Part shown: one piece after another, positions 1-64,000 of the stretch
Layout of the letters: each line of letters starts with the position of its first letter
How positions within the stretch are numbered: position 1 is the first letter of the stretch
NCBI GenBank assembly: GCA_039187815.1
Contig: JBCCZI010000003.1
Span: forward strand, 39,535 to 103,534
Reading direction: 5' to 3'
Source: Pseudomonadota bacterium
GTDB taxonomy: Bacteria; Pseudomonadota; Alphaproteobacteria; Rhodobacterales; Rhodobacteraceae
Length of the DNA stretch: 64,000 nt
Notes under the pieces: generated by a model
What the model saw: the letters and a program-made list of their open reading frames with translations, nothing else
The model's database searches: none
What the model was told of the DNA's origin: nothing
Made by a program: the position numbers and the translations under genes

Positions 1-20
1 GCCCGGAAAGGGGTTGGCCC

Positions 21-518
21 ATGGCGGATGGTCCGCAGCTGAACTACGGACAGATGATGCAGCGGGCGCTGCGGGGCATGATGGCAGAAGCCCTCGGCCA
101 CGTGGCGGAGCATGGCTTGCCGGGCGAGCACCATTTCTACATCTCGATCGATACGACCCATCCGGGTGTAGTGGTGCCCGATTGGCTGCGGGAGCGGCAT
201 CCGCGCGAGATCACCATCGTGCTGCAGCACGAGTTCGAGGACCTCGCAGTGCTGAGCGACCGGTTCCAGGTGCGCCTTAGCTTTTCCAACACGTTCGAAA
301 CGCTGGTCGTGCCCTTTGCGGCCGTGAAGACCTTCATCGACCCCTCGGTCGAGCTCGCGCTGAAATTCGAGGGGGTCGATGACGCGGCGGATGAGGACGA
401 GGGCACCGAGTTCACGGTCGCCGACCCCGAGGCCCCGGACGAGCCTGATCCCGACAATGGCGGCCCCTCTGGCGGCTCGGCCGATGTGGTGAGCCTGGAC
501 CAGTTCCGCAAGCCCTGA
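21..518 (+). CDS. sspB: ClpXP protease specificity-enhancing factor SspB
   Basis: HHFYISIDTTHPGV...ITIVLQHEF...LSF...VPFAAV..F.DPSV..LKF pattern with an acidic C-terminal tail ending VVSLDQFRK. Confidence 0.9.
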   Translation: MADGPQLNYGQMMQRALRGMMAEALGHVAEHGLPGEHHFYISIDTTHPGVVVPDWLRERHPREITIVLQHEFEDLAVLSDRFQVRLSFSNTFETLVVPFAAVKTFIDPSVELALKFEGVDDAADEDEGTEFTVADPEAPDEPDPDNGGPSGGSADVVSLDQFRKP

Positions 519-595
519 GCCGGTCAGGGCCCGCCCCTTGAGCCCGGATCGGGTTTCAAGGCATGAGTGGCGCAATCTGAGACCGAGAGGGCGCC

Positions 596-1363
596 ATGAC
601 CGACACTGCCGAGACTGACCGCCTTCGCGCGCGCTATCTCGACCTGATCGAGGACGTGATCATCAACCGAATCTACCGCGATCCGCCGCAGCAGACCAAG
701 CGGTGGAAGCGGCTGGTCTTCGGCGAGGAGCGTCGGGCGATCGGGCGCGATCTGCCCTCCCAAGCGCACTCGATGATTGGCCAGGCGCGGATGCGCAACC
801 TGAGGCATTGCCTGGAGACCGCTATTCGCACGGGCGTGCCAGGCGATTTCATCGAAACCGGCGTCTGGCGGGGCGGCGCGTGCATCTATGCCCGGGCGAT
901 CCTCGAGGCCTACGGCGCCAAGGAGCGCACCGTCTGGGTCGCCGATAGCTTTGCCGGCCTGCCCCCGCCCGATGCGGAAAAGTACCCGAGCGACAGTGGC
1001 GACAAGCATCACAAGAACGCGGCCCTTGCGATCTCGCGGGCCGATGTCGAGGCGCATTTCGAGCTCTACGGTCTGCTCGATGACCGCGTGCAGTTTCTCG
1101 AGGGGTGGTTCAAAGACACCCTGCCCACCGCGCCGATCGAGCAGCTCGCCGTCCTTCGCCTCGACGGCGACATGTACGAATCGACCATGGACGCCCTCAG
1201 GGCGCTCTATCAGAAGGTCAGCCCAGGCGGGTTCGTCATCGTTGATGATTTTGGTGCCGTGCCGGCCTGCGCACAGGCGGTGCGCGACTATCTCGGCAAA
1301 CGGGGCGAGGTGGTCGACTTCAGCGAGATCGACTGGACCGGCGTCTACTGGCGCAAGGTCTGA
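596..1363 (+). CDS. TylF/MycF/NovP-family SAM-dependent O-methyltransferase
   Basis: AHSMIG..RMRNL, GDFIETGVWRGG, VADSFAGLP, GWFKDTLP, LRLDGDMYEST, IVDDFG motifs; GAGAGGG RBS. Confidence 0.88.
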   Translation: MTDTAETDRLRARYLDLIEDVIINRIYRDPPQQTKRWKRLVFGEERRAIGRDLPSQAHSMIGQARMRNLRHCLETAIRTGVPGDFIETGVWRGGACIYARAILEAYGAKERTVWVADSFAGLPPPDAEKYPSDSGDKHHKNAALAISRADVEAHFELYGLLDDRVQFLEGWFKDTLPTAPIEQLAVLRLDGDMYESTMDALRALYQKVSPGGFVIVDDFGAVPACAQAVRDYLGKRGEVVDFSEIDWTGVYWRKV

Positions 1364-1450
1364 CGCCCAGGGCGACACGCCATATGCCGTTTTGCAGAGC
1401 GGCAGGCACCCGCTATACCGAAGGCTACGCAACGCCAGATGGGGACAGCG

Positions 1451-2860
1451 ATGACCGACATCACGGGCCAAACGGGCACCCGCACCGAGACCGACAGCTT
1501 TGGCCCCCTCGAGGTCCCGGCGAACCGATACTGGGGCGCGCAAACACAGCGCTCGATCGGCAATTTCCCCATTGGCTGGGAGACGCAGCCCGTAGCCGTC
1601 ATACGCGCGCTCGGGGTTATCAAACAGGCGGCAGCCGAGGCGAATATGGCGCTCGGCACCCTGGATGCGCGTCTCGGCGGCGCGATCTCGCAAGCCGCCT
1701 CCGAGGTCGCGGATGGCAAGCTCGACGACAACTTCCCCCTGGTCGTGTGGCAGACCGGCTCGGGCACCCAGTCGAACATGAACGCCAACGAGGTGATCGC
1801 CAACCGCGCGATCGAGATCCTGGGCGGCACCGTTGGCTCGAAGGACCCGGTCCACCCCAACGATCACGTGAACCGCAGCCAGAGCTCGAACGACACCTTC
1901 CCCACCGCCATGCACATCGCCGCCGCGATAACGGCGCAGACGGTGCTGATCCCAGGGCTGCAAAAGCTGCACGGCGCGCTCGATGCCAAGGCCAAAGCCT
2001 TTGCCGAGATCATCAAGATCGGCCGCACCCACACCCAGGACGCGACCCCGCTGACCCTCGGCCAGGAGTTCGGTGGCTATGCCCACCAGGTGGCCCAGGG
2101 GATCATGCGCGTCGACCGGGCGCTGGCCGAGATCTACGAGCTGGCCCAAGGCGGCACAGCCGTTGGCACGGGGCTGAACACCAAGCCTGAGTTCGCCGAG
2201 CGGGTCGCCGAGGAGATCGCCAAGATCACCGGCCTGCCCTTCCAGACCGCGCCCAACAAATTCGAGGCGCTCGCCGCCCATGACGCGGTCGTCGAGATGT
2301 CGGGGGCGTGCAAGACCGTCGCGGCCTCGCTGTTCAAGATCGCCAACGACATCCGCTTCCTCGGCTCCGGTCCCCGTTGCGGGCTCGGCGAGCTTAGCCT
2401 GCCCGAGAACGAGCCCGGTTCCTCGATCATGCCGGGCAAAGTGAACCCCACCCAATGCGAGGCGCTGACCCAGGTCTGCGCCCATGTCATGGGCAATGAC
2501 GCGGCCATCGGCTTTGCCGGCTCCCAAGGGCATTTCGAGCTCAACGTCTTCAAGCCTATGATGATCTACAACCTGCTCCAGTCGATGCAGCTGCTCGGCG
2601 ATGCGGCGGTGGCCTTCACCGACAATTGCGTCGATGGCATCCTGGCCAACGAAACCCGAATCGACAAGCTGATGAACGAGAGCCTGATGCTGGTGACGGC
2701 GCTGGCCCCCGAGATCGGCTATGACAATGCGACCACCGTGGCCAAGACCGCGCACAAGAATGGCACGACCCTGAAGGAAGAGGCGATCCGCCAGGGCTTT
2801 GTCGATGAGGCGACCTTCGACCGGGTCGTCGTGCCGGCCAATATGATCGGCCCGCGATGA
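1451..2860 (+). CDS. fumC: Class II fumarate hydratase
   Basis: [58 protein letters not shown]. Confidence 0.97.
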
Positions 2861-3327
2861 CCGAGGCCCCCGAGCGGACCCCCTTCGACGGCCCTCAGAT
2901 GCAGGGCGCCAAGTTCGAGCGGGCCGACATGACCGGTGCCGCCTTCGACGGCGTCAACCTAACCGGCGCAAGCTTTTGGGCGGTGCTGAGCGGCGCGCGC
3001 TTCACCGATACCAATCTCTCGGCCGCGGCCTTTGAGGACGTGAACCTCTCGGGTGCTGTCTTTGAGAACATCAACCTCGCCCAGGCACAGTTCGGTGTCA
3101 TCACGTTCGAAGGCTCGGAGATCCGCGATGCCAATTTGTCGGGCGTCTCGATCCGCCAGGCGACGCTCACGGGACTGAGCATCGAAAACGCCGTGGCGAC
3201 CGGGCTTCGCATCCAAGATGCAGATCTGACCGATGCCCGCATCGACGACTGCAAACTGGATGGCATGACCATCGAAGGCGTGCCGGTGTCCGAGCTTCTG
3301 GCGCTCTGGCGCGAGCACCGCGGCTGA
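2857..3327 (+). CDS. Pentapeptide-repeat protein
   Basis: Repeated A(D/N)L/F.. five-residue units ([18 protein letters not shown]...); ATGA overlap with fumC. Confidence 0.8.
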
Positions 3328-3383
3328 CACCCCGTGCGCCTCGTTGGCGCGCAAGGGGAACGGATGTGATCGGGGAGGACCGC

Positions 3384-3578
3384 ATGGGCGATACCGTCAA
3401 TCTCCGCCAGGCGCGCAAGCGGCGTGACCGCGAGGCGGCGCGACAAGCGGCCGATGCCAATGCTGCGCGTCACGGCCGCCCCAAGGCAGAGCGCGACCAG
3501 CAAAGGGCCGAAGACGCGCGCGAGACGCGTCAGCACCAGGCCCATCGGCGCGAGCGGTCCGAGGACGATGCCGAATGA
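3384..3578 (+). CDS. DUF4169-family small protein
   Basis: MGDTVNLRQARKRRDR...AARHGRPKAER; GGGGAGG RBS; precedes an RHH gene as usual. Confidence 0.8.
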   Translation: MGDTVNLRQARKRRDREAARQAADANAARHGRPKAERDQQRAEDARETRQHQAHRRERSEDDAE

Positions 3579-3819
3579 TCCGGGCGCCGAGGAGCGGCCG
3601 CAAAAGCACTCTCTGACGCTGCAGGGTCACCGTACCTCGGTCAGCCTGGAGGCGGGCTTTTGGCGCGCCTTCCGCGCGATCGCCATGCGGCGCGGCATCT
3701 CGATCAACGCTCTGGCGGCCGAGATCGATGCCAAACGCACGCCGCCGGGATCGCTGGCCAGCGCCATCCGCGTGTACGTCCTGAAGGATCTCGAAGCGCG
3801 GCTGGGGCCCGATCCCTAG
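3568..3819 (+). CDS. Ribbon-helix-helix (RHH_4) domain protein
   Basis: KHSLTLQGHRTSVSLE..FW...INALAAEID...LASAIRVYVL. Confidence 0.85.
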   Translation: MPNDPGAEERPQKHSLTLQGHRTSVSLEAGFWRAFRAIAMRRGISINALAAEIDAKRTPPGSLASAIRVYVLKDLEARLGPDP

Positions 3820-3832
3820 GCCCCATGCCGCC

Positions 3833-4591
3833 CTAGCCGATGGTCGCGAGCACCGGGAAGGTCTCGATCAGCCAATAGGCCATGCGCTCGAAGGTGCCGG
3901 TGATCATCATTGCACCGACGACGACCAAAAGACCGCCCATCGCCCGCTCCACCAGCCCCATATGCCGCCGGAACCGTTTGGCCCAGCGCAAGAACGGCCC
4001 GATGAAGAAAGCCGCCAACAGGAACGGAACCCCGAGCCCGAGCGCATAGACCGCCAGCAGCGCCGTGCCCGAAGCCAGCGTCGCCTCCTGCGCGGCAAGC
4101 GTAAGGATCGCCGCCAAGATCGGCCCGATGCAGGGCGTCCAGCCAAAGGCAAAGGCGAGCCCGATCACATAGCTGGTGCCATAGCCGCCAGCCTGGGCCG
4201 GGCCATCCAACCGCGCCTCGCGGTTCAGGATCGGGATGCGCAGCACATGCAGGAAGTGCAGGCCCATAAAGATGATCACGCCGCCGGCGATCTGACCGAG
4301 GATGGTTTTGTTCTGGAGCAGGGTCTGGCCAATGATCGAGGCGCCCATGCCCAGCATCACAAACACGGTGGCCAAGCCGAGCACAAAAAAGCAAGCCGAG
4401 GTGAAGACCCGGCGCTGTGCGGCCTCGTCGATCTCGTCGCGCTCGCCCGATATCTGGTCGAGCGAGGTTCCGCCCAAATAGGCCAGATAGGGTGGGGCAA
4501 GCGGCAAGACGCAGGGGCTGAGAAAACTGATGATCCCCCCTGCAAAAGCCGTCGCGATACCGATCAGGCTGATCTCGATGCTCATCCCCAA
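3833..4591 (-). CDS. ccdA: Cytochrome c biogenesis protein CcdA (DsbD transmembrane domain)
   Basis: GIISFLSPCVLPL and FAFGWTPCIGPILAAIL Cys motifs; multiple TM helices. Confidence 0.92.
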   Translation of the reverse strand: MGMSIEISLIGIATAFAGGIISFLSPCVLPLAPPYLAYLGGTSLDQISGERDEIDEAAQRRVFTSACFFVLGLATVFVMLGMGASIIGQTLLQNKTILGQIAGGVIIFMGLHFLHVLRIPILNREARLDGPAQAGGYGTSYVIGLAFAFGWTPCIGPILAAILTLAAQEATLASGTALLAVYALGLGVPFLLAAFFIGPFLRWAKRFRRHMGLVERAMGGLLVVVGAMMITGTFERMAYWLIETFPVLATIG

Positions 4592-4668
4592 CTCCTCTGG
4601 CCCCTCACATAAGGCCTAGGCAGGCCTGGCGAACAGGGGCAGCTTGGCCACGGAGCCTCACGAATCCG

Positions 4669-5049
4669 TCAACCTCCCGCGGCAAGATAAGCTACGATAT
4701 GCTCGATTTGCTCTGCGGTCAGCTTTGGGCCGCCATGGAGCGGGTCGCTCGCCCCGTCGCGCTGTCCGGGCGCATAGGCCGGCGGCATAGCCGTATCGGG
4801 GGCCAGTACCTGCGGCGCGACGATCCACAGCCGGATCTCCCCATCGGCGAGAGCCGCCCCGGGAACGGGCCAACCGCCATGGCACGTATCGCAGCCCGCT
4901 GAGGCAAAGAGTCCCTTGCCGCGACGGGGATCGCCTGGCTCTCCGGTCAGGCTCTGGGCGATCATGCGTCCATCGGTGATGGTATAGGCGACGATCGGCG
5001 GCGGTGTCACGGCGTCCTGCGCCGCCGCGGGCAGCGCCAGCGCCAGCAC
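4669..5049 (-). CDS. SoxX-like monoheme c-type cytochrome (start uncertain)
   Basis: Signal-like LALALPAAAQ, SLTGEPGDPRRG, CDTCH heme motif, TAMP axial Met, LTAEQIEHIVAYL; only an in-frame GTG (5049) is available as start. Confidence 0.7.
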   Translation of the reverse strand: MLALALPAAAQDAVTPPPIVAYTITDGRMIAQSLTGEPGDPRRGKGLFASAGCDTCHGGWPVPGAALADGEIRLWIVAPQVLAPDTAMPPAYAPGQRDGASDPLHGGPKLTAEQIEHIVAYLAAGG

Positions 5050-5091
5050 CGCGCCCTTGAGTGCACTCGCCCGGCGCGCTACCTGCCAGCT

Positions 5092-5349
5092 ATGTCCGAG
5101 AAATCTCCCGCCCCTGAGCGGGCCGAGGAAGAGCTTGATGCCCGAGGTCTGCTCTGCCCCTTGCCCGTGCTCAAGACCCGCAAGCGGCTCCAGCCGCTCG
5201 CCCCCGGCGCGCTGCTGCGCGTGCTCGCCGACGATCCGGCCGCCCGCGTCGATGTCCCGCATTTCTGCACCGAACAAGGCCATGAGTTGGTCTCGACCGA
5301 AGACGGGCCCGACGGCACGCTGGTCTTCGTGTTGCGCAAGGCAGGCTGA
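5092..5349 (+). CDS. tusA: Sulfur carrier TusA family
   Basis: LDARGLLCPLPVLK...LADDPAA..DVPHFC. Confidence 0.9.
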   Translation: MSEKSPAPERAEEELDARGLLCPLPVLKTRKRLQPLAPGALLRVLADDPAARVDVPHFCTEQGHELVSTEDGPDGTLVFVLRKAG

Positions 5350-5356
5350 GGGCGCG

Positions 5357-6274
5357 CTAGTGGAAGGCGGCACAAGGATCCTCCCGGTCCGCGGGCGAGG
5401 CAAGCCAGACATAGTCATAGGGTTCCGCCCCGAGATCCTCGGCCGGGCTGTCGGGGGCCTCGGCCTCGCGCTGGCCAAGCGAGAGCACGCTCGCCCCCGG
5501 ATCGGCCTTGGCCAGATAGACCGGCACGCCGCGGTCCCGCCGGGCATGCCCGTTTCCGGTGATCAGAACCACAGGCCCGCCGCCGTTGGCCCGCGCACGC
5601 AGCGCCGCTTCGGCAAAGCGGGCATCACGCAGTCTTTGGGCCTCGACCATGGGTGCTGCCACTTCGGGGGGGAGTTGGTCGCAATGGGCGGCCACCATCT
5701 CGGCCTCAGCCGCTTGCTGTTGGGGCGGTGGCAAAGGCCGGTCGAGACCAAAGGCCGCTGCCTCGGACCCGAACACGCCCGCCGCGCCGCCTGCCATGGC
5801 CGAGCGAATCGCTGCGCGCGGCACACCGCCGCCGGCGATATAGGCGCCCTCCGCTGCCTCGAAGATCGGCCGGTAGAAGGCCCAATCGGGCCAGCCGAGG
5901 CGGTCCCAGCCGATGGCGGGGCCGATCTCGGCCGGCGCCCCGCCCTCGGTCAGGAAGACGGCGATCCCCTCCTCCGAAGCCTTCGGCACCATTTCGAAGG
6001 CGATGCCCGCTGGCGCGAGTGCGGCGACCAGCCAAGCCTGCCGGGCGTGATGCACCGGATTGTCGTGCCGCTCACCCAAGATGACGACATCCGCCTTTGC
6101 AAGCCGCTCGGTCAGCATGCGCCGCGAGATCGGGGCATCGGCGGCCACATCCCAGATCACACCGGACGGACCAGTCCCCTGGATCGGCGGCGGACCCGGC
6201 ATGCAGGCGGCAAGCAAGAGCACGCCCAAAAGCTGTGCGGATCGGATCACGGTGCTTGCCCTCCCCGGCGACAT
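5357..6274 (-). CDS. ChaN-family (haem-uptake, Tiki-like) lipoprotein
   Basis: Lipobox LLAAC; VILGERHDNPVHH..Q, FEM, AHC, AQRLRD, GNGHAR. Confidence 0.8.
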   Translation of the reverse strand: MSPGRASTVIRSAQLLGVLLLAACMPGPPPIQGTGPSGVIWDVAADAPISRRMLTERLAKADVVILGERHDNPVHHARQAWLVAALAPAGIAFEMVPKASEEGIAVFLTEGGAPAEIGPAIGWDRLGWPDWAFYRPIFEAAEGAYIAGGGVPRAAIRSAMAGGAAGVFGSEAAAFGLDRPLPPPQQQAAEAEMVAAHCDQLPPEVAAPMVEAQRLRDARFAEAALRARANGGGPVVLITGNGHARRDRGVPVYLAKADPGASVLSLGQREAEAPDSPAEDLGAEPYDYVWLASPADREDPCAAFH

Positions 6275-6324
6275 CAGGCCCCCGCACACAGCCTAGGCCG
6301 ACGTCTTGGCGATGCAAGCGACAG

Positions 6325-7167
6325 TCACGCGCCTTCCGTCGCAGTGCGAACCTCGGCGGTCATGGCAAGGCGTCCATCCGCGCCCCGAACCCAGAGCGCG
6401 AGGCCCTCGGCCCCAAGCCGCCCGCAGGTCTCAAACGGTTCGTCGGCCAGCACCGGCGATGTGGCGCGAAACTGGAAGGTAGCCGGCACGACACCCATAC
6501 GCCGCGCCTGCTCGAGCAGTAGGGTGGCCAGCAGCGGACCATGCACTACCAGCCCGGCATAGCCCTCGACAGTGCGCGCATACTCCTGGTCATAGTGGAT
6601 GCGGTGGCCGTTGAAGGTGAGGGCCGAGTAGCGAAACAGCACAGTGGCGTCGCAGGACCACGCCGAGGCCGCGTCTTCGTCGCGCGGCGCTTGGGGCGGC
6701 TGCGGACGCGGCGCCTCCGGCGGCGGGTCGGTCCGATAGACGATGTCCTGCTCCTCGGTGACGGCGAGTCCAATCGCGCCTGAGATCTCGTGGCGCACGG
6801 TGACGAAGCTGAGCGGGCCTTGGCGCCCCTGTTTGGCGGTGACCGCCGCGATGGTCGAGCGCTGCTCGGCCGGCGCGCCGAGCGGCAAGGGCGCGGCGAA
6901 CCGCAGACGCCCGCCAGCCCACATCCGTCGAGGCTCGGGGCATTTCGGCAGGAAGCTGCCGGTCGCCGGATGCCCATCGGGGCCGAGAGCGCTGCGGCGT
7001 GCCGCCTCGCGAAAATGCATCCAGTGCCAAAAGGGCGGCAGGGGGTCTCCGAGACCGGGTGCGGGGCGGTCGAGCTCAAGCGTCGCCACCAGAGCCTGGG
7101 CGGCGAACGGGTCCATCGGATCCGCGATCGTGCGGCTCCGGCCGATCCAGGCCTTCGGGTCCTCCAT
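6325..7167 (-). CDS. Double hot-dog acyl-CoA dehydratase (itaconyl/mesaconyl-C4-CoA hydratase, HTD2-like)
   Basis: RRMWAGG, EEQDIVYR, LFRYSALTFNGHRIHYD, LVVHGPL. Confidence 0.85.
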   Translation of the reverse strand: MEDPKAWIGRSRTIADPMDPFAAQALVATLELDRPAPGLGDPLPPFWHWMHFREAARRSALGPDGHPATGSFLPKCPEPRRMWAGGRLRFAAPLPLGAPAEQRSTIAAVTAKQGRQGPLSFVTVRHEISGAIGLAVTEEQDIVYRTDPPPEAPRPQPPQAPRDEDAASAWSCDATVLFRYSALTFNGHRIHYDQEYARTVEGYAGLVVHGPLLATLLLEQARRMGVVPATFQFRATSPVLADEPFETCGRLGAEGLALWVRGADGRLAMTAEVRTATEGA

Positions 7168-7205
7168 GGCTTGCTCCCTGCTCTATGCTCGGCTAGCCCT
7201 AGCGC

Positions 7206-7601
7206 ATGATCAAGGGACCGATCCAGAGCCTGGACCACCTGGTGCTCACCGTCGCGGATATCGGGCAAACCGTTGCCTTTTATCGCGACCATCTCGGCAT
7301 GCGCGAGGTGGTGTTCGGCGAAGGCCGCCATGCGCTCGCCTATGGCACACAGAAGATCAATCTGCACCAGGCGGGGCATGAGTTTGAGCCAAAGGCAACG
7401 CGCCCGACCCCAGGCTCGGCGGATCTCTGTTTTCTGGTCTCGGAGCCGGTGGCGGCATTGGCCGCGCGGCTGGAGAGCGCCGGGGTCGCCGTGATTGACG
7501 GCCCTGTGGCACGAACCGGGGCCACGGGGCCGCTCACCTCGATTTATGTCCGCGACCCGGACGGCAACCTCATCGAGCTGTCGAACCTCAGCGCCCCCTG
7601 A
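7206..7601 (+). CDS. VOC/glyoxalase family protein
   Basis: LDHLVLTV..FY...QKINLH...GSADLCF...SIYVRDPDGNLIELS. Confidence 0.9.
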   Translation: MIKGPIQSLDHLVLTVADIGQTVAFYRDHLGMREVVFGEGRHALAYGTQKINLHQAGHEFEPKATRPTPGSADLCFLVSEPVAALAARLESAGVAVIDGPVARTGATGPLTSIYVRDPDGNLIELSNLSAP

Positions 7602-7681
7602 GCGCGCACCACACGGAGCGTGCCTCGGATACGAGCGGCGCATTTGCCGCGGGTCCCTCTTCGCAGGGGCACAACCGCTTA

Positions 7682-7710
7682 TTGACACCCAAATGGGCCC
7701 TCCCTATGGT
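7682..7710 (+). promoter_or_regulatory. Putative sigma70 promoter of the atp F0 operon
   Basis: TTGACA (7682-7687), 17-nt spacer, TATGGT (7705-7710) upstream of atpI. Confidence 0.6.
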
Positions 7711-7748
7711 CCGCCGCGAACTCGCTGGAGTGTGCCGGCGGGCCTTGG

Positions 7749-8114
7749 ATGGGGTGTGTCATGGGCGCGTCAGACCGCCGGGGCAAAACCCTCGAGACGC
7801 TCGGCGACCGCATCGAGGCGGCGCGCGCGGCTCAGAGGCCCAAGCGCTCCAATTCGGGGGATGAATACAAGGCGGGATCTGTCGCCTGGAGAATGGTTAC
7901 CGAGCTCGTTGTCGGCGTGATGGTCGGCGGGGCAATGGGATGGGGGCTGGACAGTCTGCTCGGCACTTTGCCGCTCTTTCTACTCGTGATGGGGATCTTG
8001 GGCTTTGCCGCCGGCGTTCGCACCATGCTGCGCTCGGCCGAAGAGATCCAGCGGATGGAAACGGCCGAGGCCGCAGACCCAGATCCCAAGGCGCAGACGG
8101 AACGAGAGGGCTGA
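7749..8114 (+). CDS. atpI: ATP synthase protein I (AtpZ/AtpI)
   Basis: AWRMVTELVVG...GWGLD...P.FL...LGFAAGV; first gene of the F0 cluster; start could be 7760. Confidence 0.88.
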   Translation: MGCVMGASDRRGKTLETLGDRIEAARAAQRPKRSNSGDEYKAGSVAWRMVTELVVGVMVGGAMGWGLDSLLGTLPLFLLVMGILGFAAGVRTMLRSAEEIQRMETAEAADPDPKAQTEREG

Positions 8115-8118
8115 GGCG

Positions 8119-8880
8119 ATGGCGGCAGGCGAAGACGGCAGCTTCATCCATCCGATGGACCAGTTTCTGGTCAAACCGCTGTTCATCAGCGAGGGCAACA
8201 CTGGGTTGCTCACCATCACGAACTCGACCCTGTGGATGGCCATTTCCGTCGCGGCGATAGCGCTGTTGACGATCACGGGCACCCGCGGGCGGGCCCTGGT
8301 GCCGACGCGGACCCAGTCGGTGGCCGAGCTTCTCTACGGCTTTGTGCGCCAAACGGTTCAGGACGTGGTGGGCGACGAGGGGATCAAATACTTCCCCTAC
8401 ATTTTCACGCTCTTCACCTTCATCCTGTTCTGCAACATGCTGGGCATGATCCCTGGCAGCTTCACGCCGACCAGCCACATCGCGGTCACGGGCGTGATGG
8501 CGCTGACAGTGTTTGTCACGGTCACGGTGATCGCCTTCGTGAAGCACGGGACGCACTTCCTGATGTTCTTCTGGCCGATGGAGGCGCCCGGATGGCTGCG
8601 CCCCATCCTCTGCGTGATCGAGATCATCTCGTATTTCGTGCGCCCGATCAGCCATTCGGTCCGTCTTGGCGCCAATATGCTGGCCGGCCACGCGGTGCTG
8701 AAAGTGTTCGCGGGTCTCTTTGCCATGATGCTGGCCGGAGGGCTTGGCGCGCTGGCGGTGCTGCCGCTCGCGGGCATGGTGGGTCTGACCGCGCTCGAGT
8801 TCCTGGTGGCCTTCATCCAGGCCTATGTCTTCATGATCCTGACCTGCGTCTATCTCAACGACGCGCTGCATATGCATTGA
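8119..8880 (+). CDS. atpB: F0F1 ATP synthase subunit a
   Basis: HPMDQF, RPISHSVRLGANMLAGH, EFLVAFIQAYVF. Confidence 0.97.
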   Translation: MAAGEDGSFIHPMDQFLVKPLFISEGNTGLLTITNSTLWMAISVAAIALLTITGTRGRALVPTRTQSVAELLYGFVRQTVQDVVGDEGIKYFPYIFTLFTFILFCNMLGMIPGSFTPTSHIAVTGVMALTVFVTVTVIAFVKHGTHFLMFFWPMEAPGWLRPILCVIEIISYFVRPISHSVRLGANMLAGHAVLKVFAGLFAMMLAGGLGALAVLPLAGMVGLTALEFLVAFIQAYVFMILTCVYLNDALHMH

Positions 8881-8928
8881 GGTCTAGGATCACCGACCTT
8901 CACCCTTTTCATCCAGAGGAGAGACGAG

Positions 8929-9168
8929 ATGGAAGCTGAAGCTGCGGCCCTTTTGGGCAAATACATCGGAGCGGGTCTGGCCTGTCTCGCCATGGCGGGT
9001 GCCGGCATCGGTGTCGGCCACGTCGCCGGCAACTTCCTGGCGGGTGCGCTGCGCAACCCGGCGGCGGCCAAAGAGCAGACCGCGACGCTCTTCATCGGCA
9101 TGGCCTTTGCCGAAGCGCTCGGCATCTTCGGCCTCGTCGTCGCGATGCTGCTGCTCTTCGCGGTCTGA
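8929..9168 (+). CDS. atpE: F0F1 ATP synthase subunit c
   Basis: GAGIGVG...RNP...FAEALGIF. Confidence 0.97.
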
Positions 9169-9260
9169 TCGAGCGCCTCTGAGGGCGGGCATCCGGCCCG
9201 CCTCAATGACAGCCACGCTCCGCCCACCGGCGGAGTGCCACGCGATCTTCGGAGGGCGCC

Positions 9261-9788
9261 ATGGCGACCGATTCCCACGGGGATGCCGCGAGCGGTTCGG
9301 GCGGCTTGCCCCAGCTCGACTTTTCGACCTGGCCGAGCCAGATCTTCTGGTTGGTGATCTCGCTGGTCATTCTGTACCAGTTGATGACCAAGATCGCGCT
9401 GCCGCGGATCTCGAGCGTGCTCGAGGAGCGCGCCGATGCCATCGCGGACGACCTCGATCGCGCCGAGGAGTTCAAGCGCAAGGCCGAAGAGGCAAGCCTT
9501 GCCTATGACCGCGCCTTGGCCGAAGCCCGGACCGAGGCTCAGGCGATCGCCGCCAAAACGCGCGCCGAGATCCAGAAAGAGATCGACGCGGAGATGGCCA
9601 AGGCCGACGAAGAGATCGCCGCCCGCGCTGCCGAGTCCGAGCGCCGGATCAAAGAGGTCCGCGACGATGCGCTCGCCAGCGTCGGCCAAGTCGCCGAGGA
9701 GACCGCGGCGGCCGTCGTCGAGGCCGTGCTTCCTGACGCCATGGATGCTGACGCCGTGAAGGCTGCGGTCCAGGCCGAGCTCGGCTGA
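9261..9788 (+). CDS. atpG: F0F1 ATP synthase subunit b'
   Basis: [19 protein letters not shown] anchor plus coiled coil. Confidence 0.92.
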
Positions 9789-9798
9789 GGAGGATCGC

Positions 9799-10290
9799 AT
9801 GCCCTTCTACTATGACAGCAATGTGGTGGTGCTGATCAGCTTGGTGCTGTTCTTCGCCATCCTCTACCGCTTCGGCGTACACACCATGCTGTTCAGCGCG
9901 CTCGACGCGCGAGCGAACCGGATCAAGAACGAGATCGACGAGGCGCGGCGCTTGCGCGAGGAAGCCCAGGCCACATTTGCCGAGTTCGAGCGCAAGCAAA
10001 GAGAGGTCGCCTCGCAGGCCGAGGACATCGTGACTCATGCGCGCGAGGAGGCTGAAACCGCCGCGGCGAAAGCCCGCGAGGAACTGAAGCAGTCGATCGA
10101 GCGCCGCCTCCGCGCCGCCGACGAGCAGATCGCGATGGCCGAGCAAAGCGCTGTCCGCGCCGTGAAGAACCGGGCCGTCGAGGTCGCGGTCGCCGCCGCC
10201 TCTCGCGTCATCACCGACCGCCTCGGCGACGCCAAAGCCGATGCGCTGATCGACGACTCGATCAAGGCCGTGGGCGCGCGCCTCCACTGA
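9799..10290 (+). CDS. atpF: F0F1 ATP synthase subunit b
   Basis: N-terminal TM, LDARANRIKNEIDEARRLREEA coiled coil. Confidence 0.92.
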   Translation: MPFYYDSNVVVLISLVLFFAILYRFGVHTMLFSALDARANRIKNEIDEARRLREEAQATFAEFERKQREVASQAEDIVTHAREEAETAAAKAREELKQSIERRLRAADEQIAMAEQSAVRAVKNRAVEVAVAAASRVITDRLGDAKADALIDDSIKAVGARLH

Positions 10291-10303
10291 CCGCCCGCTT
10301 GAA

Positions 10304-10330
10304 CCGGAGCGCCAGGACTCGGCGCTTCGG
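10304..10330. terminator. Hairpin downstream of atpF (possible bidirectional terminator)
   Basis: CCGGAGCGCC-aggactc-GGCGCTTCGG 10-bp stem (one G-U pair) between convergent genes; no clear U-tract. Confidence 0.5.
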
Positions 10331-10333
10331 ATC

Positions 10334-10796
10334 CTATGGCCTCAACGCCACCTCCGAGACCGTGAGCGCCACCGGGCCGAAAGGCAGGGCTATAAGCCCA
10401 TACGTCCGAACTCACGCCGACGCAGGATAGGCACCAAATCGCTTCCGAGCACAACACCACCCAGGCCGTATCCCGGTTGTGGAACAGGTGACGCTCTTGG
10501 GGAGGCGACAAGTCTCCGCTTACCGTTAGCCGCCCGGTCATCCGTTCCACATCCGCATAGCCATGGTTCAACGCGTTGTCATGGCTGTGCAGAAACAGCA
10601 TCAGCAGTGCGCGGCGAAGCACGGACGCCCAAAAGCCGCGTACCCCGATCACGGGATCATTGCCCGCCTGATGGAAGCTGAAAACGCCCCGTGAAAACAT
10701 GGACCCAACCTAGTCGGACGTCGCACCTTTGCGGGGCAGTGCGTCTAGAAAGCCGCCAACGCCACCCCAAGAAGGTGCAAGGCGCTTTGACCGCAC
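10334..10796 (-). pseudogene. Degenerate tandem paralog of the adjacent Imm21-like gene (nonsense codon plus frameshift)
   Basis: Hand translation: KRLAPSWGG...TSD* (TAG at 10712-10710) then MFSRG..FHQAGNDPVIG..RHLFHNRDTAWVVL, then a shifted frame TYGLIALPFGPVALTVSEV; each block aligns to the 10813-11424 protein. Confidence 0.75.
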
Positions 10797-10935
10797 TCCC
10801 CCACATGGCGGGTTACATCGCGAGACCTTGAGTTGCGGCACATGGCTCAGGCCCCTCGAAACGGAGCGCTAGGACGTGGCGTTTAGGGTCGGCTGGCTCG
10901 AACGGCACCTCCGAGACCGTGAGCGCCACCGGGCC
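10349..10935 (+). repeat. Perfect 30-bp direct repeat shared by the two paralogs (10349-10378 and 10906-10935)
   Basis: CACCTCCGAGACCGTGAGCGCCACCGGGCC identical in both copies. Confidence 0.95.
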
Positions 10936-11424
10936 AAAGGGCAGACTAAGCCCGATATAGTCTCCCGCTCCCCACGAAATGCGTCCATCGAAGATCACCC
11001 AGACCCGGTCTCGGTTGGCAAACCCGTGCCGGTCTCGCGGCGCTTCGGGCGCATCGCAAACGGGCAGCCGCGCCGCAGAGGCTCGCACCGTGGCGTCCAT
11101 GTAATCCGGGCTCTCGATCCAATGGCTGTAGAGAAGCTGTGGGCTGCGCCGAAACACCGTTGGCTCGTGGCCATTCAGCTGGATCACGGTATCGGTACCG
11201 GCCGCGTGCAGCCGCACGGAAGGCATCTCTGACACCAGCGTCTCTGGTGGCTCGACGAAATGGCCGTAATCGCTGTTCTCGTCGTCCCGGGCGCAAGGCC
11301 CGAGCAGAACGCCCTTGTTCGACCATCCGCCCCAATGCCGGGCCAGCCGCTTTGGCAGACACACAAGATCGCCCGTGTCCCCCTCGATCCGGGTGACACG
11401 TCGGGATCTCGATCCGAATCGCAA
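10813..11424 (-). CDS. Imm21-like polymorphic-toxin immunity protein (putative)
   Basis: RIEGDTGDLVCLPKRLARHWGG...SDYGHF resembles the Imm21 N-terminal ESxGGPL..P....WxG..DY pattern; TTG start 16 nt after rplS; rare codons (CTA) and TAA stop. Confidence 0.5.
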   Translation of the reverse strand: MRFGSRSRRVTRIEGDTGDLVCLPKRLARHWGGWSNKGVLLGPCARDDENSDYGHFVEPPETLVSEMPSVRLHAAGTDTVIQLNGHEPTVFRRSPQLLYSHWIESPDYMDATVRASAARLPVCDAPEAPRDRHGFANRDRVWVIFDGRISWGAGDYIGLSLPFGPVALTVSEVPFEPADPKRHVLALRFEGPEPCAATQGLAM

Positions 11425-11439
11425 GGTCTGCGGGCGCGC

Positions 11440-11841
11440 TTACTCGGCGGCTGCGTCCTCGCCCCCCTTGGGCTTTGGCGCGCGGTAGTTCGTCTTCTCG
11501 ACGATGCGGGCCGATTTGCCCCGGCGCGAGCGGAGATAGTAGAGCTTGGCCCGGCGCACCTTGCCGCGGCGCACCACGGTGATCGCGTCGATCTGCGGCG
11601 AATAGAGCGGGAACACACGCTCCACACCCTCGCCAAAGCTGATCTTGCGCACGGTGAACGAGGCCGCGAGCGTGGAGCCGCCGCGGCGGCTGATGCACAC
11701 GCCCTCGAAGTTCTGGACACGGGTGCGGGTGCCCTCGGTCACCTTCACGCCGACGCGCAGGGTGTCGCCGGGGGCGAAATCGGGAATGGTCTTGCCGAGC
11801 GCCTGGATTTGCTCGGCCTCGAGCTGCTGGATCAGATCCAT
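11440..11841 (-). CDS. rplS: 50S ribosomal protein L19
   Basis: [42 protein letters not shown]. Confidence 0.98.
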
Positions 11842-11844
11842 CGG

Positions 11845-12729
11845 TCAGTCCTCATCATGCCCGCCGTTTGCGGCGGAGGTTTTGGTGCCCGAGAGCTCTC
11901 GGTCTCCCTCGGTGCCGTCTCGCGTCGCGAGATGGGCCCGCCAGAGGTCGGGGCGCCTTGCTTGTGTCAGCCTTTCCGCCTGGGAGAGCCGCCATTCGGC
12001 GATCCGCCCGTGGTGCCCGGAGAGGAGAGTCTCCGGGATCGGGCGCCCCTCCCAAACCTGGGGCCGCGTATAGTGCGGATGCTCAAGAAGCCCCCGCGAG
12101 AAACTTTCGTCCTCCGGGCTCTCGGCATTGCCAAGCACCCCGGGTCGGAGCCTCAGCACCGCGTCGAGCACGGCCATCGCTGCAATCTCGCCTCCGGAGA
12201 GAACGAAATCGCCGATCGAGAGCTCCTCGACCCCGCGCGCCTCAAGCACGCGCTGATCTATGCCCTCGAACCGCCCGCAGAGCAGCACCGCACCCGGGCC
12301 GTCTGCCAGCGCCCGCGCGCGCGCCTGATCGAACGGCTGCCCGCGCGGAGAGAGACACAAAATAGGCCGCCCTTCGACCCGTCCAGGGCCCGAGCGAACC
12401 GCAAAGTCCAGTGCCGCCGCAACGACATCGGCCCGCATCACCATGCCAGGCCCGCCCCCCGCAGGGGTGTCGTCCACAGTGCGGTGCTTATCGCGTGCAA
12501 ATCGGCGGATGTCTAGAGCTTCGAGCGTCCACAGCCCCTGGTCGAGTGCCTTGCCCGTCAGTGAAACGCCGAGCGCTCCGGGGAACATCGCCGGGAACAG
12601 CGTCAGCACGGTGGCGGCAAAGGCGCCGGGGCGTCGGCGGTCCTCCATCAGAGGCCGGGGCTGGGCGCTGACCACCGGTTGGCGCAGGCCATGGCTCCGC
12701 GGCGCCTCGGGGTCCGAGGGCCCGCTCAT
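11845..12729 (-). CDS. trmD: tRNA (guanine-N1)-methyltransferase
   Basis: [60 protein letters not shown]. Confidence 0.97.
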
Positions 12730-13157
12730 GCCAACACGCGTCCCCCCGGCGCAACCGACCGGCGGCCCAATGGCTCCGAAAAGCGCAAGCGGTGGCCGTC
12801 GGGATCCGAGAAGACCGCGTGGCGCTGGCCGGTGAAGGCGCCGCCGAGGCGATACCAGGCCTCTTCGGGCTGGCGAAAGGCCGCCAGACCCGCGCGCTTG
12901 GCCCGCTCCAGCAGCGGTGCGAGGGCCTCGACCATCATGTCGAGATGCACCCCGCATCCGGACTGCACTGCGGGCACGATCCGCCATGCATCCGGGCCGA
13001 GCGCCTCGAGCATCACCCGCTCACCGCCGAGATCCAGCAGGGCAAAGCCCGCCCGCTCGTGCAACAATGAGAAGCCAAAGATCTGCGTGTAGACCTGCAA
13101 GCTCCTCCGGAAATTGCGGCAATAGAGTTCGGGCACGAGACGGGGCGGCGGCGTCAT
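12726..13157 (-). CDS. VOC/bleomycin-resistance family protein
   Basis: LVPELYC...FGF..ER...MLE...DPDGHRLRF; ATGA overlaps with rimM and trmD. Confidence 0.8.
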
Positions 13158-13675
13158 TCTGCGTCCTCCTCCAGGTAGCGGGGCGGGTCGACCACCACGC
13201 GGCCAAGCGCAAGATCGATCGTGGGCACCGAGGCCCGGGTGAACGGGACCAGCAGGCCGTCGGTTCCGGGTGCTGCGATCTCGAGCACGTCGCCGGCGCC
13301 ATGGTCGTGAACCGCACGGATCTCTCCCATCTGCGCGCCGCCGGTGTCGACGACTTCGAGCCCGATCAGATCGGCGTGGTAGAATTCATCCTCGGGCGCT
13401 GCGGGCAGGCGGGCCCGCGGCACGAACAGTTGGGTCCCGCGAAGCGCCTCGGCCTCTTCGCGGGTGGCGATCCCCGACAGCCGCGCGGCAAACCCGCCTT
13501 TGACCTCACGAGTGATCCGCACCGTGAAGGCGCGGTCATCGGCGTCGAGAACCGGGCCATAGGATGCGATCGCCCGCGGCTCTGAGCAAAAACTCTTGAG
13601 GCGCACCTCGCCGCTCACGCCGAAGGCCCCGGCAATGGCACCGACGCAGATCATGGGCTCGCGCTCAGCCGCCAT
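13154..13675 (-). CDS. rimM: Ribosome maturation factor RimM
   Basis: VGAIAGAFGVSGEV, REEAEALRG, EFYHADLIG, HGAGDVLEI, LVPF. Confidence 0.95.
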   Translation of the reverse strand: MAAEREPMICVGAIAGAFGVSGEVRLKSFCSEPRAIASYGPVLDADDRAFTVRITREVKGGFAARLSGIATREEAEALRGTQLFVPRARLPAAPEDEFYHADLIGLEVVDTGGAQMGEIRAVHDHGAGDVLEIAAPGTDGLLVPFTRASVPTIDLALGRVVVDPPRYLEEDAE

Positions 13676-13818
13676 GGCAGGCCCTCCCGCGGCCGCGCGA
13701 CGGCGCCAAGCGGCCGCGCGCCACAAACCGCGGCGCGATCCTCAGGACTGCGCGCGCCCGCAAGAGCACCGGCAAACCTTTGCAGACAGCGACCATACGC
13801 GTGCCCTCTCCCAATGCC

Positions 13819-14217
13819 TCACTCGGCGGCAGCTTCCCCAGCGGGGGCGGCCTCGGCTTCGGCGGCGGCGTCGGCCGCGGCCTGCGCCTTCTCGGCCCGC
13901 TCCTTGGCGCGCTCGGACATCTTTTTGCCGGGCTCGGCCTTTTTGGGGTTGTTGCGGGTGGACTTCGGCAAAACGTCGGCCGCTTCAAGGAAGCGCGCGA
14001 TCCGGTCGGTCGGGGTGGCGCCCTCGCCCAGCCAGTGCTTCACCCGCTCGAGATCCATGGTCACCCGCTGCTCGCTGTCCTTGGGCAGCAGCGGATTGTA
14101 GGTGCCCAGCCGCTCGATATAGCGCCCATCGCGGGGCATGCGGCTGTCGGCCGCGACGATGCGGTAGAACGGGCGCTTCTTGGAGCCCCCGCGGGCGAGA
14201 CGGATTTTGATGGCCAT
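13819..14217 (-). CDS. rpsP: 30S ribosomal protein S16
   Basis: [35 protein letters not shown]. Confidence 0.98.
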
Positions 14218-14271
14218 ATCTTGGTCCTCTTGTTCTTTGGTTCGTCGTGGTTTCGATGTGGCAGCGGAGGC

Positions 14272-14580
14272 TCAGCGCCCCCCGTCCTCTTGGAACTGCC
14301 GGTGGTGGCGAATCACTTCGTCGATGACGAAGCGCAGGAACTTCTTGGCAAAGACCGGGTCGAGCCCGCTCTCGGTCGCCAGGCGCTCGAGCCGCTCGAT
14401 CTGGCGGGCCTCACGCGAAGGATCGGCAGCGGGCAAGGCGTGCCCGGCCTTCAGCCGCCCGACCGCCTGGGTGCAGCGAAAGCGCTCGGCCAGCGTGTGC
14501 ACCAGGATGGCGTCGAGATTGTCGATCGAGTGGCGGAGCTCCGCCAGCAGGGCCTCGGCCCGCGCGGTGTCATCGGTCAT
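14272..14580 (-). CDS. Chorismate mutase (AroQ type)
   Basis: LRHSIDNLDAILVHTLAERFRCTQAVGRLKA...DP.RE. Confidence 0.9.
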   Translation of the reverse strand: MTDDTARAEALLAELRHSIDNLDAILVHTLAERFRCTQAVGRLKAGHALPAADPSREARQIERLERLATESGLDPVFAKKFLRFVIDEVIRHHRQFQEDGGR

Positions 14581-15110
14581 GCCATCGCCTCCCTTTGGGT
14601 CCGATCGGGGTGGGGCAGCGCATAGACGTCTCGGGTCGCGCCGTCGGGAAAACGCTCGCGCGCGATGACCCATCCGCCGAGGCGCCGGGCCAGCGCATGG
14701 GCCGCGGCGTTCTCGTCGCGCATATGCGTCTCGACCGGATCGAGGCCGAGGACGTCATAGCCCCAGCGGATGGCGGCAACGGATGCCTCGGTCGCGAGAC
14801 CCGCGCCGCGCGCCTCTTCGGCCAGCCACCAGGTCAGCTCGTGCCGTGGCCAGCCGGGCGGATGCACGAGGCCACACCCCCCGACCGCCTGCCCATCCGA
14901 CCGGCGCTCGAGGATCCACTTTCCGTGCCCCCGCAGCGCCCAATGCCCGCGATCCGCCGCCAAGCGTTGGAACGCCTCATCGGGGCGCAACGGCCCGCCA
15001 TAAAAGGCGCTCGGCCCATCGGCGCGACCCAGGAACGCCGCATAGAGCGCGTGGTCCGCGGTCTCTGGCGCACGCAGGATCAGCCGCGGAGTCTCGAGCA
15101 CCGGGATCAT
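14577..15110 (-). CDS. RimJ/RimL-type GNAT N-acetyltransferase (copy 5 of 5 in transcription order)
   Basis: PVLETPRLILR, GHWALRGHGKW, HELTWWL, GAGLATEA, NAAA..LARRLG. Confidence 0.9.
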   Translation of the reverse strand: MIPVLETPRLILRAPETADHALYAAFLGRADGPSAFYGGPLRPDEAFQRLAADRGHWALRGHGKWILERRSDGQAVGGCGLVHPPGWPRHELTWWLAEEARGAGLATEASVAAIRWGYDVLGLDPVETHMRDENAAAHALARRLGGWVIARERFPDGATRDVYALPHPDRTQREAMA

Positions 15111-15631
15111 GCCGCCACCTCGGCCAAGGCTGTTGGCCCGCGATGCCGATGCACCCCAAGAAGGACGTCGCCCATCTGGAAATCATACTCATGCACCGCC
15201 CCCAGGCGCTCGGCAACGCGGAGCGAGGGGCCGTTCTCGGCCACGATCGAACTGACCGCCGTCGTCCAGCCCAGATCCTCATAGCCAAAGCGCAAAGCGC
15301 GCAGGGCCGCCTCGGTGGCATAGCCTTTGCCGAGTGCACCGTCGCACAACATCCAGGTGATCTCAGGCTCAGGAAAGCCCTCTGGGAACCACGGACCGGC
15401 AAGGCCGACGAATGCGCCGCTCGCCTTCTCCTCGAGCGCGAAGGGGCCATAGCCGCGCACCATCCAGTGGCCGGAAAAGACGGCAAACTTCCGCCAGGCC
15501 TCGGGGCGCGGCGCCGGGCCGCCGTAAAAGGCAGACCGCTCGCTGGCGAAGAACGCCGCCACGGGGGCGAAATCCGTCGCCTCGCGGAAGGGGCGCAGAA
15601 CCAGGCGCGCGCTGTCGATCGTAGGGATCAT
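15107..15631 (-). CDS. RimJ/RimL-type GNAT N-acetyltransferase (copy 4 of 5)
   Basis: IDSARLVLRP, GHWMVRGYGPF, PEPEITW, GKGYATEA, N.PS.RVAERLG. Confidence 0.9.
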   Translation of the reverse strand: MIPTIDSARLVLRPFREATDFAPVAAFFASERSAFYGGPAPRPEAWRKFAVFSGHWMVRGYGPFALEEKASGAFVGLAGPWFPEGFPEPEITWMLCDGALGKGYATEAALRALRFGYEDLGWTTAVSSIVAENGPSLRVAERLGAVHEYDFQMGDVLLGVHRHRGPTALAEVAA

Positions 15632-16140
15632 CGCGCGCCCTCGGGGCCTGGATGGCGATAGACGAAATCGATCTCGTCGGCTTTCTCGGCCGCAGGATCG
15701 AGCACGGCGCCCATCCGCTCGGCCAGACGGATCGACCGGGCATTGTCGGGCTCGATATAGCTGACCAGCGTCTTGGTCCCGTATACGCGGTAGTCATGGT
15801 CCCTGGCGGCCATGGCGGCCTCATAGGCCAGGCCCTTGCCCTCCGCCTCGGCCCAGATCAGCCAACCGAGCTCACGCTCCGGGAATCCCTCGGGATGCCA
15901 GACGCCGACCTGTCCCAACGAGCGATCGGTGCTCTTCAGCGTGACCACCCAAGGACCATAGCCGTGCAGGGACCAATGCCCGGCCTCGACGGCAAAGGCC
16001 TTCCATGCGGCCAACCGTGTCTGCACCCGCCCGACATATTGGGCGCGGTCCGAGGTGATGAAGCCGAGATAGGACTCGAAGTCCTGTGGCTTGGGCGGGC
16101 GCAGCACCAGACGCTCGGTCTCGAGAACAGGGCCGCTCAT
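15628..16140 (-). CDS. RimJ/RimL-type GNAT N-acetyltransferase (copy 3 of 5)
   Basis: VLETERLVLR, GHWSLHGYGPW, PERELGW, EGKGLAYEA, NARSIRLAERMG. Confidence 0.9.
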   Translation of the reverse strand: MSGPVLETERLVLRPPKPQDFESYLGFITSDRAQYVGRVQTRLAAWKAFAVEAGHWSLHGYGPWVVTLKSTDRSLGQVGVWHPEGFPERELGWLIWAEAEGKGLAYEAAMAARDHDYRVYGTKTLVSYIEPDNARSIRLAERMGAVLDPAAEKADEIDFVYRHPGPEGAR

Positions 16141-16697
16141 GCCGCCACCCCATGGCGCCAGATATTGCCGCCAAGCCGCGCGCTGGCCTCGGCGTCGATC
16201 CGAGCGCCGAGCCGCGCGGCCAGCGCGTTCGAGGGCGCGTTGCTCACCCGCACGCAGCTCACGAACTCGGGCATGAGGCCAAGGCCCCAGTCGCGCACCG
16301 CCGCAGCGGCCTCGGTGGCATAGCCTTGCCCGCGCGCCTCCTCGGCAAAAAACCAGCCGAGTTCGGGTTCCTCATCGGCCCACTCATAGCCGAGAAAGAC
16401 AAAGCCGAGGCCCGCAGCATCGGCGCGCCGCAGCACTGTGAATGGCCCATGCCCGTGCAGCAGCCAGCATGCGACGCTGCCGCAAAAGGTCTCCCACGCG
16501 GCCGCCGGGCTGGCCGGGCCGTCGAGATATTCGGAGCCCGGCCCGGCCGAGATCCGCGCCCACAAAGGGAAATCGCCGACCTCAGGGGCCCGGAGCCGCA
16601 ACCGCTCGGTCTCGAGAACCGGCAGCGCGCCGGCATAGCACCGGGCGGCCTCGGCCGCAGCGCCAACTGGCGCCTGGGTGCAAGCGGCCAGGGTCAT
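16137..16697 (-). CDS. RimJ/RimL-type GNAT N-acetyltransferase (copy 2 of 5)
   Basis: VLETERLRLR, WLLHGHGPF, EPELGW, RGQGYATEA, NAPS.ALAARLG. Confidence 0.88.
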   Translation of the reverse strand: MTLAACTQAPVGAAAEAARCYAGALPVLETERLRLRAPEVGDFPLWARISAGPGSEYLDGPASPAAAWETFCGSVACWLLHGHGPFTVLRRADAAGLGFVFLGYEWADEEPELGWFFAEEARGQGYATEAAAAVRDWGLGLMPEFVSCVRVSNAPSNALAARLGARIDAEASARLGGNIWRHGVAA

Positions 16698-17212
16698 GCC
16701 GCAGCCGTGTTCGGGACCGTGTGGCGGTAGACATGGATGCTGGGCGCCGTCGCGGGCCGGACCGCCGCCTCGTCCCACACGGCGCCGAGACGCTTAGCAA
16801 ATCCGATCGAGCGGTCATTGGCCGGCGCGATATAGCTCACCAGGCTGGCCGGGCGGACATGGCGCAGGCCCCAGGCAAGCGCCGCCTCCGCCGCCTCGCG
16901 GGCATAGCCGCGGCCCTCGGCCTCGGCAAAGAGCGTCCAGCCGATCTCGACTTCTGGGTTCTTTGGCGGATGATGCAGACCCACGGTGCCGATGGGCGCG
17001 CCCTCGGCCTCGACCATCCACCAGCCAAAGCCCTTAAGCGCCCAGTGGCCGGGCTCGGCGGCAAAGATCTGCCAAACCTCGGCCTCGGATTTGGGCCCAC
17101 CGATATGCTCCGCACGGTCCGAGGCATAGAACGCCACATAGGGCGCGAAATCCGTGCGCCGATGCCCGCGCAGAACCAGTCGCTCGGTGGTGAGGACCGG
17201 CACCTCGGTCAT
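16694..17212 (-). CDS. RimJ/RimL-type GNAT N-acetyltransferase (copy 1 of 5)
   Basis: VLTTERLVLR, GHWALKGFGWW, PEVEIGW, EGRGYAREA, NDRSI.FAKRLG. Confidence 0.9.
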   Translation of the reverse strand: MTEVPVLTTERLVLRGHRRTDFAPYVAFYASDRAEHIGGPKSEAEVWQIFAAEPGHWALKGFGWWMVEAEGAPIGTVGLHHPPKNPEVEIGWTLFAEAEGRGYAREAAEAALAWGLRHVRPASLVSYIAPANDRSIGFAKRLGAVWDEAAVRPATAPSIHVYRHTVPNTAAA

Positions 17213-18738
17213 TTCTTCTTCCCGAATCCCGAGAGGCCCGGCGGCAGCGGCAGGCCCGGTTTGACCGGCCCGCCGAGCCCTGGCAGGCCGCCGGGCAAGC
17301 CACCCGGCCCGCCCATGGGCGGCAGGCCCGGCGCCGCGCCAGACGCTCCGCCCGGCATCCCCGGCATCATGCCCGGCGGCATACCGCCCTTGCCCATCAG
17401 CTGGCCCATCAGGCCGCGCATACCGCCTTTGCCCATACGGCCCATCTTCTTCATCATGTCCGCCATCTGGCGGTGCATCTTCAGCAGGCGATTGACGTCC
17501 TGCACCGCGAGGCCCGAGCCTTTGGCGACCCGCTCCTTGCGGCTCGCCTTCATCAGATCGGGCTTCTTGCGCTCGTCCTTGGTCATCGACTGGATGATCG
17601 CGATCTGGCGGCGGATCACCTTGTCGTCAAAGCCCGCCTCGCCCATCTGCTTGGCCATTTTGCCCATGCCGGGGAGCATGCCCATCACCCCTTGCATGCC
17701 GCCCATGTTCTGCATCTGCTCGAGCTGGTTGCGCAGGTCGTTCATGTCGAAGCGGCCCTTTTGGAACCGCTTGAGCATGCGCTCGGCCTCTTTCTGCTCG
17801 ATCTGCTCCTGGGCCTTCTCGACTAGGCTGACGATGTCGCCCATGCCGAGGATGCGGCCCGCAACCCGCTCCGGATGGAACTCCTCAATGGCGTCCATCT
17901 TCTCGCCGAGGCCGACGAATTTGATCGGCTTGCCTGTCACCGCGCGCATCGAGAGCGCCGCACCGCCGCGCCCGTCGCCGTCCATGCGCGTCAGTACGAC
18001 ACCCGAGATGCCGATGCGCCCGTCAAAGTTCTCGGCCGTGTTGACCGCGTCCTGGCCGGTGAGGCCATCGACCACCAGCAGTGTCTCGTTTGGCTTGGCA
18101 GTGTCGCGGACCGCCTCGACCTCACCCATCAGCTCGTCGTCGATCGAGAGGCGGCCGGCGGTGTCGAGCATCACCACGTCATAGCCGCCCAGCATCGCCT
18201 GCTGCTTTGCCCGCTTGGCGATGGCGACCGCGTCCTGGCCCTGGATGATGGGCAGGGTGTCGACCCCGATCTGCTTGCCGAGGACGGCCAGCTGCTCCAT
18301 CGCCGCAGGCCGGCGGGTGTCGAGCGAGGCCATCAGCACCCGCTTGCCGTCGCGCTCCTGGATCCGGCGGGCGAGTTTGGCGGTGGTGGTGGTCTTGCCC
18401 GAGCCCTGGAGCCCGACCATCAGGATCGTCGCGGGCGGGCTGTCGATCTTGAGCGCACCGGGCTCCGGGTCGTCGCCCGCCAGCATGCGCACCATCTCGT
18501 CATGGACGATCTTCACGACCATCTGGCCCGGCGTGACCGATTTCAGGACCGATTGGCCGGTCGCCTTGTCCTGGATGTCCTTGATGAAGGACCGCGCGAC
18601 GGGCAGCGAGACATCGGCCTCGAGCAGCGCCACCCGGATCTCGCGCATGGCCGAGGTGACATCGGCCTCGGTCAACGCGCCTTTGCCGGTCAGCGCACCA
18701 AGGGCGCCGGAGAGGCGGTCGGACAAGCTCTCGAACAT
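17209..18738 (-). CDS. ffh: Signal recognition particle protein Ffh
   Basis: MFESLSDRL, GLQGSGKTTT, DTAGR, TRMDGDGRGGAALS, M-domain; Gly/Pro/Met-rich tail. Confidence 0.98.
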   Translation of the reverse strand: MFESLSDRLSGALGALTGKGALTEADVTSAMREIRVALLEADVSLPVARSFIKDIQDKATGQSVLKSVTPGQMVVKIVHDEMVRMLAGDDPEPGALKIDSPPATILMVGLQGSGKTTTTAKLARRIQERDGKRVLMASLDTRRPAAMEQLAVLGKQIGVDTLPIIQGQDAVAIAKRAKQQAMLGGYDVVMLDTAGRLSIDDELMGEVEAVRDTAKPNETLLVVDGLTGQDAVNTAENFDGRIGISGVVLTRMDGDGRGGAALSMRAVTGKPIKFVGLGEKMDAIEEFHPERVAGRILGMGDIVSLVEKAQEQIEQKEAERMLKRFQKGRFDMNDLRNQLEQMQNMGGMQGVMGMLPGMGKMAKQMGEAGFDDKVIRRQIAIIQSMTKDERKKPDLMKASRKERVAKGSGLAVQDVNRLLKMHRQMADMMKKMGRMGKGGMRGLMGQLMGKGGMPPGMMPGMPGGASGAAPGLPPMGGPGGLPGGLPGLGGPVKPGLPLPPGLSGFGKKK

Positions 18739-18759
18739 GCACGCTCCTCGTCGCCAGGG

Positions 18760-18866
18760 GGCCGCAAATCGACCCGGCACAATGCCACACGCGCCGGTGG
18801 GCGCAACGCGCTGACCGACGGCGATCCCGCACCATGCGGGACCGGAAAGCCTGTGCTCTCCGGGAT
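18760..18866 (-). ncRNA. Structured ffh 5' leader (candidate alphaproteobacterial ffh RNA motif)
   Basis: ~125-nt leader with hairpin TCCCGC-N5-GCGGGA (18825-18841) and CAGCGCG..CGCCC.CCGG segment; resemblance to the known motif is from memory only. Confidence 0.4.
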
Positions 18867-18872
18867 GCGCGC

Positions 18873-18901
18873 GTCCTACGCCCATGGGACCACACTGTCA
18901 A
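18873..18901 (-). promoter_or_regulatory. Putative sigma70 promoter of the ffh operon
   Basis: Minus strand TTGACA (18901-18896), 17-nt spacer, TAGGAC (18878-18873). Confidence 0.55.
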
Positions 18902-18984
18902 TGCGCGAGATCAAGCCAGAGGCCGCCCGTTTGTGCATACTGCGCCCATCGCCCCCAAAGGCCACGGCAGAGTGCGAGGCAGAG

Positions 18985-19374
18985 ATGTTTCACAAGATCA
19001 TGGTTCCGGTCGATCTGGACCAGCCCGACATTGCAGACCGCGCCATCGAAGCCGCCAAGCGCATAGCGACGCTCAGCCCAGAGGCACAGATCATGATCAT
19101 CGCGATCGCCACAGATCCCAGCAGCCCGGACGGCGCCGAGGAGGAACAGCGGCTCCAGGCCTATATCGATGCTCACCGCGCAGAGACGGCCATGGACGGC
19201 GTGCTGACGCTGGGCGGGCGGGTGCCGAGCGAAATCCGCTATGCCGCCGAGGAGATGGGCGTCGACCTCATCGTCATGGCCAGCCATGAGCCGCGGCTGT
19301 CGGACATGATGTTCGGCTCACGCTCGGCCTCGGTGGCGCTGCACACCCAGTGCTCGGTGATGGTGGTGCGCTAG
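18985..19374 (+). CDS. Universal stress protein (UspA family)
   Basis: MFHKIMVPVD...VDLIVMASH...FGSRSASVALHTQCSVMVVR. Confidence 0.9.
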   Translation: MFHKIMVPVDLDQPDIADRAIEAAKRIATLSPEAQIMIIAIATDPSSPDGAEEEQRLQAYIDAHRAETAMDGVLTLGGRVPSEIRYAAEEMGVDLIVMASHEPRLSDMMFGSRSASVALHTQCSVMVVR

Positions 19375-19413
19375 CCGCTTTTCCGGCCGCGCCATGCACG
19401 CTATAGGGCGGCC

Positions 19414-20319
19414 ATGGTGACCGTCGCCGCATTCTACCGTTTCACGCCGCTCGGGGCGCCCGAGGCGCTGCAGCGCCCGCTGGCCGCTCTGGCCTGCGCA
19501 TCAGGGGTGCGCGGCACCATCCTGCTGGCCGAAGAGGGCGTGAATGGCACAATCGCGGGGCCCGAGGCGGGCATCGAAGCGGTGATCGCCCATCTCCGCA
19601 CTCTGCCCGGCTGCACCGATCTGCCCTGGAGGCGCAGCCATACCGAGGCCCAGCCCTTCCGCCGCCTGAAGGTGCGCGTGAAGCGTGAGATCGTCACGCT
19701 CGGCGCCGGCGCGGTCGATGCCCGCCAAACCGGCCGCCATGTGGCGCCCGAGGATTGGGGCGCCGTCCTGGATGATCCGGACACCGTCGTGATCGATTGC
19801 CGCAACCGCTACGAGACCGCCATTGGCGGCTTTGCGGGCGCGCTCGATCCTGGCACCGACGGCTTCACCGAGTTCCCCGCCTGGTGGGCCGAGGCCGGGC
19901 CACGGCTTGCGGGCAAACGGATCGCCATGTATTGCACCGGCGGCATTCGCTGCGAGAAGGCCTCGGCCTGGCTGCTCGACCAAGGCGTTCCGGAGGTGCT
20001 GCAACTCGATGGCGGCATCCTCGGCTATCTCGAGCGCATGCCAGAGGCCCAAACGCGCTGGCAGGGCGAATGCTTTGTCTTCGACGACCGCGTGGCGCTC
20101 GACCACGCGCTGGCCCCGGGGTCCCACAGCCTCTGCCATGCCTGCGGGCGCGCCGTCAGCCCCGAGGACCGCGCCCATCCCGCCTGGCAGGACGGCATCA
20201 GCTGCCCCGCCTGCATCGACGAATACAGTGATGCCGACCGTGCGCGTTTTGCCGAGCGGCAGCGCCAGCAGGCGCTGGCCAGGGCCCGCGGCGCCAGCCA
20301 TCTGGCCGGCACGGACTGA
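19414..20319 (+). CDS. trhO: Rhodanese-related tRNA U34 hydroxylase TrhO
   Basis: AFYRF, GTILLAEEGVNGT, RLKVRVKREIV, DCRN.YE, MYCTGGIRCEKA, LDGGILGY, GECFVFDDRV. Confidence 0.9.
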   Translation: MVTVAAFYRFTPLGAPEALQRPLAALACASGVRGTILLAEEGVNGTIAGPEAGIEAVIAHLRTLPGCTDLPWRRSHTEAQPFRRLKVRVKREIVTLGAGAVDARQTGRHVAPEDWGAVLDDPDTVVIDCRNRYETAIGGFAGALDPGTDGFTEFPAWWAEAGPRLAGKRIAMYCTGGIRCEKASAWLLDQGVPEVLQLDGGILGYLERMPEAQTRWQGECFVFDDRVALDHALAPGSHSLCHACGRAVSPEDRAHPAWQDGISCPACIDEYSDADRARFAERQRQQALARARGASHLAGTD

Positions 20320-20455
20320 GCCGCACAGGCCCCCCGGGACAGGCGGACAATCCGGCGCGAGATTTCACGCGCCTGCGCGTAAAACCGGTTGCTTCCCTGC
20401 CCAGGCGGTCTGCTAGGGTGAGCCCAACAACAAGACAACAGGGAGGGCTGCGGTC

Positions 20456-22084
20456 ATGCTGGGACAGATGCAGGACTGGCCGCTGCGGATTGGCGCGATC
20501 ATCGACCACGCCGCCCGCTATCACCCCAAGCGCCCGGTCATCGGACGCGGCACGGACGGGACGATCCAGCGGACCGACTGGACCTCCGTACGGACCGACG
20601 CCCTCAAGGTGTCGCAGGGGCTGAGACGGCTCGGCCTGCGGCCGGGCACGGTCGTGGGCGCCATGGCCTGGAACAGCCCGCGGCACATGACCTTGTGGTA
20701 CGGCGTGCCCGGGTCGGGATGCGTGCTCCACTCGCTGAACCCGCGGCTGTCCGGCGAGCAGCTCACCTATATCATCGGGCATGCCGAGGATGCGGCGGTC
20801 TTTGTCGATGCCGATCTGGTGGGCGTGCTCGAGCCAATCGCCGCCAAGCTGCCCGGTGTGCGCCATTGGATCGTGCTGGCCGAGAGCGGTGCGATGCCCG
20901 AGACCTCGCTGCCGGGCGCCATCGCCTATGGCGATGTGATCGGATCCGAGGACGGCGACGCCGCCTGGGAGCCGGTCGAGGAGGGTCATGCCTGCGGGAT
21001 CTGCTACACCTCGGGCACCACGGGCAAGCCGAAGGGGGTCGTCTACTCCCACCGCTCGAACGTGTTGCACGCCATGGCGATGATCCAGCCGGACATGCTG
21101 GGCCTCTCGAGCCGCGACACGATGATGCCGGTGGTGCCGCTGTTCCACGCGAACGGTTGGTCGAGCGGCTATTCCTCACCCATGGCGGGCGCCGCGATGG
21201 CGCTGCCGGGGCGCTGGCTCGACCCGGCCAGCCTGCTCGAGATGATCGCCGAAGGTGTCACCATCACAGCCGCCGTGCCGACCGTCTGGCTGCCGCTGCT
21301 GGCGCATCTGCGCGAGCACGGGGTCGGGCTCGCCTCGCTGCAGCGGGTGGTGATCGGCGGCTCGGCCTGTCCCCGCGCGGTGATCGAGGCCTTCCAGAAC
21401 GATTATGGCGTGCAGGTGCTGCATGCCTGGGGGATGACCGAGACCTCGCCGCTCGGCTCGTTCAGCTCGTTCAAGCCCGAGATCGCGGCGCTGGATGCCG
21501 AGGGGCAGATGGCGGCGCAGCTCTCGGTCGGGCATCCGCCCTTCACGGTCGATCTCGCGCTCCGCGACGAGGCGGGCGCTGTGCTGCCCTGGGACGGCCA
21601 GACGCCCGGCCAATTGCAGATCCGCGGCCCCGGCGTCGTCGGGCGCTATCTGAAGGCCGAGGCGCCCGCGATCGATAGCGAAGGCTGGTTCGACACCGGC
21701 GATGCGGCCACCATGGACGCCGATGGCTATGTGCGCATCACCGACCGTTTCAAGGATCTGATCAAGTCGGGCGGCGAGTGGATCAGCTCGATCGAGATGG
21801 AGAACGCCGCGGTCGGGCATCCGGGCGTGGCCGAGGCGGCGGCCGTCGCCATGCCGCATCCGAAATGGGGCGAGCGGCCGGTGCTGGTGGTGGTGGCCAA
21901 GGACACCCCGCCCCCCGCGACCGAGATCCTGGCGCAGCTCGAGGGCCATTTCGCCAAATGGCAGCTGCCGGACGAGATTCTGTTCGTCGATGCCATTCCC
22001 CATACGGCAACCGGCAAGATCTCAAAACTGACCTTGCGCAAAAGCCTCGAGGCCGAGGGCTACCAGCTGCCGGACCAGCGCTGA
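20456..22084 (+). CDS. Acyl-CoA synthetase (long-chain/DmdB-like)
   Basis: YTSGTTGKPKGV, AWGMTETSP, WFDTGD, DRFKDLIKSGGEWISS, GKISK. Confidence 0.9.
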   Translation: MLGQMQDWPLRIGAIIDHAARYHPKRPVIGRGTDGTIQRTDWTSVRTDALKVSQGLRRLGLRPGTVVGAMAWNSPRHMTLWYGVPGSGCVLHSLNPRLSGEQLTYIIGHAEDAAVFVDADLVGVLEPIAAKLPGVRHWIVLAESGAMPETSLPGAIAYGDVIGSEDGDAAWEPVEEGHACGICYTSGTTGKPKGVVYSHRSNVLHAMAMIQPDMLGLSSRDTMMPVVPLFHANGWSSGYSSPMAGAAMALPGRWLDPASLLEMIAEGVTITAAVPTVWLPLLAHLREHGVGLASLQRVVIGGSACPRAVIEAFQNDYGVQVLHAWGMTETSPLGSFSSFKPEIAALDAEGQMAAQLSVGHPPFTVDLALRDEAGAVLPWDGQTPGQLQIRGPGVVGRYLKAEAPAIDSEGWFDTGDAATMDADGYVRITDRFKDLIKSGGEWISSIEMENAAVGHPGVAEAAAVAMPHPKWGERPVLVVVAKDTPPPATEILAQLEGHFAKWQLPDEILFVDAIPHTATGKISKLTLRKSLEAEGYQLPDQR

Positions 22085-22088
22085 ACGC

Positions 22089-22913
22089 TCAGCGCTGGGA
22101 TTTCGATTTGCCGAACAGCTGCGCCATGGCCATCAGCAGCGAAGTGATCGCGATCATGATGGTTGAAATCGAGGCGATGGTCGGATCGATCTGATCGCGC
22201 AGCGCGTTGAACATGTTCCGCGTCAGCGTGGCGTTGTCGCCGCCCGAGATGAACATGGCCACCACCACTTCGTCGAACGAGGTCAGGAACGCCAGGAGCG
22301 CCGCCGTGATCACCGAGAACCGGATCTGCGGCAGCGTCACCGTCATGAACGCCCGCGCGCGGGAGGCACCGAGGCTCCGCGCCGCCATCTCCTGGTTCAT
22401 ATCGAAGCTCTTCAGCCCCGAGGCGGTCACGATCAGCACCAGCGGCAGCGCCAGCAGCGTGTGGGCCAGAACCACACCCGCCAGCGTGTAGAGGATCTGC
22501 AGCTTCACATAGATGTAGAACGCCCCGATCGCGATCAGGATCAGCGGCACCATCATCGGGGTGATCAGCAGCACAAAGACCAGGCGCCCGGCCTTCATCT
22601 GGCTGGTGTGGAGCCCATAGGCCGCCATCACGCCGATGGGGGTGGCCAGCAGCATGGTCAGCACCGCCGCCATCAGCGAGGTGCGGGTGGCGGCCATCCA
22701 CTCGGGCGAGCCGAAATAGTGCCCGTACCATCGCGTCGACCAGACCTCGGGCGGGAACTCGAGATACTGGCTGTCCGAGAAGGACATCGGCACCACGATC
22801 AGCGTCGGAGCGACCAGCAGCACCATCATGATGCCCGAGAACACATAGAGCCACAGCCGCTGGCCATGGGTGATCTGCGTCTCGGAGGCCGGACTGTCGA
22901 GCCAGGCGCGCAT
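22089..22913 (-). CDS. Polyamine-type ABC transporter permease (PotC-like)
   Basis: AARSLGASR EAA loop; FLTSFDEVVV; TM helices. Confidence 0.88.
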   Translation of the reverse strand: MRAWLDSPASETQITHGQRLWLYVFSGIMMVLLVAPTLIVVPMSFSDSQYLEFPPEVWSTRWYGHYFGSPEWMAATRTSLMAAVLTMLLATPIGVMAAYGLHTSQMKAGRLVFVLLITPMMVPLILIAIGAFYIYVKLQILYTLAGVVLAHTLLALPLVLIVTASGLKSFDMNQEMAARSLGASRARAFMTVTLPQIRFSVITAALLAFLTSFDEVVVAMFISGGDNATLTRNMFNALRDQIDPTIASISTIMIAITSLLMAMAQLFGKSKSQR

Positions 22914-23830
22914 CAGTGGCCTCCTCCGGCCAGCTGCTCAAGCTTGAGGAACCGCGCCGCCACCCAGAGGATCGCGAGCGTCATCACCAACAGCACAACG
23001 CCCAGCGCCGAGGCCGCGCCCCAGTTGACGAAGAGCTCGATATTGGAGGCGATCTTCATCGAGACCATGATGACCTTGCCCCCGCCCAGCACCGCCGGCG
23101 TCACGAAGAAGCCGAGGCAGAGCACAAACACGATCAGCGCACCGGCGAACAGCCCCGGGATCGAGAGCGGGAAGAACACGGTCCAAAAGGCGCGCGCAGG
23201 CCCGGCCCCCAGATTGGCCGCAGCCTTGAGATAGTCGCGGTCGATCGCCTTCATCGAGCTGTAGACCGGCAGGATCAGAAAGGGCAGCATGATGTGCACC
23301 ATGCCGATCAGCGTGCCGGTCATGTTGTGCACGAACTTCAGCGGCTCGTCCCACAAGCCGATGTCCATGGCCCAATCGTTCACCAGCCCGCGCTTTTGCA
23401 GCAGCACGAGCCAGGCATAGGTGCGCACCAGCAGCGAGGTCCAGAACGGCAGCAGCACCGCGATCAGGCAGAGATTGGCGGCCCGGTCCGGCAGCTGGCT
23501 GAGGAAATAGGCGAACGGATAGCCAATCGCGATACAGATCAGCGTGGTCAGGACGCTGACCTCGAAGGTCGTGTAGAATATCCGCGCATAGGATTTGCGC
23601 TCGAGCATCCGCTCATAGTTCTCGAGGCTGAACGACCCGTCCGCTCCGATGAAGGACACGAAGAACAACCAGCCGACCGGCACCACCAGGATCACCAGCA
23701 CCAACAGCAACGCCGGCGAGCAGAGGCCGAAGAGCGCCATCCGCTCGCGCACCGCGTCCTGGCGCAGGCCCTCGGAATTGTCGTCGGCCTCGGCGGCGCG
23801 GCCGCTGGCGGGGAGCGTGGCCTCGACCAT
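22913..23830 (-). CDS. Polyamine-type ABC transporter permease (PotB-like)
   Basis: PFWTSLLVRTYAW, LPFLILPVY, AAANLGA, GFFVTPAVLGG. Confidence 0.88.
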   Translation of the reverse strand: MVEATLPASGRAAEADDNSEGLRQDAVRERMALFGLCSPALLLVLVILVVPVGWLFFVSFIGADGSFSLENYERMLERKSYARIFYTTFEVSVLTTLICIAIGYPFAYFLSQLPDRAANLCLIAVLLPFWTSLLVRTYAWLVLLQKRGLVNDWAMDIGLWDEPLKFVHNMTGTLIGMVHIMLPFLILPVYSSMKAIDRDYLKAAANLGAGPARAFWTVFFPLSIPGLFAGALIVFVLCLGFFVTPAVLGGGKVIMVSMKIASNIELFVNWGAASALGVVLLVMTLAILWVAARFLKLEQLAGGGH

Positions 23831-23831
23831 T

Positions 23832-24920
<1,089 letters not shown>

Positions 24921-24978
24921 CGCACTCTCCGAATCTAGGGAGCCCGGGGCGGTCAAGCGCGCCCCGGGGCAAGCCGGC

Positions 24979-26022
24979 TCACTCGGTGAGCATTTCCTGG
25001 TACATCTCGGCCGCGATGGTCTCCCACTCGGCATACCAAGCCAGATCGACCGGCACCTGCTTGGAGGCGTTGTCCGGGTGCGAGGGCAGCGCCTTCAGGG
25101 TCGCCTCGCTGGCCGTCGAGATCGCATAGGCCGCCTTGTTGGTCGGGCCATAGGTGATGTGGAGCGGCAGGTTGGCCTGGTATTTCGGCTTGGAGATCTC
25201 GGCGAGGAACTCCATGGCCGTGTCCTTGTTCGGCGCACCCTTGGGAATGGCAAAGCAGTCATAGTCGAGCAGAGCCTGATTGAAGCTGTAAGCGACCTTG
25301 GCGCCGTCCTTCAGCGCGTTGTCAAAGCGGCCGTTCCAGCCGGTGGTCATGTCGACCTCGCCGTCCTTCATCAGCTGGGCGTGCTGAGCGCCCGAGGTCC
25401 AGAACACCGAGATATGCGGCTTGAGCTCGCGGATCTTGTCCAGCGCGCGCTCGATGCCCTCTTCGGAGCCGAGCACCTCATAGACCTGCTCGGGCGGCAC
25501 ACCGTCGGCCAGCAGCGCCGGCTCGAGCGCCCCGGCCACCTTGCCGCGATAGGCGCGGGTGCCGGGGAACTTCTCGACATTCCAGAAATCCGCCCAGTTC
25601 TGCGGGCCGTCCTCGCCATAGGTGTCGGTGTTCCAGGCATAGACGGTCGAGAACACATCGCCGCCGACGCAATAGTCGGTGAAGAGCGTGGGGTAGAACT
25701 CAGAGACGTCGATCACGCCATAGTCGAGCTTCTCGAGCAGCCCCTCGGCCGCCGCCCGTGCCGCCGAGCCCGAGCCCGAGGCCACGATGTCGAGCGTCAC
25801 GGCCCCGGTCTGCACCTGCAGGCGCACATCGGACATGCCGCCATAGGTCTCTTGCTTCACGACAATGCCCGTATCGGCCGCCGCCGGCTCGAACAGCGCC
25901 TTGGACTGGGCCTCCTGATAGGAGCCGCCCCAGGACGCGATCGTCACCGTCTTGTCGGCCGCGAGCGCCCCCGTGGCAGCCAGAGCCGCCGTGGCGACCG
26001 ATGCAAAAATCAGATGTCTCAT
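24979..26022 (-). CDS. Polyamine-type ABC substrate-binding protein (PotD/PotF-like)
   Basis: Signal peptide; SWGGSYQEAQ, WADFWNVEKFPG.R, LLADGV, WNGR. Confidence 0.88.
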   Translation of the reverse strand: MRHLIFASVATAALAATGALAADKTVTIASWGGSYQEAQSKALFEPAAADTGIVVKQETYGGMSDVRLQVQTGAVTLDIVASGSGSAARAAAEGLLEKLDYGVIDVSEFYPTLFTDYCVGGDVFSTVYAWNTDTYGEDGPQNWADFWNVEKFPGTRAYRGKVAGALEPALLADGVPPEQVYEVLGSEEGIERALDKIRELKPHISVFWTSGAQHAQLMKDGEVDMTTGWNGRFDNALKDGAKVAYSFNQALLDYDCFAIPKGAPNKDTAMEFLAEISKPKYQANLPLHITYGPTNKAAYAISTASEATLKALPSHPDNASKQVPVDLAWYAEWETIAAEMYQEMLTE

Positions 26023-26123
26023 TGTGTTTGTTCTCCCTGTTACGCATTCCCGGGCGAGGGGTCCCCGCCCGGTCGTCGGATTGGATCGAGGCGCGCCCCG
26101 CTCCGTCCGGATCTCCGCATGGT

Positions 26124-27518
26124 TCACGCGGCTCCGGCAGTCGTCAGGCGCGCAGCCCTCCGGCATTCTTGCCGGTCCCGCCAGCGGTACCAGGCGACGG
26201 TCGCCGGCAGGAACCACGGGCGGCCCGCATAGAGCGGGCGCGTCGGAAACGGTAGGTCGTCAAAGGCAGTCTGTCCCTCGGCACGGCCCAGAATGCGCTG
26301 ACCCATCCGCATGCCCAAATAGCTCGCCATACCCACGCCCGAACCGCAATAGCCCATCGCATAGTGCATGCCGTCCTGCACGCCGCAATGCGCGAGATGA
26401 TCGAAGGTATAGGCCACGAAGCCATTCCAGGAGTGAGAGATCCGCGCGGTCGCAAGCTCGGGGAAGATGCGCACCATATCGGCGTGCAGGCGCGGACCGC
26501 TGAGCCTCGGATCCGTCTCGCCCGAGGACACGCGGCCCCCAAACACCAGACGCGTCCCATCGGGCGAGGGACCGTAATAGTACACCACCCGCCGCGTGTC
26601 GCTGACGATCCGGCCCCGGGGAAACAGCCGCTCGACCGTGCCGGGCGCCAGAGGCTCGGTGGCGATCACATAGCTGCCGATGGGGATCACGCGGCGCTGC
26701 AGCCAAGGGGTCAGGCCGGCGGTGTAGCCATTGGTGGCCACCGCCACGGCCCGAGCGCGAATCGTCCCGAGTTCGGTCGTGACCTCGAACCCGTCGCGCT
26801 GGCGCTCGACCGAGACTGCCGCACAATGGGGCACCACTTGCACGCCGCTGGCCAAGGCCGTCATCAACAGACCACGGTGATAGCGCGCCGGATGCAGCCG
26901 GGCAAAGGTCGGATAGACCACACCGCCGTGATAGAAGGCGGTGTCGATCTCGGTCCTCTGGGCGTCGCGGGGCAGCGCATGGGCCTCGATCCCCTCATCG
27001 CGCATGGTCTGCTCGGCTTTGCGCGCCAGCGTCTCATAGGCCGCGGGCGTATGGGCGGCCAGCACCTTGCCGACCCGGGCAAAGGCGCAGTCGATGCCCT
27101 CGGCCTGCAGAAAATCCTCGAGCCAATCGAGCGCGGCCGGGCCTTCGGCGCGGATGCGTCGGGCGCGCTCGGACCCCAAGCGTCGCGAGAGCTCGGCGAG
27201 GGAGGGCTTGATGCTGCTGCTCACCTGGCCGCCATTGCGCGTGCTACAGCCCCAGCCCGGGTCGCCCGCCTCGAGCACCACGGTGGAGCGCCCGCCCCGC
27301 ACCGTCTCGAGCGCCGCGTTCAGGCCGGTATAGCCCGACCCGATCACGACCACATCGGCCCGCTCAGGCAGCAGGCGCGGCAGGGCTGGCGGCGGCGGCA
27401 CCGCCTCGCCCCAATAGGGCGCCGCTAAGAAATCTTCGGTGAACAGGCCGGGCGACGCCCCGCCAGGGTCATCGCTTGTGCGCGCCACAATCCGGGTGCT
27501 GCGCCGAGGCTCTGTCAT
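26124..27518 (-). CDS. FAD-dependent amine/amino-acid oxidoreductase (PuuB/DAO-like)
   Basis: VVIGSGYTGL, STRNGG, HPARY, VATNGY, VFGGR, GYCGSGV. Confidence 0.85.
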   Translation of the reverse strand: MTEPRRSTRIVARTSDDPGGASPGLFTEDFLAAPYWGEAVPPPPALPRLLPERADVVVIGSGYTGLNAALETVRGGRSTVVLEAGDPGWGCSTRNGGQVSSSIKPSLAELSRRLGSERARRIRAEGPAALDWLEDFLQAEGIDCAFARVGKVLAAHTPAAYETLARKAEQTMRDEGIEAHALPRDAQRTEIDTAFYHGGVVYPTFARLHPARYHRGLLMTALASGVQVVPHCAAVSVERQRDGFEVTTELGTIRARAVAVATNGYTAGLTPWLQRRVIPIGSYVIATEPLAPGTVERLFPRGRIVSDTRRVVYYYGPSPDGTRLVFGGRVSSGETDPRLSGPRLHADMVRIFPELATARISHSWNGFVAYTFDHLAHCGVQDGMHYAMGYCGSGVGMASYLGMRMGQRILGRAEGQTAFDDLPFPTRPLYAGRPWFLPATVAWYRWRDRQECRRAARLTTAGAA

Positions 27519-27598
27519 CGCGCCACTCTCACAACCTGCCGAAGGGAAACGGAGCCGCACGGCATCTATTATGTCAACTGAATTCGCCTTATGCTTTT

Positions 27599-27613
27599 AT
27601 AAACAACCTTTAT
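27599..27613. promoter_or_regulatory. LysR-type operator (ATAA-N7-TTAT)
   Basis: ATAAacaacctTTAT in the AT-rich divergent gap between the oxidase and LysR. Confidence 0.5.
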
Positions 27614-27625
27614 TCGTGGCCAACC

Positions 27626-28513
27626 ATGCATCTCAAGCTGCGCCATCTCGAAGTGCTCCGCGCATTGATGGAGGCGGGATCGGTATCCCAAGCCGCCCAG
27701 AAGCTGAACGTCACGCAGCCGGCGGTCAGCGTGGCACTGGCGAACCTCGAGCGGGATCTCGGCTTTCGGCTGTTCAACCGCGCAAAGGGCTTCTTTGCGC
27801 CCACGCCCGAGGCCCATTTGCTGAACGCCGAGGCCGAGCGAGGGCTGATTGCTCTGGCCCGTGTCGAGCGCCGCGCCGCCGAGATCCGCGCAGGCACGAC
27901 GGGCAATCTGAGCATCGCCAGCAACGGGGCCATGGCGATCAATCTGCTGCCGCGCCTGATCGCCGAGCTCCAGGCCGAGACGCCGGGGCTGAACATCGAC
28001 CTTTCGGTGCACGGCTCGCGCCAAGTCGCGGCCCTGGTCAGCGGCGGGCAGATCGATATCGGGCTGATCGACACGCCGGTTCCGGTCGCCGGGCTGGTGG
28101 CCGAGATCTTTCGCCTGCCCTGTGTCTGCATCCTGCGCGCCGATGATCCGCTGACCAAGGTGTCTACCGTAACGCCAGATCTCATTGCCGGGCGTCCGGT
28201 CATCGCGATCACCGGCGAGCATGCGGTCGACCGCCAGCTCGACGGCTTGCTCGCCACCGCCAAGGTGCGGGTTGAGCGGCGGACCTCGTGCTCGTACTTT
28301 GCCATCGCGCGCAGCATGGTGGCGGCCGGCGGGGGCCTCGCCCTGATCGACGGTATCAATGCGCGGCTTGCCCTGAACGACGGTGTGATCTGGCGGCCCT
28401 TCGCCCCGCAGATCGACTATGAGCTCGCCATGATCGTCGCGGCGGGTCCCGAGATGCACCATCACGGCGCGCGCTTCATCGCCCGCCTCAAGCACCATCT
28501 TGCGAGCGGATGA
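27626..28513 (+). CDS. LysR-family transcriptional regulator
   Basis: LRHLEVL...SVSQAAQKLNVTQPAVS...LERDLGFRLFNR HTH. Confidence 0.95.
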   Translation: MHLKLRHLEVLRALMEAGSVSQAAQKLNVTQPAVSVALANLERDLGFRLFNRAKGFFAPTPEAHLLNAEAERGLIALARVERRAAEIRAGTTGNLSIASNGAMAINLLPRLIAELQAETPGLNIDLSVHGSRQVAALVSGGQIDIGLIDTPVPVAGLVAEIFRLPCVCILRADDPLTKVSTVTPDLIAGRPVIAITGEHAVDRQLDGLLATAKVRVERRTSCSYFAIARSMVAAGGGLALIDGINARLALNDGVIWRPFAPQIDYELAMIVAAGPEMHHHGARFIARLKHHLASG

Positions 28514-28633
28514 GCGAGCGGGTTCTATGCCGCAGCCACAAACGCCCCGATGCGAGAGGGGGACGCGCATGTGCATCGAGATGCTCTCTGCCTCCGATAC
28601 CCGGCGTGAGAAGCGGTGCCGGGATCAGGAGCC

Positions 28634-29614
28634 ATGAGCGAGCCCCCCGCCGATCCGCGCACGACCGGCGATCCCGAGATCGCCCGGAAGTGGCTGCTCG
28701 CCTTCCAAAAGGCGCATCCCGACATCGTCGCGGCCACGCCGCCCAAGGGGCAGATCCGCGGCATCGATGCCTATGCACGGCCCGAACTGCTGCACCAGGT
28801 GGTGGCGCAGGCGCTGGAGATCCATCGCCGCCGCCATGGGCGCTGGCCGATGCCCCATCGCCTCGAGCGCACCGCCGATTGCTTCTTCGCCGACAAGTTC
28901 TTTGGCGCCTATCCCATCGATCCGAACCCGGCCGACAAGCTGAATGCCGCGGTCTGGCTGCCCGAGCCGCTGTCCGGGCTGGTGCGTGTGGCCGAGCGGC
29001 CGTGGGTGGCCGACGCGCCCGGTCTGCCTCCGGACGATTCGGTACCGCCTGGGCGCTGGATCCTGAAACTCGGCCTCGGCAATGCCACCAATGAGTGGAT
29101 CGACTGGCCGCCAAGCGCCAAAGAGCGCGCCCGTCTCGACGCCCTGACGTCCGAGTGGTTCCAGGGTCGCTACGGCGTCCGCTGGGGCGAATGGTGGTAC
29201 GCAATTGGCAAGCAGCGGCTGTTTCTCGAGCAGGACCTCACCGAGGCGCGGGCCGGGCGGCCAGAGTTCAAGCTGTTCACCCGCGGCGGGCGGGTCGTGA
29301 TGATCCGAGCCATCTTACACCGCAAGGCCCAAGGCCTGCCCAATGGCGAGCGGTTCTATGACGCCGCATTTCGGCCGATCAAGGGGCAGTCCGTCGGCTA
29401 TGCTCCGATGGCGAGCCCGCCGCCCGCCTCGGCCGAGCGCATGCTCGAGGCCGCCGCCGGCATCGGGCGCCATTTCAACCGCATGCGGGTCGATTTCCTC
29501 GACACCGGGGACGAGCGGCCCTGGCTGAACGAGCTCACAATCGGCGACGTGAACGCCCGGCGGATCATGACGCCCGATCTCGACTGCAGCTTCCGCCGGC
29601 TGATGTTCGAGTGA
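28634..29614 (+). CDS. TupA-like ATP-grasp fold protein (putative)
   Basis: ADK, WILK, LFLEQDL, EFKLF, MRVDFL..WLNELT pattern typical of ATPgrasp_TupA. Confidence 0.6.
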   Translation: MSEPPADPRTTGDPEIARKWLLAFQKAHPDIVAATPPKGQIRGIDAYARPELLHQVVAQALEIHRRRHGRWPMPHRLERTADCFFADKFFGAYPIDPNPADKLNAAVWLPEPLSGLVRVAERPWVADAPGLPPDDSVPPGRWILKLGLGNATNEWIDWPPSAKERARLDALTSEWFQGRYGVRWGEWWYAIGKQRLFLEQDLTEARAGRPEFKLFTRGGRVVMIRAILHRKAQGLPNGERFYDAAFRPIKGQSVGYAPMASPPPASAERMLEAAAGIGRHFNRMRVDFLDTGDERPWLNELTIGDVNARRIMTPDLDCSFRRLMFE

Positions 29615-29617
29615 GCG

Positions 29618-30031
29618 TCAGACCGGCTCCCGCTCGGCCAGGAAGCTGCGCAAATCGACCAGCCGTTTGCGCTCGAGCGAGACATAGACGAAGGCCATAT
29701 TGGTGCGCTCGGCGATCATCTCGCCGGGATAGGGCAGATAGCTGAGCTCACGCGAGCCGAAGGAGGGCGAGGCGCTGCCGACCTGCCAATCGCGGGTCAG
29801 CGTCACATCCACCAGCTTAAGCGACGGCCCGCCCGCCTCGTCCGCGATCTCGAGCGGCACGCCGGCGATGCGCAGATAGGCCGCCTTGTCGCGCGCCTCC
29901 TGAAACCCGTCGATAAACTGCGTCGCCAGCACCTGGAGATCGGCGGCCTGGTTCGCGGGCTCCATATGGCTGTGCAGATGGTCCGCCGCATGGTTGTGAT
30001 GGTGGTGATGGTGCGGATGATCATGGGGCAT
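29618..30031 (-). CDS. His-rich N-terminus hypothetical protein (candidate metal chaperone)
   Basis: MPHDHPHHHHHHNHAADHLHSH (12 His in 22 aa); last gene of the guanidine operon, overlapping the CMD gene. Confidence 0.75.
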   Translation of the reverse strand: MPHDHPHHHHHHNHAADHLHSHMEPANQAADLQVLATQFIDGFQEARDKAAYLRIAGVPLEIADEAGGPSLKLVDVTLTRDWQVGSASPSFGSRELSYLPYPGEMIAERTNMAFVYVSLERKRLVDLRSFLAEREPV

Positions 30032-30410
30032 CTTTGGCCTCCTGCTCCTCAAAGACCGCGAGGGCGGTGTTCAGCGCATTGATCGCGGACGGGAACCCGC
30101 CATAGAGCGCCATCTGCCAGATCACCTGGGCGATCTCGGTCTGGGTGAGGCCCGCCTTGAGCCCACCCTCGATGTTGACGCGCAGCTGCGGTGCGGTCTG
30201 CCCGCCCAGGGCCGTCAGCGCCGCGATCGTGGCGATGTAGCGGTCGCGGAGTGGCAGGCCCGGGCGGCTGTATTGCCGGCCATAGGCGAAATCGACCGCG
30301 CTCTCGGCCATGCCCGGCAACAGCGCGCCATAGCGGGCCTCGAGTGCGGCCTCCATCCCCGGATTGAGCTCGGCCACCAAAGCGCGGCCGCGGGCGAGGG
30401 TGTCTGTCAT
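30021..30410 (-). CDS. Carboxymuconolactone decarboxylase (CMD/AhpD-fold) family protein
   Basis: DFAYG..YSRPGL.LRDR...TIAAL.ALG...GL...EI...ALYGGFP. Confidence 0.82.
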   Translation of the reverse strand: MTDTLARGRALVAELNPGMEAALEARYGALLPGMAESAVDFAYGRQYSRPGLPLRDRYIATIAALTALGGQTAPQLRVNIEGGLKAGLTQTEIAQVIWQMALYGGFPSAINALNTALAVFEEQEAKDAP

Positions 30411-30415
30411 CGCGC

Positions 30416-31678
30416 TCAGCCCTTGTTCGACCAGCGATGGCCCTCGAACGCGCCGTGCGGGATGGTCACCGGCTTGTCGATCAGCGCCTTGTGCTTGCCG
30501 AGCGTGCCGGCCGAGACCATGGCGCCGAGCACATCGACGATCACCCGGGTCCCCATCAGCGCGGTGATGTCCGAGGTGTCATAGGGGGGCGAGACCTCGA
30601 CCAGTTCCATGCCGCAGATCCCTTGGGCTGCGACCTTGGAGGCGAGCGCCAACGCCTCGCGCGGCAGGAACCCACCCGGCTCGGGCCAGCCGGTGCCGGG
30701 CACAAAGCCGCAATCGATGCTGTCGATGTCGAAGGACATATAGACCATGTCGGCCCCGTCCCAGGCCATCTCGAGCGCCATCTCGGCGGTCTTGTCGATG
30801 CCCATCTTCTCCATATCGCCCATGGTGATGATGTTTGTGTTGCGCTCGCGGGCGACCTTCACCGCCTCACGCGGGACCTGCCAGCCGCCGATGCCCACCT
30901 GCACCAGGTTCTTGGCCGGTACGTTGGCCAGGTTGGTCGCGTGGAACCAGGGCGTGGTGTGCATGCGCTCGTCCAGGTCCTTTTCCTGGATATCCGCATG
31001 GCGGTCGAAATGCACGATGCCGATGGTCTTGGAGGTGCACTCGGCGATGCCGCGCACACAAGGAAACCCGATCGAGTGGTCGCCGCCGATCATGATGGGC
31101 AGCGAGCCCGAGGAGAAGACATGGCTGACCGCGCGCGAGATCTGGTCGAAGCTCTTCTCGAGATTGGCCGGGATGGTGAACACATCGCCCGCATCGCAGA
31201 GCGTCATCTGTTCGCGCAGATCGACCCCGATCTCGTAGTTATAGGGCGTGTAGAGAGCGGAGATCTTGCGCACCCCCTGGGGTCCAAAGCGCGTGCCCGG
31301 GCGATAGGTGGTGCCCCCGTCAAAGGGGATGCCGAGCACGGTGGCGTCATAGTGCCCGACCTCGGTGACGTCCTCGGTATAGGGCGCCTTGAGGAAGGTG
31401 TTGATGCCCGCGTAATGGGGCAGCTCGCCGCGCGCAAAGGTCGGGATCGACTTGTCCTCGATGCTGTCGGCGCCGGTCAGGCCCATGCGCAGCGCCCAGG
31501 CGCGCTCCTCGGCCCAGCGCCCCTCGGGGATCTCGGCCTCGGCGCGGGCTGCCTTCCAGCCCTGCAGTTTGGTGAGGTCCGGGTGGTGGGCGCGGGCCCG
31601 CTCGGGCCGGCCGAGTAGGGCCGAGAGATCGGCGCGCGGCGCGTGCCGGCGGGGGCAACGGGGGCGGGGATGGCTCAC
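30416..31678 (-). CDS. gdmH: Ureohydrolase, guanidine hydrolase (GdmH)-like
   Basis: SIPTFARGELPHYAGINTFLKAPY, TTYRPGTRFGP, GGDHSIGFP, HFDRHAD..EKDLDERMHT, SFDIDSID, GTGWPEPGG; downstream of a guanidine-I riboswitch. Confidence 0.82.
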   Translation of the reverse strand: MSHPRPRCPRRHAPRADLSALLGRPERARAHHPDLTKLQGWKAARAEAEIPEGRWAEERAWALRMGLTGADSIEDKSIPTFARGELPHYAGINTFLKAPYTEDVTEVGHYDATVLGIPFDGGTTYRPGTRFGPQGVRKISALYTPYNYEIGVDLREQMTLCDAGDVFTIPANLEKSFDQISRAVSHVFSSGSLPIMIGGDHSIGFPCVRGIAECTSKTIGIVHFDRHADIQEKDLDERMHTTPWFHATNLANVPAKNLVQVGIGGWQVPREAVKVARERNTNIITMGDMEKMGIDKTAEMALEMAWDGADMVYMSFDIDSIDCGFVPGTGWPEPGGFLPREALALASKVAAQGICGMELVEVSPPYDTSDITALMGTRVIVDVLGAMVSAGTLGKHKALIDKPVTIPHGAFEGHRWSNKG

Positions 31679-32457
31679 GGGGTCGGCTCCTCGGCTGGTT
31701 GAGAGATGGCGGGCTTTTGGATCAGGCCCTGGCCGGTCGGCAGGCTCAGAATCTCGAACCCGAGCTCCTCGGCCAACGCGTCGAAGGCCCGATGCTGCAC
31801 CGGATAGCCCTCATAATTGTAGTCATCGAGCACCACATAGCCGCCCGGGGTCATGCGCGGCCAGAAGTGGCGAAAGGCGGCAATCTCGGGCGCGGCGTTG
31901 TTCATGTCGATCGAGAGAAAGGCGACCGGGCCGGTCTCGACGCCCTCGAGGCTGGCGGGCACCGAGCCTTGGACGAAATGCACCCGCTCGAACTCGGCGA
32001 AATTGCGTTTGACCGCATCGATATTGGTGCTCTTGTAGAGGCCGAGGCGCCCGTCTTCGGCCTCTTCCGGCGTGACCAGCGCAGGATCGAGCCCCTCGAA
32101 GGTGTCGAACAGCCACGCCTCGCGGCCGAGCGCGTTCCAGCCGAGGCGCTGCATCACGGCGGCCATCAGGAACCCGGTGTTCACGCCGCACTCGACGAAA
32201 GTGCCGGGCAGGCGAGCGCATTGCTGCGCGGCCCACAGCACCACATGGAGGCGCCAGCGGATCTTGGGGTGGCCGGGGCTCGCCGCCTCGCCGCGCGCGA
32301 GTGCCGCCTGGAAGGCGGGGTCGTCGAGAAAGGCGGTCTGGTTCCAGGTGGCAAGCCGGTCCTCGTGGAAATAGCCCGGGCGGTACCAGTGCAGCACCAT
32401 GCCGAGCTTGCGCAGCAATCGTTTGGCCGGGCGCTTGATCGGTCGCAGATCCACCAT
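31675..32457 (-). CDS. TylF/MycF-family methyltransferase inside the guanidine operon
   Basis: WRLHVVLWAA, GTFVECGVNTG, LFDTFEG, VQGSVP, FLSIDMN, VVLDDY; GAGG RBS before ATG 32457; GTGA overlap with gdmH. Confidence 0.82.
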   Translation of the reverse strand: MVDLRPIKRPAKRLLRKLGMVLHWYRPGYFHEDRLATWNQTAFLDDPAFQAALARGEAASPGHPKIRWRLHVVLWAAQQCARLPGTFVECGVNTGFLMAAVMQRLGWNALGREAWLFDTFEGLDPALVTPEEAEDGRLGLYKSTNIDAVKRNFAEFERVHFVQGSVPASLEGVETGPVAFLSIDMNNAAPEIAAFRHFWPRMTPGGYVVLDDYNYEGYPVQHRAFDALAEELGFEILSLPTGQGLIQKPAISQPAEEPTP

Positions 32458-32470
32458 GGCGTGCCTCGCT

Positions 32471-33223
32471 CTATGATCCGGGCAGCCTCTGGAATGGGAT
32501 GCCTCCATCCCGAGCATCGATATCGTAAGTGATCGTTGCGCCATAGGCCTCTGGTGCATCGGGGTCCCAGCGCACCTTGTCAAAGACCAGAACGCGGTCG
32601 CCGAGCTTGAAGCCTTCGGAGAGGTCATGGGTCACCATAAAGACGGTCATGCCCGTCTCGGCGCGCAGCTCGAGCAAAAAGTCGTGCATGCGCAGCCGCG
32701 TGCCCGGGTCGAGCGCGCCGAAGGGCTCATCGAGCAGCATGACCTGGGGCCGGCCGGCCAGCGCCTGGGCAATGGCTAGGCGCTGCTGCTGGCCGCCTGA
32801 GAGCGCGGCGGGGTACTTCTCGGCCTCGGCGCCGAGGCCGATGCGCTCGAGCACCTCTTGGGCGCGGCCCGCCGCCGCCCGCCGGCGCCCGCCGAAAAAC
32901 CGGGCAAGCCATCCGCCCGCGCCCAGGTCCTCGGCCGCGATCAGATTGTCGCGCACGGTCATGTGGGGAAAGACCGAATAGCGTTGAAACACGACGCCCC
33001 GGTCGCGGCCAGGCTCGCGCGCCGGTGGCTGTCCGGCGATGCGGATCTCGCCCTGGCTCGGCGTCTCTTGGGCCAGCAGCAGGCGCAGGAAGGTGGATTT
33101 GCCGCAGCCCGAGGCGCCAACGATCGAGACGAAGGCGCCCTCCTCGACCTCGAGCGAGATGCCCTCCAGCACCGGGCGGAACCCATAACTGTGCACCAGG
33201 CCCTGGACCGAGACGAGGCTCAT
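32471..33223 (-). CDS. ABC transporter ATPase (NitT/TauT type; guanidine uptake)
   Basis: GASGCGKST, LSGGQQQRLAIA, LLDEPFGALDP. Confidence 0.9.
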   Translation of the reverse strand: MSLVSVQGLVHSYGFRPVLEGISLEVEEGAFVSIVGASGCGKSTFLRLLLAQETPSQGEIRIAGQPPAREPGRDRGVVFQRYSVFPHMTVRDNLIAAEDLGAGGWLARFFGGRRRAAAGRAQEVLERIGLGAEAEKYPAALSGGQQQRLAIAQALAGRPQVMLLDEPFGALDPGTRLRMHDFLLELRAETGMTVFMVTHDLSEGFKLGDRVLVFDKVRWDPDAPEAYGATITYDIDARDGGIPFQRLPGS

Positions 33224-34032
33224 CGCGTCTCACCCGCCCATGGATAGGCGCGCCGGGCATAGAGCCGCAGCCCTTGGTCGATCAGGAAGGCCAGCAGCGT
33301 GATCCAGACCACATAAGGCAGGATCACATCCATCGCCAAATAGCGCCGCACCAGGAAGATACGGTAGCCAAGGCCCTCGGTGGAGGCGATCGCCTCGGCC
33401 GCGATCAAGAACAGCCAGGCGGGGCCGAGCCCGAGCCGCACCGCCTGGACCAGCCGCGGCATCACCTGGGGCAGCACGACGCGCACCGCGATGGCCCAAC
33501 TCGAGGCGCCGAGCGTCTGGGCCTTGACCAGGATCTCTTGCGGGATCTCCGCCACCCGTTGCGCGATGTCGCGGATCATGATGGGCGCGATGCCGATGAC
33601 GATGAGCGCGACCTTCGAGACCTCCCCAAGCCCGAAGACGATGAAGAGGATCGGCAGGATCGCGAGCGGTGGGATCAGCGACAACGCGGCAAAGAAGGGC
33701 GACAGCCCGGCGCCCGCATAGGGCAAGAGCCCGCTGAGCACGCCAAAGACCAGAGCCGCCACCGTGGCGATGCCGACGCCGAGCGCCAGGCGCCAGAGGC
33801 TGGCGGCCGTGTCCTTCCACAGCAGGATGTCGCCCGAGCGGCGGTCGGGCTCGGAGGCCAAGCGCACCGCGGTCGTGCCGATCTGCTCGAGCGAGGGCAA
33901 GAGCTTGTCCGCCGGGTTGTCGGCCCGCCGGATGTCCGAGGCGACCGCATAGGCCAAGAGCAACAGCACGAAGGGCAGCAGGCTGAGCGCCAGCGCCCCC
34001 ACCCGGATGGGCTTTCGGTTGATCCACCGCAT
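33220..34032 (-). CDS. ABC transporter permease (NitT/TauT type; guanidine uptake)
   Basis: NPADKLLPS, IPPLAILPILFI, KAQTLGAS, IAAEAIAST.GLGYRIFLVRRY. Confidence 0.9.
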   Translation of the reverse strand: MRWINRKPIRVGALALSLLPFVLLLLAYAVASDIRRADNPADKLLPSLEQIGTTAVRLASEPDRRSGDILLWKDTAASLWRLALGVGIATVAALVFGVLSGLLPYAGAGLSPFFAALSLIPPLAILPILFIVFGLGEVSKVALIVIGIAPIMIRDIAQRVAEIPQEILVKAQTLGASSWAIAVRVVLPQVMPRLVQAVRLGLGPAWLFLIAAEAIASTEGLGYRIFLVRRYLAMDVILPYVVWITLLAFLIDQGLRLYARRAYPWAGETR

Positions 34033-34070
34033 GGGGAGCGCCCCCGGGGACAGGCCCCGGGGCCGTGGCC

Positions 34071-35132
34071 TCAGAGCGCCCCGTCCGCAGCCATTTGCAT
34101 GTATTCGGTCGCGAAGCGGAACTTCACATTGTTCGCATCCCCCGTGGTCGAGCCATCGGGATAGGCGACGCCGACGAAATCCGCAGAGGGCGCGCCCTCG
34201 CCAAGGATCCCCTTGTCGAACAGGAACTCGGCGACGCTCACCATGGTCTTCGGCAGATCCGCGCCCTCGGTGAAAGCGACCGCATCGGCGGGAGCATAGA
34301 ACATCTCGGTCGAGGCGAGCTGCGCCTTGTATCCGGCGAGATCGGTGCCCGAGGCCTCGGCCATGGCGGTCAGAGCGGCCTCATCCCCCGCGGCCATCAG
34401 GGCCATGGTCTCGTACCAGGCGCCGACCATGGCTTTGCCAAAGGACGGGTTGGCCTCCAGCACCTCGGTGTTGACCACCATCAGATCGATGATCTCACCG
34501 GGGATGTCCGAGCTGTCGAAGACATTGGTGGCGTAGCCGCCCTCGAGAATCGTCGAGACCAGCGGGTTCCAGGTGACGACCGCGGCCACATCCGGCGTGG
34601 TGTAGGCCGCGACCATATCGGCGTCGGACGTGTTGATGACCGCCTCGAGATCGCGCTCGGACAGCCCAACGCTGTCAAGCCCGCGCGCCAGCAGATAGTG
34701 CGAAACCGACAGCTCCACGAGGTTCACTGGCTTGCCCTTGAGGTCGGCGAGCCCGCCCTCTTTGACCAGCACCGCGTCATTACCGTTCGAGAAGTCGCCA
34801 ACGATCAGCGCGGTGGTGTCGATGCCGCCACCCGAAGGGATCGAGAGGGTGTCCATATTGGTCGCCGAGACCCCGTCAAAGGCGCCGGCGGTGTATTGGT
34901 TGATGCTCTCGATGTAGTCGTTGATCTGCACGACCTCGATCGAGATGCCGTATTTGTCGGCCCATTTGTCGATGATGCCGCTGTCGGACATATAGCCCCA
35001 CGGCATCCAGCCCACATAGATCGACCAGGCGACGCGGAACTCGGTTTTCTCCTGGGCCAGCGCCGGGACGGCGGCGAAGGCCGCGGCGGCCACGGCAATG
35101 GCGGCGGTCAGGGATCGGAAGGATCTCGGCAT
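34071..35132 (-). CDS. ABC substrate-binding protein (family annotated as putative urea; likely guanidine)
   Basis: Signal peptide; AWSIYVGWMPW, NDYIESINQY, TNMDTL, DFSNGND, SVSHYLL, WNP, GEIIDL. Confidence 0.88.
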   Translation of the reverse strand: MPRSFRSLTAAIAVAAAAFAAVPALAQEKTEFRVAWSIYVGWMPWGYMSDSGIIDKWADKYGISIEVVQINDYIESINQYTAGAFDGVSATNMDTLSIPSGGGIDTTALIVGDFSNGNDAVLVKEGGLADLKGKPVNLVELSVSHYLLARGLDSVGLSERDLEAVINTSDADMVAAYTTPDVAAVVTWNPLVSTILEGGYATNVFDSSDIPGEIIDLMVVNTEVLEANPSFGKAMVGAWYETMALMAAGDEAALTAMAEASGTDLAGYKAQLASTEMFYAPADAVAFTEGADLPKTMVSVAEFLFDKGILGEGAPSADFVGVAYPDGSTTGDANNVKFRFATEYMQMAADGAL

Positions 35133-35215
35133 CAGGCACGCTCCCGCTCGTCTCGGCTGCGAAACGGGCCGACCGGCGGAGACGAGCCGGGCGCAGGTCG
35201 GTCCGGCGCAGTGCT

Positions 35216-35320
35216 CTCCCGGGCTTTTCCCCCGCCGTGTGCCCGACGCGAATTTGCGCAACCGGGTGTCGCCTCTCGGACCAGACGCTGCCGCGCAGCC
35301 GGAACCCTAGACGACCTGCG
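35216..35320 (-). ncRNA. Guanidine-I (ykkC-yxkD) riboswitch
   Basis: Minus strand CTAGGGTTCCGG...CTGGTCCGAGAG...ACACGGCGGGGGAAAAGCCCGGGAG, upstream of the SBP gene. Confidence 0.93.
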
Positions 35321-35330
35321 ATGAGGGCGA

Positions 35331-35347
35331 TGCACGATGCGTGCCAG
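35331..35347 (-). promoter_or_regulatory. sigma54 (-24/-12) promoter
   Basis: CTGGCACGCATCGTGCA: GG-N10-GC; predicted TSS ~35320 coincides with the riboswitch 5' end. Confidence 0.7.
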
Positions 35348-35443
35348 ACACGCGGCCCCCTGCCATAGACCCACGATGGCAGGGCCCCGTCGCACCGCCG
35401 GGCCCCTGAGTGATCAAAAAACCAGCGGACCGGTGACCAAGAC

Positions 35444-37894
35444 TTAGGCGCGCATGTGGGCACCATTGGCGTCATAGGCCGGCGCGCCCAGAACCTCGGC
35501 GCCGTAGCGCTCGCCCAGGATCTCGACCTCGAGGCGGGTGCCGGGTGTCGCCGAGGCCACCTGCACATAGCCCATCGCCATCGAGCGCCCGACCCGGTGG
35601 CCATAGCCGCCCGAGCTGACATAGCCGACCGCCTCGTCGCCAAGCAGAATCGCCTCGTCGCTGGCGACATCGATCCCGTCCACATCCAGCGTCATGGTCA
35701 CGAGCTTGCGGGCCGGGCCGGTGGCGCGCACGGTCTCGGTGGCCTCGCGACCGACGAAGTCCTTCTTCCAGTCGATGAAGGCGTCCATGCCGCTCTCGAC
35801 CGCGTCGAAATCCGGGCGGTATTCCAGCGTCCAGACGCCCCAGCCCTTCTCGAGCCGCATCGACATCAGCGCCCGGGCCCCGTACCAACGATATCCGAGA
35901 TCGGCGCCCGCCTCCTCGATGCTCTGGGCCAGGCGCAGCAGATACTGCGGACGGCAATAGATCTCGAAGCCGAGCTCGCCCGAGAAACTGATCCGGTTGA
36001 GCAGCGCGGGCACCCCGCCCACCGAGACCAGCCGGCAATCGCGGAAGCGCAGCGCCGTGCCCGACACATCCTCCCGCGTTATACGGGACAACAGCGCGCG
36101 CGACTGCGGCCCCGACAGCGCGATGCCGTGCCAATCGTCCGAGATGTTGGCATAGGCGACATCCTGGGGCCGGCTCTGCTCGAACCAGCGGCGATGCGCC
36201 TCTTGCATCGCGCCCGAGCCAATCAGCCAGAAGTGATCCTCGTCGAGACAGGCCACGGTCAGATCGCCGTAGAGCCGGCCCTTGGGCGTGAGCATTGGCG
36301 TGAGGGTCAGCCGCCCCGGCCCTGGCACCCGGCCCGCCAACAGGCGGTCGAGCCAGGCGCGCGCGCCCGCACCGCGGATCTCGTGCTTGCCGAAATTGGC
36401 GATCTCGATGCCGCCGACCGCCTCCTGCACCGTCTTCACCTCGCGCGCCACATAGGCATGCGAGCGGCTGCGCTCGAAGCTCGGATCCTCCCAGGCATCC
36501 GCCGGGCCGTCCCCGAACCACAGCGCGTTCTCGAGCCCGAAGCCCTGGTCCATGCGCGCGCCCTTGGCCACCAGGCGGTCATAGAGCGCGGTGGTCTTTT
36601 GGAGCCGGCCCTTGGGCAGCGTCTCATTAGGGAAGGTCATGACGAAGCGCCGCTCATAGTTCTCGGTCGACTTCACGGTGCCCCAATCGGGCGTCGCCCA
36701 GTCGCCAAAGCGCGCGACATCCATGGCCCAGACATCGATCGAGGGCTCGCCATGGATCATCCACTCGGCCATGGTGAGGCCAACGCCGCCGCCCTGGCAG
36801 AAGCCCGCCATCACACCCACTGCGACCCAATAGTTCGTCATGCCCGGCATCGGCCCGATCATCGGGTTGCCGTCGGGGCCGAAGGTGAAGGGGCCGTTGA
36901 TCACGTCCTTGATGCCGGCCTCGCCGATGGCGGGGATACGCTCAAAGCTCATCTCGAGCCGGTCGGCGATGCGGTCGAGATCGGGCGGCAACAGCTCGTG
37001 CCCGAAATCCCAGGGCGTGCCGGCGACCTTCCAGGGCGTGCCCTTGGGCTCATAGGTGCCGAGCAGCATGCCCTCGCGCTCTTGGCGGAAATAGATATTG
37101 GCCTCGTAATCGATGCCCGAGGGCAGCCGGGTCGGGTGGGTCGCCACGGCATCGATCCGGTCGGTCAGCAGATAGTGGTGCTCCATGGGCTGCACCGGCA
37201 GGGCGAGGCCCGCCATCTGACCCACCTCGCGCGCCCAGAGCCCGCCGCAGTTGACCACGATCTCGGCGTTCAGCGTACCCGTGGGCGTGGTGACGTCCCA
37301 CGAGCCGTCCGCGCGCTGCGTCGTCGCGGTCACCGGCGTGTGGGTGAAGTACTGCCCGCCATGCACCCGCGCCGATTTGGCAAAGGCATAAGTGGCGCCG
37401 GAGGGATCGAGATCTCCGTCCTGGTCGTCCCAAAGCGCGGCCAGATAGTGCTTGGGGTCGATCAGCGGATGGCGTTCGGCCACCTCCTTGGGGCTGATGA
37501 ACTCCTGGTGCAGGCCCATATAGCGGGCCTTAGAGCGCTCGCGTTTGAGATAGTCGTACCAGGTCTTGTTCGACGCGAGATAAAAACCGCCGGTGATGTG
37601 CAACCCCACCGAATGGCCCGAGGTCTCCTCGATCTCGCGGTAGAGGTCGATCGTGTAGCTCTGCAGCCGGCTGATGTTCGGATCCGAGCTGATCGTGTGG
37701 ATCTGCCCCGCCGCGTGCCAGGACGAGCCCGAGGTCAGTTCGTTGCGTTCCAGCAGCACCACGTCTTTCCAGCCGAACTTGGCCAGGTGGAACAGGATCG
37801 AGCAGCCCACCACGCCGCCGCCGATGATCGCGACCTTGGCATGGCTCGGCAGGGCTTTGGCGGGCGCGGGCTCGTCGGTCTGGATCTCGGGCAT
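35444..37894 (-). CDS. GcvT-family FAD-dependent oxidoreductase (dimethylglycine/sarcosine dehydrogenase-like)
   Basis: IIGGGVVG, SGSSWHAAG, PMEHHY, INGPFTFGPDG, C-terminal GcvT domain (RISFSGELGFEI, EKGW). Confidence 0.9.
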   Translation of the reverse strand: MPEIQTDEPAPAKALPSHAKVAIIGGGVVGCSILFHLAKFGWKDVVLLERNELTSGSSWHAAGQIHTISSDPNISRLQSYTIDLYREIEETSGHSVGLHITGGFYLASNKTWYDYLKRERSKARYMGLHQEFISPKEVAERHPLIDPKHYLAALWDDQDGDLDPSGATYAFAKSARVHGGQYFTHTPVTATTQRADGSWDVTTPTGTLNAEIVVNCGGLWAREVGQMAGLALPVQPMEHHYLLTDRIDAVATHPTRLPSGIDYEANIYFRQEREGMLLGTYEPKGTPWKVAGTPWDFGHELLPPDLDRIADRLEMSFERIPAIGEAGIKDVINGPFTFGPDGNPMIGPMPGMTNYWVAVGVMAGFCQGGGVGLTMAEWMIHGEPSIDVWAMDVARFGDWATPDWGTVKSTENYERRFVMTFPNETLPKGRLQKTTALYDRLVAKGARMDQGFGLENALWFGDGPADAWEDPSFERSRSHAYVAREVKTVQEAVGGIEIANFGKHEIRGAGARAWLDRLLAGRVPGPGRLTLTPMLTPKGRLYGDLTVACLDEDHFWLIGSGAMQEAHRRWFEQSRPQDVAYANISDDWHGIALSGPQSRALLSRITREDVSGTALRFRDCRLVSVGGVPALLNRISFSGELGFEIYCRPQYLLRLAQSIEEAGADLGYRWYGARALMSMRLEKGWGVWTLEYRPDFDAVESGMDAFIDWKKDFVGREATETVRATGPARKLVTMTLDVDGIDVASDEAILLGDEAVGYVSSGGYGHRVGRSMAMGYVQVASATPGTRLEVEILGERYGAEVLGAPAYDANGAHMRA

Positions 37895-38051
37895 GCGGCT
37901 CTCCATGGGCGATCTGCCCGACAGCTTAGCCATGGCCGCGCGGGGGGTGACTGCAAAAAACCTGACCTCTTGTCGCCCGAAGGCGACCTGCGGCCCCTTG
38001 CGCCCGGCTGCCGTGCGCGCAACCATTGGCCGGTCGACCGAGGAGGCAGAC

Positions 38052-38627
38052 ATGACGGACCGGCTGAGTGCGATGCTGGCGGCGATTGACGCGGCGAACG
38101 CCCTGGACCCGACGCTGGAGCGCGATGGCGCGGCCGAGCAGCCGGCCGCCCTGCTCTATGGCCAGCGGATGAGCGCCGAGCTCGACCGCCTCGCCCCCAA
38201 CGCGCCCGAGCTGTTGCGCATCGCCGCCCGCGGCCAGCACATCGAGCGCTGGAAGATGCCGCGCACCGCGTATCCCGAGGGGCGCGCGGGCTATCTCGAC
38301 TGGCGCCGCGCCCAGGCGGTCTTCCATGGCGAGCGGGTGGGCGGGCTGATGGCCGAGGCCGGCTATGCCCCCGAGGACGGCGCCCGCGTCGGCGCCATGC
38401 TGCGCAAAGAGGGCATCAAGCGCGATCCGGAGGTGCAACTGCTCGAGGACGTCATCTGCTTTGTCTTCGTGCGCTGGTATCTCGGCGCCTTTGCCGCCAA
38501 GCATGCCGAAGAGGACGTGGTCCGCATCGTCGGCAAAACCGCACGCAAGATGTCCGGGGAGGCACGCCGGCGTATGCTGGCGGAGTTCGACCTTGCCCCC
38601 GTGATGGCTGCCGCGATCCGCCCCTGA
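38052..38627 (+). CDS. DUF4202-family protein
   Basis: AIDAANALDP, YGQRMS, AARGQHIERW, GYLDWR, QLLEDVICFVF, KMS. Confidence 0.85.
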   Translation: MTDRLSAMLAAIDAANALDPTLERDGAAEQPAALLYGQRMSAELDRLAPNAPELLRIAARGQHIERWKMPRTAYPEGRAGYLDWRRAQAVFHGERVGGLMAEAGYAPEDGARVGAMLRKEGIKRDPEVQLLEDVICFVFVRWYLGAFAAKHAEEDVVRIVGKTARKMSGEARRRMLAEFDLAPVMAAAIRP

Positions 38628-38657
38628 GGGCCTCGCCCGCCCCATCGCAGGTGCCTC

Positions 38658-38679
38658 TTGACCTTCCAGTTGATGGAAG
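38658..38679 (+). promoter_or_regulatory. CueR operator overlapping the -35 of copA
   Basis: TTGACC followed by palindrome CTTCCA-gttga-TGGAAG. Confidence 0.85.
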
Positions 38680-38726
38680 CCCCACATGCCCGTATGTGGG
38701 CGCGTGTGACAGGCTGCGGGACAGGT

Positions 38727-41180
38727 ATGGCATCGGACGTGATCAGCATTGGCATCGAGGGCATGCATTGCGCCGCCTGCTCTGGGCGGGCCGAGCGCGC
38801 GCTGGCCGATGTGCCAGGCGTTGCCCGCGCCTCGGTGAACTTGCTGACCCACCGGGCCGAGATCGAGTTGGCGGGCGCCACGGCGGATGCGGTGATCCAT
38901 GCGGTCGAGGCGGCGGGCTTCCAGGTGCCGACCGCCGAGGCGCAGATCGCCCTCACCGGACTGCAGTGTGCCGCGTGTGTCGCGCGGGTCGAGGCGCGGC
39001 TGCGGCGCATCCCAGGCATCGTCTCGGCCGAGGTCAATCTGGCCACGGAGCGGGCCCGGATCCAATGGACCGGTGCGCGACCCACGCGGTCGATCCTCGA
39101 GATGGCTCTGGGCGAAATCGGCTTTGGCCTCGGCGCCGATGTGGGCGAGGATCGGACACCAGCGACCGCTGAGCCGGACTGGCTCGGCCGCGATGTGTTA
39201 TTGGCCGCGGGGCTCAGCCTGCCCGTCGTGGCGCTCGAGATGGGTGGCCATCTGATCCCGGGCCTCGCGCTCTGGGTCGAGCAGAGCCTCGGGCAAACCA
39301 CCAACTGGCTGGTGCAAGGGGTGCTGACGAGCCTGGTCCTGCTCGGCCCGGGACGGCGGTTCTTCACGACCGGCGTGCCGGCGCTCTGGCGCGGGGCGCC
39401 GGACATGAACGCTCTGGTCGCGCTCGGCACGCTGGCCGCCTGGGGGTTCTCGACGGTGGTCCTGCTCACACCAGGGCTCCTGCCAGCCGCGGCCCGCGCG
39501 GTCTATTTCGAAGCGGCGGCGGTGATCGTGACGCTGATCCTGCTCGGGCGGTGGCTCGAGGCCCGCGCCCGCGCCCGAACAGGCGAGGCGGTGCGGCGCC
39601 TGATCGGCCTCGCGCCCAGCACCGCACGGGTGCTGCGCGGCGGCGCCGAGATCGAGACCCCGGTCAGCGCCCTGATCCCGGGCGACCAGGTCCGCGTGCG
39701 CCCGGGTGAACGCCTGCCCGTCGACGGCGTGCTGCTCGAGGGCCGCTCCTTCATCGACCAATCCATGCTCACCGGCGAGCCGCTGCCGCTGGAGGCTGCT
39801 CCGGGCCAGAGGCTGGTCGGCGGAACGGTGAACGGGGCGGGCGCGCTGACGCTGCGGGCGACCCGGGTGGGCGCAGACACCGTGCTCGCCCAGATCGTGC
39901 GGATGGTCGAGGCCGCCCAGGCCACCAAGCTGCCGATCCAGGCCGTCGTCGACCGGGTCACCGCCTGGTTCGTGCCCGCCGTGCTGGCCGTGGCCATGCT
40001 GACGGTGCTGACCTGGCTGGCGCTGGGACCGGCGCCGGCCGTGCCCGCCGCCCTGACCGCCGGTGTGGCGGTACTGATCATCGCCTGCCCCTGCGCCATG
40101 GGGCTGGCGACACCGACTTCGATCCTGGTCGGGACGGGGCGCGGGGCCGAGCTCGGCGTGCTGTTCCGCGGCGGCGATGCGCTGCAGGCGCTCGGCCAGG
40201 TCGACGTGGTGGCCTTTGACAAGACCGGCACGTTGACCGAGGGACGCCCGGTGCTCACCGATCTCGTGACGCTGGACGGCGTTGCGGAGAACGCCCTGCT
40301 GACCGCCATCGCCGCGGTCGAGGCCCGCTCGGAGCATCCGATCGCCCGCGCTGTGGTGGCCGAGGCCGTGCGGCGCGGCCTGGAGTGGCCTGAGGCGGAG
40401 GCGGTCGAGAGCCTGCCCGGCATCGGGGTTCGCGGTCGGGCCGCGGGGCGCCGGGTTCTGGTCGGATCGGCGCGGCTGCTCGAGCGTGAGGGGCTCACGG
40501 TCGATCCGGCCTTGGCCGCGCGCTTTGGAGCCGCCGGCAAGACCCCGCTCTTTGCGGCCATCGACGGGACGGCGGTGGGTGCCATTGCGGTCGCCGATCC
40601 AGTCCGGCCCGAAACCGCCACCGCCCTCGCCGAACTCCGCGCTCTTGGGGTCGAAATCGCCATGATCTCGGGCGACACCCAGGCGACAGCCGCTGCGATC
40701 GGCGCCGAGCTCGGCATCGACCGGGTGGTCGCCGAGGTGCTCCCCGCCGGCAAGGTGGCCGCGCTCGCATCGTTGCGCGAGGGCGGCCGGCGCGTGGCTT
40801 TTGTCGGCGACGGCATCAACGACGCCCCAGCCCTGGCAGCGGCGGATGTGGGCATCGCCGTTGGCACGGGCACCGACATCGCCATCGACAGTGCCGATGT
40901 GGTGCTGATGTCCGGCGCACCCACAGGGGTTGCGCGCGCCATCGCCCTCAGCCGCGCCACCATGGGCAACATCCGGCAGAACCTGGCCTGGGCCTTTGGC
41001 TACAACACCGCTCTGATCCCGGTGGCCGCCGGAGCGCTAGCGCCCTTTGGCGGGCCGATGCTCTCGCCGATGCTGGCGGCGGCGGCCATGGCGCTCTCGA
41101 GCGTCTTTGTGGTCGGCAACGCGCTCCGGCTGCGCCGTTTCGCACCAGCGCCGCGGCGCGTGGCAGGGAGGCAGCCATGA
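38727..41180 (+). CDS. copA: Cu(I)-translocating P1B-type ATPase
   Basis: Two HMA domains (GMHCAAC, GLQCAAC), TGEP, CPC, DKTGT, SEHP, GDGIND, YN, MALSS. Confidence 0.95.
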
Positions 41181-41572
41181 ACATCGGCGAGGTGGCGGAG
41201 CGCTGCGGCCTGCCCGCCAAGACGATCCGGTACTATGAGGATATCGGCCTGGTGCGCCCGGCGCGGAGCGAGAACGGTTATCGCAGCTTTGCCGAGCGCG
41301 ATGTGCACAAGCTAACCTTCCTGTCGCGCGCGCGCTCGTTGGGGTTCAGCATCGAGGACTGCCGGGCGCTGCTCGAGCTCTACGAGGACCGCTCGCGCGC
41401 CAGTGCGGATGTCAAGCGCGTGGCCGAGCAGCATCTCGCACGCATCCAGGCCAAGATCGCCGAGCTCGAAGCGATGCAGGGCACGCTGGCTGATCTGGTG
41501 ACCCGCTGCCACGGGGACGACCGGCCCGATTGCCCGATCCTGGAGGGGCTGGCGCGCCAGCGCGAGGCCTAG
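41177..41572 (+). CDS. cueR: Cu(I)-responsive MerR regulator
   Basis: [30 protein letters not shown]. Confidence 0.95.
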
Positions 41573-42102
41573 TCGGGCGCGGGCTCGCCCCGCCAAAAGG
41601 CCCCGGCCCCCGGATGCACTGTCAGCGCTCCGGGTCCGGGCGCCTCGGCCATGCCGGCATGGGAGAGCGCATCGACCACCTGCCACGCATGCGCGGGCGG
41701 CAGATCCGGCACCGCGACCAGCCCATACTCTCCGCCGAGCGCCGCGAGCCGGACGAGCGGCACCGGCGGATCGGCCTCGAATGGCGCGACCGCCCAGACC
41801 ATGGCTTGCGCCTCGGCCGCCGAGAGCACCGCCACCAGCAATTGGCCCGTGCCCATCAGCGCCGCAATGCGCCGCGGGTGGGGGCCGCGGGCGACCCGCG
41901 CCCGGGCGGCCGGCAGTTCCCGCTCCAAGGCCGCAACCACCGCCTTGGCCAGGGTGTAGGTCTGCGGATCTCCCCGGTGCGCCCCGATCAACAGGTGCTT
42001 TTGGCGATAGACGACCCACTGGCCATAGGGCGTGTGCGCCGGAGCCGTCCCGGCAAGGCCCGCGGATGCGAGCCCCGCCAGAACCGCGCGTCTAGTCGGC
42101 AT
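41569..42102 (-). CDS. Tat-exported hypothetical protein
   Basis: MPTRRAVLAG twin-arginine signal ending APA-H; TPYGQWVVYRQKHLLIG; overlaps the upstream amidase stop by 11 nt. Confidence 0.7.
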   Translation of the reverse strand: MPTRRAVLAGLASAGLAGTAPAHTPYGQWVVYRQKHLLIGAHRGDPQTYTLAKAVVAALERELPAARARVARGPHPRRIAALMGTGQLLVAVLSAAEAQAMVWAVAPFEADPPVPLVRLAALGGEYGLVAVPDLPPAHAWQVVDALSHAGMAEAPGPGALTVHPGAGAFWRGEPAPD

Positions 42103-43351
42103 CGTCGACGAATACGTCCTTGTTCAGCACCGCGGTGACCACATAATTCGGCACGTCGACCACTTGGCCGATGCGCAGATCGACGGCCACGCTCGCCAGG
42201 ATATAGGCCTGCTCGCGCGTCAGCCCGTGCACCCGCTGGATGTGGTCGATCATCGCCCGCAAGGCATGCCGCGCCGCCAGGGTCAGATCCTCGGAGAGGT
42301 TCGAGAGCCCCGCGATCGGCGCGCTGTCGAGATAGCTGTGATAGATCGGCACCTCGCCCGCATCCTTGAGCGGATAGCCAATCGTCTGGTGGAAGCTCGA
42401 GGGCTCCATGTTCTTGATCTGCGCCCCGCCCTCGACCTGCGGGCTGGTGATGGCGCTGCCGAGGCCCTTGCGGATCTCGGTGGTCACCGTGACCACGGCG
42501 CCGGTCTCGATGGCGGTGCCCGAGACCTCGCCATCGCCCTGGGCATAGTGCACATCGCCGATGAACAGCCCGCAGCCATCGACAAAGCAGGGGATCAGCA
42601 GCGTTGTGCCGACCTGCATCTGCTGGACGTCCATGTTGCCGCCGTTCTCGCGCGGCGGCACCGTGCGCAGACAGGTGTCGGCATGGCTGCCGTCCTTGCC
42701 GCAGACCGCGGCGGGAAGGGCGCCCGTGGGCTCGGGCGGCAGGGCGATGCCGCCGACCGCCGCCAGCTCCGCCTCCCGCGCGAGCCAGGCGGCCACCTCC
42801 GGCTCGCCCGGCATGGTGCCGATGGCGCCGGTGAAGGCCTCGTAGGGCACCGCGATCCCCGGCATGGCATCCGAGCGCGCATGGGTGCGGTCGAGCTTCC
42901 AGCCGACGAAATAGGGCTCGGTGAACTCGTCGCGCAAAAAGCCGAAGCCCGGGACGATCACTGTATAGCCGAACTCGTCCGGCGCGATGTCGACGATGGT
43001 GATGGCCAGCACATCGCCGCGCTCGGCACCCTCGATCGAGACCGGCCCCTGCATCGGGTGCACGCCCGAGAGATCGAGCGCGGCCACATCATCGGCGTTC
43101 GAATCGAGCGTGAGGTCGCTGTCGAGCGCGTCGCGCGTGTGGAACACGATGTAGTCCCCCGGGCTCGCCGCCGCGACCGAGGGGATCTCCGGGTGATAGC
43201 GGTTGAAGCAATTGGGATCATCGGCACAAAACGCGCCCTGCTTGTCGATCACGATCCGGGTCTGCCAGGTGACGTCGGTGGTGTCGGCCATCGCGCCGGC
43301 GGCCAGGCTGATCAGCCCGGCGGCGGCGGTGGCACAGCGCAGGTGTCGCAT
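42092..43351 (-). CDS. Acetamidase/formamidase-family protein with Sec signal peptide
   Basis: Signal ending AMA-D; NRYHP, GDVLAITI, PPRENGGNMD, FIGDVHYAQGDGEVSGTAIE, AY.L.S. Confidence 0.85.
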   Translation of the reverse strand: MRHLRCATAAAGLISLAAGAMADTTDVTWQTRIVIDKQGAFCADDPNCFNRYHPEIPSVAAASPGDYIVFHTRDALDSDLTLDSNADDVAALDLSGVHPMQGPVSIEGAERGDVLAITIVDIAPDEFGYTVIVPGFGFLRDEFTEPYFVGWKLDRTHARSDAMPGIAVPYEAFTGAIGTMPGEPEVAAWLAREAELAAVGGIALPPEPTGALPAAVCGKDGSHADTCLRTVPPRENGGNMDVQQMQVGTTLLIPCFVDGCGLFIGDVHYAQGDGEVSGTAIETGAVVTVTTEIRKGLGSAITSPQVEGGAQIKNMEPSSFHQTIGYPLKDAGEVPIYHSYLDSAPIAGLSNLSEDLTLAARHALRAMIDHIQRVHGLTREQAYILASVAVDLRIGQVVDVPNYVVTAVLNKDVFVDDAD

Positions 43352-43469
43352 GGGCGGCCTCCTCTGTTGCGAATTGCATCATCCGCCAGGCACGCGCGCC
43401 AAGGCAAGCGCTTCCTCGCGCAGTGGCCATACCCGAACCAGGGGGACCGGTCCGGGTATGGCCCTGACC

Positions 43470-43790
43470 TCAGTGTGAGATCATCCAGGGCCGGCTGCCT
43501 GGCGTGCTCTTTGTGCCGTTCGCCGCGACGCGGGTCTTGCCGCGGCGGATCCGGCCACCGCTCTCGAACCCATGGGTGCGGGTCGATTTCGGCTCGTGCG
43601 CCGCCCGCTCATTGGTTTCGTGCGCATGGCGGACCCGGCTGTCGAGCACGCCCAGCCGCGGCATCGACAGCAGGACCCGGGCCGAGGCCGTCCCGCACAC
43701 AGGGCACGGGCACGGATCGGCATAGGCGGTCATCGGCTGGATCGCCTCGAACGCGCCATGGGTCTCGCAGATATACTCATAGACCGGCAT
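43470..43790 (-). CDS. fmdB: FmdB-family zinc-ribbon protein
   Basis: MPVYEYIC..HG.FE..CPCPVCG. Confidence 0.85.
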   Translation of the reverse strand: MPVYEYICETHGAFEAIQPMTAYADPCPCPVCGTASARVLLSMPRLGVLDSRVRHAHETNERAAHEPKSTRTHGFESGGRIRRGKTRVAANGTKSTPGSRPWMISH

Positions 43791-43793
43791 GGC

Positions 43794-45053
43794 TCAGAGA
43801 TCCGGCGAGACCGGCACCGTCACCGATCCGTCGACGAATTTCGTCGGCCCGTCGGGGTTCGGCAGCAGGTCGTATTCAAAGATATCCGTCGGCAGCCACA
43901 GCGTCGCACAGGCATTGGGATAGTCGACGATGCCCGAGACATGGCCTTGCACCGGAGCCGTGCCGAGGATTGCCAGCCCCTGCTCGCGCGAGTAGCCGAA
44001 TTTGGTCATGTACTCGATCGCGTTCAGGCAGGCCTGGCGATAGGCTTCGGTCATGTCGACATAGTGCTGCTTGCCGGCATCATCGACCGAGATGCCCTCG
44101 AAGATGATGTAGTCGTCGTACTTCGGCGTGGTCACCGAGGGTTTGAACATCGGGTTCTTGACGCCGTATTTGGCGATGCCGTCTTTGATCAGGCTGACCT
44201 TGACGTGCAGCCAGCTGGCCATCTCGATGCCGCCGCAGAAGGTGATCTCGCCGTCGCCCTGGCTGAAATGCGTGTCGCCCATCGAGAGACCGCCGCCCGG
44301 CACATAGACCGGGAAGTAGCAAACCGAGCCACGCGACAAATCCTTGATGTCGCAGTTGCCGCCGTTCTCGCGCGGAGGCAGCGTGCGGGCGGCCTCGGCC
44401 GCGGCGGCATCGCGCGCCTCGCCGGTCATCTTGCCCATATGCGCGGCCTGGGTGTTCGGCAGCTCGGCCAGTGCGGGCACGCGGGTCGGGTTGGTGTCGA
44501 ACAGCGCCTTTTCACGCGTGTTCCAGGCGTCCAGCATCTTGCGGTCGGGCAGACAGCCGATCAGGCCCGGGTGGATCAGCCCGGCAAAGCGCACCCCCGG
44601 CACATGGCGCGAGGTCGTGAACATGCCCTTGAAGTCCCAGATCGTTTTCTGCGCCTCGGGGAACTGCTCCTGCAGGAAGCCGCCGCCGTTGTTCTTGGAG
44701 AACACGCCGTTGAAGCCCCAGAGGCTGCGGTTGAGCGGGCCCACATCCAAAAGCTCTACGACCATGAGATCGCCCGGCTCCGCGCCCTTCACGCCGATCG
44801 GACCCGAGAGGTAGTGCACCTGCGGCAGCTCCACATCGCGCACATCAGAGGCGTCGTCGTTGTTGGCGATCTGGCTGCCGGTCCAGTCGTAGGCCTCGAC
44901 CACGAAATCATCGCCCGGCTCGACCCAGGTCACAATCGGGATATCCGGATGCCAGCGGTTGTGGATCATCGGGTTGTTGTGGGGGCTGTCCTCCAGATCG
45001 ACAGAGATCAGCGTGTTGGACGGCGTCGTATAGTGTGGTGCGGTATCGGGCAT
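43794..45053 (-). CDS. fmdA: Formamidase (FmdA/AmdA family)
   Basis: HNRWHPDIP, HYLSGPIGV, IHPGLIGCLP, PPRENGGNCDIKDL, GDTHFSQGDGEITFCGGIEM. Confidence 0.92.
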   Translation of the reverse strand: MPDTAPHYTTPSNTLISVDLEDSPHNNPMIHNRWHPDIPIVTWVEPGDDFVVEAYDWTGSQIANNDDASDVRDVELPQVHYLSGPIGVKGAEPGDLMVVELLDVGPLNRSLWGFNGVFSKNNGGGFLQEQFPEAQKTIWDFKGMFTTSRHVPGVRFAGLIHPGLIGCLPDRKMLDAWNTREKALFDTNPTRVPALAELPNTQAAHMGKMTGEARDAAAAEAARTLPPRENGGNCDIKDLSRGSVCYFPVYVPGGGLSMGDTHFSQGDGEITFCGGIEMASWLHVKVSLIKDGIAKYGVKNPMFKPSVTTPKYDDYIIFEGISVDDAGKQHYVDMTEAYRQACLNAIEYMTKFGYSREQGLAILGTAPVQGHVSGIVDYPNACATLWLPTDIFEYDLLPNPDGPTKFVDGSVTVPVSPDL

Positions 45054-45079
45054 AAGTGCCTCCTCTGCTGGTTTTTTGG

Positions 45080-45769
45080 TTAGACGGACAGGAATTTGGT
45101 GACGCGGGCCTCGTCGATGCCGTCCCGCGGGCTCTCGAAGACAAAGCTGCCGTTCTCGATCACCACCACCCGGTCGGCGACGTCGAGGGCAAAGCTGAGG
45201 ACCTGTTCCGAGACCACGATCGAGAGGCCCCGGTCGTCGCGGATGCGCTTCAGCGTGCGGGCCATCTCGCGGATGATCGAGGGCTGGATGCCCTCGGTCG
45301 GCTCGTCGAGCAGCAGCACCTTGGGCTGGGCCGCCAAGGCGCGGGCGATCGCCAGCTGCTGCTGCTGCCCGCCCGAGAGATTGCCGCCCCGGCGATGCTT
45401 CATCTCGAGCAGCACGGGGAAGAGCTCATAGATCTCGCCCGGCACCTCGCGCTCGCCGGTGACGGTGAGGCCGGTCTCGACATTCTCCTCGACGGTCATG
45501 GTCGAGAAGATGCCGCGGCCCTGGGGCACATAGGCGATGCCCGAGGCCACCCGGCTGTGGCTCTTCATGCGGGTGATCTCGGTCTCGCCGATGCGGACCT
45601 GGCCCTCACGCGAGGGGATCACCCCCATCAGCGATTTCATCAGCGTGGTCTTGCCCATGCCGTTGCGGCCCATGATGGCGACGATCTCGCCCGGGGCGAC
45701 GCTGAGATCGAGCCCGTGCAGGATCTCGGACTGGCCATAGGCGACGCGGAGTTGGCTCACGTTCAGCAT
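45080..45769 (-). CDS. urtE: Urea/amide ABC ATPase UrtE
   Basis: GRNGMGKTT, YVPQGR, LSGGQQQQLAIAR, LDEPTEGIQPS. Confidence 0.92.
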   Translation of the reverse strand: MLNVSQLRVAYGQSEILHGLDLSVAPGEIVAIMGRNGMGKTTLMKSLMGVIPSREGQVRIGETEITRMKSHSRVASGIAYVPQGRGIFSTMTVEENVETGLTVTGEREVPGEIYELFPVLLEMKHRRGGNLSGGQQQQLAIARALAAQPKVLLLDEPTEGIQPSIIREMARTLKRIRDDRGLSIVVSEQVLSFALDVADRVVVIENGSFVFESPRDGIDEARVTKFLSV

Positions 45770-45776
45770 GGGATCC

Positions 45777-46535
45777 TCAATGTCCGAGATAGACTTCGAC
45801 CACCTTGGGGTCGGCCTGGACCTTGGCCATCGAGCCCTGGGCCAGGATCTTGCCCTGGTGCAGCACGATGACCTTGTGGGCGATGTCCTCGACGAACTTC
45901 ATGTCGTGCTCGATGACCAGCACGCTTCGGTTCTTGATGATGCGGTTGAGCAGCTCGGCGGTCTTTTTGCGCTCGGCGACCGACATGCCAGCCACGGGTT
46001 CGTCCAGCATCAAAAGCTCGGGGTCCTGGATCAGCAGCATGCCGATCTCGAGCCATTGCTTCTGTCCGTGGCTCAGCACCGCGGCCTTGGTGCCGAGCAT
46101 ATCGGCCAGGAAGATCGTCTCGGCGATCTCCTCGATGCGCGCGACCACCTCGACCGAGCGCTTGAACGCCAGGCTGCCGAACACCGAATAGCCGGTGGGG
46201 TAGCTCAGCTCGAGGTTCTCAAAGACCGTCAGATCCTCGTAGATCGAGGGGTTCTGGAACTTTCGTCCGATGCCCGCATGGACAATCTGGTCCTCGCGCA
46301 TCGACAGGATCTCGCGATCCTTGAACTTGACCGAGCCGTTGGTGGACTTGGTCCGCCCGCAGATCAGGTCGAGCACGGTGGTCTTGCCGGCCCCATTGGG
46401 GCCGATGATGACCATGATCTCGTCCTTGTCGACATAGAAGGACAGATCATCCACCGCCTTGAAGCCGTCGAAGGACACGGTCAGTCCTTCGACCGCGAGC
46501 AGATAGTCGGTGTGGGTCATGGCTTTGGCGTTCAT
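45777..46535 (-). CDS. urtD: Urea/amide ABC ATPase UrtD
   Basis: GPNGAGKTT, GRKFQNP, LSHGQKQWLEIGM, LDEPVAGM; start may be 46544. Confidence 0.92.
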   Translation of the reverse strand: MNAKAMTHTDYLLAVEGLTVSFDGFKAVDDLSFYVDKDEIMVIIGPNGAGKTTVLDLICGRTKSTNGSVKFKDREILSMREDQIVHAGIGRKFQNPSIYEDLTVFENLELSYPTGYSVFGSLAFKRSVEVVARIEEIAETIFLADMLGTKAAVLSHGQKQWLEIGMLLIQDPELLMLDEPVAGMSVAERKKTAELLNRIIKNRSVLVIEHDMKFVEDIAHKVIVLHQGKILAQGSMAKVQADPKVVEVYLGH

Positions 46536-46540
46536 GGCCC

Positions 46541-47686
46541 TCACTCCGCTGGGGCGCCGGCAGGCAGGCCGACCCCGGCCTCGCGCCCACGCTGGCGGTT
46601 CAGAAGATTGACGATCGGCCGCTTGACCCAGTCGTCATAGATCCCGGCCAACCCGTTCGGGAACACCAGCACCACGGCGATGAAAAGCCCGCCGAGGCCG
46701 AGCAGCCAGAGCTCGGGGAAGCTTTCGGAGAATGTGGTCTTGGCCCAGTTCACCAACAGCGCGCCATAGACCGCGCCGAGGATCGAGTGCCGCCCGCCGA
46801 CCGCGCAGAAGATCACCATCTCGATCGAGGGCACGATGCCGATCAGCGTCGGCGACATGAACCCGACTTGGAGCGTGAACATCGCCCCGCCCACAGCCGC
46901 CATGGCCGCGCCGAGACAGAAGACAAAGACCTTGAACGAGGCGACGTCATAGCCCGAGAAGCGCACCCGCTCCTCCTGGTCGCGCATGGCGATCAGGACG
47001 CGGCCGAGCTTGGAGCGCCGCACATATTGCGCCAGGAACAGGCAGCCGAACAGCAGCACCCCGTTGACGAAATAGAGCGTGGTCTTCGCCTCGTCGGTGC
47101 GGATGTCCCAGCCGAGCAGCGTGCGCAGATCGGTCATCCCGTTGATGCCGCCGGTATAGCCCTGCTGCCCGATGATCAGGATCGTCAGCACCGACACCAA
47201 CGCCTGGGTGATGATGGCAAAGTAGACCCCGCCCACACGCCGCCGGAACATCGCGTAGCCGACGACAAAGGCCAGCGCCGAGGGCACGATCAGCACCGCC
47301 AGCAGCGCCAGCGGCAGGTAGTTGAACGGCTCCCACCACCACGGCAGCGCCGTGAGCTGGTTCCAGTCCATGAAGTCCGGGATGCCCGGGGTCGACTGGA
47401 TCGAGGTGTTCTCGGGCGTCGAGGCCTCGAGCTTCAGGAACATCGCCATGCAATAGCCGCCGAGCCCGAAGAAGATCCCCTGGCCGAGCGAGAGGATCCC
47501 GCCCGCGCCCCAGCAGAGCACGAGCCCCACCGCGACGAAGGCATAGGTCAGGTACTTGCCGAACAGGTTCAGCCGGAAGCTGTCCAGCCCCATCGGCAGG
47601 GCAACAAAGATGATGCCGGCCAGGATGGCGAAACCGATCATCTCGGCCGGCGTCAGGAATGGGTTTTTCGAGTGGGTCAACTGCAT
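46541..47686 (-). CDS. urtC: Urea/amide ABC permease UrtC
   Basis: GILSLGQGIFFGLGGY, STPGIPDFMDWN, GVYFAIITQA, PSIEMVI. Confidence 0.92.
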   Translation of the reverse strand: MQLTHSKNPFLTPAEMIGFAILAGIIFVALPMGLDSFRLNLFGKYLTYAFVAVGLVLCWGAGGILSLGQGIFFGLGGYCMAMFLKLEASTPENTSIQSTPGIPDFMDWNQLTALPWWWEPFNYLPLALLAVLIVPSALAFVVGYAMFRRRVGGVYFAIITQALVSVLTILIIGQQGYTGGINGMTDLRTLLGWDIRTDEAKTTLYFVNGVLLFGCLFLAQYVRRSKLGRVLIAMRDQEERVRFSGYDVASFKVFVFCLGAAMAAVGGAMFTLQVGFMSPTLIGIVPSIEMVIFCAVGGRHSILGAVYGALLVNWAKTTFSESFPELWLLGLGGLFIAVVLVFPNGLAGIYDDWVKRPIVNLLNRQRGREAGVGLPAGAPAE

Positions 47687-47696
47687 CTCTCAGGCC

Positions 47697-48623
47697 TCAC
47701 TTGCGAACCTTGAAGGCGAACAGGCCCTGGGGACGGAGCATCAGGATGCCGATCACGCTCAGCAGCACGAAGACCTTGGCCATCGAGCCTGAGAGGAAGA
47801 ACTCGAGGATCGATTGGGACTGGGAGATCGTGAACGCCGAAGCGATGGTGCCGAGCAGACTGGTCGCGCCGCCGAAGACCACCACGAGGAAGGTGTCGAC
47901 GATATAGAGCTGGCCCGCCGTCGGTCCGGTCGAGCCGATCATGGTAAAGGCCGAGCCCGCAACGCCCGCAACCCCGCAGCCGATGCCAAAGGTCAGGCGA
48001 TCCGTCCACTCGGTGTTGATGCCTACGGCGCCCGCCATCTGGCGGTTCGAGACCACAGCCCGCACCTGCTTGCCCCAGGTCGAGCGGAACAGCATCACAT
48101 AGACCGCAACAAAGATCGTGACCGCCAGGATCATCACAAAGAGCCCGTTGATCGGGATCTCGATGAGATCGGTGATGGGGATCGACCCCAACATCCAATC
48201 GGGCACCGAGACTCCGACCTCACGCGCTCCGAAGGTCGAACGATAGATCTGCTGCAGGATCAGCGAGAGACCCCAGGTGGCCAAGAGCGTATCGAGCGGA
48301 CGTTTGTAGAGATGGCGTATCAACCCCCACTCCACCGCCATGCCGAGCGCTCCCGACGTGATGAACGCGAGGATCATCGCCACGAAGAAATACCCGCCAT
48401 AGAGGGCGGGCATGTAGCCTTCGAACACGATCGAGCAGAGATAGGTGACATAGGCGCCGAGGATCATGAACTCCCCATGCGCCATGTTGATCACGCCCAT
48501 CTGGCCAAAGATGATCGCCAGGCCCAGCGCCATCAGGACGAATACCGAAAACAGGATCAGGCCGGCGAAGCCCTGCATCGCCGCAATCGCGCCGAGCTCG
48601 CCCCAGGTGTAGCCGTCGAACAT
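47697..48623 (-). CDS. urtB: Urea/amide ABC permease UrtB
   Basis: GLAIIFGQMGVINMAHGEF, RPLDTLLATWG, VDTFLVVVFGG. Confidence 0.92.
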   Translation of the reverse strand: MFDGYTWGELGAIAAMQGFAGLILFSVFVLMALGLAIIFGQMGVINMAHGEFMILGAYVTYLCSIVFEGYMPALYGGYFFVAMILAFITSGALGMAVEWGLIRHLYKRPLDTLLATWGLSLILQQIYRSTFGAREVGVSVPDWMLGSIPITDLIEIPINGLFVMILAVTIFVAVYVMLFRSTWGKQVRAVVSNRQMAGAVGINTEWTDRLTFGIGCGVAGVAGSAFTMIGSTGPTAGQLYIVDTFLVVVFGGATSLLGTIASAFTISQSQSILEFFLSGSMAKVFVLLSVIGILMLRPQGLFAFKVRK

Positions 48624-48644
48624 GCAAGAGCCCCGTCGCTCGAG

Positions 48645-48682
48645 AAAAAGGGGCCGGCCCGCGCGCCCAGACGCGGGCCGGC
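48645..48682 (-). terminator. Intrinsic terminator/stabilising hairpin between urtA and urtB
   Basis: 11-bp stem GCCGGCCCGCG/CGCGGGCCGGC followed by CCCTTTTT on the minus strand. Confidence 0.7.
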
Positions 48683-48690
48683 AGGCGCGC

Positions 48691-49995
48691 TTATTGGTAG
48701 CCTTTGGGGAAGGGATCGGGCTCCACGAGCTCGGTGGTCTCGAACACCACTTCGTACTGGCCGTCGTCCTTGGCGCGACCCACGCGGGTCTTGGACCACA
48801 GGTGATGGTTCTCGTGCACCTTCACATAGCCCTCGGGCGCGCTGGTGAACTCGATGCCGGGGCTGGCCGCGCGGACCTTGTCCACATCGAACGAGCCGGC
48901 CTTCTCCACCGCCATCTTCCACAGCCACGGGCCGAGATAGGCGGCCTGGGTCACGTCGCCGATCACCATGTCGTCGCCCCACATCTCCTTGAAGGCTTGG
49001 ACAAAGGCCTGGTTGTTCTCGTTCTCGAGGCTCTGGAAGTACTTCATGCAGGCATAGGCGCCGACGATGTTCTCGCCGCCGATGCCGCGGATCTCGTCCT
49101 CGGTCACCGAGATGGTGAGCAGCAGCGGCTTCTCGTCGGTCATGTCGATCCCGGCGGCCTTCAGCTGCTTGTAGAAGGCGACGTTGGAGCCTCCGACGAC
49201 GATCGCATAGATCACGTCCGGCTTGCGCAGGCGGATCTTGTTGATCACCGAGTTGAACTGCGTGTGGCCGAGCGGATAGTACTCCTCGCCCACGACCTTG
49301 CAGCCTTCCATGAAGTTCTCGATGTGCTTGCGCGCGATCTTGTTCGAGGTGCGCGGCCAGATGTAGTCCGAGCCGAGCAGGTAGAAGGTCTTGGCGCCCT
49401 TGGTCTGGTTCACCCAGTCGAGGCCGGCGATGATCTGCTGGGTCGCCTCTTGGCCTGTGTAGATCACGTTGGGCGACTGCTCGAGACCCTCATAGAAGGT
49501 CGGGTAGTAGAGAAAGCCGTTGTACTGCTCAAAGACCGGCAGCACGGCCTTGCGCGAGGCGCTGGTCCAGCAGCCCATGACGCTGGCCACTTTGTCGTTC
49601 TGCAGCAGTTTGCGCGATTTCTCGGCAAAGGTCGGCCAATCCGAGGCGCCGTCTTCCTGGATGTACTCGATCTTGCGCCCCAGCACGCCGCCCATGGCGT
49701 TGATCTGGTCGATCGCCAGCTTCTCGGCCTGCACCGAGCCGGTCTCCGAGATCGCCATTGTGCCGGTGATCGAGTGCAGGATGCCGATGGTCACCGTGTC
49801 GTCGGTGACCGCGAGCCCGGTGGTGTTCACCTCGGCGGTCGGGAAGTCGGCGGCGCGGGCGCCCGACGGGCGGAACAGCGCCGGCGTCATGGCCGCGGCC
49901 GTCATGCCCATCAGCACGCCGCGGCGGCTGGGGCGCGAGAACTGGGCCGGCAGGCGCGGGCCGCTGCGCTTGGGGTCGTCGGTGTGATCGGTCAT
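48691..49995 (-). CDS. urtA: Urea/amide ABC substrate-binding protein UrtA
   Basis: Tat-like SRRGVL; GILHSITGTMAISE, DGASDWPTFA, GCWTSASRKAVLP, YPTFYEGLE, ENHHL. Confidence 0.93.
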   Translation of the reverse strand: MTDHTDDPKRSGPRLPAQFSRPSRRGVLMGMTAAAMTPALFRPSGARAADFPTAEVNTTGLAVTDDTVTIGILHSITGTMAISETGSVQAEKLAIDQINAMGGVLGRKIEYIQEDGASDWPTFAEKSRKLLQNDKVASVMGCWTSASRKAVLPVFEQYNGFLYYPTFYEGLEQSPNVIYTGQEATQQIIAGLDWVNQTKGAKTFYLLGSDYIWPRTSNKIARKHIENFMEGCKVVGEEYYPLGHTQFNSVINKIRLRKPDVIYAIVVGGSNVAFYKQLKAAGIDMTDEKPLLLTISVTEDEIRGIGGENIVGAYACMKYFQSLENENNQAFVQAFKEMWGDDMVIGDVTQAAYLGPWLWKMAVEKAGSFDVDKVRAASPGIEFTSAPEGYVKVHENHHLWSKTRVGRAKDDGQYEVVFETTELVEPDPFPKGYQ

Positions 49996-50098
49996 CTCGG
50001 GTCCTCCAGATGTGGCATAGTGCCCTAGCGTCGTCTTGCCGCATTGCCTTGTCGGCCGGCATCTCACGCCACCATCCAGAACCTGCCCATCCAGCGGA

Positions 50099-50116
50099 AT
50101 ACGCAGAATTGCGTAT
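50099..50116. promoter_or_regulatory. Inverted repeat in the divergent urtA/kinase intergenic region
   Basis: ATACGCA-gaat-TGCGTAT. Confidence 0.45.
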
Positions 50117-50251
50117 CGCCCTGCGCATTTCATTCCTGCACTATCCTGATGTGAGGCCCGATGCACAGCGGGTGACCTGGGGAGGTGGTCCGGAGCGAGG
50201 CACGAGGAGATCGGCGAGCATGGCTCGGCCGAGACGAGGAGGCTACGCGCC

Positions 50252-53200
50252 GTGCGCGACACCGGACCGTTGTTGACCCACCCTGCGCGCCCGCAGACCT
50301 CGCGGCGCACCTACAACCAATGGGTGGCGAACGAAACGCTCGAGGATTTCGCGCTGCGCTTCACCTCGCGCCGCGCCCGGCGCTGGTCGGCAGGCCGGGT
50401 CGCCAACACGGCGCTCGGCTCAATCTCGTTCCTTGCGCTCGAGGCGATCGGCGGGGCGATCACCCTCTCCTACGGCTTTGACAACGCGGTCTGGGCGATC
50501 CTGGTGGTCGGGCTGATCCTGTTCCTAACGGGCCTGCCGATCAGCTATTACGCGGCCAAGGCCGGGGTGGACATCGACCTGCTGACCCGCGGCGCGGGCT
50601 TTGGCTATATTGGCTCGACGGTCACCTCGCTGATCTATGCGTCCTTCACCTTCATCTTCTTTGCGCTCGAGGCGGCGATCCTGTCGCTCGCGCTGCAGTT
50701 CTGTTTCGGCATCCCGCTCGAGATCGGCTATCTGCTGAACGCGTTGATCGTGATCCCGCTGGCCAGCCACGGCTTCACCCGCATCGGCGCCTTTCAGCAA
50801 TGGACGCAACCGGTCTGGATCGGGCTGCAATTGTTGCCGTTTCTGTTCCTGCTGTGGTCGGGGAGCGAGCTCACCCCCTGGCTCGAGCATGAGGGGCGGC
50901 TGGCCGAGGCGGGGCTCGATCTGCTGCCCTTTGCGCTGGCGGCGGCGGTGATCTTCTCGCTCTCGGCCCAGATCGGCGAGCAGGTGGATTTCCTGCGCTT
51001 TTTGCCCGAGCCCACCACCCCGCGTGAGCGGCTGCACTGGTGGGCCGCCCTGATCGCCGCGGGGCCCGGCTGGGCGGTGCTCGGCACGCTCAAGATGCTT
51101 GCGGGCTCGTTCCTGGCGGTGCTGGCGCTCGAGGCCGGGGTGATCGCCCAACACGCCGTCGAGCCCACGCAGATGTATTTCACCGCCTTCTCCAGCGCCC
51201 TGCCCTGGGAAGGGCTGGCCATCGCCGTCACCGGCATCTTCGTGATCGTCTGCCAGCTCAAGATCAACGTGACCAACGCCTATGCGGGCTCGATCGCCTG
51301 GTCGAACTTCTTTTCGCGCCTGACGCACAGCCATCCGGGTCGCGTCGTCTGGCTCTGCTTCAACGTGCTGATCGCGCTGATGCTGATGGAGTTCGGGGTG
51401 TTCGGCGCGCTCGAGAACACGCTCGGGCTCTATGCCCATGTGGCGGTGGCCTGGGTCGGCGCCCTGGTGGCGGATCTGGTGATCAACAAGCCGCTCGGGT
51501 TCAGCCCCGCACATATCGAGTTCCGCCGCGGCTATCTCTACGACATCAACCCGGTGGGCGCAGGCGCCATGGGGCTGTCGGTCATCGTCTCGCTGGCCTG
51601 CTATCTCGGCGTCTTTGGGCCGCTGGCCGAGGCGATGTCGTGCTTTGTGGCGCTCGGCACCTCGCTGGTGGCCGCGCCGCTGATCGCTTGGGCGACGGGC
51701 GGGCGCTATTACCTGGCGCGCGAGCCGGCCAAGGTCGAGGGCAAGGCGCCCTGCAATCTCTGCGGCCACCGCTTCGATATCGAGGACATGGTCTGCTGTC
51801 CCTTCCATGGCGGCGAGATCTGCTCGCTCTGCTGCACGCTCGATGCCCATTGCACCGATCGCTGCAAGCCGACAGACGGCGCCATGACCCGCCTTGCCGC
51901 CTGGCTGCGGGCGCGCTGGCCCGGCCGCTCGCGCTGGTTGGGGCCGGGGCAGACCAGCCTCTTCATCGGCATCTTCGCGGGCTTTCTGGCGATCATCGGC
52001 GCGGGGCTGTTGCTGATCCACCAGCAGTTGATCCTGACCGATCCGGATGGGGCCGCGATCCTCGAGCGCGGTTTTCTGATGGCCTTCTTCATGCTCTCGC
52101 TGGTGGTCGGCATCGCCACTTGGCTGCATGTGCTGGCGGTTGAGAGCCGGGTGCGCGCACTGCAGGAGGCCGAGCACCAGACCACCCGCCTGGTCGACGA
52201 GATCGCCGCCCACCAGCGCACCGATGCCGCCCTGCAAAAGGCCAAGGAGGACGCTGAAGCCGCCAACGAGGCCAAGAGCCGTTATGTGGTCGGCCTCAGC
52301 CACGAGCTGCGCACCCCGCTGAACGCCATCCTCGGCTATGCCCAGCTGATGGAGGGCGATCCGACCATCCCCGCACACCGCCAGACGGGCATCGGGGTCA
52401 TCCGCCGCTCGGCCGAGCATCTGGGCGGGCTGATCGAGGGCCTGCTCGATATCAGCCGCATCGAGGCGGGCCGGCTCGAGGTCTACCGCGACCTCATCCG
52501 CTTCCCAGACTGTCTCGACCACATCGCCGCGATCTTCCGCATGCAGGCGGCCGAGAAGGGGCTGAGCTTCGAGACCGATTTCGCCCCCGGGCTGCCCCAG
52601 GCGGTGCACGGAGACGAAAAGCGCCTCCGCCAGATCCTGATGAACCTGCTCTCGAACGCGGTGCGCTATACCGACCACGGGGCCGTGCGCTTTGCCGTGC
52701 GCTTCACCAGCGACATCGCGGTGATCGAGATCTCGGACACCGGCCGCGGCATCCCCGAGCCGAAGCGCGAGCTGATCTTCCGCCCCTTTGAGCGGATCGA
52801 GGACCCCACCGCGCCCGTGCCCGGCACCGGTCTCGGCCTCACGATCACCAAGCTGCTCTGCGACATGCTGGGGGGCGAGCTGAAGCTCGAAAGCGCCGTC
52901 GGCGTCGGCAGCACCTTCACTGTGCGCCTCCGCCTGCCACGCGCCCATGCGGACGAAAAGCTCGCCGCCCCGGGCAGCCGGCGCATCCGCGGCTATCTCG
53001 GCCGGCGCCGGCAGATCCTGGTGATCGACGACAATCCCGAGCACCGCAAGCTGGTGGCCGACATCCTCAGCCCGCTGGGCTTCGATCTCAGCTTTGCCGA
53101 AACGGCCGAGGTGGTCGAGGCGATGCTGCCGGATCTCACCCCCGATCTGATCCTGCTCGATGTCGCCATGCCCGGGACCGATGGCTGGACCCTGCTTCGG

Positions 53201-53617
53201 CGGCTGCGCGAAGCCCACGGCGTGACCGCGCCGGTCTTTATGATCTCGGCCCATGCCTTCGACAAACAACGCCATGACGGGCCCGAGCGGCTGCACGACG
53301 CCTTTGTCACCAAACCGATTCGCGTCGACGATCTGCTGACGCGGATCGCCAGCGCGCTGGGGCTGATCTGGACCCATGACGCGGCCGGGCTCGCCCGCCC
53401 CCCGGCTGCGTTTGCGCGGCCGCCCGACGCTGATCTGGCCCCCTTGCGCCATGCGATCGACCGCCACCAGCCGGTGGCCTGCACCGCTGAGCTCGATGCG
53501 CTCGAAGGGCGTGATCCCACCTGGTCCCGCTTTGTCGAAGAGGCTCGCGGCCATCTAGCGAACTTCGATTTCGAGGCGCTGAAGACCCTGGCGGGCGACG
53601 CGGAGGCCACGCCATGA
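50252..53617 (+). CDS. Hybrid sensor histidine kinase with N-terminal permease-like domain (TM permease, Cys-rich linker, HisKA, HATPase, REC)
   Basis: ~12 TM N-terminal region; SHELRTPLNAILG; QILMNLLSNA; DTGRG; GTGLGL; REC DD..LLD..MP; GAGGAGG RBS before GTG. Confidence 0.9.
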   Translation: MRDTGPLLTHPARPQTSRRTYNQWVANETLEDFALRFTSRRARRWSAGRVANTALGSISFLALEAIGGAITLSYGFDNAVWAILVVGLILFLTGLPISYYAAKAGVDIDLLTRGAGFGYIGSTVTSLIYASFTFIFFALEAAILSLALQFCFGIPLEIGYLLNALIVIPLASHGFTRIGAFQQWTQPVWIGLQLLPFLFLLWSGSELTPWLEHEGRLAEAGLDLLPFALAAAVIFSLSAQIGEQVDFLRFLPEPTTPRERLHWWAALIAAGPGWAVLGTLKMLAGSFLAVLALEAGVIAQHAVEPTQMYFTAFSSALPWEGLAIAVTGIFVIVCQLKINVTNAYAGSIAWSNFFSRLTHSHPGRVVWLCFNVLIALMLMEFGVFGALENTLGLYAHVAVAWVGALVADLVINKPLGFSPAHIEFRRGYLYDINPVGAGAMGLSVIVSLACYLGVFGPLAEAMSCFVALGTSLVAAPLIAWATGGRYYLAREPAKVEGKAPCNLCGHRFDIEDMVCCPFHGGEICSLCCTLDAHCTDRCKPTDGAMTRLAAWLRARWPGRSRWLGPGQTSLFIGIFAGFLAIIGAGLLLIHQQLILTDPDGAAILERGFLMAFFMLSLVVGIATWLHVLAVESRVRALQEAEHQTTRLVDEIAAHQRTDAALQKAKEDAEAANEAKSRYVVGLSHELRTPLNAILGYAQLMEGDPTIPAHRQTGIGVIRRSAEHLGGLIEGLLDISRIEAGRLEVYRDLIRFPDCLDHIAAIFRMQAAEKGLSFETDFAPGLPQAVHGDEKRLRQILMNLLSNAVRYTDHGAVRFAVRFTSDIAVIEISDTGRGIPEPKRELIFRPFERIEDPTAPVPGTGLGLTITKLLCDMLGGELKLESAVGVGSTFTVRLRLPRAHADEKLAAPGSRRIRGYLGRRRQILVIDDNPEHRKLVADILSPLGFDLSFAETAEVVEAMLPDLTPDLILLDVAMPGTDGWTLLRRLREAHGVTAPVFMISAHAFDKQRHDGPERLHDAFVTKPIRVDDLLTRIASALGLIWTHDAAGLARPPAAFARPPDADLAPLRHAIDRHQPVACTAELDALEGRDPTWSRFVEEARGHLANFDFEALKTLAGDAEATP

Positions 53618-54525
53618 GCAGCTATCACGCCCAACGCGACATCGTCCTGCTGGTCGATGACAGCCCCGAGACCCTCGGCATGTTGACCGAGACGCTGGAA
53701 CAGGCCGGCCTGACGGTGGTGGTCGCCCGCGACGGGCTGTCGGCGCTGTCGCTGCTCGAGCGGGTGGATCCGGATGTGGTGCTGCTCGACGCCATCATGC
53801 CCGGGATCGACGGGTTCGAGACCTGCCGGCGGCTGAAAGAGGACCCGCGCTTTGCCGTGACGCCGGTGATCTTCATGACCGGCCTCAGCGAGAGCGCGGA
53901 TGTGGTGCGCGGGCTCGAGGCGGGCGGCGTCGACTATGTCACCAAGCCGGTGGACACCGATGCGCTGGTCGCGCGGATCTCGGTGCATGCGGCCAATGCG
54001 CGGGTGGTGGCCGAGGCGCGCACAGCGCTCGATGCCGCGGGGCGGGCGGTGCTGGCGCTCGACGATGCGGCCGATGTGCAATGGGCCTCGCCCCAGGCCG
54101 CGCAACTGGCCGAGCGGCTGATCGACCCCGAGACGCCCAGCCCCGATGCGCTGATCGACTGGCTTGGGCGCAACCGCACGCGGCCAGTCTCGGACATAGA
54201 CCCGCTGCGCCTGGCCGATTGGGGCAAGCGCGGGCTCGAGGTCGCCTATCTCGCGCGCACGGCCAAAGGTGCGCATCTGGTGCGCATCAAGCCCGAGAGC
54301 GACGGGCCGCTGTCGGGCGGGATCGGCGAGCGCTTTGGCCTGACCCCGCGCGAGGCCGAGGTGCTGGCCTGGCTCGCCCGCGGCAAGTCGAACCGGGATA
54401 TCGCGACGATCCTATCGCTCAGCCCCCGGACGGTGACCAAGCATCTCGAGCAGATCTATGCCAAGCTCGGCGTCGACAACCGCACCTCGGCGGTGGCGAT
54501 CGTGCTGACCAGCCGCGAGGGCTGA
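53614..54525 (+). CDS. Response regulator (REC plus LuxR HTH)
   Basis: LLVDD, LLDAIMPGIDG, DYVTKP; LTPREAEVL..GKSNRDIA.IL.LS.RTV.KHL. Confidence 0.92.
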   Translation: MSSYHAQRDIVLLVDDSPETLGMLTETLEQAGLTVVVARDGLSALSLLERVDPDVVLLDAIMPGIDGFETCRRLKEDPRFAVTPVIFMTGLSESADVVRGLEAGGVDYVTKPVDTDALVARISVHAANARVVAEARTALDAAGRAVLALDDAADVQWASPQAAQLAERLIDPETPSPDALIDWLGRNRTRPVSDIDPLRLADWGKRGLEVAYLARTAKGAHLVRIKPESDGPLSGGIGERFGLTPREAEVLAWLARGKSNRDIATILSLSPRTVTKHLEQIYAKLGVDNRTSAVAIVLTSREG

Positions 54526-54545
54526 GGCTCGGCCGGCATACCCCG

Positions 54546-55601
54546 TCAGCCTGCATGCCCCGCTGTGCTGGCCCGCGGCAGCAGACGCGCCGTCACGGTG
54601 ACCTGGGTGTCGCGATCCGCCACCGCGTCCGCGTCCCCTCCATCCCCCGCCTCCCCGGCAAGGGCCTCCAAGATCACCCGGGCCGCCTCGACGCCGATTC
54701 GGTGCGCCTGGACATCGATGGTCGTGATCGCCGGCAGCGCGATCTCGGCCACGTCATAGGCGCCGAAGCCGGCGACGGCCAGGCGCTCGGGCACCGCAAG
54801 GCCGCGCCGCAGCGCCGCCGTCATGGCGCCAAAGGCCGAGAGATCCGAGACGCACATGACCGCCGTCGTGTCCGGCCAACGCGCCAGCAAGCGCTCCATG
54901 GCCGCGGCCCCTTGGTGCATGCTGATCGGCGGATCGAGATCGGCGACCAACCGGTCGCTGGCCAGCCCCGCATCGCGCAAGGCGCCCAGAAAGCCGCGCT
55001 GGCGGTCGGCTCCCCGGGTGTCGCGGGCGCCATTGCCGCCGATGAAGGCAATGCGCCTATGCCCGCGCTCGACCAGATGCCGCGCCATCCGCGCCGCCGC
55101 CTCGGCGTTCGAGAAGCCGACCACCCGGTCGATCGGCGCCGCGGGCTGGTCCCAGGTCTCGACCACCGGCACGCCCGCATTGGCCAGCAGCCGGCGGCAA
55201 CGCGCGGTATGCGCACCGCCTGTGACCACGATCGCCTCGGGGCGGCGGCGCAGAAACGCCTCGACCAGCCGCTCCTCCTCGGCGAGATCATAATCCGTGT
55301 AGCCCAGCAACAGCTGCAGCCCGCTGTCGAGCAGACCCTCGGTCAGCCCCCGCGCGGTGTCCGCAAAATTCGCGTTGTTGATCGAGGGGATGGTCATCGC
55401 AACAAAGCCCGAGCGGCGCGAGGCAAAGGCCGCCGCCGTCCCGTCGACCACATAGCCGAGCTCATCGGCCGCCGCGCGAATCCGCGCCCGGGTCTCGGCG
55501 CTGACGGCGGTGTTGGGCCTGAGCGCCCGGCTGACCGTCATCGGAGACACGCCAGCCAGTTGCGCCACATCGGCCATCGTGGGTTTCTGTTGGCCAGGCA
55601 T
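54546..55601 (-). CDS. LacI-family regulator (GntR-like)
   Basis: PTMADVAQLAGVSPMTVSRAL; IPSINNANF. Confidence 0.9.
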   Translation of the reverse strand: MPGQQKPTMADVAQLAGVSPMTVSRALRPNTAVSAETRARIRAAADELGYVVDGTAAAFASRRSGFVAMTIPSINNANFADTARGLTEGLLDSGLQLLLGYTDYDLAEEERLVEAFLRRRPEAIVVTGGAHTARCRRLLANAGVPVVETWDQPAAPIDRVVGFSNAEAAARMARHLVERGHRRIAFIGGNGARDTRGADRQRGFLGALRDAGLASDRLVADLDPPISMHQGAAAMERLLARWPDTTAVMCVSDLSAFGAMTAALRRGLAVPERLAVAGFGAYDVAEIALPAITTIDVQAHRIGVEAARVILEALAGEAGDGGDADAVADRDTQVTVTARLLPRASTAGHAG

Positions 55602-55623
55602 TGGGGGGATGCGCCTCGGCAAA

Positions 55624-55639
55624 ATGTTACCGGTATCAT
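55624..55639. promoter_or_regulatory. GntR(LacI)-type operator
   Basis: ATGTTACCGGTATCAT imperfect palindrome upstream of the regulator. Confidence 0.7.
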
Positions 55640-55668
55640 TGCTAGGGCCGAGGCGGCGCCCCTGTCAA

Positions 55669-56691
55669 TCACGCCCGCAGGATCGCCCGCGTCGTGGCAC
55701 CGGGTGCGAGCGCCACGGGCATGGCGAGACAGGGCTCGGGCCGCACGCCGCGAATCGCCGCCACCAGCAGGCGCGCAGCGGTCTTGCCCATCTGTTCGCG
55801 CGGGGTCTCGGAGGTCGTCAGCCGCCGCGGCAGCACATCGTTGATGTTGAGCCCGTTGAAGCCCGCGACGCCGATATCGCCCGGCACCGAGAGCCCGGCC
55901 GCCTCACAGGCCATCAGCCCGCCAAAGGCGAGGTGGTCGTTCAAAAAATACAGAACATCGGGCCGCGGCGAGCGGGCCAGGGCGCGGCGCGCCCCGATAT
56001 GGCCGGTCTCGAAGGAGGGCGGGCCGTCGACGCGCTGCTGGGCCAGCGCCACGCCGTGCTCGGCAAAGGCTTCGGCCAGCCCGGCGGCGCGCTTCTCGGC
56101 CCGCGGATCGCGCCCAGGGCGGATGCCGATATAGGCCGGGCGCCGATAGCCGAGGCCCGCCAGATGCCGCCCCATTGCCGCGCCCGCCGCCCGGTGGTCG
56201 ATGCCGACGCAAAGATCGATCGGCCGCGGCGTCACGTCCCAGATCTCGAGCACCGGGATCCCCGCGCTCTCGAGCCGGGCCCGCGCCTTGGGCGCATGGT
56301 CGACGCCCGAGAGCACCAGGGCCGCCGGCGACCATTTGATCATGCGCTCGATCCAGGCGGCCTCGCGCGCGCGGCTGTAATCCGAGGTCTCGATGATGGT
56401 CTCGAGCCCCGCATGGGTCAGGGTCACCCGCATGCCCGAGATGATCTCGGCAAAGACCGCGTCGAACAGGGTCGGCACCGAGATGCAGACAAGGTTCGAG
56501 GTCGCGCGCGCCAGCGATCCGGCGAGCCGGCTGGGGGCATAGCCCATCTCGGCCGCCAGACGCGTGATGCGGGCGCGGGTCGCCTCCGAGACCCCCTCGA
56601 CGCCCCGCAGCGCCCGGCTGACGGACATGATCGAGACCCCCGCGGCCCGGGCCACATCCTCGATCCGAACCGTGCCCGGCTCCCGGCCCAT
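55669..56691 (-). CDS. LacI-family regulator (GntR-like)
   Basis: IEDVARAAGVSIMSVSRAL; VPTLFDAVF. Confidence 0.9.
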   Translation of the reverse strand: MGREPGTVRIEDVARAAGVSIMSVSRALRGVEGVSEATRARITRLAAEMGYAPSRLAGSLARATSNLVCISVPTLFDAVFAEIISGMRVTLTHAGLETIIETSDYSRAREAAWIERMIKWSPAALVLSGVDHAPKARARLESAGIPVLEIWDVTPRPIDLCVGIDHRAAGAAMGRHLAGLGYRRPAYIGIRPGRDPRAEKRAAGLAEAFAEHGVALAQQRVDGPPSFETGHIGARRALARSPRPDVLYFLNDHLAFGGLMACEAAGLSVPGDIGVAGFNGLNINDVLPRRLTTSETPREQMGKTAARLLVAAIRGVRPEPCLAMPVALAPGATTRAILRA

Positions 56692-56705
56692 CGCCGCCCC
56701 TCTCT

Positions 56706-56721
56706 ACGTTAGCGCTAACGT
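56706..56721. promoter_or_regulatory. LacI-type operator (perfect 16-bp palindrome)
   Basis: ACGTTAGCGCTAACGT. Confidence 0.72.
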
Positions 56722-56769
56722 TCTTTTTCCGAGCATCCCGCTTGCCTTGCAAGCGCATTTCCTGCGACG

Positions 56770-56783
56770 CGTTACCGATAACA
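56770..56783. promoter_or_regulatory. GntR(LacI)-type operator upstream of the ABC operon
   Basis: CGTTACCGATAACA. Confidence 0.7.
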
Positions 56784-56807
56784 AAAACATATCGGGAGGG
56801 CCCCAGC

Positions 56808-57890
56808 ATGCCCCGCATCATGCTGGACAAGGTCGAGAAGAGTTTCGGCCCGGTGCGCGTGCTGCATCCGCTCGAGCTCGACTTTGCCGACGGCGAGTTC
56901 ACCGTGCTGGTGGGCCCGTCCGGCTGTGGCAAGTCCACGACGCTGCGAATCCTCGCCGGTCTCGAGACCGCGAGCGGCGGCGAGATCTATTTCGACGACA
57001 CGCCGATCAGCCACCTCGAGCCCAAAGACCGCGACATCGCCATGGTGTTCCAGGATTATGCGCTCTATCCGCATATGAACATCGCGCGGAACATGTCCTT
57101 TGCGCTGCGCCTCCAGCGCACGCCGCGGGCCGAGATCGACGCCAAGGTCAAGCGCGTCGCCGAGATGCTGAACATCGCCCATCTGCTGGCGCGCAAACCC
57201 GCCGAGCTTTCGGGCGGCCAGCGCCAGCGGGTCGCCATGGGCCGCGCCCTGGTGCGCGATGCCGGCACCTTCCTGTTCGACGAGCCGCTGTCGAACCTCG
57301 ACGCCAAGCTGCGCGCGCGGATGCGCACCGAACTGGCCGAGATGCGCGACCGCATCGACAAAAACATGATCTATGTCACCCACGACCAGATCGAGGCGAT
57401 GACCCTCGGCGACCGCATCGTGGTGATGGCCGATGGGGTGGTGCAGCAGCAGGGCACCCCGCAGGAGCTGTTCGAGCGCCCCGTCAACCGCTTTGTCGCG
57501 GGGTTCATCGGGACGCCGACCATGAACTTCCTCGATGGCAGCCTCAGCGCCGCCGAGGACCGGCTCTGGGTCGAGGGCGACGGATACCGCCTGCCGCTGG
57601 CGCCCGAGTTGGCAGCGCGGCTTGGCAACGCGCCCGCGCGCCGGGTGGTGATGGGCATCCGCCCCTCGGCCTTCAGCCCCGACCCGGATGCCGGCGCGCC
57701 GATCGCGCTGACGCTGGTGGTCTCGGAATATCTCGGGACCCAGAGCGTGCTCGTCACCCGCTGCGGCGCCACCGAGGTGCAGGTCGAGATCGCCGGCGGC
57801 CCAAAGGCCAAGCCGGGCGAGACCATGACCTTTGCCGTGCCGCCGGACGCCATCCGCCTCTTCGACGCCGAGAGCGGCAAGACGCTCTGA
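56808..57890 (+). CDS. Carbohydrate ABC transporter ATPase (CUT1, MalK-like)
   Basis: GPSGCGKST, MVFQDYALYPHM, LSGGQRQRVAMGRA, FDEPLSNLDAKLR. Confidence 0.93.
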   Translation: MPRIMLDKVEKSFGPVRVLHPLELDFADGEFTVLVGPSGCGKSTTLRILAGLETASGGEIYFDDTPISHLEPKDRDIAMVFQDYALYPHMNIARNMSFALRLQRTPRAEIDAKVKRVAEMLNIAHLLARKPAELSGGQRQRVAMGRALVRDAGTFLFDEPLSNLDAKLRARMRTELAEMRDRIDKNMIYVTHDQIEAMTLGDRIVVMADGVVQQQGTPQELFERPVNRFVAGFIGTPTMNFLDGSLSAAEDRLWVEGDGYRLPLAPELAARLGNAPARRVVMGIRPSAFSPDPDAGAPIALTLVVSEYLGTQSVLVTRCGATEVQVEIAGGPKAKPGETMTFAVPPDAIRLFDAESGKTL

Positions 57891-57916
57891 ACCACAACAA
57901 AACGGGAGGAACCCTC

Positions 57917-59242
57917 ATGCACCGATATCTCAAGACCGCCGCCATGGCCGCCATGGGGCTGGCCATCGCCGGGGCCGCCGCCGCCAACCCCTATAAACCC
58001 TATGAGGGCACGACGCTGGTGGTGAACTTCCCCGCGCACCCCCACTACGACGCGGTGATGAAGGTGCTGCCCGAGTTCATCAAGGAGACCGGCATCGAGG
58101 TGGAGGTGGACCAGCTCCAATACCTCAAGATGCGCGAACGCCAGACCCTCGAGCTGACCAAGCGCGAGGGCGATTACGACCTGATCGCCTATGTGGTGTT
58201 CTCGAAGGCCGACTATGTCTTTGCCGACCAGCTCGAGAACCTCGCGCGCTATTTCATGAACCCCAAGCTGGCGGACCCGGCCTATGACGCGGCGGATCTG
58301 ATCGACGGCTATGTGGAGAACATCGGCGTCGCGGGCGGCAAGAAGGGCTATCTGCCGGGCAAGACCGGCTCGCTCTTTGGTATCCCGTTCGGCTCCGAGA
58401 CCTCGGTGCTCGGCTATCGCAAGGACATCTTCGAGAAGCACGGGCTCGCGGTGCCTGAGACCTATGACGAGATGCTGGATCTGGCCTGCAAGATCCCCGA
58501 GCTCGAGCCCGGCATGGGTGGCATGTCCTCGCGCGCGGCCTCGGGGCACCAGGCCTCCCACGCCTTCCTGTTGCATCTGGCGCCGCTCGGCGGGCGGGTG
58601 TTGGATGACAGCTGGCAGCCGATCGTGAACAACGCGGCCGGGGTCGAGGCGGCCAATGCCCTGAAGACCATCGTCGATTGCGGGCCCGAGGGCGCCTCGG
58701 GCTTTGCCTTTGGCGAGGCGCTGTCGAGCTTCCTGCAGGGCAAGACGGCCATGTATCTCGACACCACCGTGGTGGCGGGGCAGATCGACGATCCCTCGAA
58801 ATCCAAGGTGGTCGGCAAGGTCGGCTGGGCGCTGCACCCCATGGGCGTGCGCCGCGGCTCGCAGACCGGCGGCTTCGGCATCGGCATCCCGAAGAACGCC
58901 CAGAACAAAGAGGCCGCCTTCCTGCTGATGCAATGGCTGACCTCGAAGACGGGCGACAAGCTGGTGGCTTTGGCCGGCGGCAACCCCTCGCGCTTCTCGA
59001 CCCATGCGGATGCGGAGGTGAACGCCAAGTTCCCGCACATGGCGACCTTTGGCGAGGCGCTGAAGCATGCCGACCCGGACTGGCGCCCGATCATCCCCGT
59101 CTGGGGCAAGATCAACGCCGATCTCGGCACGGCCCTCAGCAAGGTGCTGACCGAGGGGCTGGACCCGCAGGAGGCGTTGGACGGCGTGGCCGAGCGCGCC
59201 CGCACGACCCTGGACGAGGCCGGGTACTACACCTGGCAGTGA
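57917..59242 (+). CDS. Carbohydrate/sugar-acid ABC substrate-binding protein
   Basis: Signal peptide; extracellular solute-binding family 1 features; GGAGG RBS. Confidence 0.88.
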   Translation: MHRYLKTAAMAAMGLAIAGAAAANPYKPYEGTTLVVNFPAHPHYDAVMKVLPEFIKETGIEVEVDQLQYLKMRERQTLELTKREGDYDLIAYVVFSKADYVFADQLENLARYFMNPKLADPAYDAADLIDGYVENIGVAGGKKGYLPGKTGSLFGIPFGSETSVLGYRKDIFEKHGLAVPETYDEMLDLACKIPELEPGMGGMSSRAASGHQASHAFLLHLAPLGGRVLDDSWQPIVNNAAGVEAANALKTIVDCGPEGASGFAFGEALSSFLQGKTAMYLDTTVVAGQIDDPSKSKVVGKVGWALHPMGVRRGSQTGGFGIGIPKNAQNKEAAFLLMQWLTSKTGDKLVALAGGNPSRFSTHADAEVNAKFPHMATFGEALKHADPDWRPIIPVWGKINADLGTALSKVLTEGLDPQEALDGVAERARTTLDEAGYYTWQ

Positions 59243-59303
59243 CCTTGGCAGTGACCTTGGCGAGGCGGCGGGCCCAAGCGCCCGTAGCCCCCCGGAGCCC
59301 CGC

Positions 59304-60218
59304 ATGCTCAAGCAGCGCCTCAACCGGCTGACGCCCTATCTCTTCCTAGCCCCTGCGCTCGCGGTGCTGGCGGTGGGGCTGCTCTACCCGATCCTCTACA
59401 TGGTCTATGCGAGTTTCCTCGACTGGAACCCCAGCCAGAGGATCGGCGAGGCGGACTGGCGCGGCTGGGGCAACTATGCCGGTCTCTGGGCCGATGAGGC
59501 CTTTGCCGAGAGCTTTTGGGTCACCATCAAATTCGCCGCCATCGTGGTGACCATCGAGATGGTGCTGGGCGTCGGCCTCGCCCTGTTGCTCGACCGCAAG
59601 CTGCGGGGCATGGCAGCGCTGCGCACGCTGTTCATCCTGCCCATGATGATCGCGCCCATCGTGGTCGGCATGGTCTGGCGCTATATGTACCACCCCTCGG
59701 TCGGGATCGTGAACCGCACGCTGAGCGGCCTCGGGCTCGAGCCGATCCCCTGGACCTCCGATGGCGGCTGGGCCTTTGCCTCGGTGGTCATCGCCGATAT
59801 ATGGCAATGGACGCCGTTTATCTTCATCCTGGCGCTGGCGGCGCTGCAATCGCTGCCGCGCTCGGCGCTCGAGGCCGCGCGGATCGACGGCGCCACCCCC
59901 TGGCAGCAGATCTGGCACATCAAGCTGCCGCTGATGATGCCGGTGCTGATCGTCACCTGCCTGCTCCGCCTGATCGACGCCTTCAAGGTGCTGGAGGTGA
60001 TCCTGGTCATGACCAATGGCGGCCCCGGGCTCTCGACCGAGATCCTGGCGCTGCGGATCTCGCGCACCGCCTCCGAGTTCCGCGAGCTCGGCGAGGCGGC
60101 GGCCATGTCGAACGTGCTGCTGATCCTGCTTCTGGTGCTGACGGTGGCGATGTTTCTCTACAACAAGGCGGTCGAGGCGCGGGCCGCGCGCCTGCGCGCC
60201 GCGGCGGAGGAGAGCTGA
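59304..60218 (+). CDS. CUT1 ABC permease
   Basis: LPMMIAPIVVG, WQWTPF, EAARIDGA. Confidence 0.92.
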   Translation: MLKQRLNRLTPYLFLAPALAVLAVGLLYPILYMVYASFLDWNPSQRIGEADWRGWGNYAGLWADEAFAESFWVTIKFAAIVVTIEMVLGVGLALLLDRKLRGMAALRTLFILPMMIAPIVVGMVWRYMYHPSVGIVNRTLSGLGLEPIPWTSDGGWAFASVVIADIWQWTPFIFILALAALQSLPRSALEAARIDGATPWQQIWHIKLPLMMPVLIVTCLLRLIDAFKVLEVILVMTNGGPGLSTEILALRISRTASEFRELGEAAAMSNVLLILLLVLTVAMFLYNKAVEARAARLRAAAEES

Positions 60219-61078
60219 TGCAGGCCCGTCCCAACCCCGCCTTCTATGCGCTGATCGCCTGCCTGGTGCTGATGTCGGCCGGGCCCATCGCGCTGATGCT
60301 GGTGACCTCGCTCAAGCTCAATGTCGACATCATGGACGACGCCTCGAGCCTGCTGTTCATGCCGACGCTGCGCAATTACGAGACCGTGCTCTGCAACGCG
60401 CTGTGGTACGAGCCCGCGCATGTGGAGTATTGCGACAAGACCTTTGGGCGGGCGCTCGGCAACTCGCTGATCGTCGCGATCCTCTCGACCGTGCTGACCT
60501 TGGTGATCGGGACCATGGCGGCCTATGCCATCGTGCGATTCCGGTTCATGGGGCGCGGGGCGGTGAACCTGACGACGCTGATGATGCGCATGGTGCCGCC
60601 CGCGGTGCTGCTGGTGCCGGTCTTTGGCATCTGGACGTTCCAATACGCCCTCGACGGCACCTATACGGGCATCATCCTGGTCTATGTGGCGATGAACCTG
60701 CCCTTTGTGATCTGGATTTTGCAGAGCTTCATCGTCCAAGTGCCGATCCAGCTGGAGGAAGCCGCCAAGATGGACGGCGCTGGGCCCTTCCAGATCTTCT
60801 TCCTGATCGTGCTGCCGGTGATCAAGCCGGGGCTGGCGGCGGCCTCGATCTTCACCTTCCGCATCGCCTGGAACGAGTTCCTGCTGGCCAATGCGCTCTC
60901 GGACCGGGGCACCCGCACGGTGCCGGTGACCATCGTCAACAGCCTCACCGAGCACGACATCGACTGGGGGGTGATCATGGCGACGGGGACGCTGCTGGCG
61001 ATCCCGCCGATCCTGTTCACCTTCATTGCGTCCAAGCAGATCATCACTGGCATGACCGCGGGGGCGGTCAAGGGGTGA
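60218..61078 (+). CDS. CUT1 ABC permease
   Basis: EEAAKMDGA, FRIAWNEFL. Confidence 0.92.
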   Translation: MQARPNPAFYALIACLVLMSAGPIALMLVTSLKLNVDIMDDASSLLFMPTLRNYETVLCNALWYEPAHVEYCDKTFGRALGNSLIVAILSTVLTLVIGTMAAYAIVRFRFMGRGAVNLTTLMMRMVPPAVLLVPVFGIWTFQYALDGTYTGIILVYVAMNLPFVIWILQSFIVQVPIQLEEAAKMDGAGPFQIFFLIVLPVIKPGLAAASIFTFRIAWNEFLLANALSDRGTRTVPVTIVNSLTEHDIDWGVIMATGTLLAIPPILFTFIASKQIITGMTAGAVKG

Positions 61079-61782
61079 TCGACTGGCTGACGGCCCCGAT
61101 CGACCCCGCGCGAGCGCATGAGCTCGGCGCCTATGTCTCCTGGCACGGGCGGCTGATGGTGCTGGCCTGGGGCGGGCTGTTCCCGCTCGGCATCCTGGCC
61201 GCGCGGTTCTGGAAGATCACGCCCGGGCAGGACTGGCCGCGCGAGCTCGACAACAAGGCGTGGTGGCATGCGCATCTGGGGCTGCAATACACCGGCGGCG
61301 CGGCGATGCTGGCGGCGCTCGCGCTGATCCTGCTGCATGGCGGCGCGGGCGGGGGCACCCACGGTCTGCTCGGCTGGACGGTCGCGGTCTTTGCCGCGCT
61401 GCAGTTTGCTGCCGGCTGGCTCCGCGGCTCAAAGGGCGGGCCGACCGAGCCCGAGCGTGCGGGCGACCATTTCGACATGACGCGGCGGCGGCGGATCTTC
61501 GAGCATTTCCACAAAAGCGCGGGCTACGGCCTGCTGGCGCTGGCGGCCTGGACGCTGCTGAACGGGCTTTGGCTCGCCAATGCGCCGCGCTGGATGTGGC
61601 TGGCGCTGGCGCTCTGGTGGAGCGGGCTGGCCGCGGTGTTTTGGGTGCTCCAGCGCCGCGGCATGGCGGTGGACACCTATCAGGCGATCTGGGGCCCGGA
61701 CCCGAGCTTCCCCGGCAACCGGCGCAAGCTGATCGGCTGGGGCGTGCGCCGGCCCGCCGATCCGCGCCAGGCGGGCGAGTAG
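61075..61782 (+). CDS. Cytochrome b561-domain membrane protein
   Basis: Four TM-associated His (WHGRLM, WHAHL, THGLLG, HFHK); GTGA overlap with the permease. Confidence 0.8.
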   Translation: MIDWLTAPIDPARAHELGAYVSWHGRLMVLAWGGLFPLGILAARFWKITPGQDWPRELDNKAWWHAHLGLQYTGGAAMLAALALILLHGGAGGGTHGLLGWTVAVFAALQFAAGWLRGSKGGPTEPERAGDHFDMTRRRRIFEHFHKSAGYGLLALAAWTLLNGLWLANAPRWMWLALALWWSGLAAVFWVLQRRGMAVDTYQAIWGPDPSFPGNRRKLIGWGVRRPADPRQAGE

Positions 61783-61784
61783 CC

Positions 61785-62672
61785 TCAGCTCGGGATGCCG
61801 CGCGTGTCCCGTTCGGCAAAGAACTCCATGAGCGCGGCCTGGTCCGCATCGCCGAGCCCCGCCGCGGTCAAGAGCCGGTGCACCTCGGCGCAGGCGGCCG
61901 TCAGCGGCATCGCCGTGTTGGTCAGCCGCGCCAGATCCTGCGCGCCGTTCAAGTCCTTGACCATGTTCGCGATGCGCCCCGTCGGGGTATAGTCGCGGGC
62001 CGCCATACGGGGCATGAACTCCTGCAGGATCGCGCTGTCGGCCCGCCCGCCTTTCAGCGCCACGGGGATCATCGCCGCATCGACGCCCGCATCCTGGGCG
62101 AGCCGCGTCGCCTCGGCCACCGCCATAAAGCCCAGCCCGCACAGCACCTGGTTGATCAGCTTGGTGGTCTGGCCGGCGCCCGAAGGCCCCATATGGGTGA
62201 AGTTGGCGCAGAGCCCATCCATCACCGCCCGCGCGGCTGCAAAATCCTCGGCCCGCCCGCCGGCCATGACCGTGAGCGCACCGGTCCGCACCTTGGGCGC
62301 CCCGCCCGAGAGCGGCGCGTCCAGCCAGCGCAGCCCCCGCGCCTCGGCCTCGGCCGCCAGCGCCTGGGTCGCAGGCGGATCAATCGAAGACATATCGATG
62401 ATCAGCGTGCCGGGCGCCGCGCCCTCGGCCACCCCGCCGGGGCCAAAGACCGCCGCCCGCACGATCGCCGCGGAGTTGAGCGACAGGATCACAAATGCCT
62501 TGCCCGCCGCCGCCTCGGCGCCCGAGGCGCCGGCCTTGGCCCCCAGGCGCACCAGCCGCGCCACCGCTTCGGCATCGAGATCGAAGACCGTGAGGTCCTC
62601 ACCCAGCTCGGCCAGCCGCGCGCCGATGGCCCCGCCCATCGCCCCGCAGCCGATCAGTGCAACCCGGTTCAT
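61785..62672 (-). CDS. NAD(P)-dependent beta-hydroxyacid dehydrogenase (HIBADH/GarR family)
   Basis: IGCGAMG, IDMSS, LDAPLSGG, GAGQTTKLINQ. Confidence 0.88.
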   Translation of the reverse strand: MNRVALIGCGAMGGAIGARLAELGEDLTVFDLDAEAVARLVRLGAKAGASGAEAAAGKAFVILSLNSAAIVRAAVFGPGGVAEGAAPGTLIIDMSSIDPPATQALAAEAEARGLRWLDAPLSGGAPKVRTGALTVMAGGRAEDFAAARAVMDGLCANFTHMGPSGAGQTTKLINQVLCGLGFMAVAEATRLAQDAGVDAAMIPVALKGGRADSAILQEFMPRMAARDYTPTGRIANMVKDLNGAQDLARLTNTAMPLTAACAEVHRLLTAAGLGDADQAALMEFFAERDTRGIPS

Positions 62673-62683
62673 GGCACCCCTCC

Positions 62684-63436
62684 TCAGAGACAGGCGGTCA
62701 TGCCGCCATCGACGAACAGCGTCTGGCCATTCACGAAACTCGCCGCCGGCGAGGCCAGAAAGACCGCCGCCCCCACCAGTTCGGGCAGCTGGCCCCAGCG
62801 CCCCTGCGGCGTGCGCTTGGCGATCCAAGCGGTGAACTCGGCATCGGCCACCAGCGCGGCGTTCAGCGGCGTGTCGAAATAGCCGGGCGCGATGGCGTTG
62901 ACGTTCAGCCCCTTGGGCGCCCAATCGGTGGCCATGCCCTTGGTCAGGTTCGCCACCGCCCCTTTTGAGGCCGTATAGGGCGCGATCCCCGGCCGCGCCA
63001 ACGCCGTCTGGACCGAAGCGATGTTGATGATCTTGCCCGTTTGGCGCTGGATCATATGCCGCGCCACCGCCTGACCCACATGAAAGACCGAGTGCACATT
63101 GGTCCGCATCAGCCGGTCGAAATCGGCGGGCTCGAAATCCTCGAGCGGCGTGCGATGCTGCATGCCGGCATTGTTGATGAGGATGTCGATGCGCCCCTCG
63201 GCCACCTCGAATCCGTCGACCGCCGTGCGCACCGCCGCCGCATCGGTCACATCGAAAGCCAGGCTCTCGGCCCCCAGCCGCTCGGCCGCCGCCGCCAGCT
63301 TGTCCGCATCGCGCCCGTTCAGAACAACGCGCGCGCCGGCCTCCATCAGGCCCATGGCCAGCGTGTAGCCGATGCCTTGGCTCGAGCCCGTGATCAGCGC
63401 CGTCTTGCCGGAAAGATCGAACAGGGTCGTGGACAT
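62684..63436 (-). CDS. idnO: Gluconate 5-dehydrogenase (SDR, IdnO/Gno-like)
   Basis: TGSSQGIG, NNAGMQHR, NIASVQT.LARPGIAPYTASKG, APGYFDTPLN. Confidence 0.88.
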   Translation of the reverse strand: MSTTLFDLSGKTALITGSSQGIGYTLAMGLMEAGARVVLNGRDADKLAAAAERLGAESLAFDVTDAAAVRTAVDGFEVAEGRIDILINNAGMQHRTPLEDFEPADFDRLMRTNVHSVFHVGQAVARHMIQRQTGKIINIASVQTALARPGIAPYTASKGAVANLTKGMATDWAPKGLNVNAIAPGYFDTPLNAALVADAEFTAWIAKRTPQGRWGQLPELVGAAVFLASPAASFVNGQTLFVDGGMTACL

Positions 63437-63471
63437 AGCGCCTCCCTTGGCCTGCTTGGCGAAGGGGTATA

Positions 63472-63485
63472 TGTTATCGGTAACA
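63472..63485. promoter_or_regulatory. GntR(LacI)-type operator between divergent idnO and idnD
   Basis: TGTTATCGGTAACA. Confidence 0.75.
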
Positions 63486-63518
63486 CTTGCAAGCCCGCCC
63501 AAGCCCGCCGAGGATCCC

Positions 63519-64000
63519 ATGAAAGCCATCGTCATCCACGCGCCCAAGGATCTGCGGATCGAAGAGCGGGACGCCGCCGAGCCCGGGCCGGGCGAGGTGC
63601 GGGTGCGGCTCGCCATGGGCGGGGTCTGCGGATCGGACCTGCACTACTACACCCATGGCGGCTTCGGGGCGGTGCGGCTGCGCGAGCCGATGATCCTGGG
63701 CCATGAGGTGGCGGGCCATGTGGAGGCGCTCGGCCCCGGGGTGGAGGGCCTGGCCATCGGCGATCTGGTGGCCGTCTCGCCGTCGCGCCCCTGCGGGGTC
63801 TGCCGCTATTGCGTGGCGGGGCTGCACAACCACTGCCTGGATATGCGCTTTTATGGCTCGGCCATGCCGTTTCCGCACATCCAGGGCGCGTTTCGCGAAG
63901 TCCTGGTGGCCGATGCGGCGCAATGCGTGCGGGCCGAGGGGCTCTCGCCCGCCGAAGCCGCCATGGCCGAGCCGCTGGCCGTCTGTCTCCACGCCACACG
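63519..64000 (+). CDS. idnD: L-idonate 5-dehydrogenase (Zn-dependent MDR), truncated by the window end
   Basis: MKAIVIHAPKDLRIE, GVCGSDLHYY.HGGFG.V.LREPMILGHE, C..C..C...HNHC, RFYGSAM.FPH.QG. Confidence 0.88.
   Translation, partial: MKAIVIHAPKDLRIEERDAAEPGPGEVRVRLAMGGVCGSDLHYYTHGGFGAVRLREPMILGHEVAGHVEALGPGVEGLAIGDLVAVSPSRPCGVCRYCVAGLHNHCLDMRFYGSAMPFPHIQGAFREVLVADAAQCVRAEGLSPAEAAMAEPLAVCLHAT

Follow-up and report, generated by a model that had tools for sequence, protein, structure and literature searches.

Guanidine has been recognised only recently as a widespread nitrogen source. To our knowledge, very few nickel enzymes besides GdmH adopt an arginase fold, and the only lineage in which we know the maturation of GdmH to be understood is the cyanobacteria, where it proceeds via GhaA/GhaB. 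The gdmH-ghaA-ghaB / gimABC system of Synechocystis sp. PCC 6803 reportedly goes back to Funck et al. 2022. In this cyanobacterium the gdmH-ghaA-ghaB and gimABC genes form one locus (sll1077-sll1082) under guanidine-I riboswitch control (PMC12704784). The operon of the comammox bacterium Nitrospira inopinata consists of a riboswitch, an APC permease and a guanidinase; the 2024 comammox study stated that nickel loading of guanidinases without GhaA/GhaB was unexplained, and found partial activity of the comammox enzyme without any chaperone (PMC11410670).

The window analysed here, a stretch of 64,000 nucleotides from a Pseudomonadota bacterium (GCA_039187815.1, JBCCZI010000003.1:39535-103534), carries seven tightly packed minus-strand genes headed by a guanidine-I riboswitch. 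A first-pass annotation had placed a riboswitch-led seven-gene operon at 29618-35347, and both the operon and its limits hold, the interval running from the stop codon of the last gene (HisR) to just past a sigma54-like motif. In operon order, the features are:

35421..35434, minus strand: terminator-like hairpin ACCGGTCCGCTGGT followed by the T-run TTTTTGATCA, at the end of the upstream DAO/GCV_T gene
35331..35346, minus strand: sigma54-like -24/-12 element TGGCAC-N5-GTGCA, read from the sequence, 20 nt before the CTAGGG of the aptamer
35214..35321, minus strand: guanidine-I riboswitch aptamer (RF00442, ykkC subtype 1; 79.1 bits, E 2e-12)
35146..35187, minus strand: expression-platform hairpin GCUCGUCUC / GAGACGAGC (9 bp, 24-nt loop)
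34071..35132, minus strand: periplasmic substrate-binding protein, SBP (TIGR03427 at 522 bits, cut-off 334; NMT1_2)
33220..34032, minus strand: ABC permease (BPD_transp_1)
32471..33223, minus strand: ABC ATPase (ABC_tran), its start overlapping the permease stop by 4 nt
31675..32457, minus strand: TylF/MycF/NovP-family SAM-dependent methyltransferase (PF05711, 63.4 bits against a cut-off of 23)
30416..31678, minus strand: predicted GdmH orthologue, arginase-family hydrolase (PF00491, 257 bits)
30021..30410, minus strand: CMD-family protein, 129 aa (PF02627, 51 bits)
29618..30031, minus strand: HisR, His-rich protein, 137 aa (N-tail MPHDHPHHHHHHNHAADHLHSH, then a core of ~100 aa)

The operon shares with the Synechocystis locus its guanidine-I riboswitch, a NitT/TauT-type ABC importer, a GdmH with the same metal-ligand motifs, accessory genes directly downstream of gdmH and, presumably, the supply of urea to urease. 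It differs in lacking a HypA-like or HypB-like gene, in whose place stands one unrelated His-rich protein without a GTPase domain; the transporter comes first in a single tight operon; TylF and CMD genes have been added in its clade; and the candidate promoter is sigma54-like, not NtcA-dependent. In N. inopinata, too, a GdmH-type guanidinase stands under a guanidine-I riboswitch and chaperones of the GhaA/GhaB type are absent from the genome, but its permease is of the APC type and ours is an ABC importer, and whereas no candidate nickel-loading protein was reported there (PMC11410670), here a His-rich partner lies beside the enzyme.

The intergenic spacings from the SBP gene to HisR are 38, -4, 13, -4, 5 and -11 nt, GC3 is even over all seven genes (0.83-0.91), and all seven are under purifying selection (dN/dS 0.04-0.26 at dS 0.7-2.0, compared with the related assembly L147). 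The full seven-gene layout was found in three assemblies only, that of the window and two related ones (L101 and L147). The conserved unit across related loci, which are mostly named Rhodobacterales, is the riboswitch, the ABC transporter, GdmH and its His-rich partner, making a conserved functional set of five genes (SBP, permease, ATPase, GdmH and HisR). This five-gene module is uniform, occurs in about one tenth of the sampled genomes of the order (30/301) and extends to at least seven other alphaproteobacterial families; the distinct alphaproteobacterial architecture claimed earlier does exist.

The gene directly upstream of the operon encodes a DAO/GCV_T protein, a dimethylglycine-dehydrogenase-like demethylating enzyme, and the terminator-like hairpin at its end would shield the operon from upstream read-through. 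The sigma54-like element is, to judge from its sequence, a candidate nitrogen-limitation promoter; it is not conserved, as a regular-expression search across the loci confined the strict motif to the window and three others, with near matches in two more. The aptamer is encoded on the strand of the SBP gene, 82 nt 5' of its start, and covers the whole RF00442 model (positions 1-107 of 107; gathering score 63), and a guanidine-I aptamer also precedes the SBP gene in at least 73 of the 77 related loci and in 5/7 class-level loci (those with the upstream region available). The expression-platform hairpin abuts the Shine-Dalgarno sequence GGGAG (35145..35141), and no U-run follows it. An equivalent hairpin of the pattern GUUC[C/U]GCC..GGC[G/A]G[A/G]AC, about 30 nt after the aptamer, was present in 36/77 loci, and compensatory variants such as GUUCCGCG/CGCGGAAC and CGUCCCGU/ACGGGACG occur in others; in expression-platform modelling, fold energies were no better than those of shuffled sequence.

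The SBP has a signal peptide and by family search is GimA-like, of the NitT/TauT and uca/guanidine type, with orthologues in related loci at 69-86% identity. The hydrolase scored 551 bits against PDB 7esr/7oi1 and 534 bits against 9fek, the two guanidinases characterised by both biochemistry and structure, versus at most 177 bits against any other ureohydrolase. It shares 65.7% identity over 353 aa with Synechocystis Sll1077, the alignment of the two shows no difference in the metal-ligand motifs GGDHS, HFDRHxD and SFDIDxID, which hold the His/Asp ligands of the dinuclear site, and the N-terminal motif HHPDL(T/S)KLxGWK recurs in all 80 GdmH orthologues. Its start codon is uncertain (GTG at 31678; the gene of a sister genome starts 12 codons later). 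These similarities identify the core of the operon, previously called a GdmH-like hydrolase, as a true GdmH orthologue, a predicted guanidine hydrolase with an arginase fold that is presumably Ni-dependent.

Both known accessory routes are missing, as had been claimed. Family searches of the seven products gave no match to the guanidine carboxylase route (carboxylase, CgdAB, allophanate hydrolase) and no HypB-type GTPase, and HypA (PF01155) had no match in the 100%-complete genome of the window; among the other carriers HypA was absent from 23/29 and distant from the operon in the remaining six. The search for cobW-family GTPases in the genome turned up two copies of UreG together with proteins of the CobW/zinc type, located on other contigs and not near the operon. 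UreG was present in all 30 gdmH carriers, which fits urea as the product of GdmH.

According to the first-pass annotation, three genes replace the known accessory set. The three are not equivalent, so that this interpretation was only partly right: HisR lies directly 3' of gdmH in 80/80 related loci (overlapping the gdmH stop with its start in 56/80), the CMD gene was found at 2/80 and the methyltransferase at 0/80. Co-occurrence with gdmH, proposed there as a check, divides them in the same way. HisR and gdmH occupy the same 30 of the 301 genomes of the order, adjoining every time, and none of the 271 genomes without gdmH has HisR; by our own arithmetic, the chance of an identical 30-genome set is ~1e-41. 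For the CMD protein, 23 of the 30 gdmH-carrying genomes lacked any match at E<=1e-25, and only four had a match of at least 76% identity. At class level HisR was present in 9/10 gdmH-like genomes, and all nine HisR genomes had an adjacent gdmH. Distant members of the HisR family (26-31% identical) also follow directly after an arginase-family gene. One further case of HisR with gdmH was seen beyond the class-level nine. HisR is an obligate partner of GdmH, and the one gene of the module with no assigned function.

HisR contains 12 His in its first 22 residues and no Cys, with a disordered N-tail predicted to precede a structured alpha/beta core. Family profile searches returned no match, and structure comparison matched the predicted fold to no known fold, so the structure lends no support to any function. 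Across the 80 orthologues the tail holds 6-28 His, and in distant members it sits at the C-terminus; such a relocating, length-varying tail would be as expected for a metal-capturing appendage. Since family comparison found no conserved His or Cys in the conserved core, any specific metal site must sit in the tail. HisR resembles HypB, UreE, SlyD, CooJ and Hpn in joining a variable-length, low-complexity His tail to a folded domain and in being encoded beside a nickel enzyme, but has no GTPase, Zn ribbon or Cys; no detectable homology to HypA, HypB, UreE, SlyD or CooJ/CooT (nor similarity to Hpn) was found by sequence or fold. Its X-His-acidic start (P-H-D after Met removal) is one that we take to resemble the M-H-E nickel site of HypA. 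In one related locus (L099) the gene after HisR encodes a HupE/UreJ nickel permease, and another such gene follows the sole HisR-less gdmH-like gene of the class-level set (L108); as a further link to metals, three related loci contain an inserted CutA1 gene. His-rich tails bind Zn, Co and Cu too. HisR is probably the hitherto missing nickel helper of GdmH, a candidate delivery factor.

Our best explanation, to which we give a probability of about 0.6 as a whole, is a guanidine-inducible nitrogen-scavenging operon in which HisR acts as metallochaperone or nickel store for GdmH. Free guanidine would bind the guanidine-I aptamer and turn on expression of the jointly transcribed genes, in the window's genome possibly from a sigma54-type promoter; the GimABC-like ABC importer would bring guanidine in, the GdmH orthologue would convert it to urea and ammonium, and the two ureases of the genome would complete the breakdown. 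HisR, as a dedicated metallochaperone or nickel store, would bind Ni via a His tail that is variable but keeps the N-terminal (M)PHD and GHNH..DHLHSH motifs, dock on GdmH by its conserved core and load the dinuclear site, standing in for GhaA and GhaB, the HypA/HypB-like proteins of cyanobacteria. Later, in one small clade, the operon would have gained the methyltransferase and the CMD protein, both of them functional genes that the pathway does not need in most carriers.

These two genes are lineage-specific additions of that clade, the methyltransferase being common only to the window, L101 and L147. The methyltransferase matches the TylF/MycF/NovP family over the catalytic core (residues 81-216), with the SAM-binding region and the DDY motif kept. 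Against solved members, MycF and NovP among them, it scores 29-48 bits, with 48 bits to the O-methyltransferases 5i10/4cdz; in the 5i10 alignment, in which the acidic metal-binding triad (DxD ... DD) was looked for, LDDY is kept and LDGD reads IDMN. The first DxD thus reads D-M-N, unlike those of the sugar enzymes, and the setting of the gene is an operon for nitrogen scavenging instead of a glycoside or polysaccharide pathway. Its nearest relatives were seen in three contexts, two of them polysaccharide (EPS/O-antigen) clusters. It appears to have been recruited from sugar O-methyltransferases.

The CMD protein consists of one CMD domain, ~125 aa long, like PcaC and AhpD-like proteins, and scores 72-93 bits against 2af7 and 4g9q. 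An identity as PcaC was ruled out by its score against the equivalog model TIGR02425 (49.3 bits versus a cut-off of 155.7) and by its neighbours, gdmH and the His-rich gene, with no pca genes nearby; an AhpD-like peroxidase was ruled out as there is no CxxC and no Cys in its 129 aa. Its orthologues lie within urease accessory clusters, between ureF and ureG in 7 of the 30 loci examined and also in two further loci (L105 and L106), and one adjoins urtDE. The CMD protein probably has a role shared by urease and GdmH, in the maturation of nickel enzymes or in chemistry connected with urea.

It is possible, though we consider it doubtful, that both additions are passengers in a well-expressed operon, with unrelated jobs (for example cell-surface sugar methylation or a urease-linked role) and sharing regulation only. 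Their sporadic distribution over the loci favours this, as do the polysaccharide contexts of the methyltransferase relatives and the occurrence of the CMD family in many unrelated contexts (def-fmt, ilv, ksgA, next to tupA). Other lineages have other insertions at the same junction, CutA1 (inserted in three related loci) and, in L020, an RNA-ligase and HD-kinase pair. The overlapping or near-overlapping junctions (the methyltransferase stop overlaps the hydrolase GTG) and the even composition argue instead for integration into the operon, both genes have been kept through substantial divergence (dN/dS 0.07 each, over dS 0.8-2.0), and it is unlikely that chance alone has put CMD repeatedly beside two different nickel-enzyme systems.

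For the role of HisR itself, the main alternative, of which the first-pass annotation had named maturation by ureEG encoded elsewhere, is that GdmH receives its nickel from UreE, UreF, UreG and UreD or spontaneously. HisR would then have another role: buffering metal to protect the cell during induction, belonging to the GdmH oligomer as a stabiliser or a subunit without catalytic function, or regulation. The ubiquity of UreG among carriers would suit this, and in two related loci (L111 and L114) the operon abuts ureCEFG; the CMD orthologue moves between urease accessory cluster and guanidine operon; conserved metal ligands are missing from the HisR core; and the partial activity of the comammox enzyme implies that a chaperone may not be strictly required (PMC11410670). 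Urease genes, however, are expected anyway where the product of GdmH is urea, and HisR tracks gdmH, not urease, perfectly in both presence and adjacency. Together with the moving, variable-length tail typical of metal capture and the HupE/UreJ gene linked to HisR, this leads us to consider spontaneous loading or loading by the urease proteins rather unlikely.

A bolder version of the chaperone reading, in our view quite unlikely, makes HisR the founder of a new class of nickel insertases that work without a GTPase, here on an enzyme of the arginase fold; its tail would capture Ni and pass it to GdmH, perhaps via the N-terminal HHPDL motif, with the CMD protein as a second, shared maturation factor serving urease (as ureF-CMD-ureG) or GdmH; together they would form a nickel-trafficking route undescribed for any enzyme.

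That the seven-gene version acts on a guanidine derivative such as methyl- or hydroxy-guanidine or a guanidino sugar, with the methyltransferase and the CMD protein as catalytic steps of a clade-specific extended pathway, is very improbable: the translational coupling of both genes (junctions 13, -4, 5 and -11 nt), their low dN/dS, the presence in L102 of a TylF homologue (56% identical) next to a GS-like gene and another gene of the arginase family, and the demethylating enzyme immediately upstream speak for it, but the aptamer is standard guanidine-I, GdmH is 94.6% identical between the two seven-gene lineages and 83-93% identical to orthologues without both genes, which gives no sign of a changed specificity, all 80 other loci do without the methyltransferase, whose nearest relatives lie in polysaccharide clusters in two of three contexts, the CMD protein falls far below the PcaC cut-off, and the terminator-like site divides the upstream gene from the operon.

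The added methyltransferase and CMD genes matter less widely, although the gene order ureF-CMD-ureG is a hint that urease clusters may encode an accessory factor so far unrecognised. With HisR as the obligate partner of GdmH, and in our preferred reading its metallochaperone or nickel store, the question of how the enzyme is loaded with nickel becomes testable with one small protein. If confirmed, HisR would represent a new metallochaperone family, would allow better heterologous production of active guanidinase and would serve to mark the use of guanidine in marine metagenomes.

The operon is headed by a guanidine-I riboswitch aptamer on the minus strand, followed by seven ORFs with junctions of 38, -4, 13, -4, 5 and -11 nt, and GC3 is uniform across the seven genes (0.83–0.91). 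The first-pass annotation had described a seven-gene guanidine-riboswitch operon, an accurate description with which the RF00442 match, the ORFs, their junctions and the family scans all agree. A terminator-like hairpin closes the upstream neighbour, a dimethylglycine-dehydrogenase-like gene, and a convergent ORF without a Pfam match ends 4 nt from the stop of the last gene, the unit is therefore well delimited.

Features of the operon and its flanks
35434..35421, minus strand: terminator-like hairpin closing the upstream gene
35346..35331, minus strand: sigma54-like -24/-12 element, TGGCAC-N5-GTGCA, 20 nt upstream of the aptamer
35321..35214, minus strand: guanidine-I riboswitch aptamer, RF00442, full length, 79.1 bits (gathering score 63; E 2e-12)
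Gene 1, minus strand: uca-type periplasmic binding protein (SBP), TIGR03427, 522 bits (cut-off 334)
Gene 2, minus strand: ABC permease (family scan)
Gene 3, minus strand: ABC ATPase (family scan)
Gene 4, minus strand: TylF-family methyltransferase, PF05711, 63 bits
Gene 5, minus strand: arginase-family hydrolase, GdmH (family scan)
Gene 6, minus strand: CMD-family protein (family scan)
Gene 7, minus strand: HisR, a His-rich protein of 137 aa, with 12 His among residues 1-22 and no Cys
28616-29614, plus strand: convergent ORF, 332 aa

The sole other Rfam match in the window was an ffh sRNA (RF01793, 49.5 bits, 18784-18835, minus strand).

The hydrolase scored 551 bits against Synechocystis Sll1077 (PDB 7esr/7oi1) and 534 bits against 9fek, the guanidinase of the comammox bacterium Nitrospira inopinata (PMC11410670), both of which are nickel-containing guanidine hydrolases (PMC12186494, PMC11410670); the nearest other ureohydrolase family reached only 177 bits. 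It shares 65.7% identity with Sll1077 over 353 residues, with identical metal-ligand blocks. The operon is a member of the guanidine-I/GdmH class with the same mode of working as the cyanobacterial gdmH system: guanidine would be imported by the ABC transporter, of a type named GimABC in cyanobacteria (PMC12704784), the GdmH orthologue would hydrolyse it to urea and ammonium, and urease would then act on the urea. Two urease loci with ureG are present in the genome.

Upstream of the aptamer, the sigma54-like element is common to the window and three related loci (L034, L049 and L069), is nearly matched in two more (L068 and L072), and is missing from most related loci. A conserved sigma54 promoter was ruled out, as the element is confined to a few lineages; at best it could provide a lineage-specific nitrogen-limitation input, like NtcA control in cyanobacteria (PMC12704784). 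By eye, a TTGAC- or CTTGC-like hexamer seems to stand at -35 in many of the loci lacking the element. Downstream, an exact-stem search revealed a conserved, covarying hairpin of 8-10 bp about 30 nt past the aptamer in many loci, fitting GUUC[C/U]GCC..GGC[G/A]G[A/G]AC in 36 of 77 and showing compensatory changes elsewhere. The window's own hairpin, GCUCGUCUC/GAGACGAGC (stem 35187-35179/35154-35146), abuts the Shine-Dalgarno sequence and no U-run follows, which speaks against a terminator-type expression platform and suggests that riboswitch control is translational or Rho-dependent rather than by a classical terminator. Single-sequence folds of the leader were, however, uninformative, being no better than those of shuffles (z +0.8 to +1.4), and RNAalifold on a MAFFT alignment of leaders returned the aptamer pairs only. 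In two loci from two alphaproteobacterial families (L111 and L114), the guanidine operon directly adjoins ureC-ureE-ureF-ureG, and both match the 5' ureB sRNA family (RF02514). No riboswitch at the gathering score lies between ureG and the SBP gene in L111, so this operon may be read through from the urease genes.

When one genome per species was scanned, >584 relatives of the hydrolase were found, and gene content was determined in the best 80 loci using tblastn of the seven window proteins. These loci were mainly from Rhodobacterales, but also from Kordiimonadales, Minwuia, Magnetovibrionaceae and Hwanghaeella. Marine carriers with a species name include Shimia marina CECT 7688, Epibacterium ulvae U95 and Mameliella alba. 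In essentially all of them the SBP, permease, ATPase and GdmH genes were followed directly by the HisR gene, which was present in 80/80. The methyltransferase was found in 0/80, and CMD in 2/80 (L023 and L053), where it occupies the position that it has in the window. At least 73 of 77 loci have the riboswitch 5' of the SBP gene: a strict pattern detected it in 66 and cmscan in a further seven (7/7 pattern-negative loci). The conserved module is therefore the riboswitch with five genes; all seven genes occur together only in the window's genome and two sister assemblies (L101 and L147). The first-pass annotation had proposed that the methyltransferase, CMD and HisR genes jointly replace the known accessory sets in a distinct alphaproteobacterial architecture, and had named their co-occurrence with gdmH as a check. 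Such an architecture holds for the riboswitch and five genes with HisR, which tracks gdmH, but does not extend to the methyltransferase and CMD; differing distributions rule out the three genes as one system, and the proposed set reduces to one conserved component (HisR) and two clade-specific additions. Of 112 genera in the order, only 24 had the operon, and neither genome sampled from the genus of the window's genome (G145 and G298) has gdmH or the HisR gene; the operon has therefore been gained or lost at the species level.

The two additions were compared at the codon level between the window and L147, where dS ranged from 0.7 to 2.0. The dN/dS ratio was 0.07 for both the methyltransferase and CMD, compared with 0.04 for GdmH, 0.06 for the SBP, 0.16 for HisR, 0.20 for the ATPase and 0.26 for the permease. 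Such low values indicate that both additions are kept functional in this clade, where they occupy translationally coupled positions. The methyltransferase belongs to the TylF/MycF/NovP family (best solved relatives only 48 bits), retains the DDY motif and carries DMN as its first DxD motif. It is 83% identical in the sister assemblies, with all other closest proteins at ≤56%. Two of the three contexts in which relatives were found are clusters for exopolysaccharide or O-antigen (L103/L104 and L149), the third being a row of GntR, arginase-family (331 aa) and glutamine-synthetase-like genes (L102, 5548-8741). The methyltransferase was probably recruited from sugar O-methyltransferases. Recent horizontal insertion found no support in composition, and divergence from L147 indicates long residence. 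The L102 row ends in a 56%-identical TylF homologue, a second TylF-ureohydrolase neighbourhood, and the same assembly (GCA_038528605.1) also carries a guanidine operon (L056) without the methyltransferase. A weak paralogue lies near the window start (836-1255, plus strand; 27% over 143 aa by tblastn).

The ATPase-gdmH junction, which holds the methyltransferase in the window, tolerates cargo elsewhere, and several of these cargos have a metal flavour. A CutA1 gene occupies the junction in L004 (9697-10032; PF03091, 85 bits) and, by sequence resemblance, in L052 (9648-9962) and L053 (9667-10014); CutA1 is associated with divalent-ion tolerance. Insertions of 1.7-2.2 kb separate the ATPase gene from gdmH in L020, L033, L076 and L045. 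That of L020 (7853-9972) contains two ORFs, one RNA-ligase-like and one HD-domain/kinase-like, and in the other three only long GC-rich frames were seen on the plus strand, the strand examined.

The CMD protein has a single domain, contains no cysteine and falls far below the PcaC cut-off (49 bits versus 156), which sets it apart from AhpD-type peroxidases and from genuine PcaC alike. Orthologues at 73-82% identity are common in Rhodobacterales without tracking gdmH: 7 of 30 gdmH carriers had a match at E≤1e-25, only four of these being ≥76% identical, and order-wide 43 of 301 genomes had one. The recurring association of CMD is with urea and nickel-enzyme loci. In 7 of the best 30 CMD loci (L120, L121, L127, L128, L130, L131 and L143) the gene lies between ureF and ureG, as it does in Roseobacter sp. 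HKCCD9010 (L105/L106), and these copies are 63-81% identical to that of the window. Another adjoins urtD/urtE behind a LysR gene, one is between def and fmt, and the remaining contexts are assorted. In the window's genome the sole CMD copy of this type is that of the guanidine operon; ureF is followed directly by ureG in its urease cluster, with a different CMD paralogue upstream of ureC. In the literature searched, which did not include the initial paper on GdmH (Funck et al. 2022), we found no description of TylF or CMD genes controlled by a guanidine riboswitch, nor any of CMD within urease clusters.

HisR had no family match in the scans of window ORFs and belongs to a compact family, with 1383 matches at 90% clustering, every one annotated as hypothetical. 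It accounts for only 129 clusters in a set of 1.84 billion 50%-identity representatives. When 29 diverse members were aligned, they defined a core of ~100 residues, FxxGF..DK..FLRL.G(I/V)P...LKL...VG.ASP.FG..EL.Y.P.P...FVYVS, in which neither His nor Cys is conserved, and a His-rich tail, found at the N-terminus of most members but at the C-terminus of at least eight. Across the 80 orthologues the tail contains 6-28 His (median 12), begins MPHD almost without exception and includes GHNH..DHLHSH. In 56 of 80 loci hisR begins at a codon that overlaps the gdmH stop. Order-wide (301 genomes), 30 genomes carried HisR and the identical 30 carried gdmH (E≤1e-120), adjacent every time. Class-wide (401 genomes), nine carried HisR and ten gdmH (E≤1e-90), the same nine having both genes adjacent; these nine represent at least eight families, the window's own among them. 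Phylum-wide (201 genomes), HisR was present in the window's own genome and one other, where gdmH again lies upstream. In the tenth class-level genome (L108), a gdmH-like gene of 57% identity is under a LysR regulator, with no riboswitch match and no HisR; in its stead a HupE/UreJ nickel-permease gene (1002-1619) lies downstream. Even HisR members at only 26-31% identity (L096, L097 and L099) lie directly 3' of an arginase-family gene, and in L099 a HupE/UreJ nickel-permease gene (3952-4542) directly follows that of HisR.

An N-terminal motif, (R)xHHPDL(T/S)KLxGWK, is present in 80/80 HisR-associated GdmH orthologues (window 31516-31678, minus strand), often preceded by a second, SHHPxD. Class-level HisR-partnered GdmH carries HHPDF or HHPSY in place of HHPDL, the HisR-less L108 gene is without the motif, and the solved guanidinases 7esr and 9fek align no earlier than residue 43. 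The HHPDL motif could be a candidate docking or nickel hand-over site for HisR.

The operon does not belong with GhaA/GhaB, the HypA/HypB-like maturation proteins of cyanobacterial GdmH, nor does it belong to the carboxylase route. Both absences had been called from the window and are borne out. HypA was not found in the window's genome, where the cobW matches are of UreG and CobW types, which also rules out HypA/HypB acting from elsewhere in the genome. Similarly, HypA was not found in 23 of 29 other carriers, and the remaining six carry it far from the operon. The literature searched, again without Funck et al. 2022, contained no description of a His-rich partner of GdmH. How guanidinases lacking GhaA/GhaB are loaded with nickel is stated to be unexplained (PMC11410670). 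Taken with this gap, the absence of HypA and the linkage of HisR to gdmH, together with its composition, single out HisR as the foremost candidate for a new factor, dedicated to GdmH, that would deliver or store nickel, and it is this obligate His-rich partner of GdmH that is the valuable part of the system.

Follow-up and report, generated by a model that had tools for sequence, protein, structure and literature searches.

Within the window (the whole 64,000-nucleotide stretch of alphaproteobacterial DNA that was analyzed), a minus-strand operon carries, in order, a guanidine-I riboswitch, the binding protein, permease, and ATPase of a NitT/TauT-type ABC transporter, a TylF-like methyltransferase, the guanidine hydrolase GdmH, a protein of the carboxymuconolactone-decarboxylase-like (CMD) family, and a His-rich protein, referred to here as the partner of GdmH. 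The guanidine-I (ykkC) riboswitch forms the operon leader (35214..35321) and was matched over its full length by RF00442 with 79.1 bits, compared with a gathering score of 63 (E value, 3.8e-13). The substrate-binding protein (34071..35132), of the guanidine or "urea carboxylase-associated" type, matched TIGR03427 with an E value of 6e-157; its translation probably starts at the Met of MPRSF (~35132), because the longest open reading frame, which extends to 35261, would overlap the riboswitch. It is followed by a permease of the TauC/NitT type (33220..34032; PF00528 and NF007545) and by the ATPase (32471..33223; PF00005), which is syntenic across related loci. Between the ATPase and GdmH lies the TylF-like SAM methyltransferase (31675..32628, start codon uncertain; PF05711; E value, 4e-17), which is found in the window only, a full-length counterpart being present in none of 80 related loci; one possibility for its substrate is a methylated guanidine or a product. 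GdmH itself (30416..31678) was recognized as a member of the arginase family (PF00491; E value, 2e-76), and the CMD-family gene (30021..30410) was recognized by PF02627 (E value, 1.6e-13). The CMD gene is an optional insert that separates GdmH from the partner in 5 of the 80 related loci, with 77 to 80% identity. Its stop overlaps the start of the His-rich gene by 11 nucleotides, and in this way the Cys-free, PcaC-like CMD protein recreates the 11-nucleotide ATGCCCCATGA overlap that is seen from GdmH to the partner in 38 other loci.

The His-rich gene occupies positions 29618..30031, including the stop codon, on the minus strand (ATG at 30031, stop at 29618), and its translation gives a protein of 137 residues that begins with MPHDHPHHHHHHNHAADHLHSHMEP. 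The initial annotation had counted 12 His in the first 22 residues and had placed the gene last in its operon, and both statements hold. The remaining 115 residues contain no His and the whole protein contains no Cys; at a background His frequency of 2.2%, clustering of this kind has a chance probability of ~7e-15. A Shine-Dalgarno box, AGGAGG, was read directly 6 nucleotides 5' of the ATG (30038..30043, minus strand), and the family consensus starts with MPHD, indicating that ATG 30031 is the real start. An alternative start at TTG 30052 was ruled out by the position of the Shine-Dalgarno box and by the N terminus of the family. The reading frame is real, since more than 1,380 homologues with 60 to 84% identity were recovered from a search of 5.8 billion proteins; the homologues number about 1,400 to 1,700 altogether, every one of them labelled "hypothetical." Downstream, a convergent open reading frame finishes 3 nucleotides past the His-rich stop, leaving no space for an intergenic terminator, and a consensus scan for internal terminators returned just weak matches, all of them intragenic. 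The convergent frame (28616..29614, plus strand) encodes 332 amino acids with no match in Pfam or NCBIfam.

The hydrolase encoded upstream is a clear GdmH orthologue of nickel enzymes, bearing out the earlier expectation that the enzyme of this operon is likely Ni dependent. It aligned over ~353 residues to the solved Synechocystis GdmH (7esr/7oi1; E value, 1.5e-164) and to the Nitrospira inopinata guanidinase (9fek; E value, 1.8e-159), while the next arginase-family structures reached only ~1e-51, and the alignment showed that the metal-ligand motifs GGDHS, DRHxD, and SFDIDxxD are common to the window GdmH and the solved enzymes. Both solved enzymes contain nickel, with one Ni and one Mn per subunit in the crystal of the N. 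inopinata guanidinase (PMC11410670), and the characterized GdmH orthologues are Ni dependent (PMC11410670; PMC12704784). Close orthology to characterized nickel guanidine hydrolases and control by an RF00442 riboswitch together place the enzyme in GdmH. An N-terminal R-x-H-H-P-[D/S/N] motif, located before QGWK, was present in all 30 partnered GdmH sequences inspected, which came from both clades of the partner family described below. In the window GdmH, this motif reads HHPD and lies at about 31580..31591 (minus strand; residues about 30 to 33), and many Rhodobacterales GdmHs carry a second copy, SHHPxD, upstream of it. HMMER gave no alignment of the HHP segment of partnered GdmH to either solved GdmH. 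The HHP motif is a candidate hand-over or docking site for the partner.

The first 24 codons of the partner gene (29960..30031, minus strand) form a His-rich module that is predicted to be disordered on the basis of composition, pLDDT, and the family alignment and that bears the motifs M-P-H-D, (G)H-N, and H-L-H-S-H. In the alignment-based model, residues 1 to 16 had pLDDT values below 50, and no regular structure was assigned before residue 25. Across 129 family members, the region ahead of the domain contains 31% His, compared with 1.2% in the core, with a median of 12 His per 37 residues. The spacer, made up of poly-His, His-Gly, or His-Asp, has no fixed length, whereas three short motifs are conserved: the extreme N terminus reads MPHD in 62 members and MHD in about 32, with His as the second or third residue in 120 of the 129; GHN or HN is found in 124; and HLHSH is found in 67, or QWQxxH in 58 sister-clade members. 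Methionine aminopeptidase cuts Met1 before Pro and retains it before His, and by this rule the mature N terminus would take the form X-His-Asp in both clades, Pro-His-Asp here and Met-His-Asp in the sister clade. A His in the second mature position is characteristic of nickel sites such as the N-terminal Met-His-Glu of HypA, where Ni is held by the N-terminal amine and His2. The X-His-Asp of the partner would be formally like this site, by analogy and not by homology. Conservation of X-His-Asp, GHN, and HLHSH suggests a specific metal site, beyond a mere sticky tail. In several distant members, the His tract is found at the C terminus instead, a relocation that argues for selection acting on the tract itself. 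Some members with little or no His tract (P0132 being a confirmed case) still lie behind GdmH; the His tail is thus not universally required, and some function must reside in the folded domain.

This folded alpha+beta domain spans codons 25 to 137 (29621..29959, minus strand) and has no recognized fold. It is predicted to consist of two helices (residues 25 to 45 and 49 to 55), five beta strands (residues 71 to 126), and a C-terminal helix (residues 127 to 134). The model was built on a 129-sequence alignment (26 to 84% identity) and reached a mean pLDDT of 84, with values above 90 for residues 30 to 135; AlphaFold from the single sequence was unusable (pLDDT of 38). The window protein had no match in Pfam (E value of ≤0.01) or NCBIfam, 31 diverse family members had none in Pfam at an E value of ≤1, profiles from two alignments retrieved chance matches only from the PDB, and a fold comparison of the model with solved structures gave no match. 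Taken with the confident model, these searches agree with the compact, unrecognized domain that had been described from the sequence. Only 129 related clusters emerged when 1.84 billion cluster representatives were searched exhaustively with HMMER, and the family is therefore small and compact. Within the clade, core motifs such as WQVGTASPSFGSRELSYLP hardly vary. The invariant residues of the domain, F39, D48, P89, and R109, are not typical metal ligands, which makes a docking module the better fit for this domain. Since the domain lacks conserved His and Cys and resembles no known fold, nothing mechanistic ties it to metal transfer. Pfam and NCBIfam gave no DNA-binding or enzymatic signature for the partner, and literature searches found no description of it.

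Relatives of the partner were found in 390 genomes of the GTDB species-representative collection; among the matches listed, they are mostly Rhodobacterales, the closest being Albimonas with 82 to 83% identity. GdmH lies immediately upstream of the partner in 76 of the best 80 loci, and the remaining four comprise two without usable upstream sequence (L021 and L044) and two with gaps of 235 and 917 nucleotides (L036 and L058, respectively). Wherever the flank suffices among these 80, the gene order is binding protein, permease, ATPase, GdmH, and partner. In 99 of 119 loci, no more than 30 nucleotides separate the stop of GdmH from the start of the partner, and in 38 the two genes overlap by 11 nucleotides. 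A sister clade with ~30% identity was found in Ensifer/Sinorhizobium, Mesorhizobium, Ancylobacter, Inquilinus, and soil metagenomes, and here too GdmH is directly upstream, in 33 of 33 metagenome loci for which this side was sequenced. Single distant members are likewise located behind GdmH; a His-poor member on a contig of 38% GC and another whose His tail is C terminal each follow a GdmH C terminus. Between the two clades, identity is ~30% for the partner and ~73% for GdmH.

Co-occurrence was equally strict in sampled genomes. Among 401 evenly sampled Alphaproteobacteria, the nine genomes with the partner were exactly the nine with GdmH at an E value of <1e-200, and the two genes were adjacent in all nine (Fisher P = 1.5e-17). 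A second sample, phylum-wide and aimed at GdmH beyond the Alphaproteobacteria and at mutual exclusivity with GhaA/GhaB, contained four further GdmH genomes, each with the partner adjacent; no GdmH was found outside the Alphaproteobacteria in this sample, every match being alphaproteobacterial. The protein is very likely a GdmH-specific accessory of some kind. Only one GdmH-like gene without a partner was found, and its N terminus and neighborhood differ. This ureohydrolase (L096 of genome G084, 1631..2857, minus strand) has 57% identity, contains an internal His-rich insertion, THRDHSHMHD, lacks the HHPD motif, and adjoins a LysR regulator, in a genome without HypA. It is probably a different enzyme, and it may act on another guanidino substrate with the help of its own built-in His patch.

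To our knowledge, the sole means of loading nickel into GdmH is the HypA/HypB-like pair GhaA/GhaB. The initial annotation had noted an operon without hypA and hypB, and we indeed found neither gene in it; HypA was also missing from the whole window genome. Two of the G3E GTPase matches in that genome are UreG, and the other six are unclassified, with HypB possible among them. The UreG proteins belong to two separate urease operons, on contigs C17 (28054..33996) and C59 (15942..18988), each with its own UreG. In the class sample, HypA is missing from seven of the nine genomes with GdmH and partner, the window genome being among the seven, and in the other two it lies 17 kb and 3.5 Mb from the operon, never inside it. 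A HupE/UreJ nickel permease directly follows the GdmH-partner pair in Sinorhizobium fredii and in a Methylomirabilota MAG, and HupE was found near the pair in 6 of 44 metagenome loci of the sister clade. Across this Hyphomicrobiales/soil clade, the HupE/UreJ loci are L092 (8589..9173), L094 (2273..2860), L107, L109, and L110 (downstream), and L105, L106, and L120 (upstream). The permease is confined to the sister clade, being absent from the window, the window genome, and the 80 Rhodobacterales-type loci. As would be expected of a nickel metallochaperone, the gene context of the partner family combines co-occurrence with a nickel enzyme, probable co-transcription with it, judging by the tight or overlapping gene junctions, and linkage to nickel transport. 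In known nickel ureohydrolase operons, the order is hypA-hypB-hydrolase(s)-hupE (PMC11399263), and in cyanobacteria it is gdmH-ghaA-ghaB (PMC12704784); the partner therefore holds the genomic place of the HypA/HypB pair. For guanidinases without GhaA/GhaB, a 2024 study of comammox bacteria stated that the route of nickel loading is unclear (PMC11410670).

Collectively, these findings suggest, with a probability of roughly 0.6, that the partner is a dedicated nickel-delivery factor (metallochaperone) for GdmH that works without HypA/HypB and replaces the cyanobacterial GhaA/GhaB. Because its host bacteria mostly lack the known nickel-loading helpers, it is a strong candidate for a new factor of this type, for which we infer metal binding, nickel specificity, docking, and transfer. 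In the mechanism that we propose, guanidine would open the riboswitch, and GdmH and the partner would be made from one transcript. The disordered N-terminal module, with its variable poly-His reservoir and three conserved short motifs, would capture Ni2+; removal of Met1 would expose Pro-His-Asp, and the mature N terminus of the sister clade would be Met-His-Asp, both of an X-His-acidic form like the Met-His-Glu of HypA. The very conserved, His-free alpha+beta domain would then dock on apo-GdmH, possibly near the N-terminal HHPD motif, and Ni would pass into the binuclear site, securing Ni over Mn or Zn with no dedicated GTPase encoded alongside.

Several observations count against nickel delivery, among them the folded domain without a mechanistic tie to metal transfer and the His-poor members that still lie behind GdmH. 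The GhaA/GhaB, HypA/HypB, and UreE/UreG systems all include a GTPase, and unlike them the partner operon has none. In addition, HupE is present in a minority of loci and is absent from the window operon and genome. Nor is a helper for nickel loading strictly necessary, since comammox Nitrospira, for which no chaperone is known, still load some Ni (PMC11410670). A bolder form of the nickel-delivery reading, which we put forward tentatively and hold to be less likely than not, is that the partner is a single-protein, GTPase-free nickel insertase with a new fold, specific to binuclear ureohydrolases, whose X-His-Asp amine site would be convergent with the MHE of HypA, fed by poly-His, and docked on the co-evolved HHPD of GdmH. 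Such an insertase would be a further route of nickel delivery beside HypAB, UreDEFG, and CooCTJ.

The alternative that survives best, though we regard it as unlikely, is that the partner belongs permanently to the alphaproteobacterial GdmH holoenzyme as a small subunit, or helps to assemble or stabilize it, with the folded domain as the working part and the His tract serving as an auxiliary local metal buffer or being dispensable. The extreme conservation of the folded core with its nearly invariant motifs would suit such a role, as would the translational coupling or overlap of the two genes, the His-poor members that still lie behind GdmH, and the clade-specific N-terminal HHP motif that the partnered GdmHs bear themselves; heteromeric nickel ureohydrolases also exist, metformin hydrolase being an example (PMC11399263). 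Set against this, the GdmHs of Synechocystis and Nitrospira form homohexamers that are active with no subunit of this kind (PMC11410670). Divergence is also much faster in the partner than in GdmH (about 30% versus about 73% identity between clades), and the His tract is clearly under selection and relocates rather than vanishing.

It is improbable that the partner serves another metal (Mn, Zn, or Co) or has a metal-independent role, for example as a guanidinium-protective holdase or in the regulation of GdmH activity. In its favor, Zn, Co, and Cu can likewise be bound by His-rich tracts, no function can be read from the folded domain, and the N. inopinata guanidinase crystal has one Ni and one Mn per subunit (PMC11410670). 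Yet the characterized GdmH orthologues depend on Ni (PMC11410670; PMC12704784), and Ni is also the metal suggested by the linkage to HupE/UreJ. In addition, a His in the second mature position is typical of nickel sites, and the partner bears no DNA-binding or enzymatic signature. Least probable of all is an Hpn-like nickel store or buffer that sequesters Ni against toxicity when the pathway is induced, without specific delivery to GdmH: the N terminus with its 31% His, the variable length of the poly-His, and the co-operonic nickel importer of some relatives would fit it, but a general buffer would have no need to be tied directly and solely to one enzyme (as in 13 of 13 sampled genomes) or to keep a highly conserved folded domain, and it need not sit in the GdmH operon, given the two urease operons elsewhere in the window genome.

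As a dedicated nickel-delivery factor, the partner would do the job that is presumed for GhaA/GhaB (HypA2/HypB-like) with Synechocystis GdmH and for HypA/HypB with metformin and dimethylguanidine hydrolases, namely, bringing Ni into a binuclear site. It is related to these pairs neither in sequence nor in fold, and it is one protein, not two. Unlike HypA and GhaA, it has no PF01155 match, and with no Cys it cannot have a Zn site of two CxxC motifs. In contrast to HypB, GhaB, and UreG, it has neither a PF02492 match nor a P-loop; its model shows helices with a beta-sheet domain, and its operon provides no GTPase partner. UreE is similar in being small and cytoplasmic, with a folded domain, in serving one binuclear-nickel hydrolase, and in having, in many species, a dispensable His-rich, Ni-storing tail of variable length. 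However, the partner has no PF02814 or PF05194 match, no other Pfam or NCBIfam match, and no sequence or fold match in the PDB; moreover, UreE carries its tail at the C terminus, has its key Ni site within the folded domain, where the dimer halves meet, and works with the GTPase UreG and with UreD/UreF.

CooJ, SlyD, and the His stretch of HypB share the architecture of the partner, in which a folded module is joined to a disordered His-rich reservoir. Their modules (a coiled coil, an FKBP domain, and a G3E GTPase, respectively) were not detected in the partner, neither Pfam nor the fold comparison showing the FKBP-type peptidyl-prolyl isomerase domain of SlyD, and their targets, CO dehydrogenase and hydrogenase, also differ from that of the partner. 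Hpn and Hpn-2 of Helicobacter are alike in their very high His content, Ni binding, and N-terminal Met-x-His. Hpn, however, is His rich throughout, has no conserved folded domain, and is a general Ni store, whereas in the partner the His are held within ~24 residues ahead of a conserved 110-amino-acid domain and the protein is tied to a single enzyme.

Guanidine has come to be recognized as a widespread source of nitrogen, which GdmH makes accessible. The partner family is abundant in marine Rhodobacterales and soil Hyphomicrobiales, and nickel delivery by the partner offers a concrete, testable answer for a large bacterial group. Confirmation would extend the few known nickel metallochaperones by a new family and fold, would mean that a binuclear nickel site can be filled without a dedicated GTPase, and would supply a one-gene helper for heterologous nickel ureohydrolases in guanidine or metformin bioremediation and in engineered guanidine assimilation.

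The neighborhood of the GdmH-partner pair also includes urease genes in some relatives. In one alphaproteobacterium (L104, genome G398), a complete urease cluster from ureABC to ureG (3904..8142) converges on the GdmH-partner operon, which is a physical link of guanidine and urea breakdown. At a further locus, L111, ureG adjoins the GdmH-partner pair.

Follow-up and report, generated by a model that had tools for sequence, protein, structure and literature searches.

A TylF/MycF-family methyltransferase gene inside a guanidine-riboswitch gdmH operon: most likely a passenger captured from a surface-polysaccharide setting

What is a methyltransferase of a sugar-modifying family doing inside an operon for the uptake and hydrolysis of guanidine? 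The question is raised by one gene in the window, the 64,000-nucleotide stretch of Rhodobacteraceae DNA analysed here. A sequence-only reading had proposed for this gene either a new guanidine-inducible methylation or a recent insertion captured by the operon. On the minus strand the operon runs from the guanidine-I riboswitch through the genes for a substrate-binding protein (SBP), permease, ATPase, methyltransferase, GdmH, CMD-family protein and His-rich protein, with the following features.

35214..35321, minus strand: guanidine-I riboswitch aptamer in the operon leader (Rfam RF00442, 79.1 bits vs gathering score 63, E 2e-12)
34071..35132, minus strand: ABC substrate-binding protein, TIGR03427 family (521.9 bits vs cut-off 333.9), its start taken as the ATG preceding the signal peptide
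33220..34032, minus strand: ABC permease (PF00528, E 7.8e-17)
32471..33223, minus strand: ABC ATPase (PF00005, E 3.6e-34)
32458..32470, minus strand: 13-nt spacer from the ATPase stop to the methyltransferase ATG, containing GAGG at 32467-32464 (sequence reading)
31675..32457, minus strand: the inserted gene, a TylF/MycF/NovP-family SAM-dependent O-methyltransferase of 260 aa (PF05711, 63.4 bits)
31687..31692, minus strand: gdmH Shine-Dalgarno (SD) sequence GAGGAG within the methyltransferase C-terminal tail, 8 nt 5' of the GTG (sequence reading)
31675..31678, minus strand: GTGA overlap of the methyltransferase stop TGA and the gdmH start GTG (sequence reading; kept in L013)
30416..31678, minus strand: GdmH-type guanidine hydrolase of the arginase family, 420 aa (matches PDB 7ESR/7OI1 and 9FEK)
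30021..30410, minus strand: accessory CMD-family (carboxymuconolactone decarboxylase-like) protein (PF02627, E 1.6e-13)
29618..30031, minus strand: His-rich protein (MPHDHPHHHHHHNH...), the conserved last operon gene (homolog 3' of gdmH in 80 of 80 related loci)

The surroundings of the methyltransferase gene are those of known guanidine-I riboswitch gdmH operons: RF00442 lies upstream, the GdmH ortholog matches 7OI1, and the core order SBP-permease-ATPase-gdmH-His-rich protein is common to all 80 alphaproteobacterial loci compared. The riboswitch was found 5' of the SBP gene in eight of the nine related operons tested. The His-rich protein gave no Pfam or NCBIfam match. Residues 43-395 of the window GdmH match Synechocystis GdmH (PDB 7ESR/7OI1, E 1.5e-164), the Sll1077 protein reportedly treated by Funck et al. 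in 2022. From its likeness to characterised guanidinases and from the riboswitch, the gdmH product is a guanidine hydrolase, with activity and Ni dependence predicted. The protein also matches the guanidinase of Nitrospira inopinata (9FEK, E 1.8e-159), a characterised relative of the GdmH operons (PMC11410670). The window departs from this common plan by the methyltransferase between the ATPase and gdmH, by the added CMD gene (present, among 82 operons, only in the window, L013, L037 and L067), by a gdmH with a GTG start and another N-terminus, and by two new junctions that replace a direct ATPase-gdmH overlap.

The boundaries of the inserted gene were settled first from its homologs, whose N-termini begin at the ATG at 32457-32455, which bears out the extent of 31675-32457 given in the sequence-only reading; a longer, 317-aa ORF from the ATG at 32628 was rejected on the same alignment. 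The ATPase stop TAG lies at 32473-32471. A ribosome-binding site of its own had been described for the methyltransferase 13 nt after this stop; the site exists, as GAGG at 32467-32464, 6 nt 5' of the ATG, and the 13 nt are the distance to the start codon. Downstream, the predicted overlap of the methyltransferase TGA (31677-31675) with the gdmH GTG (31678-31676) was found as GTGA, which recurs in the metagenome-assembled genome (MAG) GCA_038520205.1 (locus L013, positions 2221-2224), with GGAGG 10 nt 5' of the GTG. In the window the GTG is the sole ATG, GTG or TTG codon 5' of the conserved GdmH segment HHPDLTKLQGW (residues 31-41). A start at the ATG of codon 65, which would abolish coupling, was rejected, as all relatives, and Sll1077 too, conserve residues 31-64. 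Since the GTG is the only usable start before HHPDLTKLQGW and the next ATG falls inside conserved sequence, the overlap of the two genes is real, and gdmH does not begin further downstream, uncoupled, as had been entertained. The methyltransferase and gdmH thus form, by stop-start overlap and SD sequence, a translationally coupled pair conserved in L013, with reinitiation as the putative mechanism. The public annotation of L013 starts gdmH at a CTG codon, 30 nt 3' of the GTGA. The upstream junction of L013 is an ATGA overlap of the ATPase and methyltransferase genes, where the window has the 13-nt spacer.

The comparison of relatives, suggested in the sequence-only reading, showed how exceptional this arrangement is. 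The methyltransferase occurs at the ATPase-gdmH junction in two genomes only, the window and L013, with 83 % amino acid identity between the two proteins and identical gene order. It was found neither between the ATPase and gdmH nor within +/-8 kb at any of the 80 gdmH loci compared in other species, nor at the junction in the 11 loci of the same genus whose junction could be read. It is not a core component of guanidine-riboswitch gdmH operons, and, being present in more than one genome, it is also not the single-strain oddity that would have told against the earlier reading.

Operons that do not carry the gene reveal what the junction looked like before. In these the ATPase tail overlaps, by about 17 nt, an ATG-started gdmH placed behind GGAGGA. 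In the window the ATPase C-terminal tail (FQRLPGS before the stop codon) is shorter, the N-terminal approximately 30 residues of GdmH differ from those of relatives, and the first 25-30 or so gdmH codons cannot be aligned with most of them, starting with GTG vs ATG. Both the window and L013 GdmH are devoid of the N-terminal RSRSHHP motif and share the new segment DL(S/T)ALLGRP(E/D)R. Other genes were also found at this junction: CutA1 in L018 and L066, PPK2 in L059, an RNA ligase with an HD/AAA kinase in L034, and, judged by sequence likeness alone, close PPK2 homologs together with a 269-aa ORF in L047 and L090, the ORF recurring in L105. Accessory genes (CutA1, PPK2, RNA-repair genes) have landed repeatedly at the ATPase-gdmH junction, which tolerates inserts.

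The methyltransferase belongs to the TylF family (PF05711, the score in the list standing against a cut-off of 23; PF13578, 43 bits vs 26.3), in an approximately 250-aa TylF/MycF/NovP subfamily, one of whose members is a mycobacterial protein called MtfD in its source. The AlphaFold model (pLDDT 93, pTM 0.88) was matched by Foldseek best to SpnH (4CE0, E 1e-11), a rhamnosyl 4'-O-methyltransferase, NovP (2WK1) and MycF (4X7U), all with probability 1.00, followed by MeT1 and the TDP-rhamnose 3'-O-methyltransferase CalS11; the top structural matches are all sugar O-methyltransferases. All 28 subfamily-invariant columns are kept, among them the motifs ECGV-G, DTF, D184-M-N186, D211-D212-Y and PTGQG. 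E89-C-G-V-x-x-G95, D118, D184 and D211-D212, invariant in 63 subfamily sequences, are present here too, and D184 with DDY aligns with the D...DDY of SpnH; by analogy with MycF and NovP we take these residues to bind SAM and metal. The second Asp of the classical D-G-D is replaced by Asn (D-M-N) across the entire subfamily. The predicted product is therefore an intact sugar O-methyltransferase dependent on metal and SAM; its O-methylation of a sugar hydroxyl is expected both from homology and because its nearest relatives lie in polysaccharide loci. Among known enzymes of this kind it differs by its location, in a guanidine-riboswitch uptake and hydrolysis operon and not in a glycan or antibiotic cluster. 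Within its subfamily it differs by 13 lineage-specific substitutions and by a C-terminal tail of approximately 10 residues that carries the SD sequence of the next gene.

Those relatives point to the origin of the gene. The closest homologs (50-56 % identity) are located in exopolysaccharide or rhamnose loci, and one in a prophage, adjoining the gene for a 1099-aa protein; identity to subfamily members from polysaccharide loci is 44-56 %. One locus contains rml, PMT_2 and Wzy genes, another ManC and exosortase EpsH, a third GT2 and hexapeptide transferases, a fourth GT1, EpsH and a sulfotransferase, and a further one GT1, GT2 and UDP-glucose dehydrogenase. A homolog at E<=1e-50 was found in only one of 400 genomes of the same class, and JGI metagenomes yielded no closer relative, the best match reaching 49 % if a short fragment (80 residues, 53 %) is set aside. 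A general link of the subfamily with arginase-family genes was considered and rejected: such a neighbour was present at none of the 31 further loci with a homolog, drawn from genomes and metagenomes and in many cases short. The sole exception is the homolog G024 (locus L014; 56 %). As the one further close homolog within the genus, it is likewise a lineage-specific insert, directly 3' of an operon with arginase-family and GS-like genes, an adjacency with a roughly 5 % chance of coincidence, estimated post hoc.

Since the gene is usual in surface-polysaccharide loci and is found in the guanidine operon of only two related genomes, it is most likely a captured passenger from a surface-polysaccharide setting and not a new guanidine-metabolism step. 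Whether the capture was recent, as the sequence-only reading had put it, was addressed by comparing the window with L013. The dN/dS of the methyltransferase is about 0.08, compared with 0.04-0.21 for neighbouring genes, and the gene is maintained by purifying selection, without decay. The flanking genes show a dS of about 0.7-1.0. As both junctions are moreover streamlined, the insertion cannot be called recent; its capture stands, on the 80 and 11 loci without the gene and on the polysaccharide loci of its relatives. The GC3 of the L013 methyltransferase is 0.63 vs 0.74-0.79 for the ATPase, gdmH and CMD genes; this and its sporadic distribution give the gene a foreign look.

We consider that a glycan O-methyltransferase gene was probably captured here long ago, in this lineage only, and that its position now places it under guanidine control. 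In the common ancestor of the window genome and GCA_038520205.1 one copy landed between the ATPase gene and gdmH, replacing the ATPase tail, breaking the ATPase-gdmH overlap and changing the gdmH start from ATG to GTG. Selection then restored coupling at either end of the insert and shifted the gdmH ribosome-binding site and start codon into the 3' end of the newcomer. No sigma-70-like sites were found around the methyltransferase gene, and terminator-like matches were weak and lay within coding sequence, a result that says little either way. Since there is no room for a promoter or terminator of its own, the gene would be transcribed with the operon and induced by guanidine, and ribosomes finishing the methyltransferase would restart on gdmH. 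The enzyme would still act on a hydroxyl of a hexose or 6-deoxyhexose, in a sugar nucleotide or a cell-surface glycan, and on no guanidino compound; guanidine control would be a by-product of the landing site. RmlC is encoded in the genome (217.7 bits), which makes a rhamnose pathway plausible.

Such a history resembles that of the phage- or island-borne glycan-modification 'morons' (serotype-converting O-antigen modifiers), which are likewise single-gene units of sporadic distribution that land in unrelated host transcription units and use host promoters; the close homolog in a prophage adds to the likeness. The window locus differs from them in that it has no remaining mobile-element footprint and the gene is streamlined in with overlapping codons. 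It provides a clean natural example of how an operon of tightly overlapping genes under riboswitch control takes up a single foreign gene.

The methylation of glycans could also have been retained while the guanidine or nitrogen control was itself selected, the envelope being remodelled (e.g. rhamnose hydroxyls masked) in guanidine-rich niches. The purifying selection and the coupling conserved in two species, the second placement in the genus 3' of another nitrogen-catabolic ureohydrolase operon (G024) and the presence of RmlC are consistent with this proposal. It is nevertheless unlikely, as the arrangement is limited to two genomes, no glycan gene is present in any other gdmH operon, and no physiological link between guanidine and envelope methylation is known, literature searches on methyltransferases in guanidine or ykkC operons and on TylF in LPS rhamnose methylation having yielded nothing relevant. 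In N. inopinata grown on guanidine a putative fatty-acid methyltransferase is up-regulated, a loose parallel that was not pursued by its authors (PMC11410670).

A different role would follow if the enzyme had been recruited to guanidine-related chemistry, for instance the O-methylation of N-hydroxyguanidine, hydroxyurea, hydroxylamine-type side products or a co-imported compound. The stem branch of the clade formed by the window and L013 proteins is long (0.62 substitutions per site), and the two share 13 derived changes, all at columns where 75 % or more of relatives agree, including HNH to NQT (residues 39-41), C187N beside DMN and A214N beside DDY. A long stem and derived changes near motifs and in an N-terminal segment would fit a substrate shift. 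There are also two independent adjacencies to arginase-family genes within one genus. Hydroxyguanidine is a known bacterial metabolite, which arises in bacterial canavanine breakdown (review PMC12623156). Recruitment is all the same distinctly improbable, since the catalytic and SAM motifs are all the same as in the relatives from glycan loci, the 14 departures from consensus do not exceed what the family shows (median 8, maximum 19), the more than 90 other gdmH operons all lack the methyltransferase, and the 31 other homolog loci, many of them short, show no arginase-family neighbour. We know of no TylF-family member that acts on non-sugar N-hydroxy compounds. With no recurrent association and an unaltered catalytic motif, the earlier proposal of a new guanidine-inducible methylation of a guanidino compound found no support at the sequence level. 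If true, action on a guanidine-related molecule would be a new reaction for the young guanidine-metabolism field, which the present evidence does not favour. Given the length of the stem branch, the replacement of HNH by NQT and the substitutions beside DMN and DDY, it may be speculated that the methyltransferase was retuned after landing to a small guanidine-related or N-hydroxy compound, as a SAM-dependent detoxification or tailoring step. This we hold to be doubtful to a like degree; if it were so, the TylF family would extend beyond sugars and the second arginase-family placement, that of G024, would be no coincidence.

That the protein is functionless, the ORF being kept only as a carrier of the gdmH ribosome-binding site and start whose translation GdmH needs, is very improbable: the SD sequence (31692-31687) and the GTG overlap do sit within the methyltransferase ORF, and GTG, as a weak start, might need reinitiation, but the dN/dS of 0.08 holds over the whole protein and every invariant catalytic and SAM residue is retained, which shows selection on the amino acid sequence and beyond a mere open frame. 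The strong purifying selection and the tight coupling in both genomes indicate that the gene does something useful in its setting.

In the window, a minus-strand guanidine-I riboswitch leads an operon of seven tightly packed genes:

35214-35321, minus, guanidine-I riboswitch (RF00442, 79.1 bits; gathering score 63)
about 34071-35132, minus, TIGR03427-type substrate-binding protein (SBP; 521.9 bits)
33220-34032, minus, ABC permease
32471-33223, minus, ABC ATPase
31675-32457, minus, 260-aa TylF-family methyltransferase (PF05711, 63.4 bits)
30416-31678, minus, 420-aa arginase-family protein, GdmH (matches to solved guanidinases)
30021-30410, minus, CMD-family protein
29618-30031, minus, His-rich protein (no family hit)

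The 420-aa protein matched Synechocystis GdmH, a Ni-dependent guanidine hydrolase (PDB 7ESR/7OI1; E 1.5e-164), and the Nitrospira inopinata guanidinase (9FEK; E 1.8e-159). The His-rich protein (MPHDHPHHHHHHNH...) found no match in Pfam and NCBIfam searches; its homolog follows gdmH in 80/80 related loci. In Alphaproteobacteria it is a conserved companion of GdmH, plausibly a Ni-delivery factor in place of the HypA/HypB-like GhaA/GhaB. Between gdmH and the His-rich gene lies an accessory CMD-family gene, which just four of the 82 operons carry (the window and loci L013, L037 and L067).

The sequence-only reading had placed the methyltransferase gene inside the guanidine operon, coupled to the hydrolase gene, and this was confirmed. 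The ATPase stop TAG (32473-32471) is followed 13 bases on, after a spacer with GAGG, by the methyltransferase ATG (32457), with which the N-termini of 62 homologs coincide; the longer ORF reaching up to 32628 was thereby ruled out and the proposed coordinates 31675-32457 stand. The methyltransferase TGA (31677-31675) overlaps a GTG (31678-31676) that has GAGGAG 8 nt upstream. Since this GTG is the sole ATG/GTG/TTG preceding the GdmH segment HHPDLTKLQGW, kept in every relative, and the next available start (codon 65) was rejected as falling within conserved sequence, the GTGA coupling is real. An identical GTGA (2221-2224), with GGAGG 10 nt upstream, recurs in L013, the corresponding locus of the MAG GCA_038520205.1, the sole further genome in which this gene occurs. 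The deposited gdmH start there is a CTG at 2251, 30 nt downstream; the in-frame GTG at 2221, which overlaps the methyltransferase stop and matches the window architecture, is the better one. Judging by position, the methyltransferase would be produced when guanidine opens the riboswitch, and translation of gdmH would now be physically tied to it.

The methyltransferase is not a normal part of gdmH operons. When one genome was scanned for each species, at least 584 GdmH relatives came up. The best 80 loci (79-93 % identical), most of them from Rhodobacterales and some from Kordiimonadales and Rhodospirillales-like MAGs, were compared. All 80 demonstrated the order SBP-permease-ATPase-gdmH-His-rich protein, none had a methyltransferase homolog within +/-8 kb, and a guanidine-I riboswitch was found in eight of the nine loci tested. 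Within the genus of the window, gdmH occurs in 15 of 30 other species, and the gene was absent from all 11 readable ATPase-gdmH junctions. A search of 5.8 billion protein clusters gave just two above 56 % identity to the methyltransferase, that of the window's own species and that of L013 (83 % identical), where the order permease-ATPase-methyltransferase-gdmH-CMD-His-rich is as in the window.

In operons without the methyltransferase the ATPase end overlaps gdmH by about 17 nt, and the gdmH ATG follows GGAGGA, the product beginning M....R(S/T)RSHHP....RRxHHPDL. Both the window and L013 have an ATPase tail shortened to FQR(L/V)P... and a GTG start for gdmH; their GdmH lacks RSRSHHP and carries a common, different segment, DL(S/T)ALLGRP(E/D)R. 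A single event in the common ancestor thus disrupted a junction that was already coupled. Coupling then re-formed on both sides: upstream by a 13-nt spacer in the window versus an ATGA overlap in L013, downstream by GTGA in both. The C-terminal tail of the methyltransferase runs ~10 residues past the family end PTGQGLxxKP and encodes the gdmH SD. The N-terminal ~25 residues of GdmH are generally variable (L106 likewise lacks RSRSHHP), and therefore replacement and divergence of that segment are indistinguishable.

This junction is permissive: the genes inserted there differ from lineage to lineage, and it looks like a recurrent landing site:

L018 7697-8032, same strand, CutA1
L066 7648-7962, same strand, CutA1
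L059 3617-4600, PPK2 (Pfam-confirmed)
L047 5936-7801, close PPK2 homolog (by sequence likeness) and opposite-strand 269-aa ORF
L090 5993-7858, close PPK2 homolog (by sequence likeness) and opposite-strand 269-aa ORF
L105, the same 269-aa ORF
L034 5853-7972, RNA ligase and HD/AAA kinase pair

Beyond the two operons, identity to the closest homologs falls to 50-56 %. The clade is sporadic, a hit at E<=1e-50 turning up in just one genome among 400 from the same class; a mycobacterial protein, MtfD by its source's naming, falls within the wider subfamily. Five of seven homolog contexts inspected were surface-polysaccharide loci (RmlA/D-type genes, PMT_2 glycosyltransferases and Wzy; ManC and exosortase EpsH; GT2 and hexapeptide transferases; GT1, EpsH and sulfotransferase; GT1, GT2 and UDP-glucose dehydrogenase) and one was a prophage. 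The L013 gene has GC3 of 0.63, below most neighbours (0.74-0.79 for ATPase, gdmH and CMD); the window gene, at 0.86, is fully ameliorated.

In an alignment of 63 sequences 28 columns are invariant, and the methyltransferase keeps every one of them, including ECGV-G, DTF, D184-M-N186, D211-D212-Y and PTGQG. Its AlphaFold model (pLDDT 93) matched best, without exception, sugar O-methyltransferases (SpnH, NovP, MycF, MeT1, CalS11). Between the window and L013 its dN/dS is 0.08 (gdmH 0.04, CMD 0.06, ATPase 0.21, His-rich gene 0.19). Because the window genome encodes RmlC, rhamnose-containing glycans are plausible substrates.

Of the two explanations offered by the sequence-only reading, a recent insertion captured by the operon was supported as to capture and failed as to recency, the insertion being old, streamlined and selectively maintained. 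The other was a new guanidine-inducible methylation, of a guanidino or hydroxyguanidine compound or of a surface glycan. For a direct role in guanidine chemistry no positive evidence was obtained, and it is considered quite improbable; among the papers searched, no link between TylF-type enzymes and guanidine riboswitches was found. Some points would argue for a more interesting role: changed residues, a long stem branch and a second adjacency. The window and L013 pair sits on a stem of 0.62 substitutions per site and has 13 common derived residues at positions that 75 % or more of relatives conserve, among them HNH to NQT at 39-41, C187N beside DMN and A214N beside DDY. With C80, not in L013, the window has 14 departures, inside the family range (median 8, maximum 19). 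The genus has just one further close homolog (56 % identical), a lineage-specific single-gene insert in genome G024 (L014 5548-8741). It sits immediately downstream of a 331-aa arginase-family gene and the glutamine-synthetase-like (GS-like) gene overlapping it, with a convergent PfkB gene on its other side. The same arginase-GS-PfkB arrangement lacks the homolog in nine same-genus species, the sister G012 (GS 93 % identical) and eight more. This second adjacency of the clade to a ureohydrolase operon may be coincidental: with 7-8 arginase-family genes per genome and seven contexts inspected, it amounts to a ~1-in-20 coincidence, reckoned post hoc. None of 31 other homolog loci, many of them short, had an arginase-family neighbour.

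On contig C54 of the window genome, an arginase-family and GS-like pair (2443-4637) lies ~10 kb from the RmlC gene (14537-15049). A second, distant TylF/Methyltransf_24-like ORF near the window start (830-1255, plus strand; 27 % identity over residues 81-214) is unrelated to the guanidine operon.

Follow-up and report, generated by a model that had tools for sequence, protein, structure and literature searches.

Why should a bacterial genome carry, just beyond the genes of a cytoplasmic formamidase, a second enzyme of the same family that seems to be fitted for export, and why should its gene run into that of a small twin-arginine protein of no recognised family? This question is raised by a locus in a 64,000-nucleotide stretch of DNA from a member of the Rhodobacteraceae, the whole of which is referred to here as the window. 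A preliminary description had reported an exported FmdA paralogue overlapping a twin-arginine protein by 11 nt, downstream of a true fmdA-fmdB pair. Both open reading frames are present as described, and the upstream genes do encode FmdA, recognised by the formamidase equivalog NF045496, and FmdB. We refer to the second enzyme as FmdA2 and to its neighbour as Y177; the features of the locus are collected in Table 1.

Table 1. Features of the FmdA2-Y177 locus (positions within the window)
Feature	Position	Strand	Sequence	Basis or remark
Y177 (P0001) gene, 177 aa	41569..42102	(-)		twin-arginine protein; putative single-lobe TAXI-type derivative
Y177 N-terminal arm, codons 23-29	42016..42036	(-)	HTPYGQW	predicted mature start; conservation
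Y177 twin-arginine signal, predicted, codons 1-22	42037..42102	(-)	MPTRRAVLAGLASAGLAGTAPA	RR and small-x-small end
FmdA2 stop/Y177 start overlap, 11 nt	42092..42102	(-)	ATGCCGACTAG	read from sequence; translational coupling
FmdA2 (P0002) gene, 419 aa	42092..43351	(-)		FmdA_AmdA-family amidohydrolase, export predicted
FmdA2 Sec-type signal peptide, predicted, codons 1-22	43286..43351	(-)	MRHLRCATAAAGLISLAAGAMA	cleavage before DTTDVTW
Shine-Dalgarno-like sequence	43358..43365	(-)	AGAGGAGG	read from sequence; 6 nt before FmdA2 ATG
GC-rich hairpin, 17 bp	43425..43465	(-)		directly after fmdB stop; lies between fmdAB and the pair
fmdB	43470-43790	(-)		RPWMISH/FmdB zinc ribbon; context, outside module
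fmdA	43794-45053	(-)		NF045496, 709 bits; context, outside module
Urea/amide ABC transporter genes	45080-50310			transporter domains; upstream of fmdA-fmdB

FmdA2, a family member with predicted export

FmdA2 matches the FmdA_AmdA profile PF03069 over profile positions 3-371 of 373 (7.2e-88; 295.4 bits against a Pfam gathering score of 27 bits), but at 205.8 bits it falls under the curated cut-off of 500 bits of the equivalog NF045496. With FmdA of Methylophilus methylotrophus and its long-form relatives (NF045496; 2WKN, the Delftia 'formamidase'/(+)-gamma-lactamase) it shares PF03069, a size class of about 410 amino acids and 31-32% identity, and 2WKN is the nearest solved structure (4.8e-44). 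Sixty-nine alignment columns are conserved across 47 members of the FmdA2 clade and 10 cytoplasmic relatives, including the motifs PPRENGGN-D and GD-H--QGDGE that are likewise seen in relatives in the PDB, and because of these common features FmdA2 is predicted to be catalytically competent. The AF2 model of the enzyme has a mean pLDDT of 81.8. In contrast to FmdA, FmdA2 carries a 17-residue insertion at about positions 333-352, and it departs at three positions from residues that the long-form cytoplasmic enzymes keep without exception (H->F49, K->Q243 and S->F263). His49 is invariant only among these long-form relatives and is unalignable in short-form members of the family.

The predicted signal peptide and six clade-specific cysteines further set FmdA2 apart from FmdA. 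The N-terminus is built like a Sec signal, with an n-region, an h-region and an AxA end, and has no RR; in the homologues the hydrophobic N-termini vary, again lack RR and finish in an AxA-like end, followed by a conserved ADTT(D/E/N/S). These features and the conserved mature start speak for the cleavable signal that had been proposed. The mature protein, predicted to begin at D23, has a mass of about 42 kDa and a pI of 4.4, and the clade as a whole is acidic (median pI 4.5). The six cysteines form three close pairs, C42/C48, C217/C227 and C255/C260, and each is kept in 46-47 of the 47 clade members, whereas cytoplasmic FmdA has none of them; this pattern fits periplasmic disulfides. A single exported six-cysteine relative, L103 (52% identity), is found without a partner gene, and the ADTT arm is missing from it as well. 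It illustrates that an exported FmdA-family relative can exist without a Y177 partner, an observation that counts against a two-component reading.

For the characterised enzymes of the FmdA family the premise of a usually cytoplasmic location is correct, but exported members are on record. One of these is PDB 3B9T, a protein of the same enzyme family (E 6.2e-19) that was entered there under the name 'twin-arginine translocation pathway signal protein'. With 484 aa it is only distantly related, its enzyme chain bears a Tat signal of its own, unlike the Sec-type FmdA2, and we know of no partner for it. The literature on periplasmic or Tat-linked formamidases yielded nothing on the FmdA2-Y177 pair.

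Y177 and the TAXI-type binding proteins

Y177 has no match in Pfam (E <= 0.1) or NCBIfam. It is a genuine gene and not an artefact of high GC content, because the conserved family extends to 379 clusters at 50% identity, almost all with lengths of 160-210 aa, and its fold is modelled with confidence (AF2, mean pLDDT 89.8). The N-terminus, MPTRRAVLAG...APA before H, has a motif resembling the Tat consensus (S/T)-R-R-x-F-L-K, an h-region and an AxA-type cleavage site. Of 76 homologues 74 have the RR, frequently within NRRxFL or NRRxxL, and the last three residues of the signal are always small-x-small (AxA, LGG or LSG) and precede an invariant histidine, H23, which by prediction starts the mature protein in every homologue. 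From the signal-sequence features of FmdA2 and Y177 and the cysteine pattern of the enzyme we infer that both proteins are exported. H23, Q28 and W29 do not vary among 57 sequences and conservation peaks in the first 20 mature residues (0.90 and 0.83), although residues 21-30 are modelled with low confidence (pLDDT 54). The invariant residues of Y177, H138 among them, are mostly Arg and His; they follow beta-strands on what would be the former cleft side.

The preliminary description had wondered whether the 177-aa protein has a periplasmic-binding-like fold, and the structural comparisons favour this in part: the model has a TAXI-type fold but comprises one lobe only. VIA-align places it closest to TAXI substrate-binding proteins (Z = 17.3 for 4DDD, 16.4 for 8S4J, 16.3 for 1US5 and 16.0 for 9IBP, over 140-143 aligned residues), the next-best of the other binding-protein families reaching Z <= 11.7, and in Foldseek TAXI entries top the list. 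The aligned residues span N- and C-terminal segments of TAXI chains of some 300 residues. A Y177-family profile run against PDB sequences gave matches at chance level only, and Y177 itself shows no match to the NMT1_3 profile (PF16868) at E <= 0.1; only rare longer relatives do so, namely P0385 (7.8e-40) and P0361 (6.1e-08). P0385 is a rare full-length TAXI protein, and because its N-terminus, RR...GHTPYRQW-VYR, has the same arm as the Y177 family, it points to an origin of Y177 from a TAXI-type protein by loss of lobe 2. A metagenome scan returned no close relative of P0385, and a search for P0385-like proteins in 401 genomes returned only ordinary TAXI proteins that have neither the HTPY-QW arm nor an amidase nearby.

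The TAXI proteins of TRAP systems (NMT1_3; VcGluP 8S4J, TtGluBP 1US4/1US5, 4DDD and 9IBP) therefore share with Y177 the lobe-1 fold as well as the C-terminal HPGA motif (H163 and G165 in Y177). They are, however, built of two lobes around a ligand cleft, whereas Y177 has about 155 mature residues and one lobe, no Pfam match and no TRAP membrane gene nearby, and carries as an extra the invariant HTPYGQW arm, whose counterpart is seen in the full-length P0385. The ligand-binding Gln (Q93) and Ser (S75) of VcGluP are also absent from Y177, which in a transitive alignment has L93 and a G73-P76 stretch at these places, and because of this loss a classical ligand-binding role is unsupported. Y177 could still be a binding protein or cofactor carrier of some kind, as had been suggested. 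A precedent for translational coupling of a TAXI-type protein to a non-TRAP partner with which it works is the TAXI-GltS system of Bordetella pertussis (BP0403; PMC12344293). In that system a complete, glutamate-binding TAXI domain is paired with a transporter, whereas Y177 has half a TAXI domain and an enzyme as its partner.

Distribution and setting of the gene pair

The survey covered 80 related loci, 77 of which come from other genomes with upstream DNA available. In all 77, the gene that immediately precedes that of Y177 on the same strand encodes an FmdA2 homologue (64-86% identity). For the reverse test, a sample of 401 genomes of the class contained 14 enzymes with 61% identity or more, each with the partner directly downstream, and two more look-ups begun from the enzyme gave the same result. 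Co-occurrence was one of the points on which the preliminary description had let its proposal stand or fall, and since the pair co-occurs essentially without exception the proposal survived on this point. In the window the ATG of Y177 (42102) precedes the end of the FmdA2 TAG (42092) by 11 nt; elsewhere the median gap is -4 nt, with overlaps at 63 of 75 loci and distances within 30 nt at 72 of 75. FmdA pairs with FmdB, and FmdA2 with Y177 as an obligate partner gene. Pairwise distances of the two sets of homologues correlate (r = 0.78), Y177 evolving about twice as fast as the enzyme. Enzyme-partner fusions, had any existed, would be the strongest sequence evidence for a complex. None was found among the best 150 of 379 profile matches, nor in a search limited to longer proteins, the latter result being weak evidence.

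All-against-all clustering of open reading frames within +/-8 kb of the 80 loci revealed no third conserved gene; only shadow frames of the pair itself recur and all else is confined to at most 12 loci. No transporter, sensor or TRAP membrane gene is conserved near the pair at these loci, and the genes just 3' of it are mutually unrelated (GST, EamA, metallo-beta-lactamase fold, alpha/beta hydrolase and others). The FmdA2 clade is present in roughly 3-4% of sampled alphaproteobacterial species; further members come from some Gammaproteobacteria and from other phyla, and most of the genomes concerned are metagenome assemblies of marine or sediment origin. Cultured organisms with the pair include Roseovarius sp. 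D22-M7, Roseobacter sinensis WL0113, Roseivivax lentus DSM 29430 and Pelagibius litoralis DSM 21314. The pair turned up in one of 301 genomes sampled from the same order and in neither of two genomes of the same genus. FmdA2 and Y177 thus constitute a self-contained and patchily distributed two-gene module, which is probably horizontally mobile.

The 124-nt spacer between fmdB and FmdA2 folds with an MFE of -67.2 kcal/mol (z = -4.2; none of 200 shuffles was as stable). The hairpin within it has no U-tract and was not called by a consensus terminator scan; it may act as a terminator or else stabilise the RNA. Consensus promoter and terminator scans of the locus gave nothing useful, Rfam recognised no RNA family within 41000-51000, and a sigma-54 promoter 5' of the enzyme gene was rejected, as loose matches occurred at 12 of 76 loci and at scattered positions. 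A convergent copA-cueR pair next door prompted the idea of a copper link, which was set aside because these genes are not conserved at other loci. The two same-genus genomes have about 70% nucleotide identity, with fmdA, copA and cueR on separate contigs; because of this divergence and scatter, synteny is uninformative on the insertion site.

A probable two-component enzyme and the alternatives

Because the two genes are always found together across many bacteria, they probably encode a two-part periplasmic amide-splitting enzyme, and we regard a two-component periplasmic amidohydrolase carried on a probably mobile module as the best explanation of the whole, with a probability of roughly 0.55. 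FmdA2 would be exported unfolded through Sec and fold in the periplasm, stapled by its three short-range disulfides. Y177, produced in coupled amounts, would be exported by Tat as the N-terminal lobe of a TAXI-type protein with the second lobe deleted, and cleavage of its signal would expose the invariant histidine at the new N-terminus. Its conserved, Arg/His-rich former cleft face and N-terminal arm would most likely dock on the acidic enzyme, whereupon Y177 may help to capture or gate a small amide substrate or else stabilise FmdA2; the products, ammonium and an organic acid, would be released in the periplasm for uptake. We infer the physical association of the two proteins and the role of Y177; hints of docking come from the mature N-terminal arms, the most conserved segments of both proteins and of low confidence in both monomer models, from the acidity of the enzyme against the Arg/His character of the partner, and from L103, which is without both arm and partner.

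The position of the pair suggests a different reading, in which it would be a periplasmic branch of the adjacent fmdA-fmdB/urt-like formamide/urea pathway, with Y177 as a binding protein feeding that pathway. The pair is on the same strand as fmdB and only 118 bp 3' of it, transcriptional read-through past the hairpin is possible, and FmdA2 belongs within the long-form FmdA branch with 2WKN as its best solved relative. We nevertheless consider this reading, and with it the tie to the fmdA-fmdB/transporter operon implied by the preliminary description, very improbable: fmdA, fmdB or urtA stands beside the pair at 0 of 80 other loci, a strong hairpin separates the two gene sets, the module is as rare among the same-order and same-genus genomes as described above, and FmdA2 lies far under the formamidase cut-off and departs from its relatives at residues 49, 243 and 263. 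The position beside fmdAB is incidental here, or at most a local co-regulatory arrangement. Nor do we give much credence to Y177 being an independent, degenerate solute receptor, for example a homodimer recreating the two-lobe cleft, that binds the acid or amide and hands it to a transporter or sensor whose gene lies elsewhere; its fold is TAXI-derived, its invariant arginines could bind a carboxylate, and TAXI-GltS (PMC12344293) is an earlier case of recruitment of a TAXI protein to a non-TRAP partner, but the key TAXI ligand residues are lost, no transporter or sensor gene is conserved nearby, and a gene so strictly adjacent to that of the enzyme, and overlapping it, is more likely to be directly related to it.

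Somewhat less improbable, although still unlikely, is that Y177 acts as a periplasmic metallochaperone or maturation factor and not as a permanent subunit, the Sec-exported enzyme arriving unfolded and metal-free and the Tat-exported Y177 inserting a metal held by its N-terminal His, H138, H36 and H42. The use of Sec by one protein and of Tat by the other would suit an enzyme with a maturation factor just as well. N-terminal histidine ligands have precedent in the histidine-brace copper proteins and the Ni-hook of NiSOD, and in Y177 such a ligand would be provided by the predicted first mature residue of all homologues, together with the invariant H138. Furthermore, the FmdA family has been described in a review as related to a bi-zinc formamidase (PMC4602302), and a HupE_UreJ_2/DUF6702 membrane protein, from relatives of Ni/Co permeases, directly follows the pair at 4 of 80 loci. 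However, these are just four loci, and the permease gene is absent from the window; Y177 contains neither a Cys nor a His-rich tract and does not have the fold of a known metallochaperone; the neighbouring copA-cueR genes are not conserved elsewhere; and the 4-nt overlaps suggest equal synthesis, which would be unusual for a helper. A more specific version of the two-component enzyme is tentative. The one-lobe TAXI remnant would dock on the amidase to form a hybrid 'flytrap' round the active site, with the His arm reaching into the enzyme; in this version, which we think possible but doubtful, the arm would complete a metal or catalytic site or replace the His lost at position 49. Complementation of His49 in trans by His23 of Y177 was rejected as a candidate in its own right, because His49 is unalignable in the short-form members, and it is kept only within this version.

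Characterised FmdA-type amidases are cytoplasmic and stand-alone, whereas the members of the FmdA2 clade are widespread, predicted to be exported and disulfide-stabilised, and strictly tied to a partner from a class of proteins that is not known to cooperate with enzymes. For annotation this means that the name 'formamidase' should not be transferred from FmdA to FmdA2-type enzymes, and that the 'hypothetical protein' of about 180 aa downstream of such 'formamidases' belongs to the system. If the 'flytrap' version were true, the pair would represent a new architecture of periplasmic hydrolase in which half a binding protein is functional only with a foreign partner. Y177 appears to be a natural single-lobe binding protein and as such is relevant to the evolution and re-use of the lobes of two-lobe binding proteins. 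The pair points to a periplasmic turnover of small amides, which would bear on nitrogen scavenging in marine bacteria.

Conservation and genomic setting of the pair

The gene for the enzyme P0002 (FmdA2) and that for its partner P0001 (Y177) lie downstream of fmdB and of fmdA, the gene for the cytoplasmic formamidase FmdA (see table). The P0001 start codon is located inside the 3' end of the P0002 gene, at ATGCCGACTAG, and the 11-nt overlap claimed in the preliminary description is exact when read in the sequence. Upstream, a spacer of 118 nt separates the P0002 gene from fmdB, whose product carries RPWMISH at its C-terminus and, at 118.8 bits, falls just short of the NCBIfam NF053663 (RPWMISH domain) cut-off of 120. 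A 17-bp GC-rich hairpin without a U-tract follows the fmdB stop directly, the spacer has an MFE of -67.2 kcal/mol (z = -4.2), and the P0002 gene possesses its own ribosome-binding site, AGAGGAGG; co-expression with fmdAB through read-through is possible. The hairpin may be a terminator, an element that stabilises mRNA or a REP-like repeat.

Coordinates of the features discussed (window positions for this genome, locus positions for related loci)
Feature	Position	Strand	Remarks
Two overlapping ORFs	35444-38089	both	~870 aa each
Copper-type P-type ATPase, MerR/CueR-type regulator	38658-41572	+	two HMA domains in ATPase
P0001 gene	41569-42102	-	177 aa; no Pfam/NCBIfam match
P0002 gene	42092-43351	-	419 aa; PF03069 at 7.2e-88
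Hairpin	43425-43465	-	
fmdB	43470-43790	-	zinc-ribbon/RPWMISH protein
fmdA	43794-45053	-	709 bits vs formamidase equivalog NF045496
Urea/amide-type ABC transporter, two permeases and two ATPases	45080-48623	-	
Urea/amide-type ABC transporter, UrtA-like binding protein	48691-50310	-	
Hybrid histidine kinase	50252-53617	+	1121 aa
LuxR-type response regulator	53614-54525	+	
Third gene, L032	10344-11687	+	~400-aa membrane protein; DUF6702 + HupE_UreJ_2
Third gene, L036	7317-8522	+	as L032
Third gene, L043	10344-11549	+	as L032
Third gene, L078	10521-11789	+	as L032
Enzyme relative, L102 (G598:C3)	1435-2697	+	58% identity
Enzyme relative, L103 (G551:C19)	1165-2724	+	52% identity

A P0001 profile search of one-genome-per-species contigs yielded 80 loci, and in none of them does fmdA, fmdB or urtA adjoin the pair; its position after fmdAB is particular to this genome. 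A functional dependence on fmdAB or the transporter is unsupported. The pair itself recurs: in all 77 loci with enough upstream DNA, the next gene upstream has the same orientation and encodes a P0002 homologue (64–86% identity). The median distance from enzyme stop to partner start is -4 nt, with an overlap in 63 of 75 loci and at most 30 nt in 72 of the 75. When all ORFs within ~8 kb were clustered, no other gene family was found in more than 12 loci, and the genes directly 3' of the pair are mutually unrelated. A search in the opposite direction, from enzyme to partner, covered 401 genomes across the class, 27 of which had a match at E <= 1e-50; the partner sits right downstream in 14 of 14 matches of at least 61% identity, one more is cut by a contig edge, and matches of 58% identity or less have no partner. 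Two enzyme homologues examined independently on long metagenome contigs are likewise followed by a gene of 179-189 aa that lacks a Pfam domain and matches the partner profile. The expected co-occurrence of the two genes elsewhere therefore holds from either starting point.

Only one of 301 sampled genomes of the window's order contains the module, which was not found in the two genomes of the same genus. Its carriers, mostly metagenome-assembled genomes (MAGs) with approximate taxonomy labels, span several alphaproteobacterial orders, some Gammaproteobacteria and single MAGs labelled Methylomirabilia, Desulfobacterales and Anaerolineae. The last of these (L025) is near-identical in layout and signal peptides to a locus from an alphaproteobacterial MAG (L022), and its label is probably a binning error and not a cross-phylum occurrence. 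This patchy distribution suggests lateral spread. Pairwise distances of enzyme and partner correlate (r = 0.78), and the genes are therefore inherited together, the partner diverging about twice as fast (mean distance 0.50 versus 0.24).

Downstream of the pair and convergent with it are a copper-type ATPase gene and a MerR/CueR-type regulator gene whose stop abuts that of P0001; this adjacency is not conserved elsewhere and probably coincidental. Two overlapping candidate ORFs on opposite strands lie further on, the plus-strand one without a Pfam match. Upstream of the transporter genes, and divergent from them, the gene for a hybrid histidine kinase, the first ~670 residues of which hold no recognisable domain, overlaps that of a LuxR-type regulator; the kinase may serve the fmd/urt operon as its sensor. 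The longest ORF of the UrtA-like protein (539 aa) has its binding-protein domain from residue 172, and the real start is probably well 3' of the first codon of this ORF, the long form being an ORF-calling artefact of high-GC DNA.

The enzyme and its predicted export

P0002 is ~31% identical to the neighbouring FmdA and scores 206 bits against the FmdA equivalog NF045496 (cut-off 500). Substrates of the enzyme family include formamide, acetamide, other short amides and lactams. The nearest solved relative is 2WKN, a Delftia formamidase/(+)-gamma-lactamase (4.8e-44), which one review relates to a bi-zinc formamidase (PMC4602302). The P0002 clade is probably an active hydrolase, since it shares 69 conserved alignment columns with ten cytoplasmic relatives, among them the PPRENGGN-D and GD-H--QGDGE motifs seen in solved family members. 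Three polar residues invariant in the long-form cytoplasmic relatives are replaced (H by F49, K by Q243 and S by F263), two of them adjoining catalytic motifs; the substitutions suggest a changed pocket, which is why P0002 should not inherit the name 'formamidase'.

Every clade member carries a hydrophobic, RR-less and sequence-variable N-terminal signal that ends AxA-like and precedes a conserved mature start, ADTT(D/E/N/S). Six cysteines (C42/C48, C217/C227 and C255/C260) occur in 46-47 of 47 members and in contrast are all missing from cytoplasmic FmdA; the three close pairs look like periplasmic disulfide staples. With a median pI of 4.5 the enzyme is acidic. A 17-residue insertion at ~333-352, conserved and modelled with low confidence, also distinguishes the clade. 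Of two outliers of the clade, the L102 copy has lost its signal and most cysteines, contains an in-frame TAA and may be decaying. The L103 enzyme keeps the six cysteines and a signal peptide and lacks the ADTT start; no partner match was found anywhere in its genome (93% complete), making it the only predicted exported six-Cys relative without a partner.

Predicted fold and probable origin of the partner

The signals of 74 of 76 partner homologues contain RR, and they always end small-x-small directly before an invariant His, which is why mature P0001 should begin HTPYGQW. Nowhere is the family better conserved than in this arm and the strand after it, yet both have low confidence in the AF2 model, which averages a pLDDT of 89.8 and is confident from ~residue 31 on; the mature N-terminus of the enzyme is likewise highly conserved and modelled with low confidence.

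The preliminary description had raised a binding-protein-like fold, and structure prediction supports one of TAXI type (TRAP solute-binding proteins; Pfam NMT1_3), reduced to one lobe. In an exhaustive structural comparison the top four are TAXI proteins (4DDD, Z 17.3; 8S4J, 16.4; 1US5, 16.3; 9IBP, 16.0), aligned over 140-143 residues that cover both N- and C-terminal parts of chains of ~300 residues; other binding-protein families reach at best Z 11.7, and Foldseek agrees. As modelled, P0001 accordingly corresponds to TAXI lobe 1, and a hairpin (strands 117-123 and 126-130) takes the place of lobe 2. Searched against 1.8 billion representatives, the family profile recovered 379 clusters, nearly all of 160-210 aa, with no amidase fusion in the best 150. 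One match among these representatives, P0385 (330 aa), comprises both lobes of a full TAXI protein (NMT1_3, 7.8e-40) and bears the RR signal and GHTPYRQW-VYR mature start of the partner family, so the half-protein probably derives from such a protein by loss of lobe 2.

In VcGluP (PDB 8S4J), Q93 is a key glutamate-binding residue and S75 also touches the ligand (PMC11574862). Transitive alignment places Leu93 and the G73-P76 stretch of P0001 at these positions; as neither is kept, classical TAXI ligand binding appears to have been lost. The conserved surface is rich in Arg and His: R33, R69, R72, R78, T85, Q87 and H138 are further invariant residues and H36, H42, R43, D45 and Y49 near-invariant, mostly placed just after beta-strands, and binding-protein topology would put them on the former cleft-facing side.

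A putative two-component amidohydrolase

The best reading of the pair is a two-component periplasmic amidohydrolase, since a periplasmic location is predicted for both proteins, they are synthesised in coupled amounts, and within the clade neither occurs without the other. The acidic enzyme would face the Arg/His-rich conserved surface of the partner, and the N-terminal arms of both proteins, disordered in the monomer models, may order upon binding. This charge contrast, the conserved disordered arms and the L103 enzyme, which lacks both partner and ADTT arm, are consistent with direct association, though not proof of it. The main rival holds that the partner is a maturation or metal-delivery factor, for which the predicted N-terminal His of the mature protein speaks, as does a HupE_UreJ_2/DUF6702 membrane-protein gene, encoding a relative of Ni/Co permeases, directly 3' of the pair in 4 of 80 loci. 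There it overlaps the pair (three Kiloniellaceae-like genomes and one Methylomirabilia MAG); the window contains no such gene.

Exported FmdA-family proteins have already been annotated (e.g. PDB 3B9T), and we found no description in the literature of the pair, the partner family or a single-lobe TAXI protein. A TAXI protein with a non-TRAP partner has one recent precedent, TAXI-GltS (PMC12344293). There is good support for the pair as a conserved system; the function and mechanism set out here are proposals.
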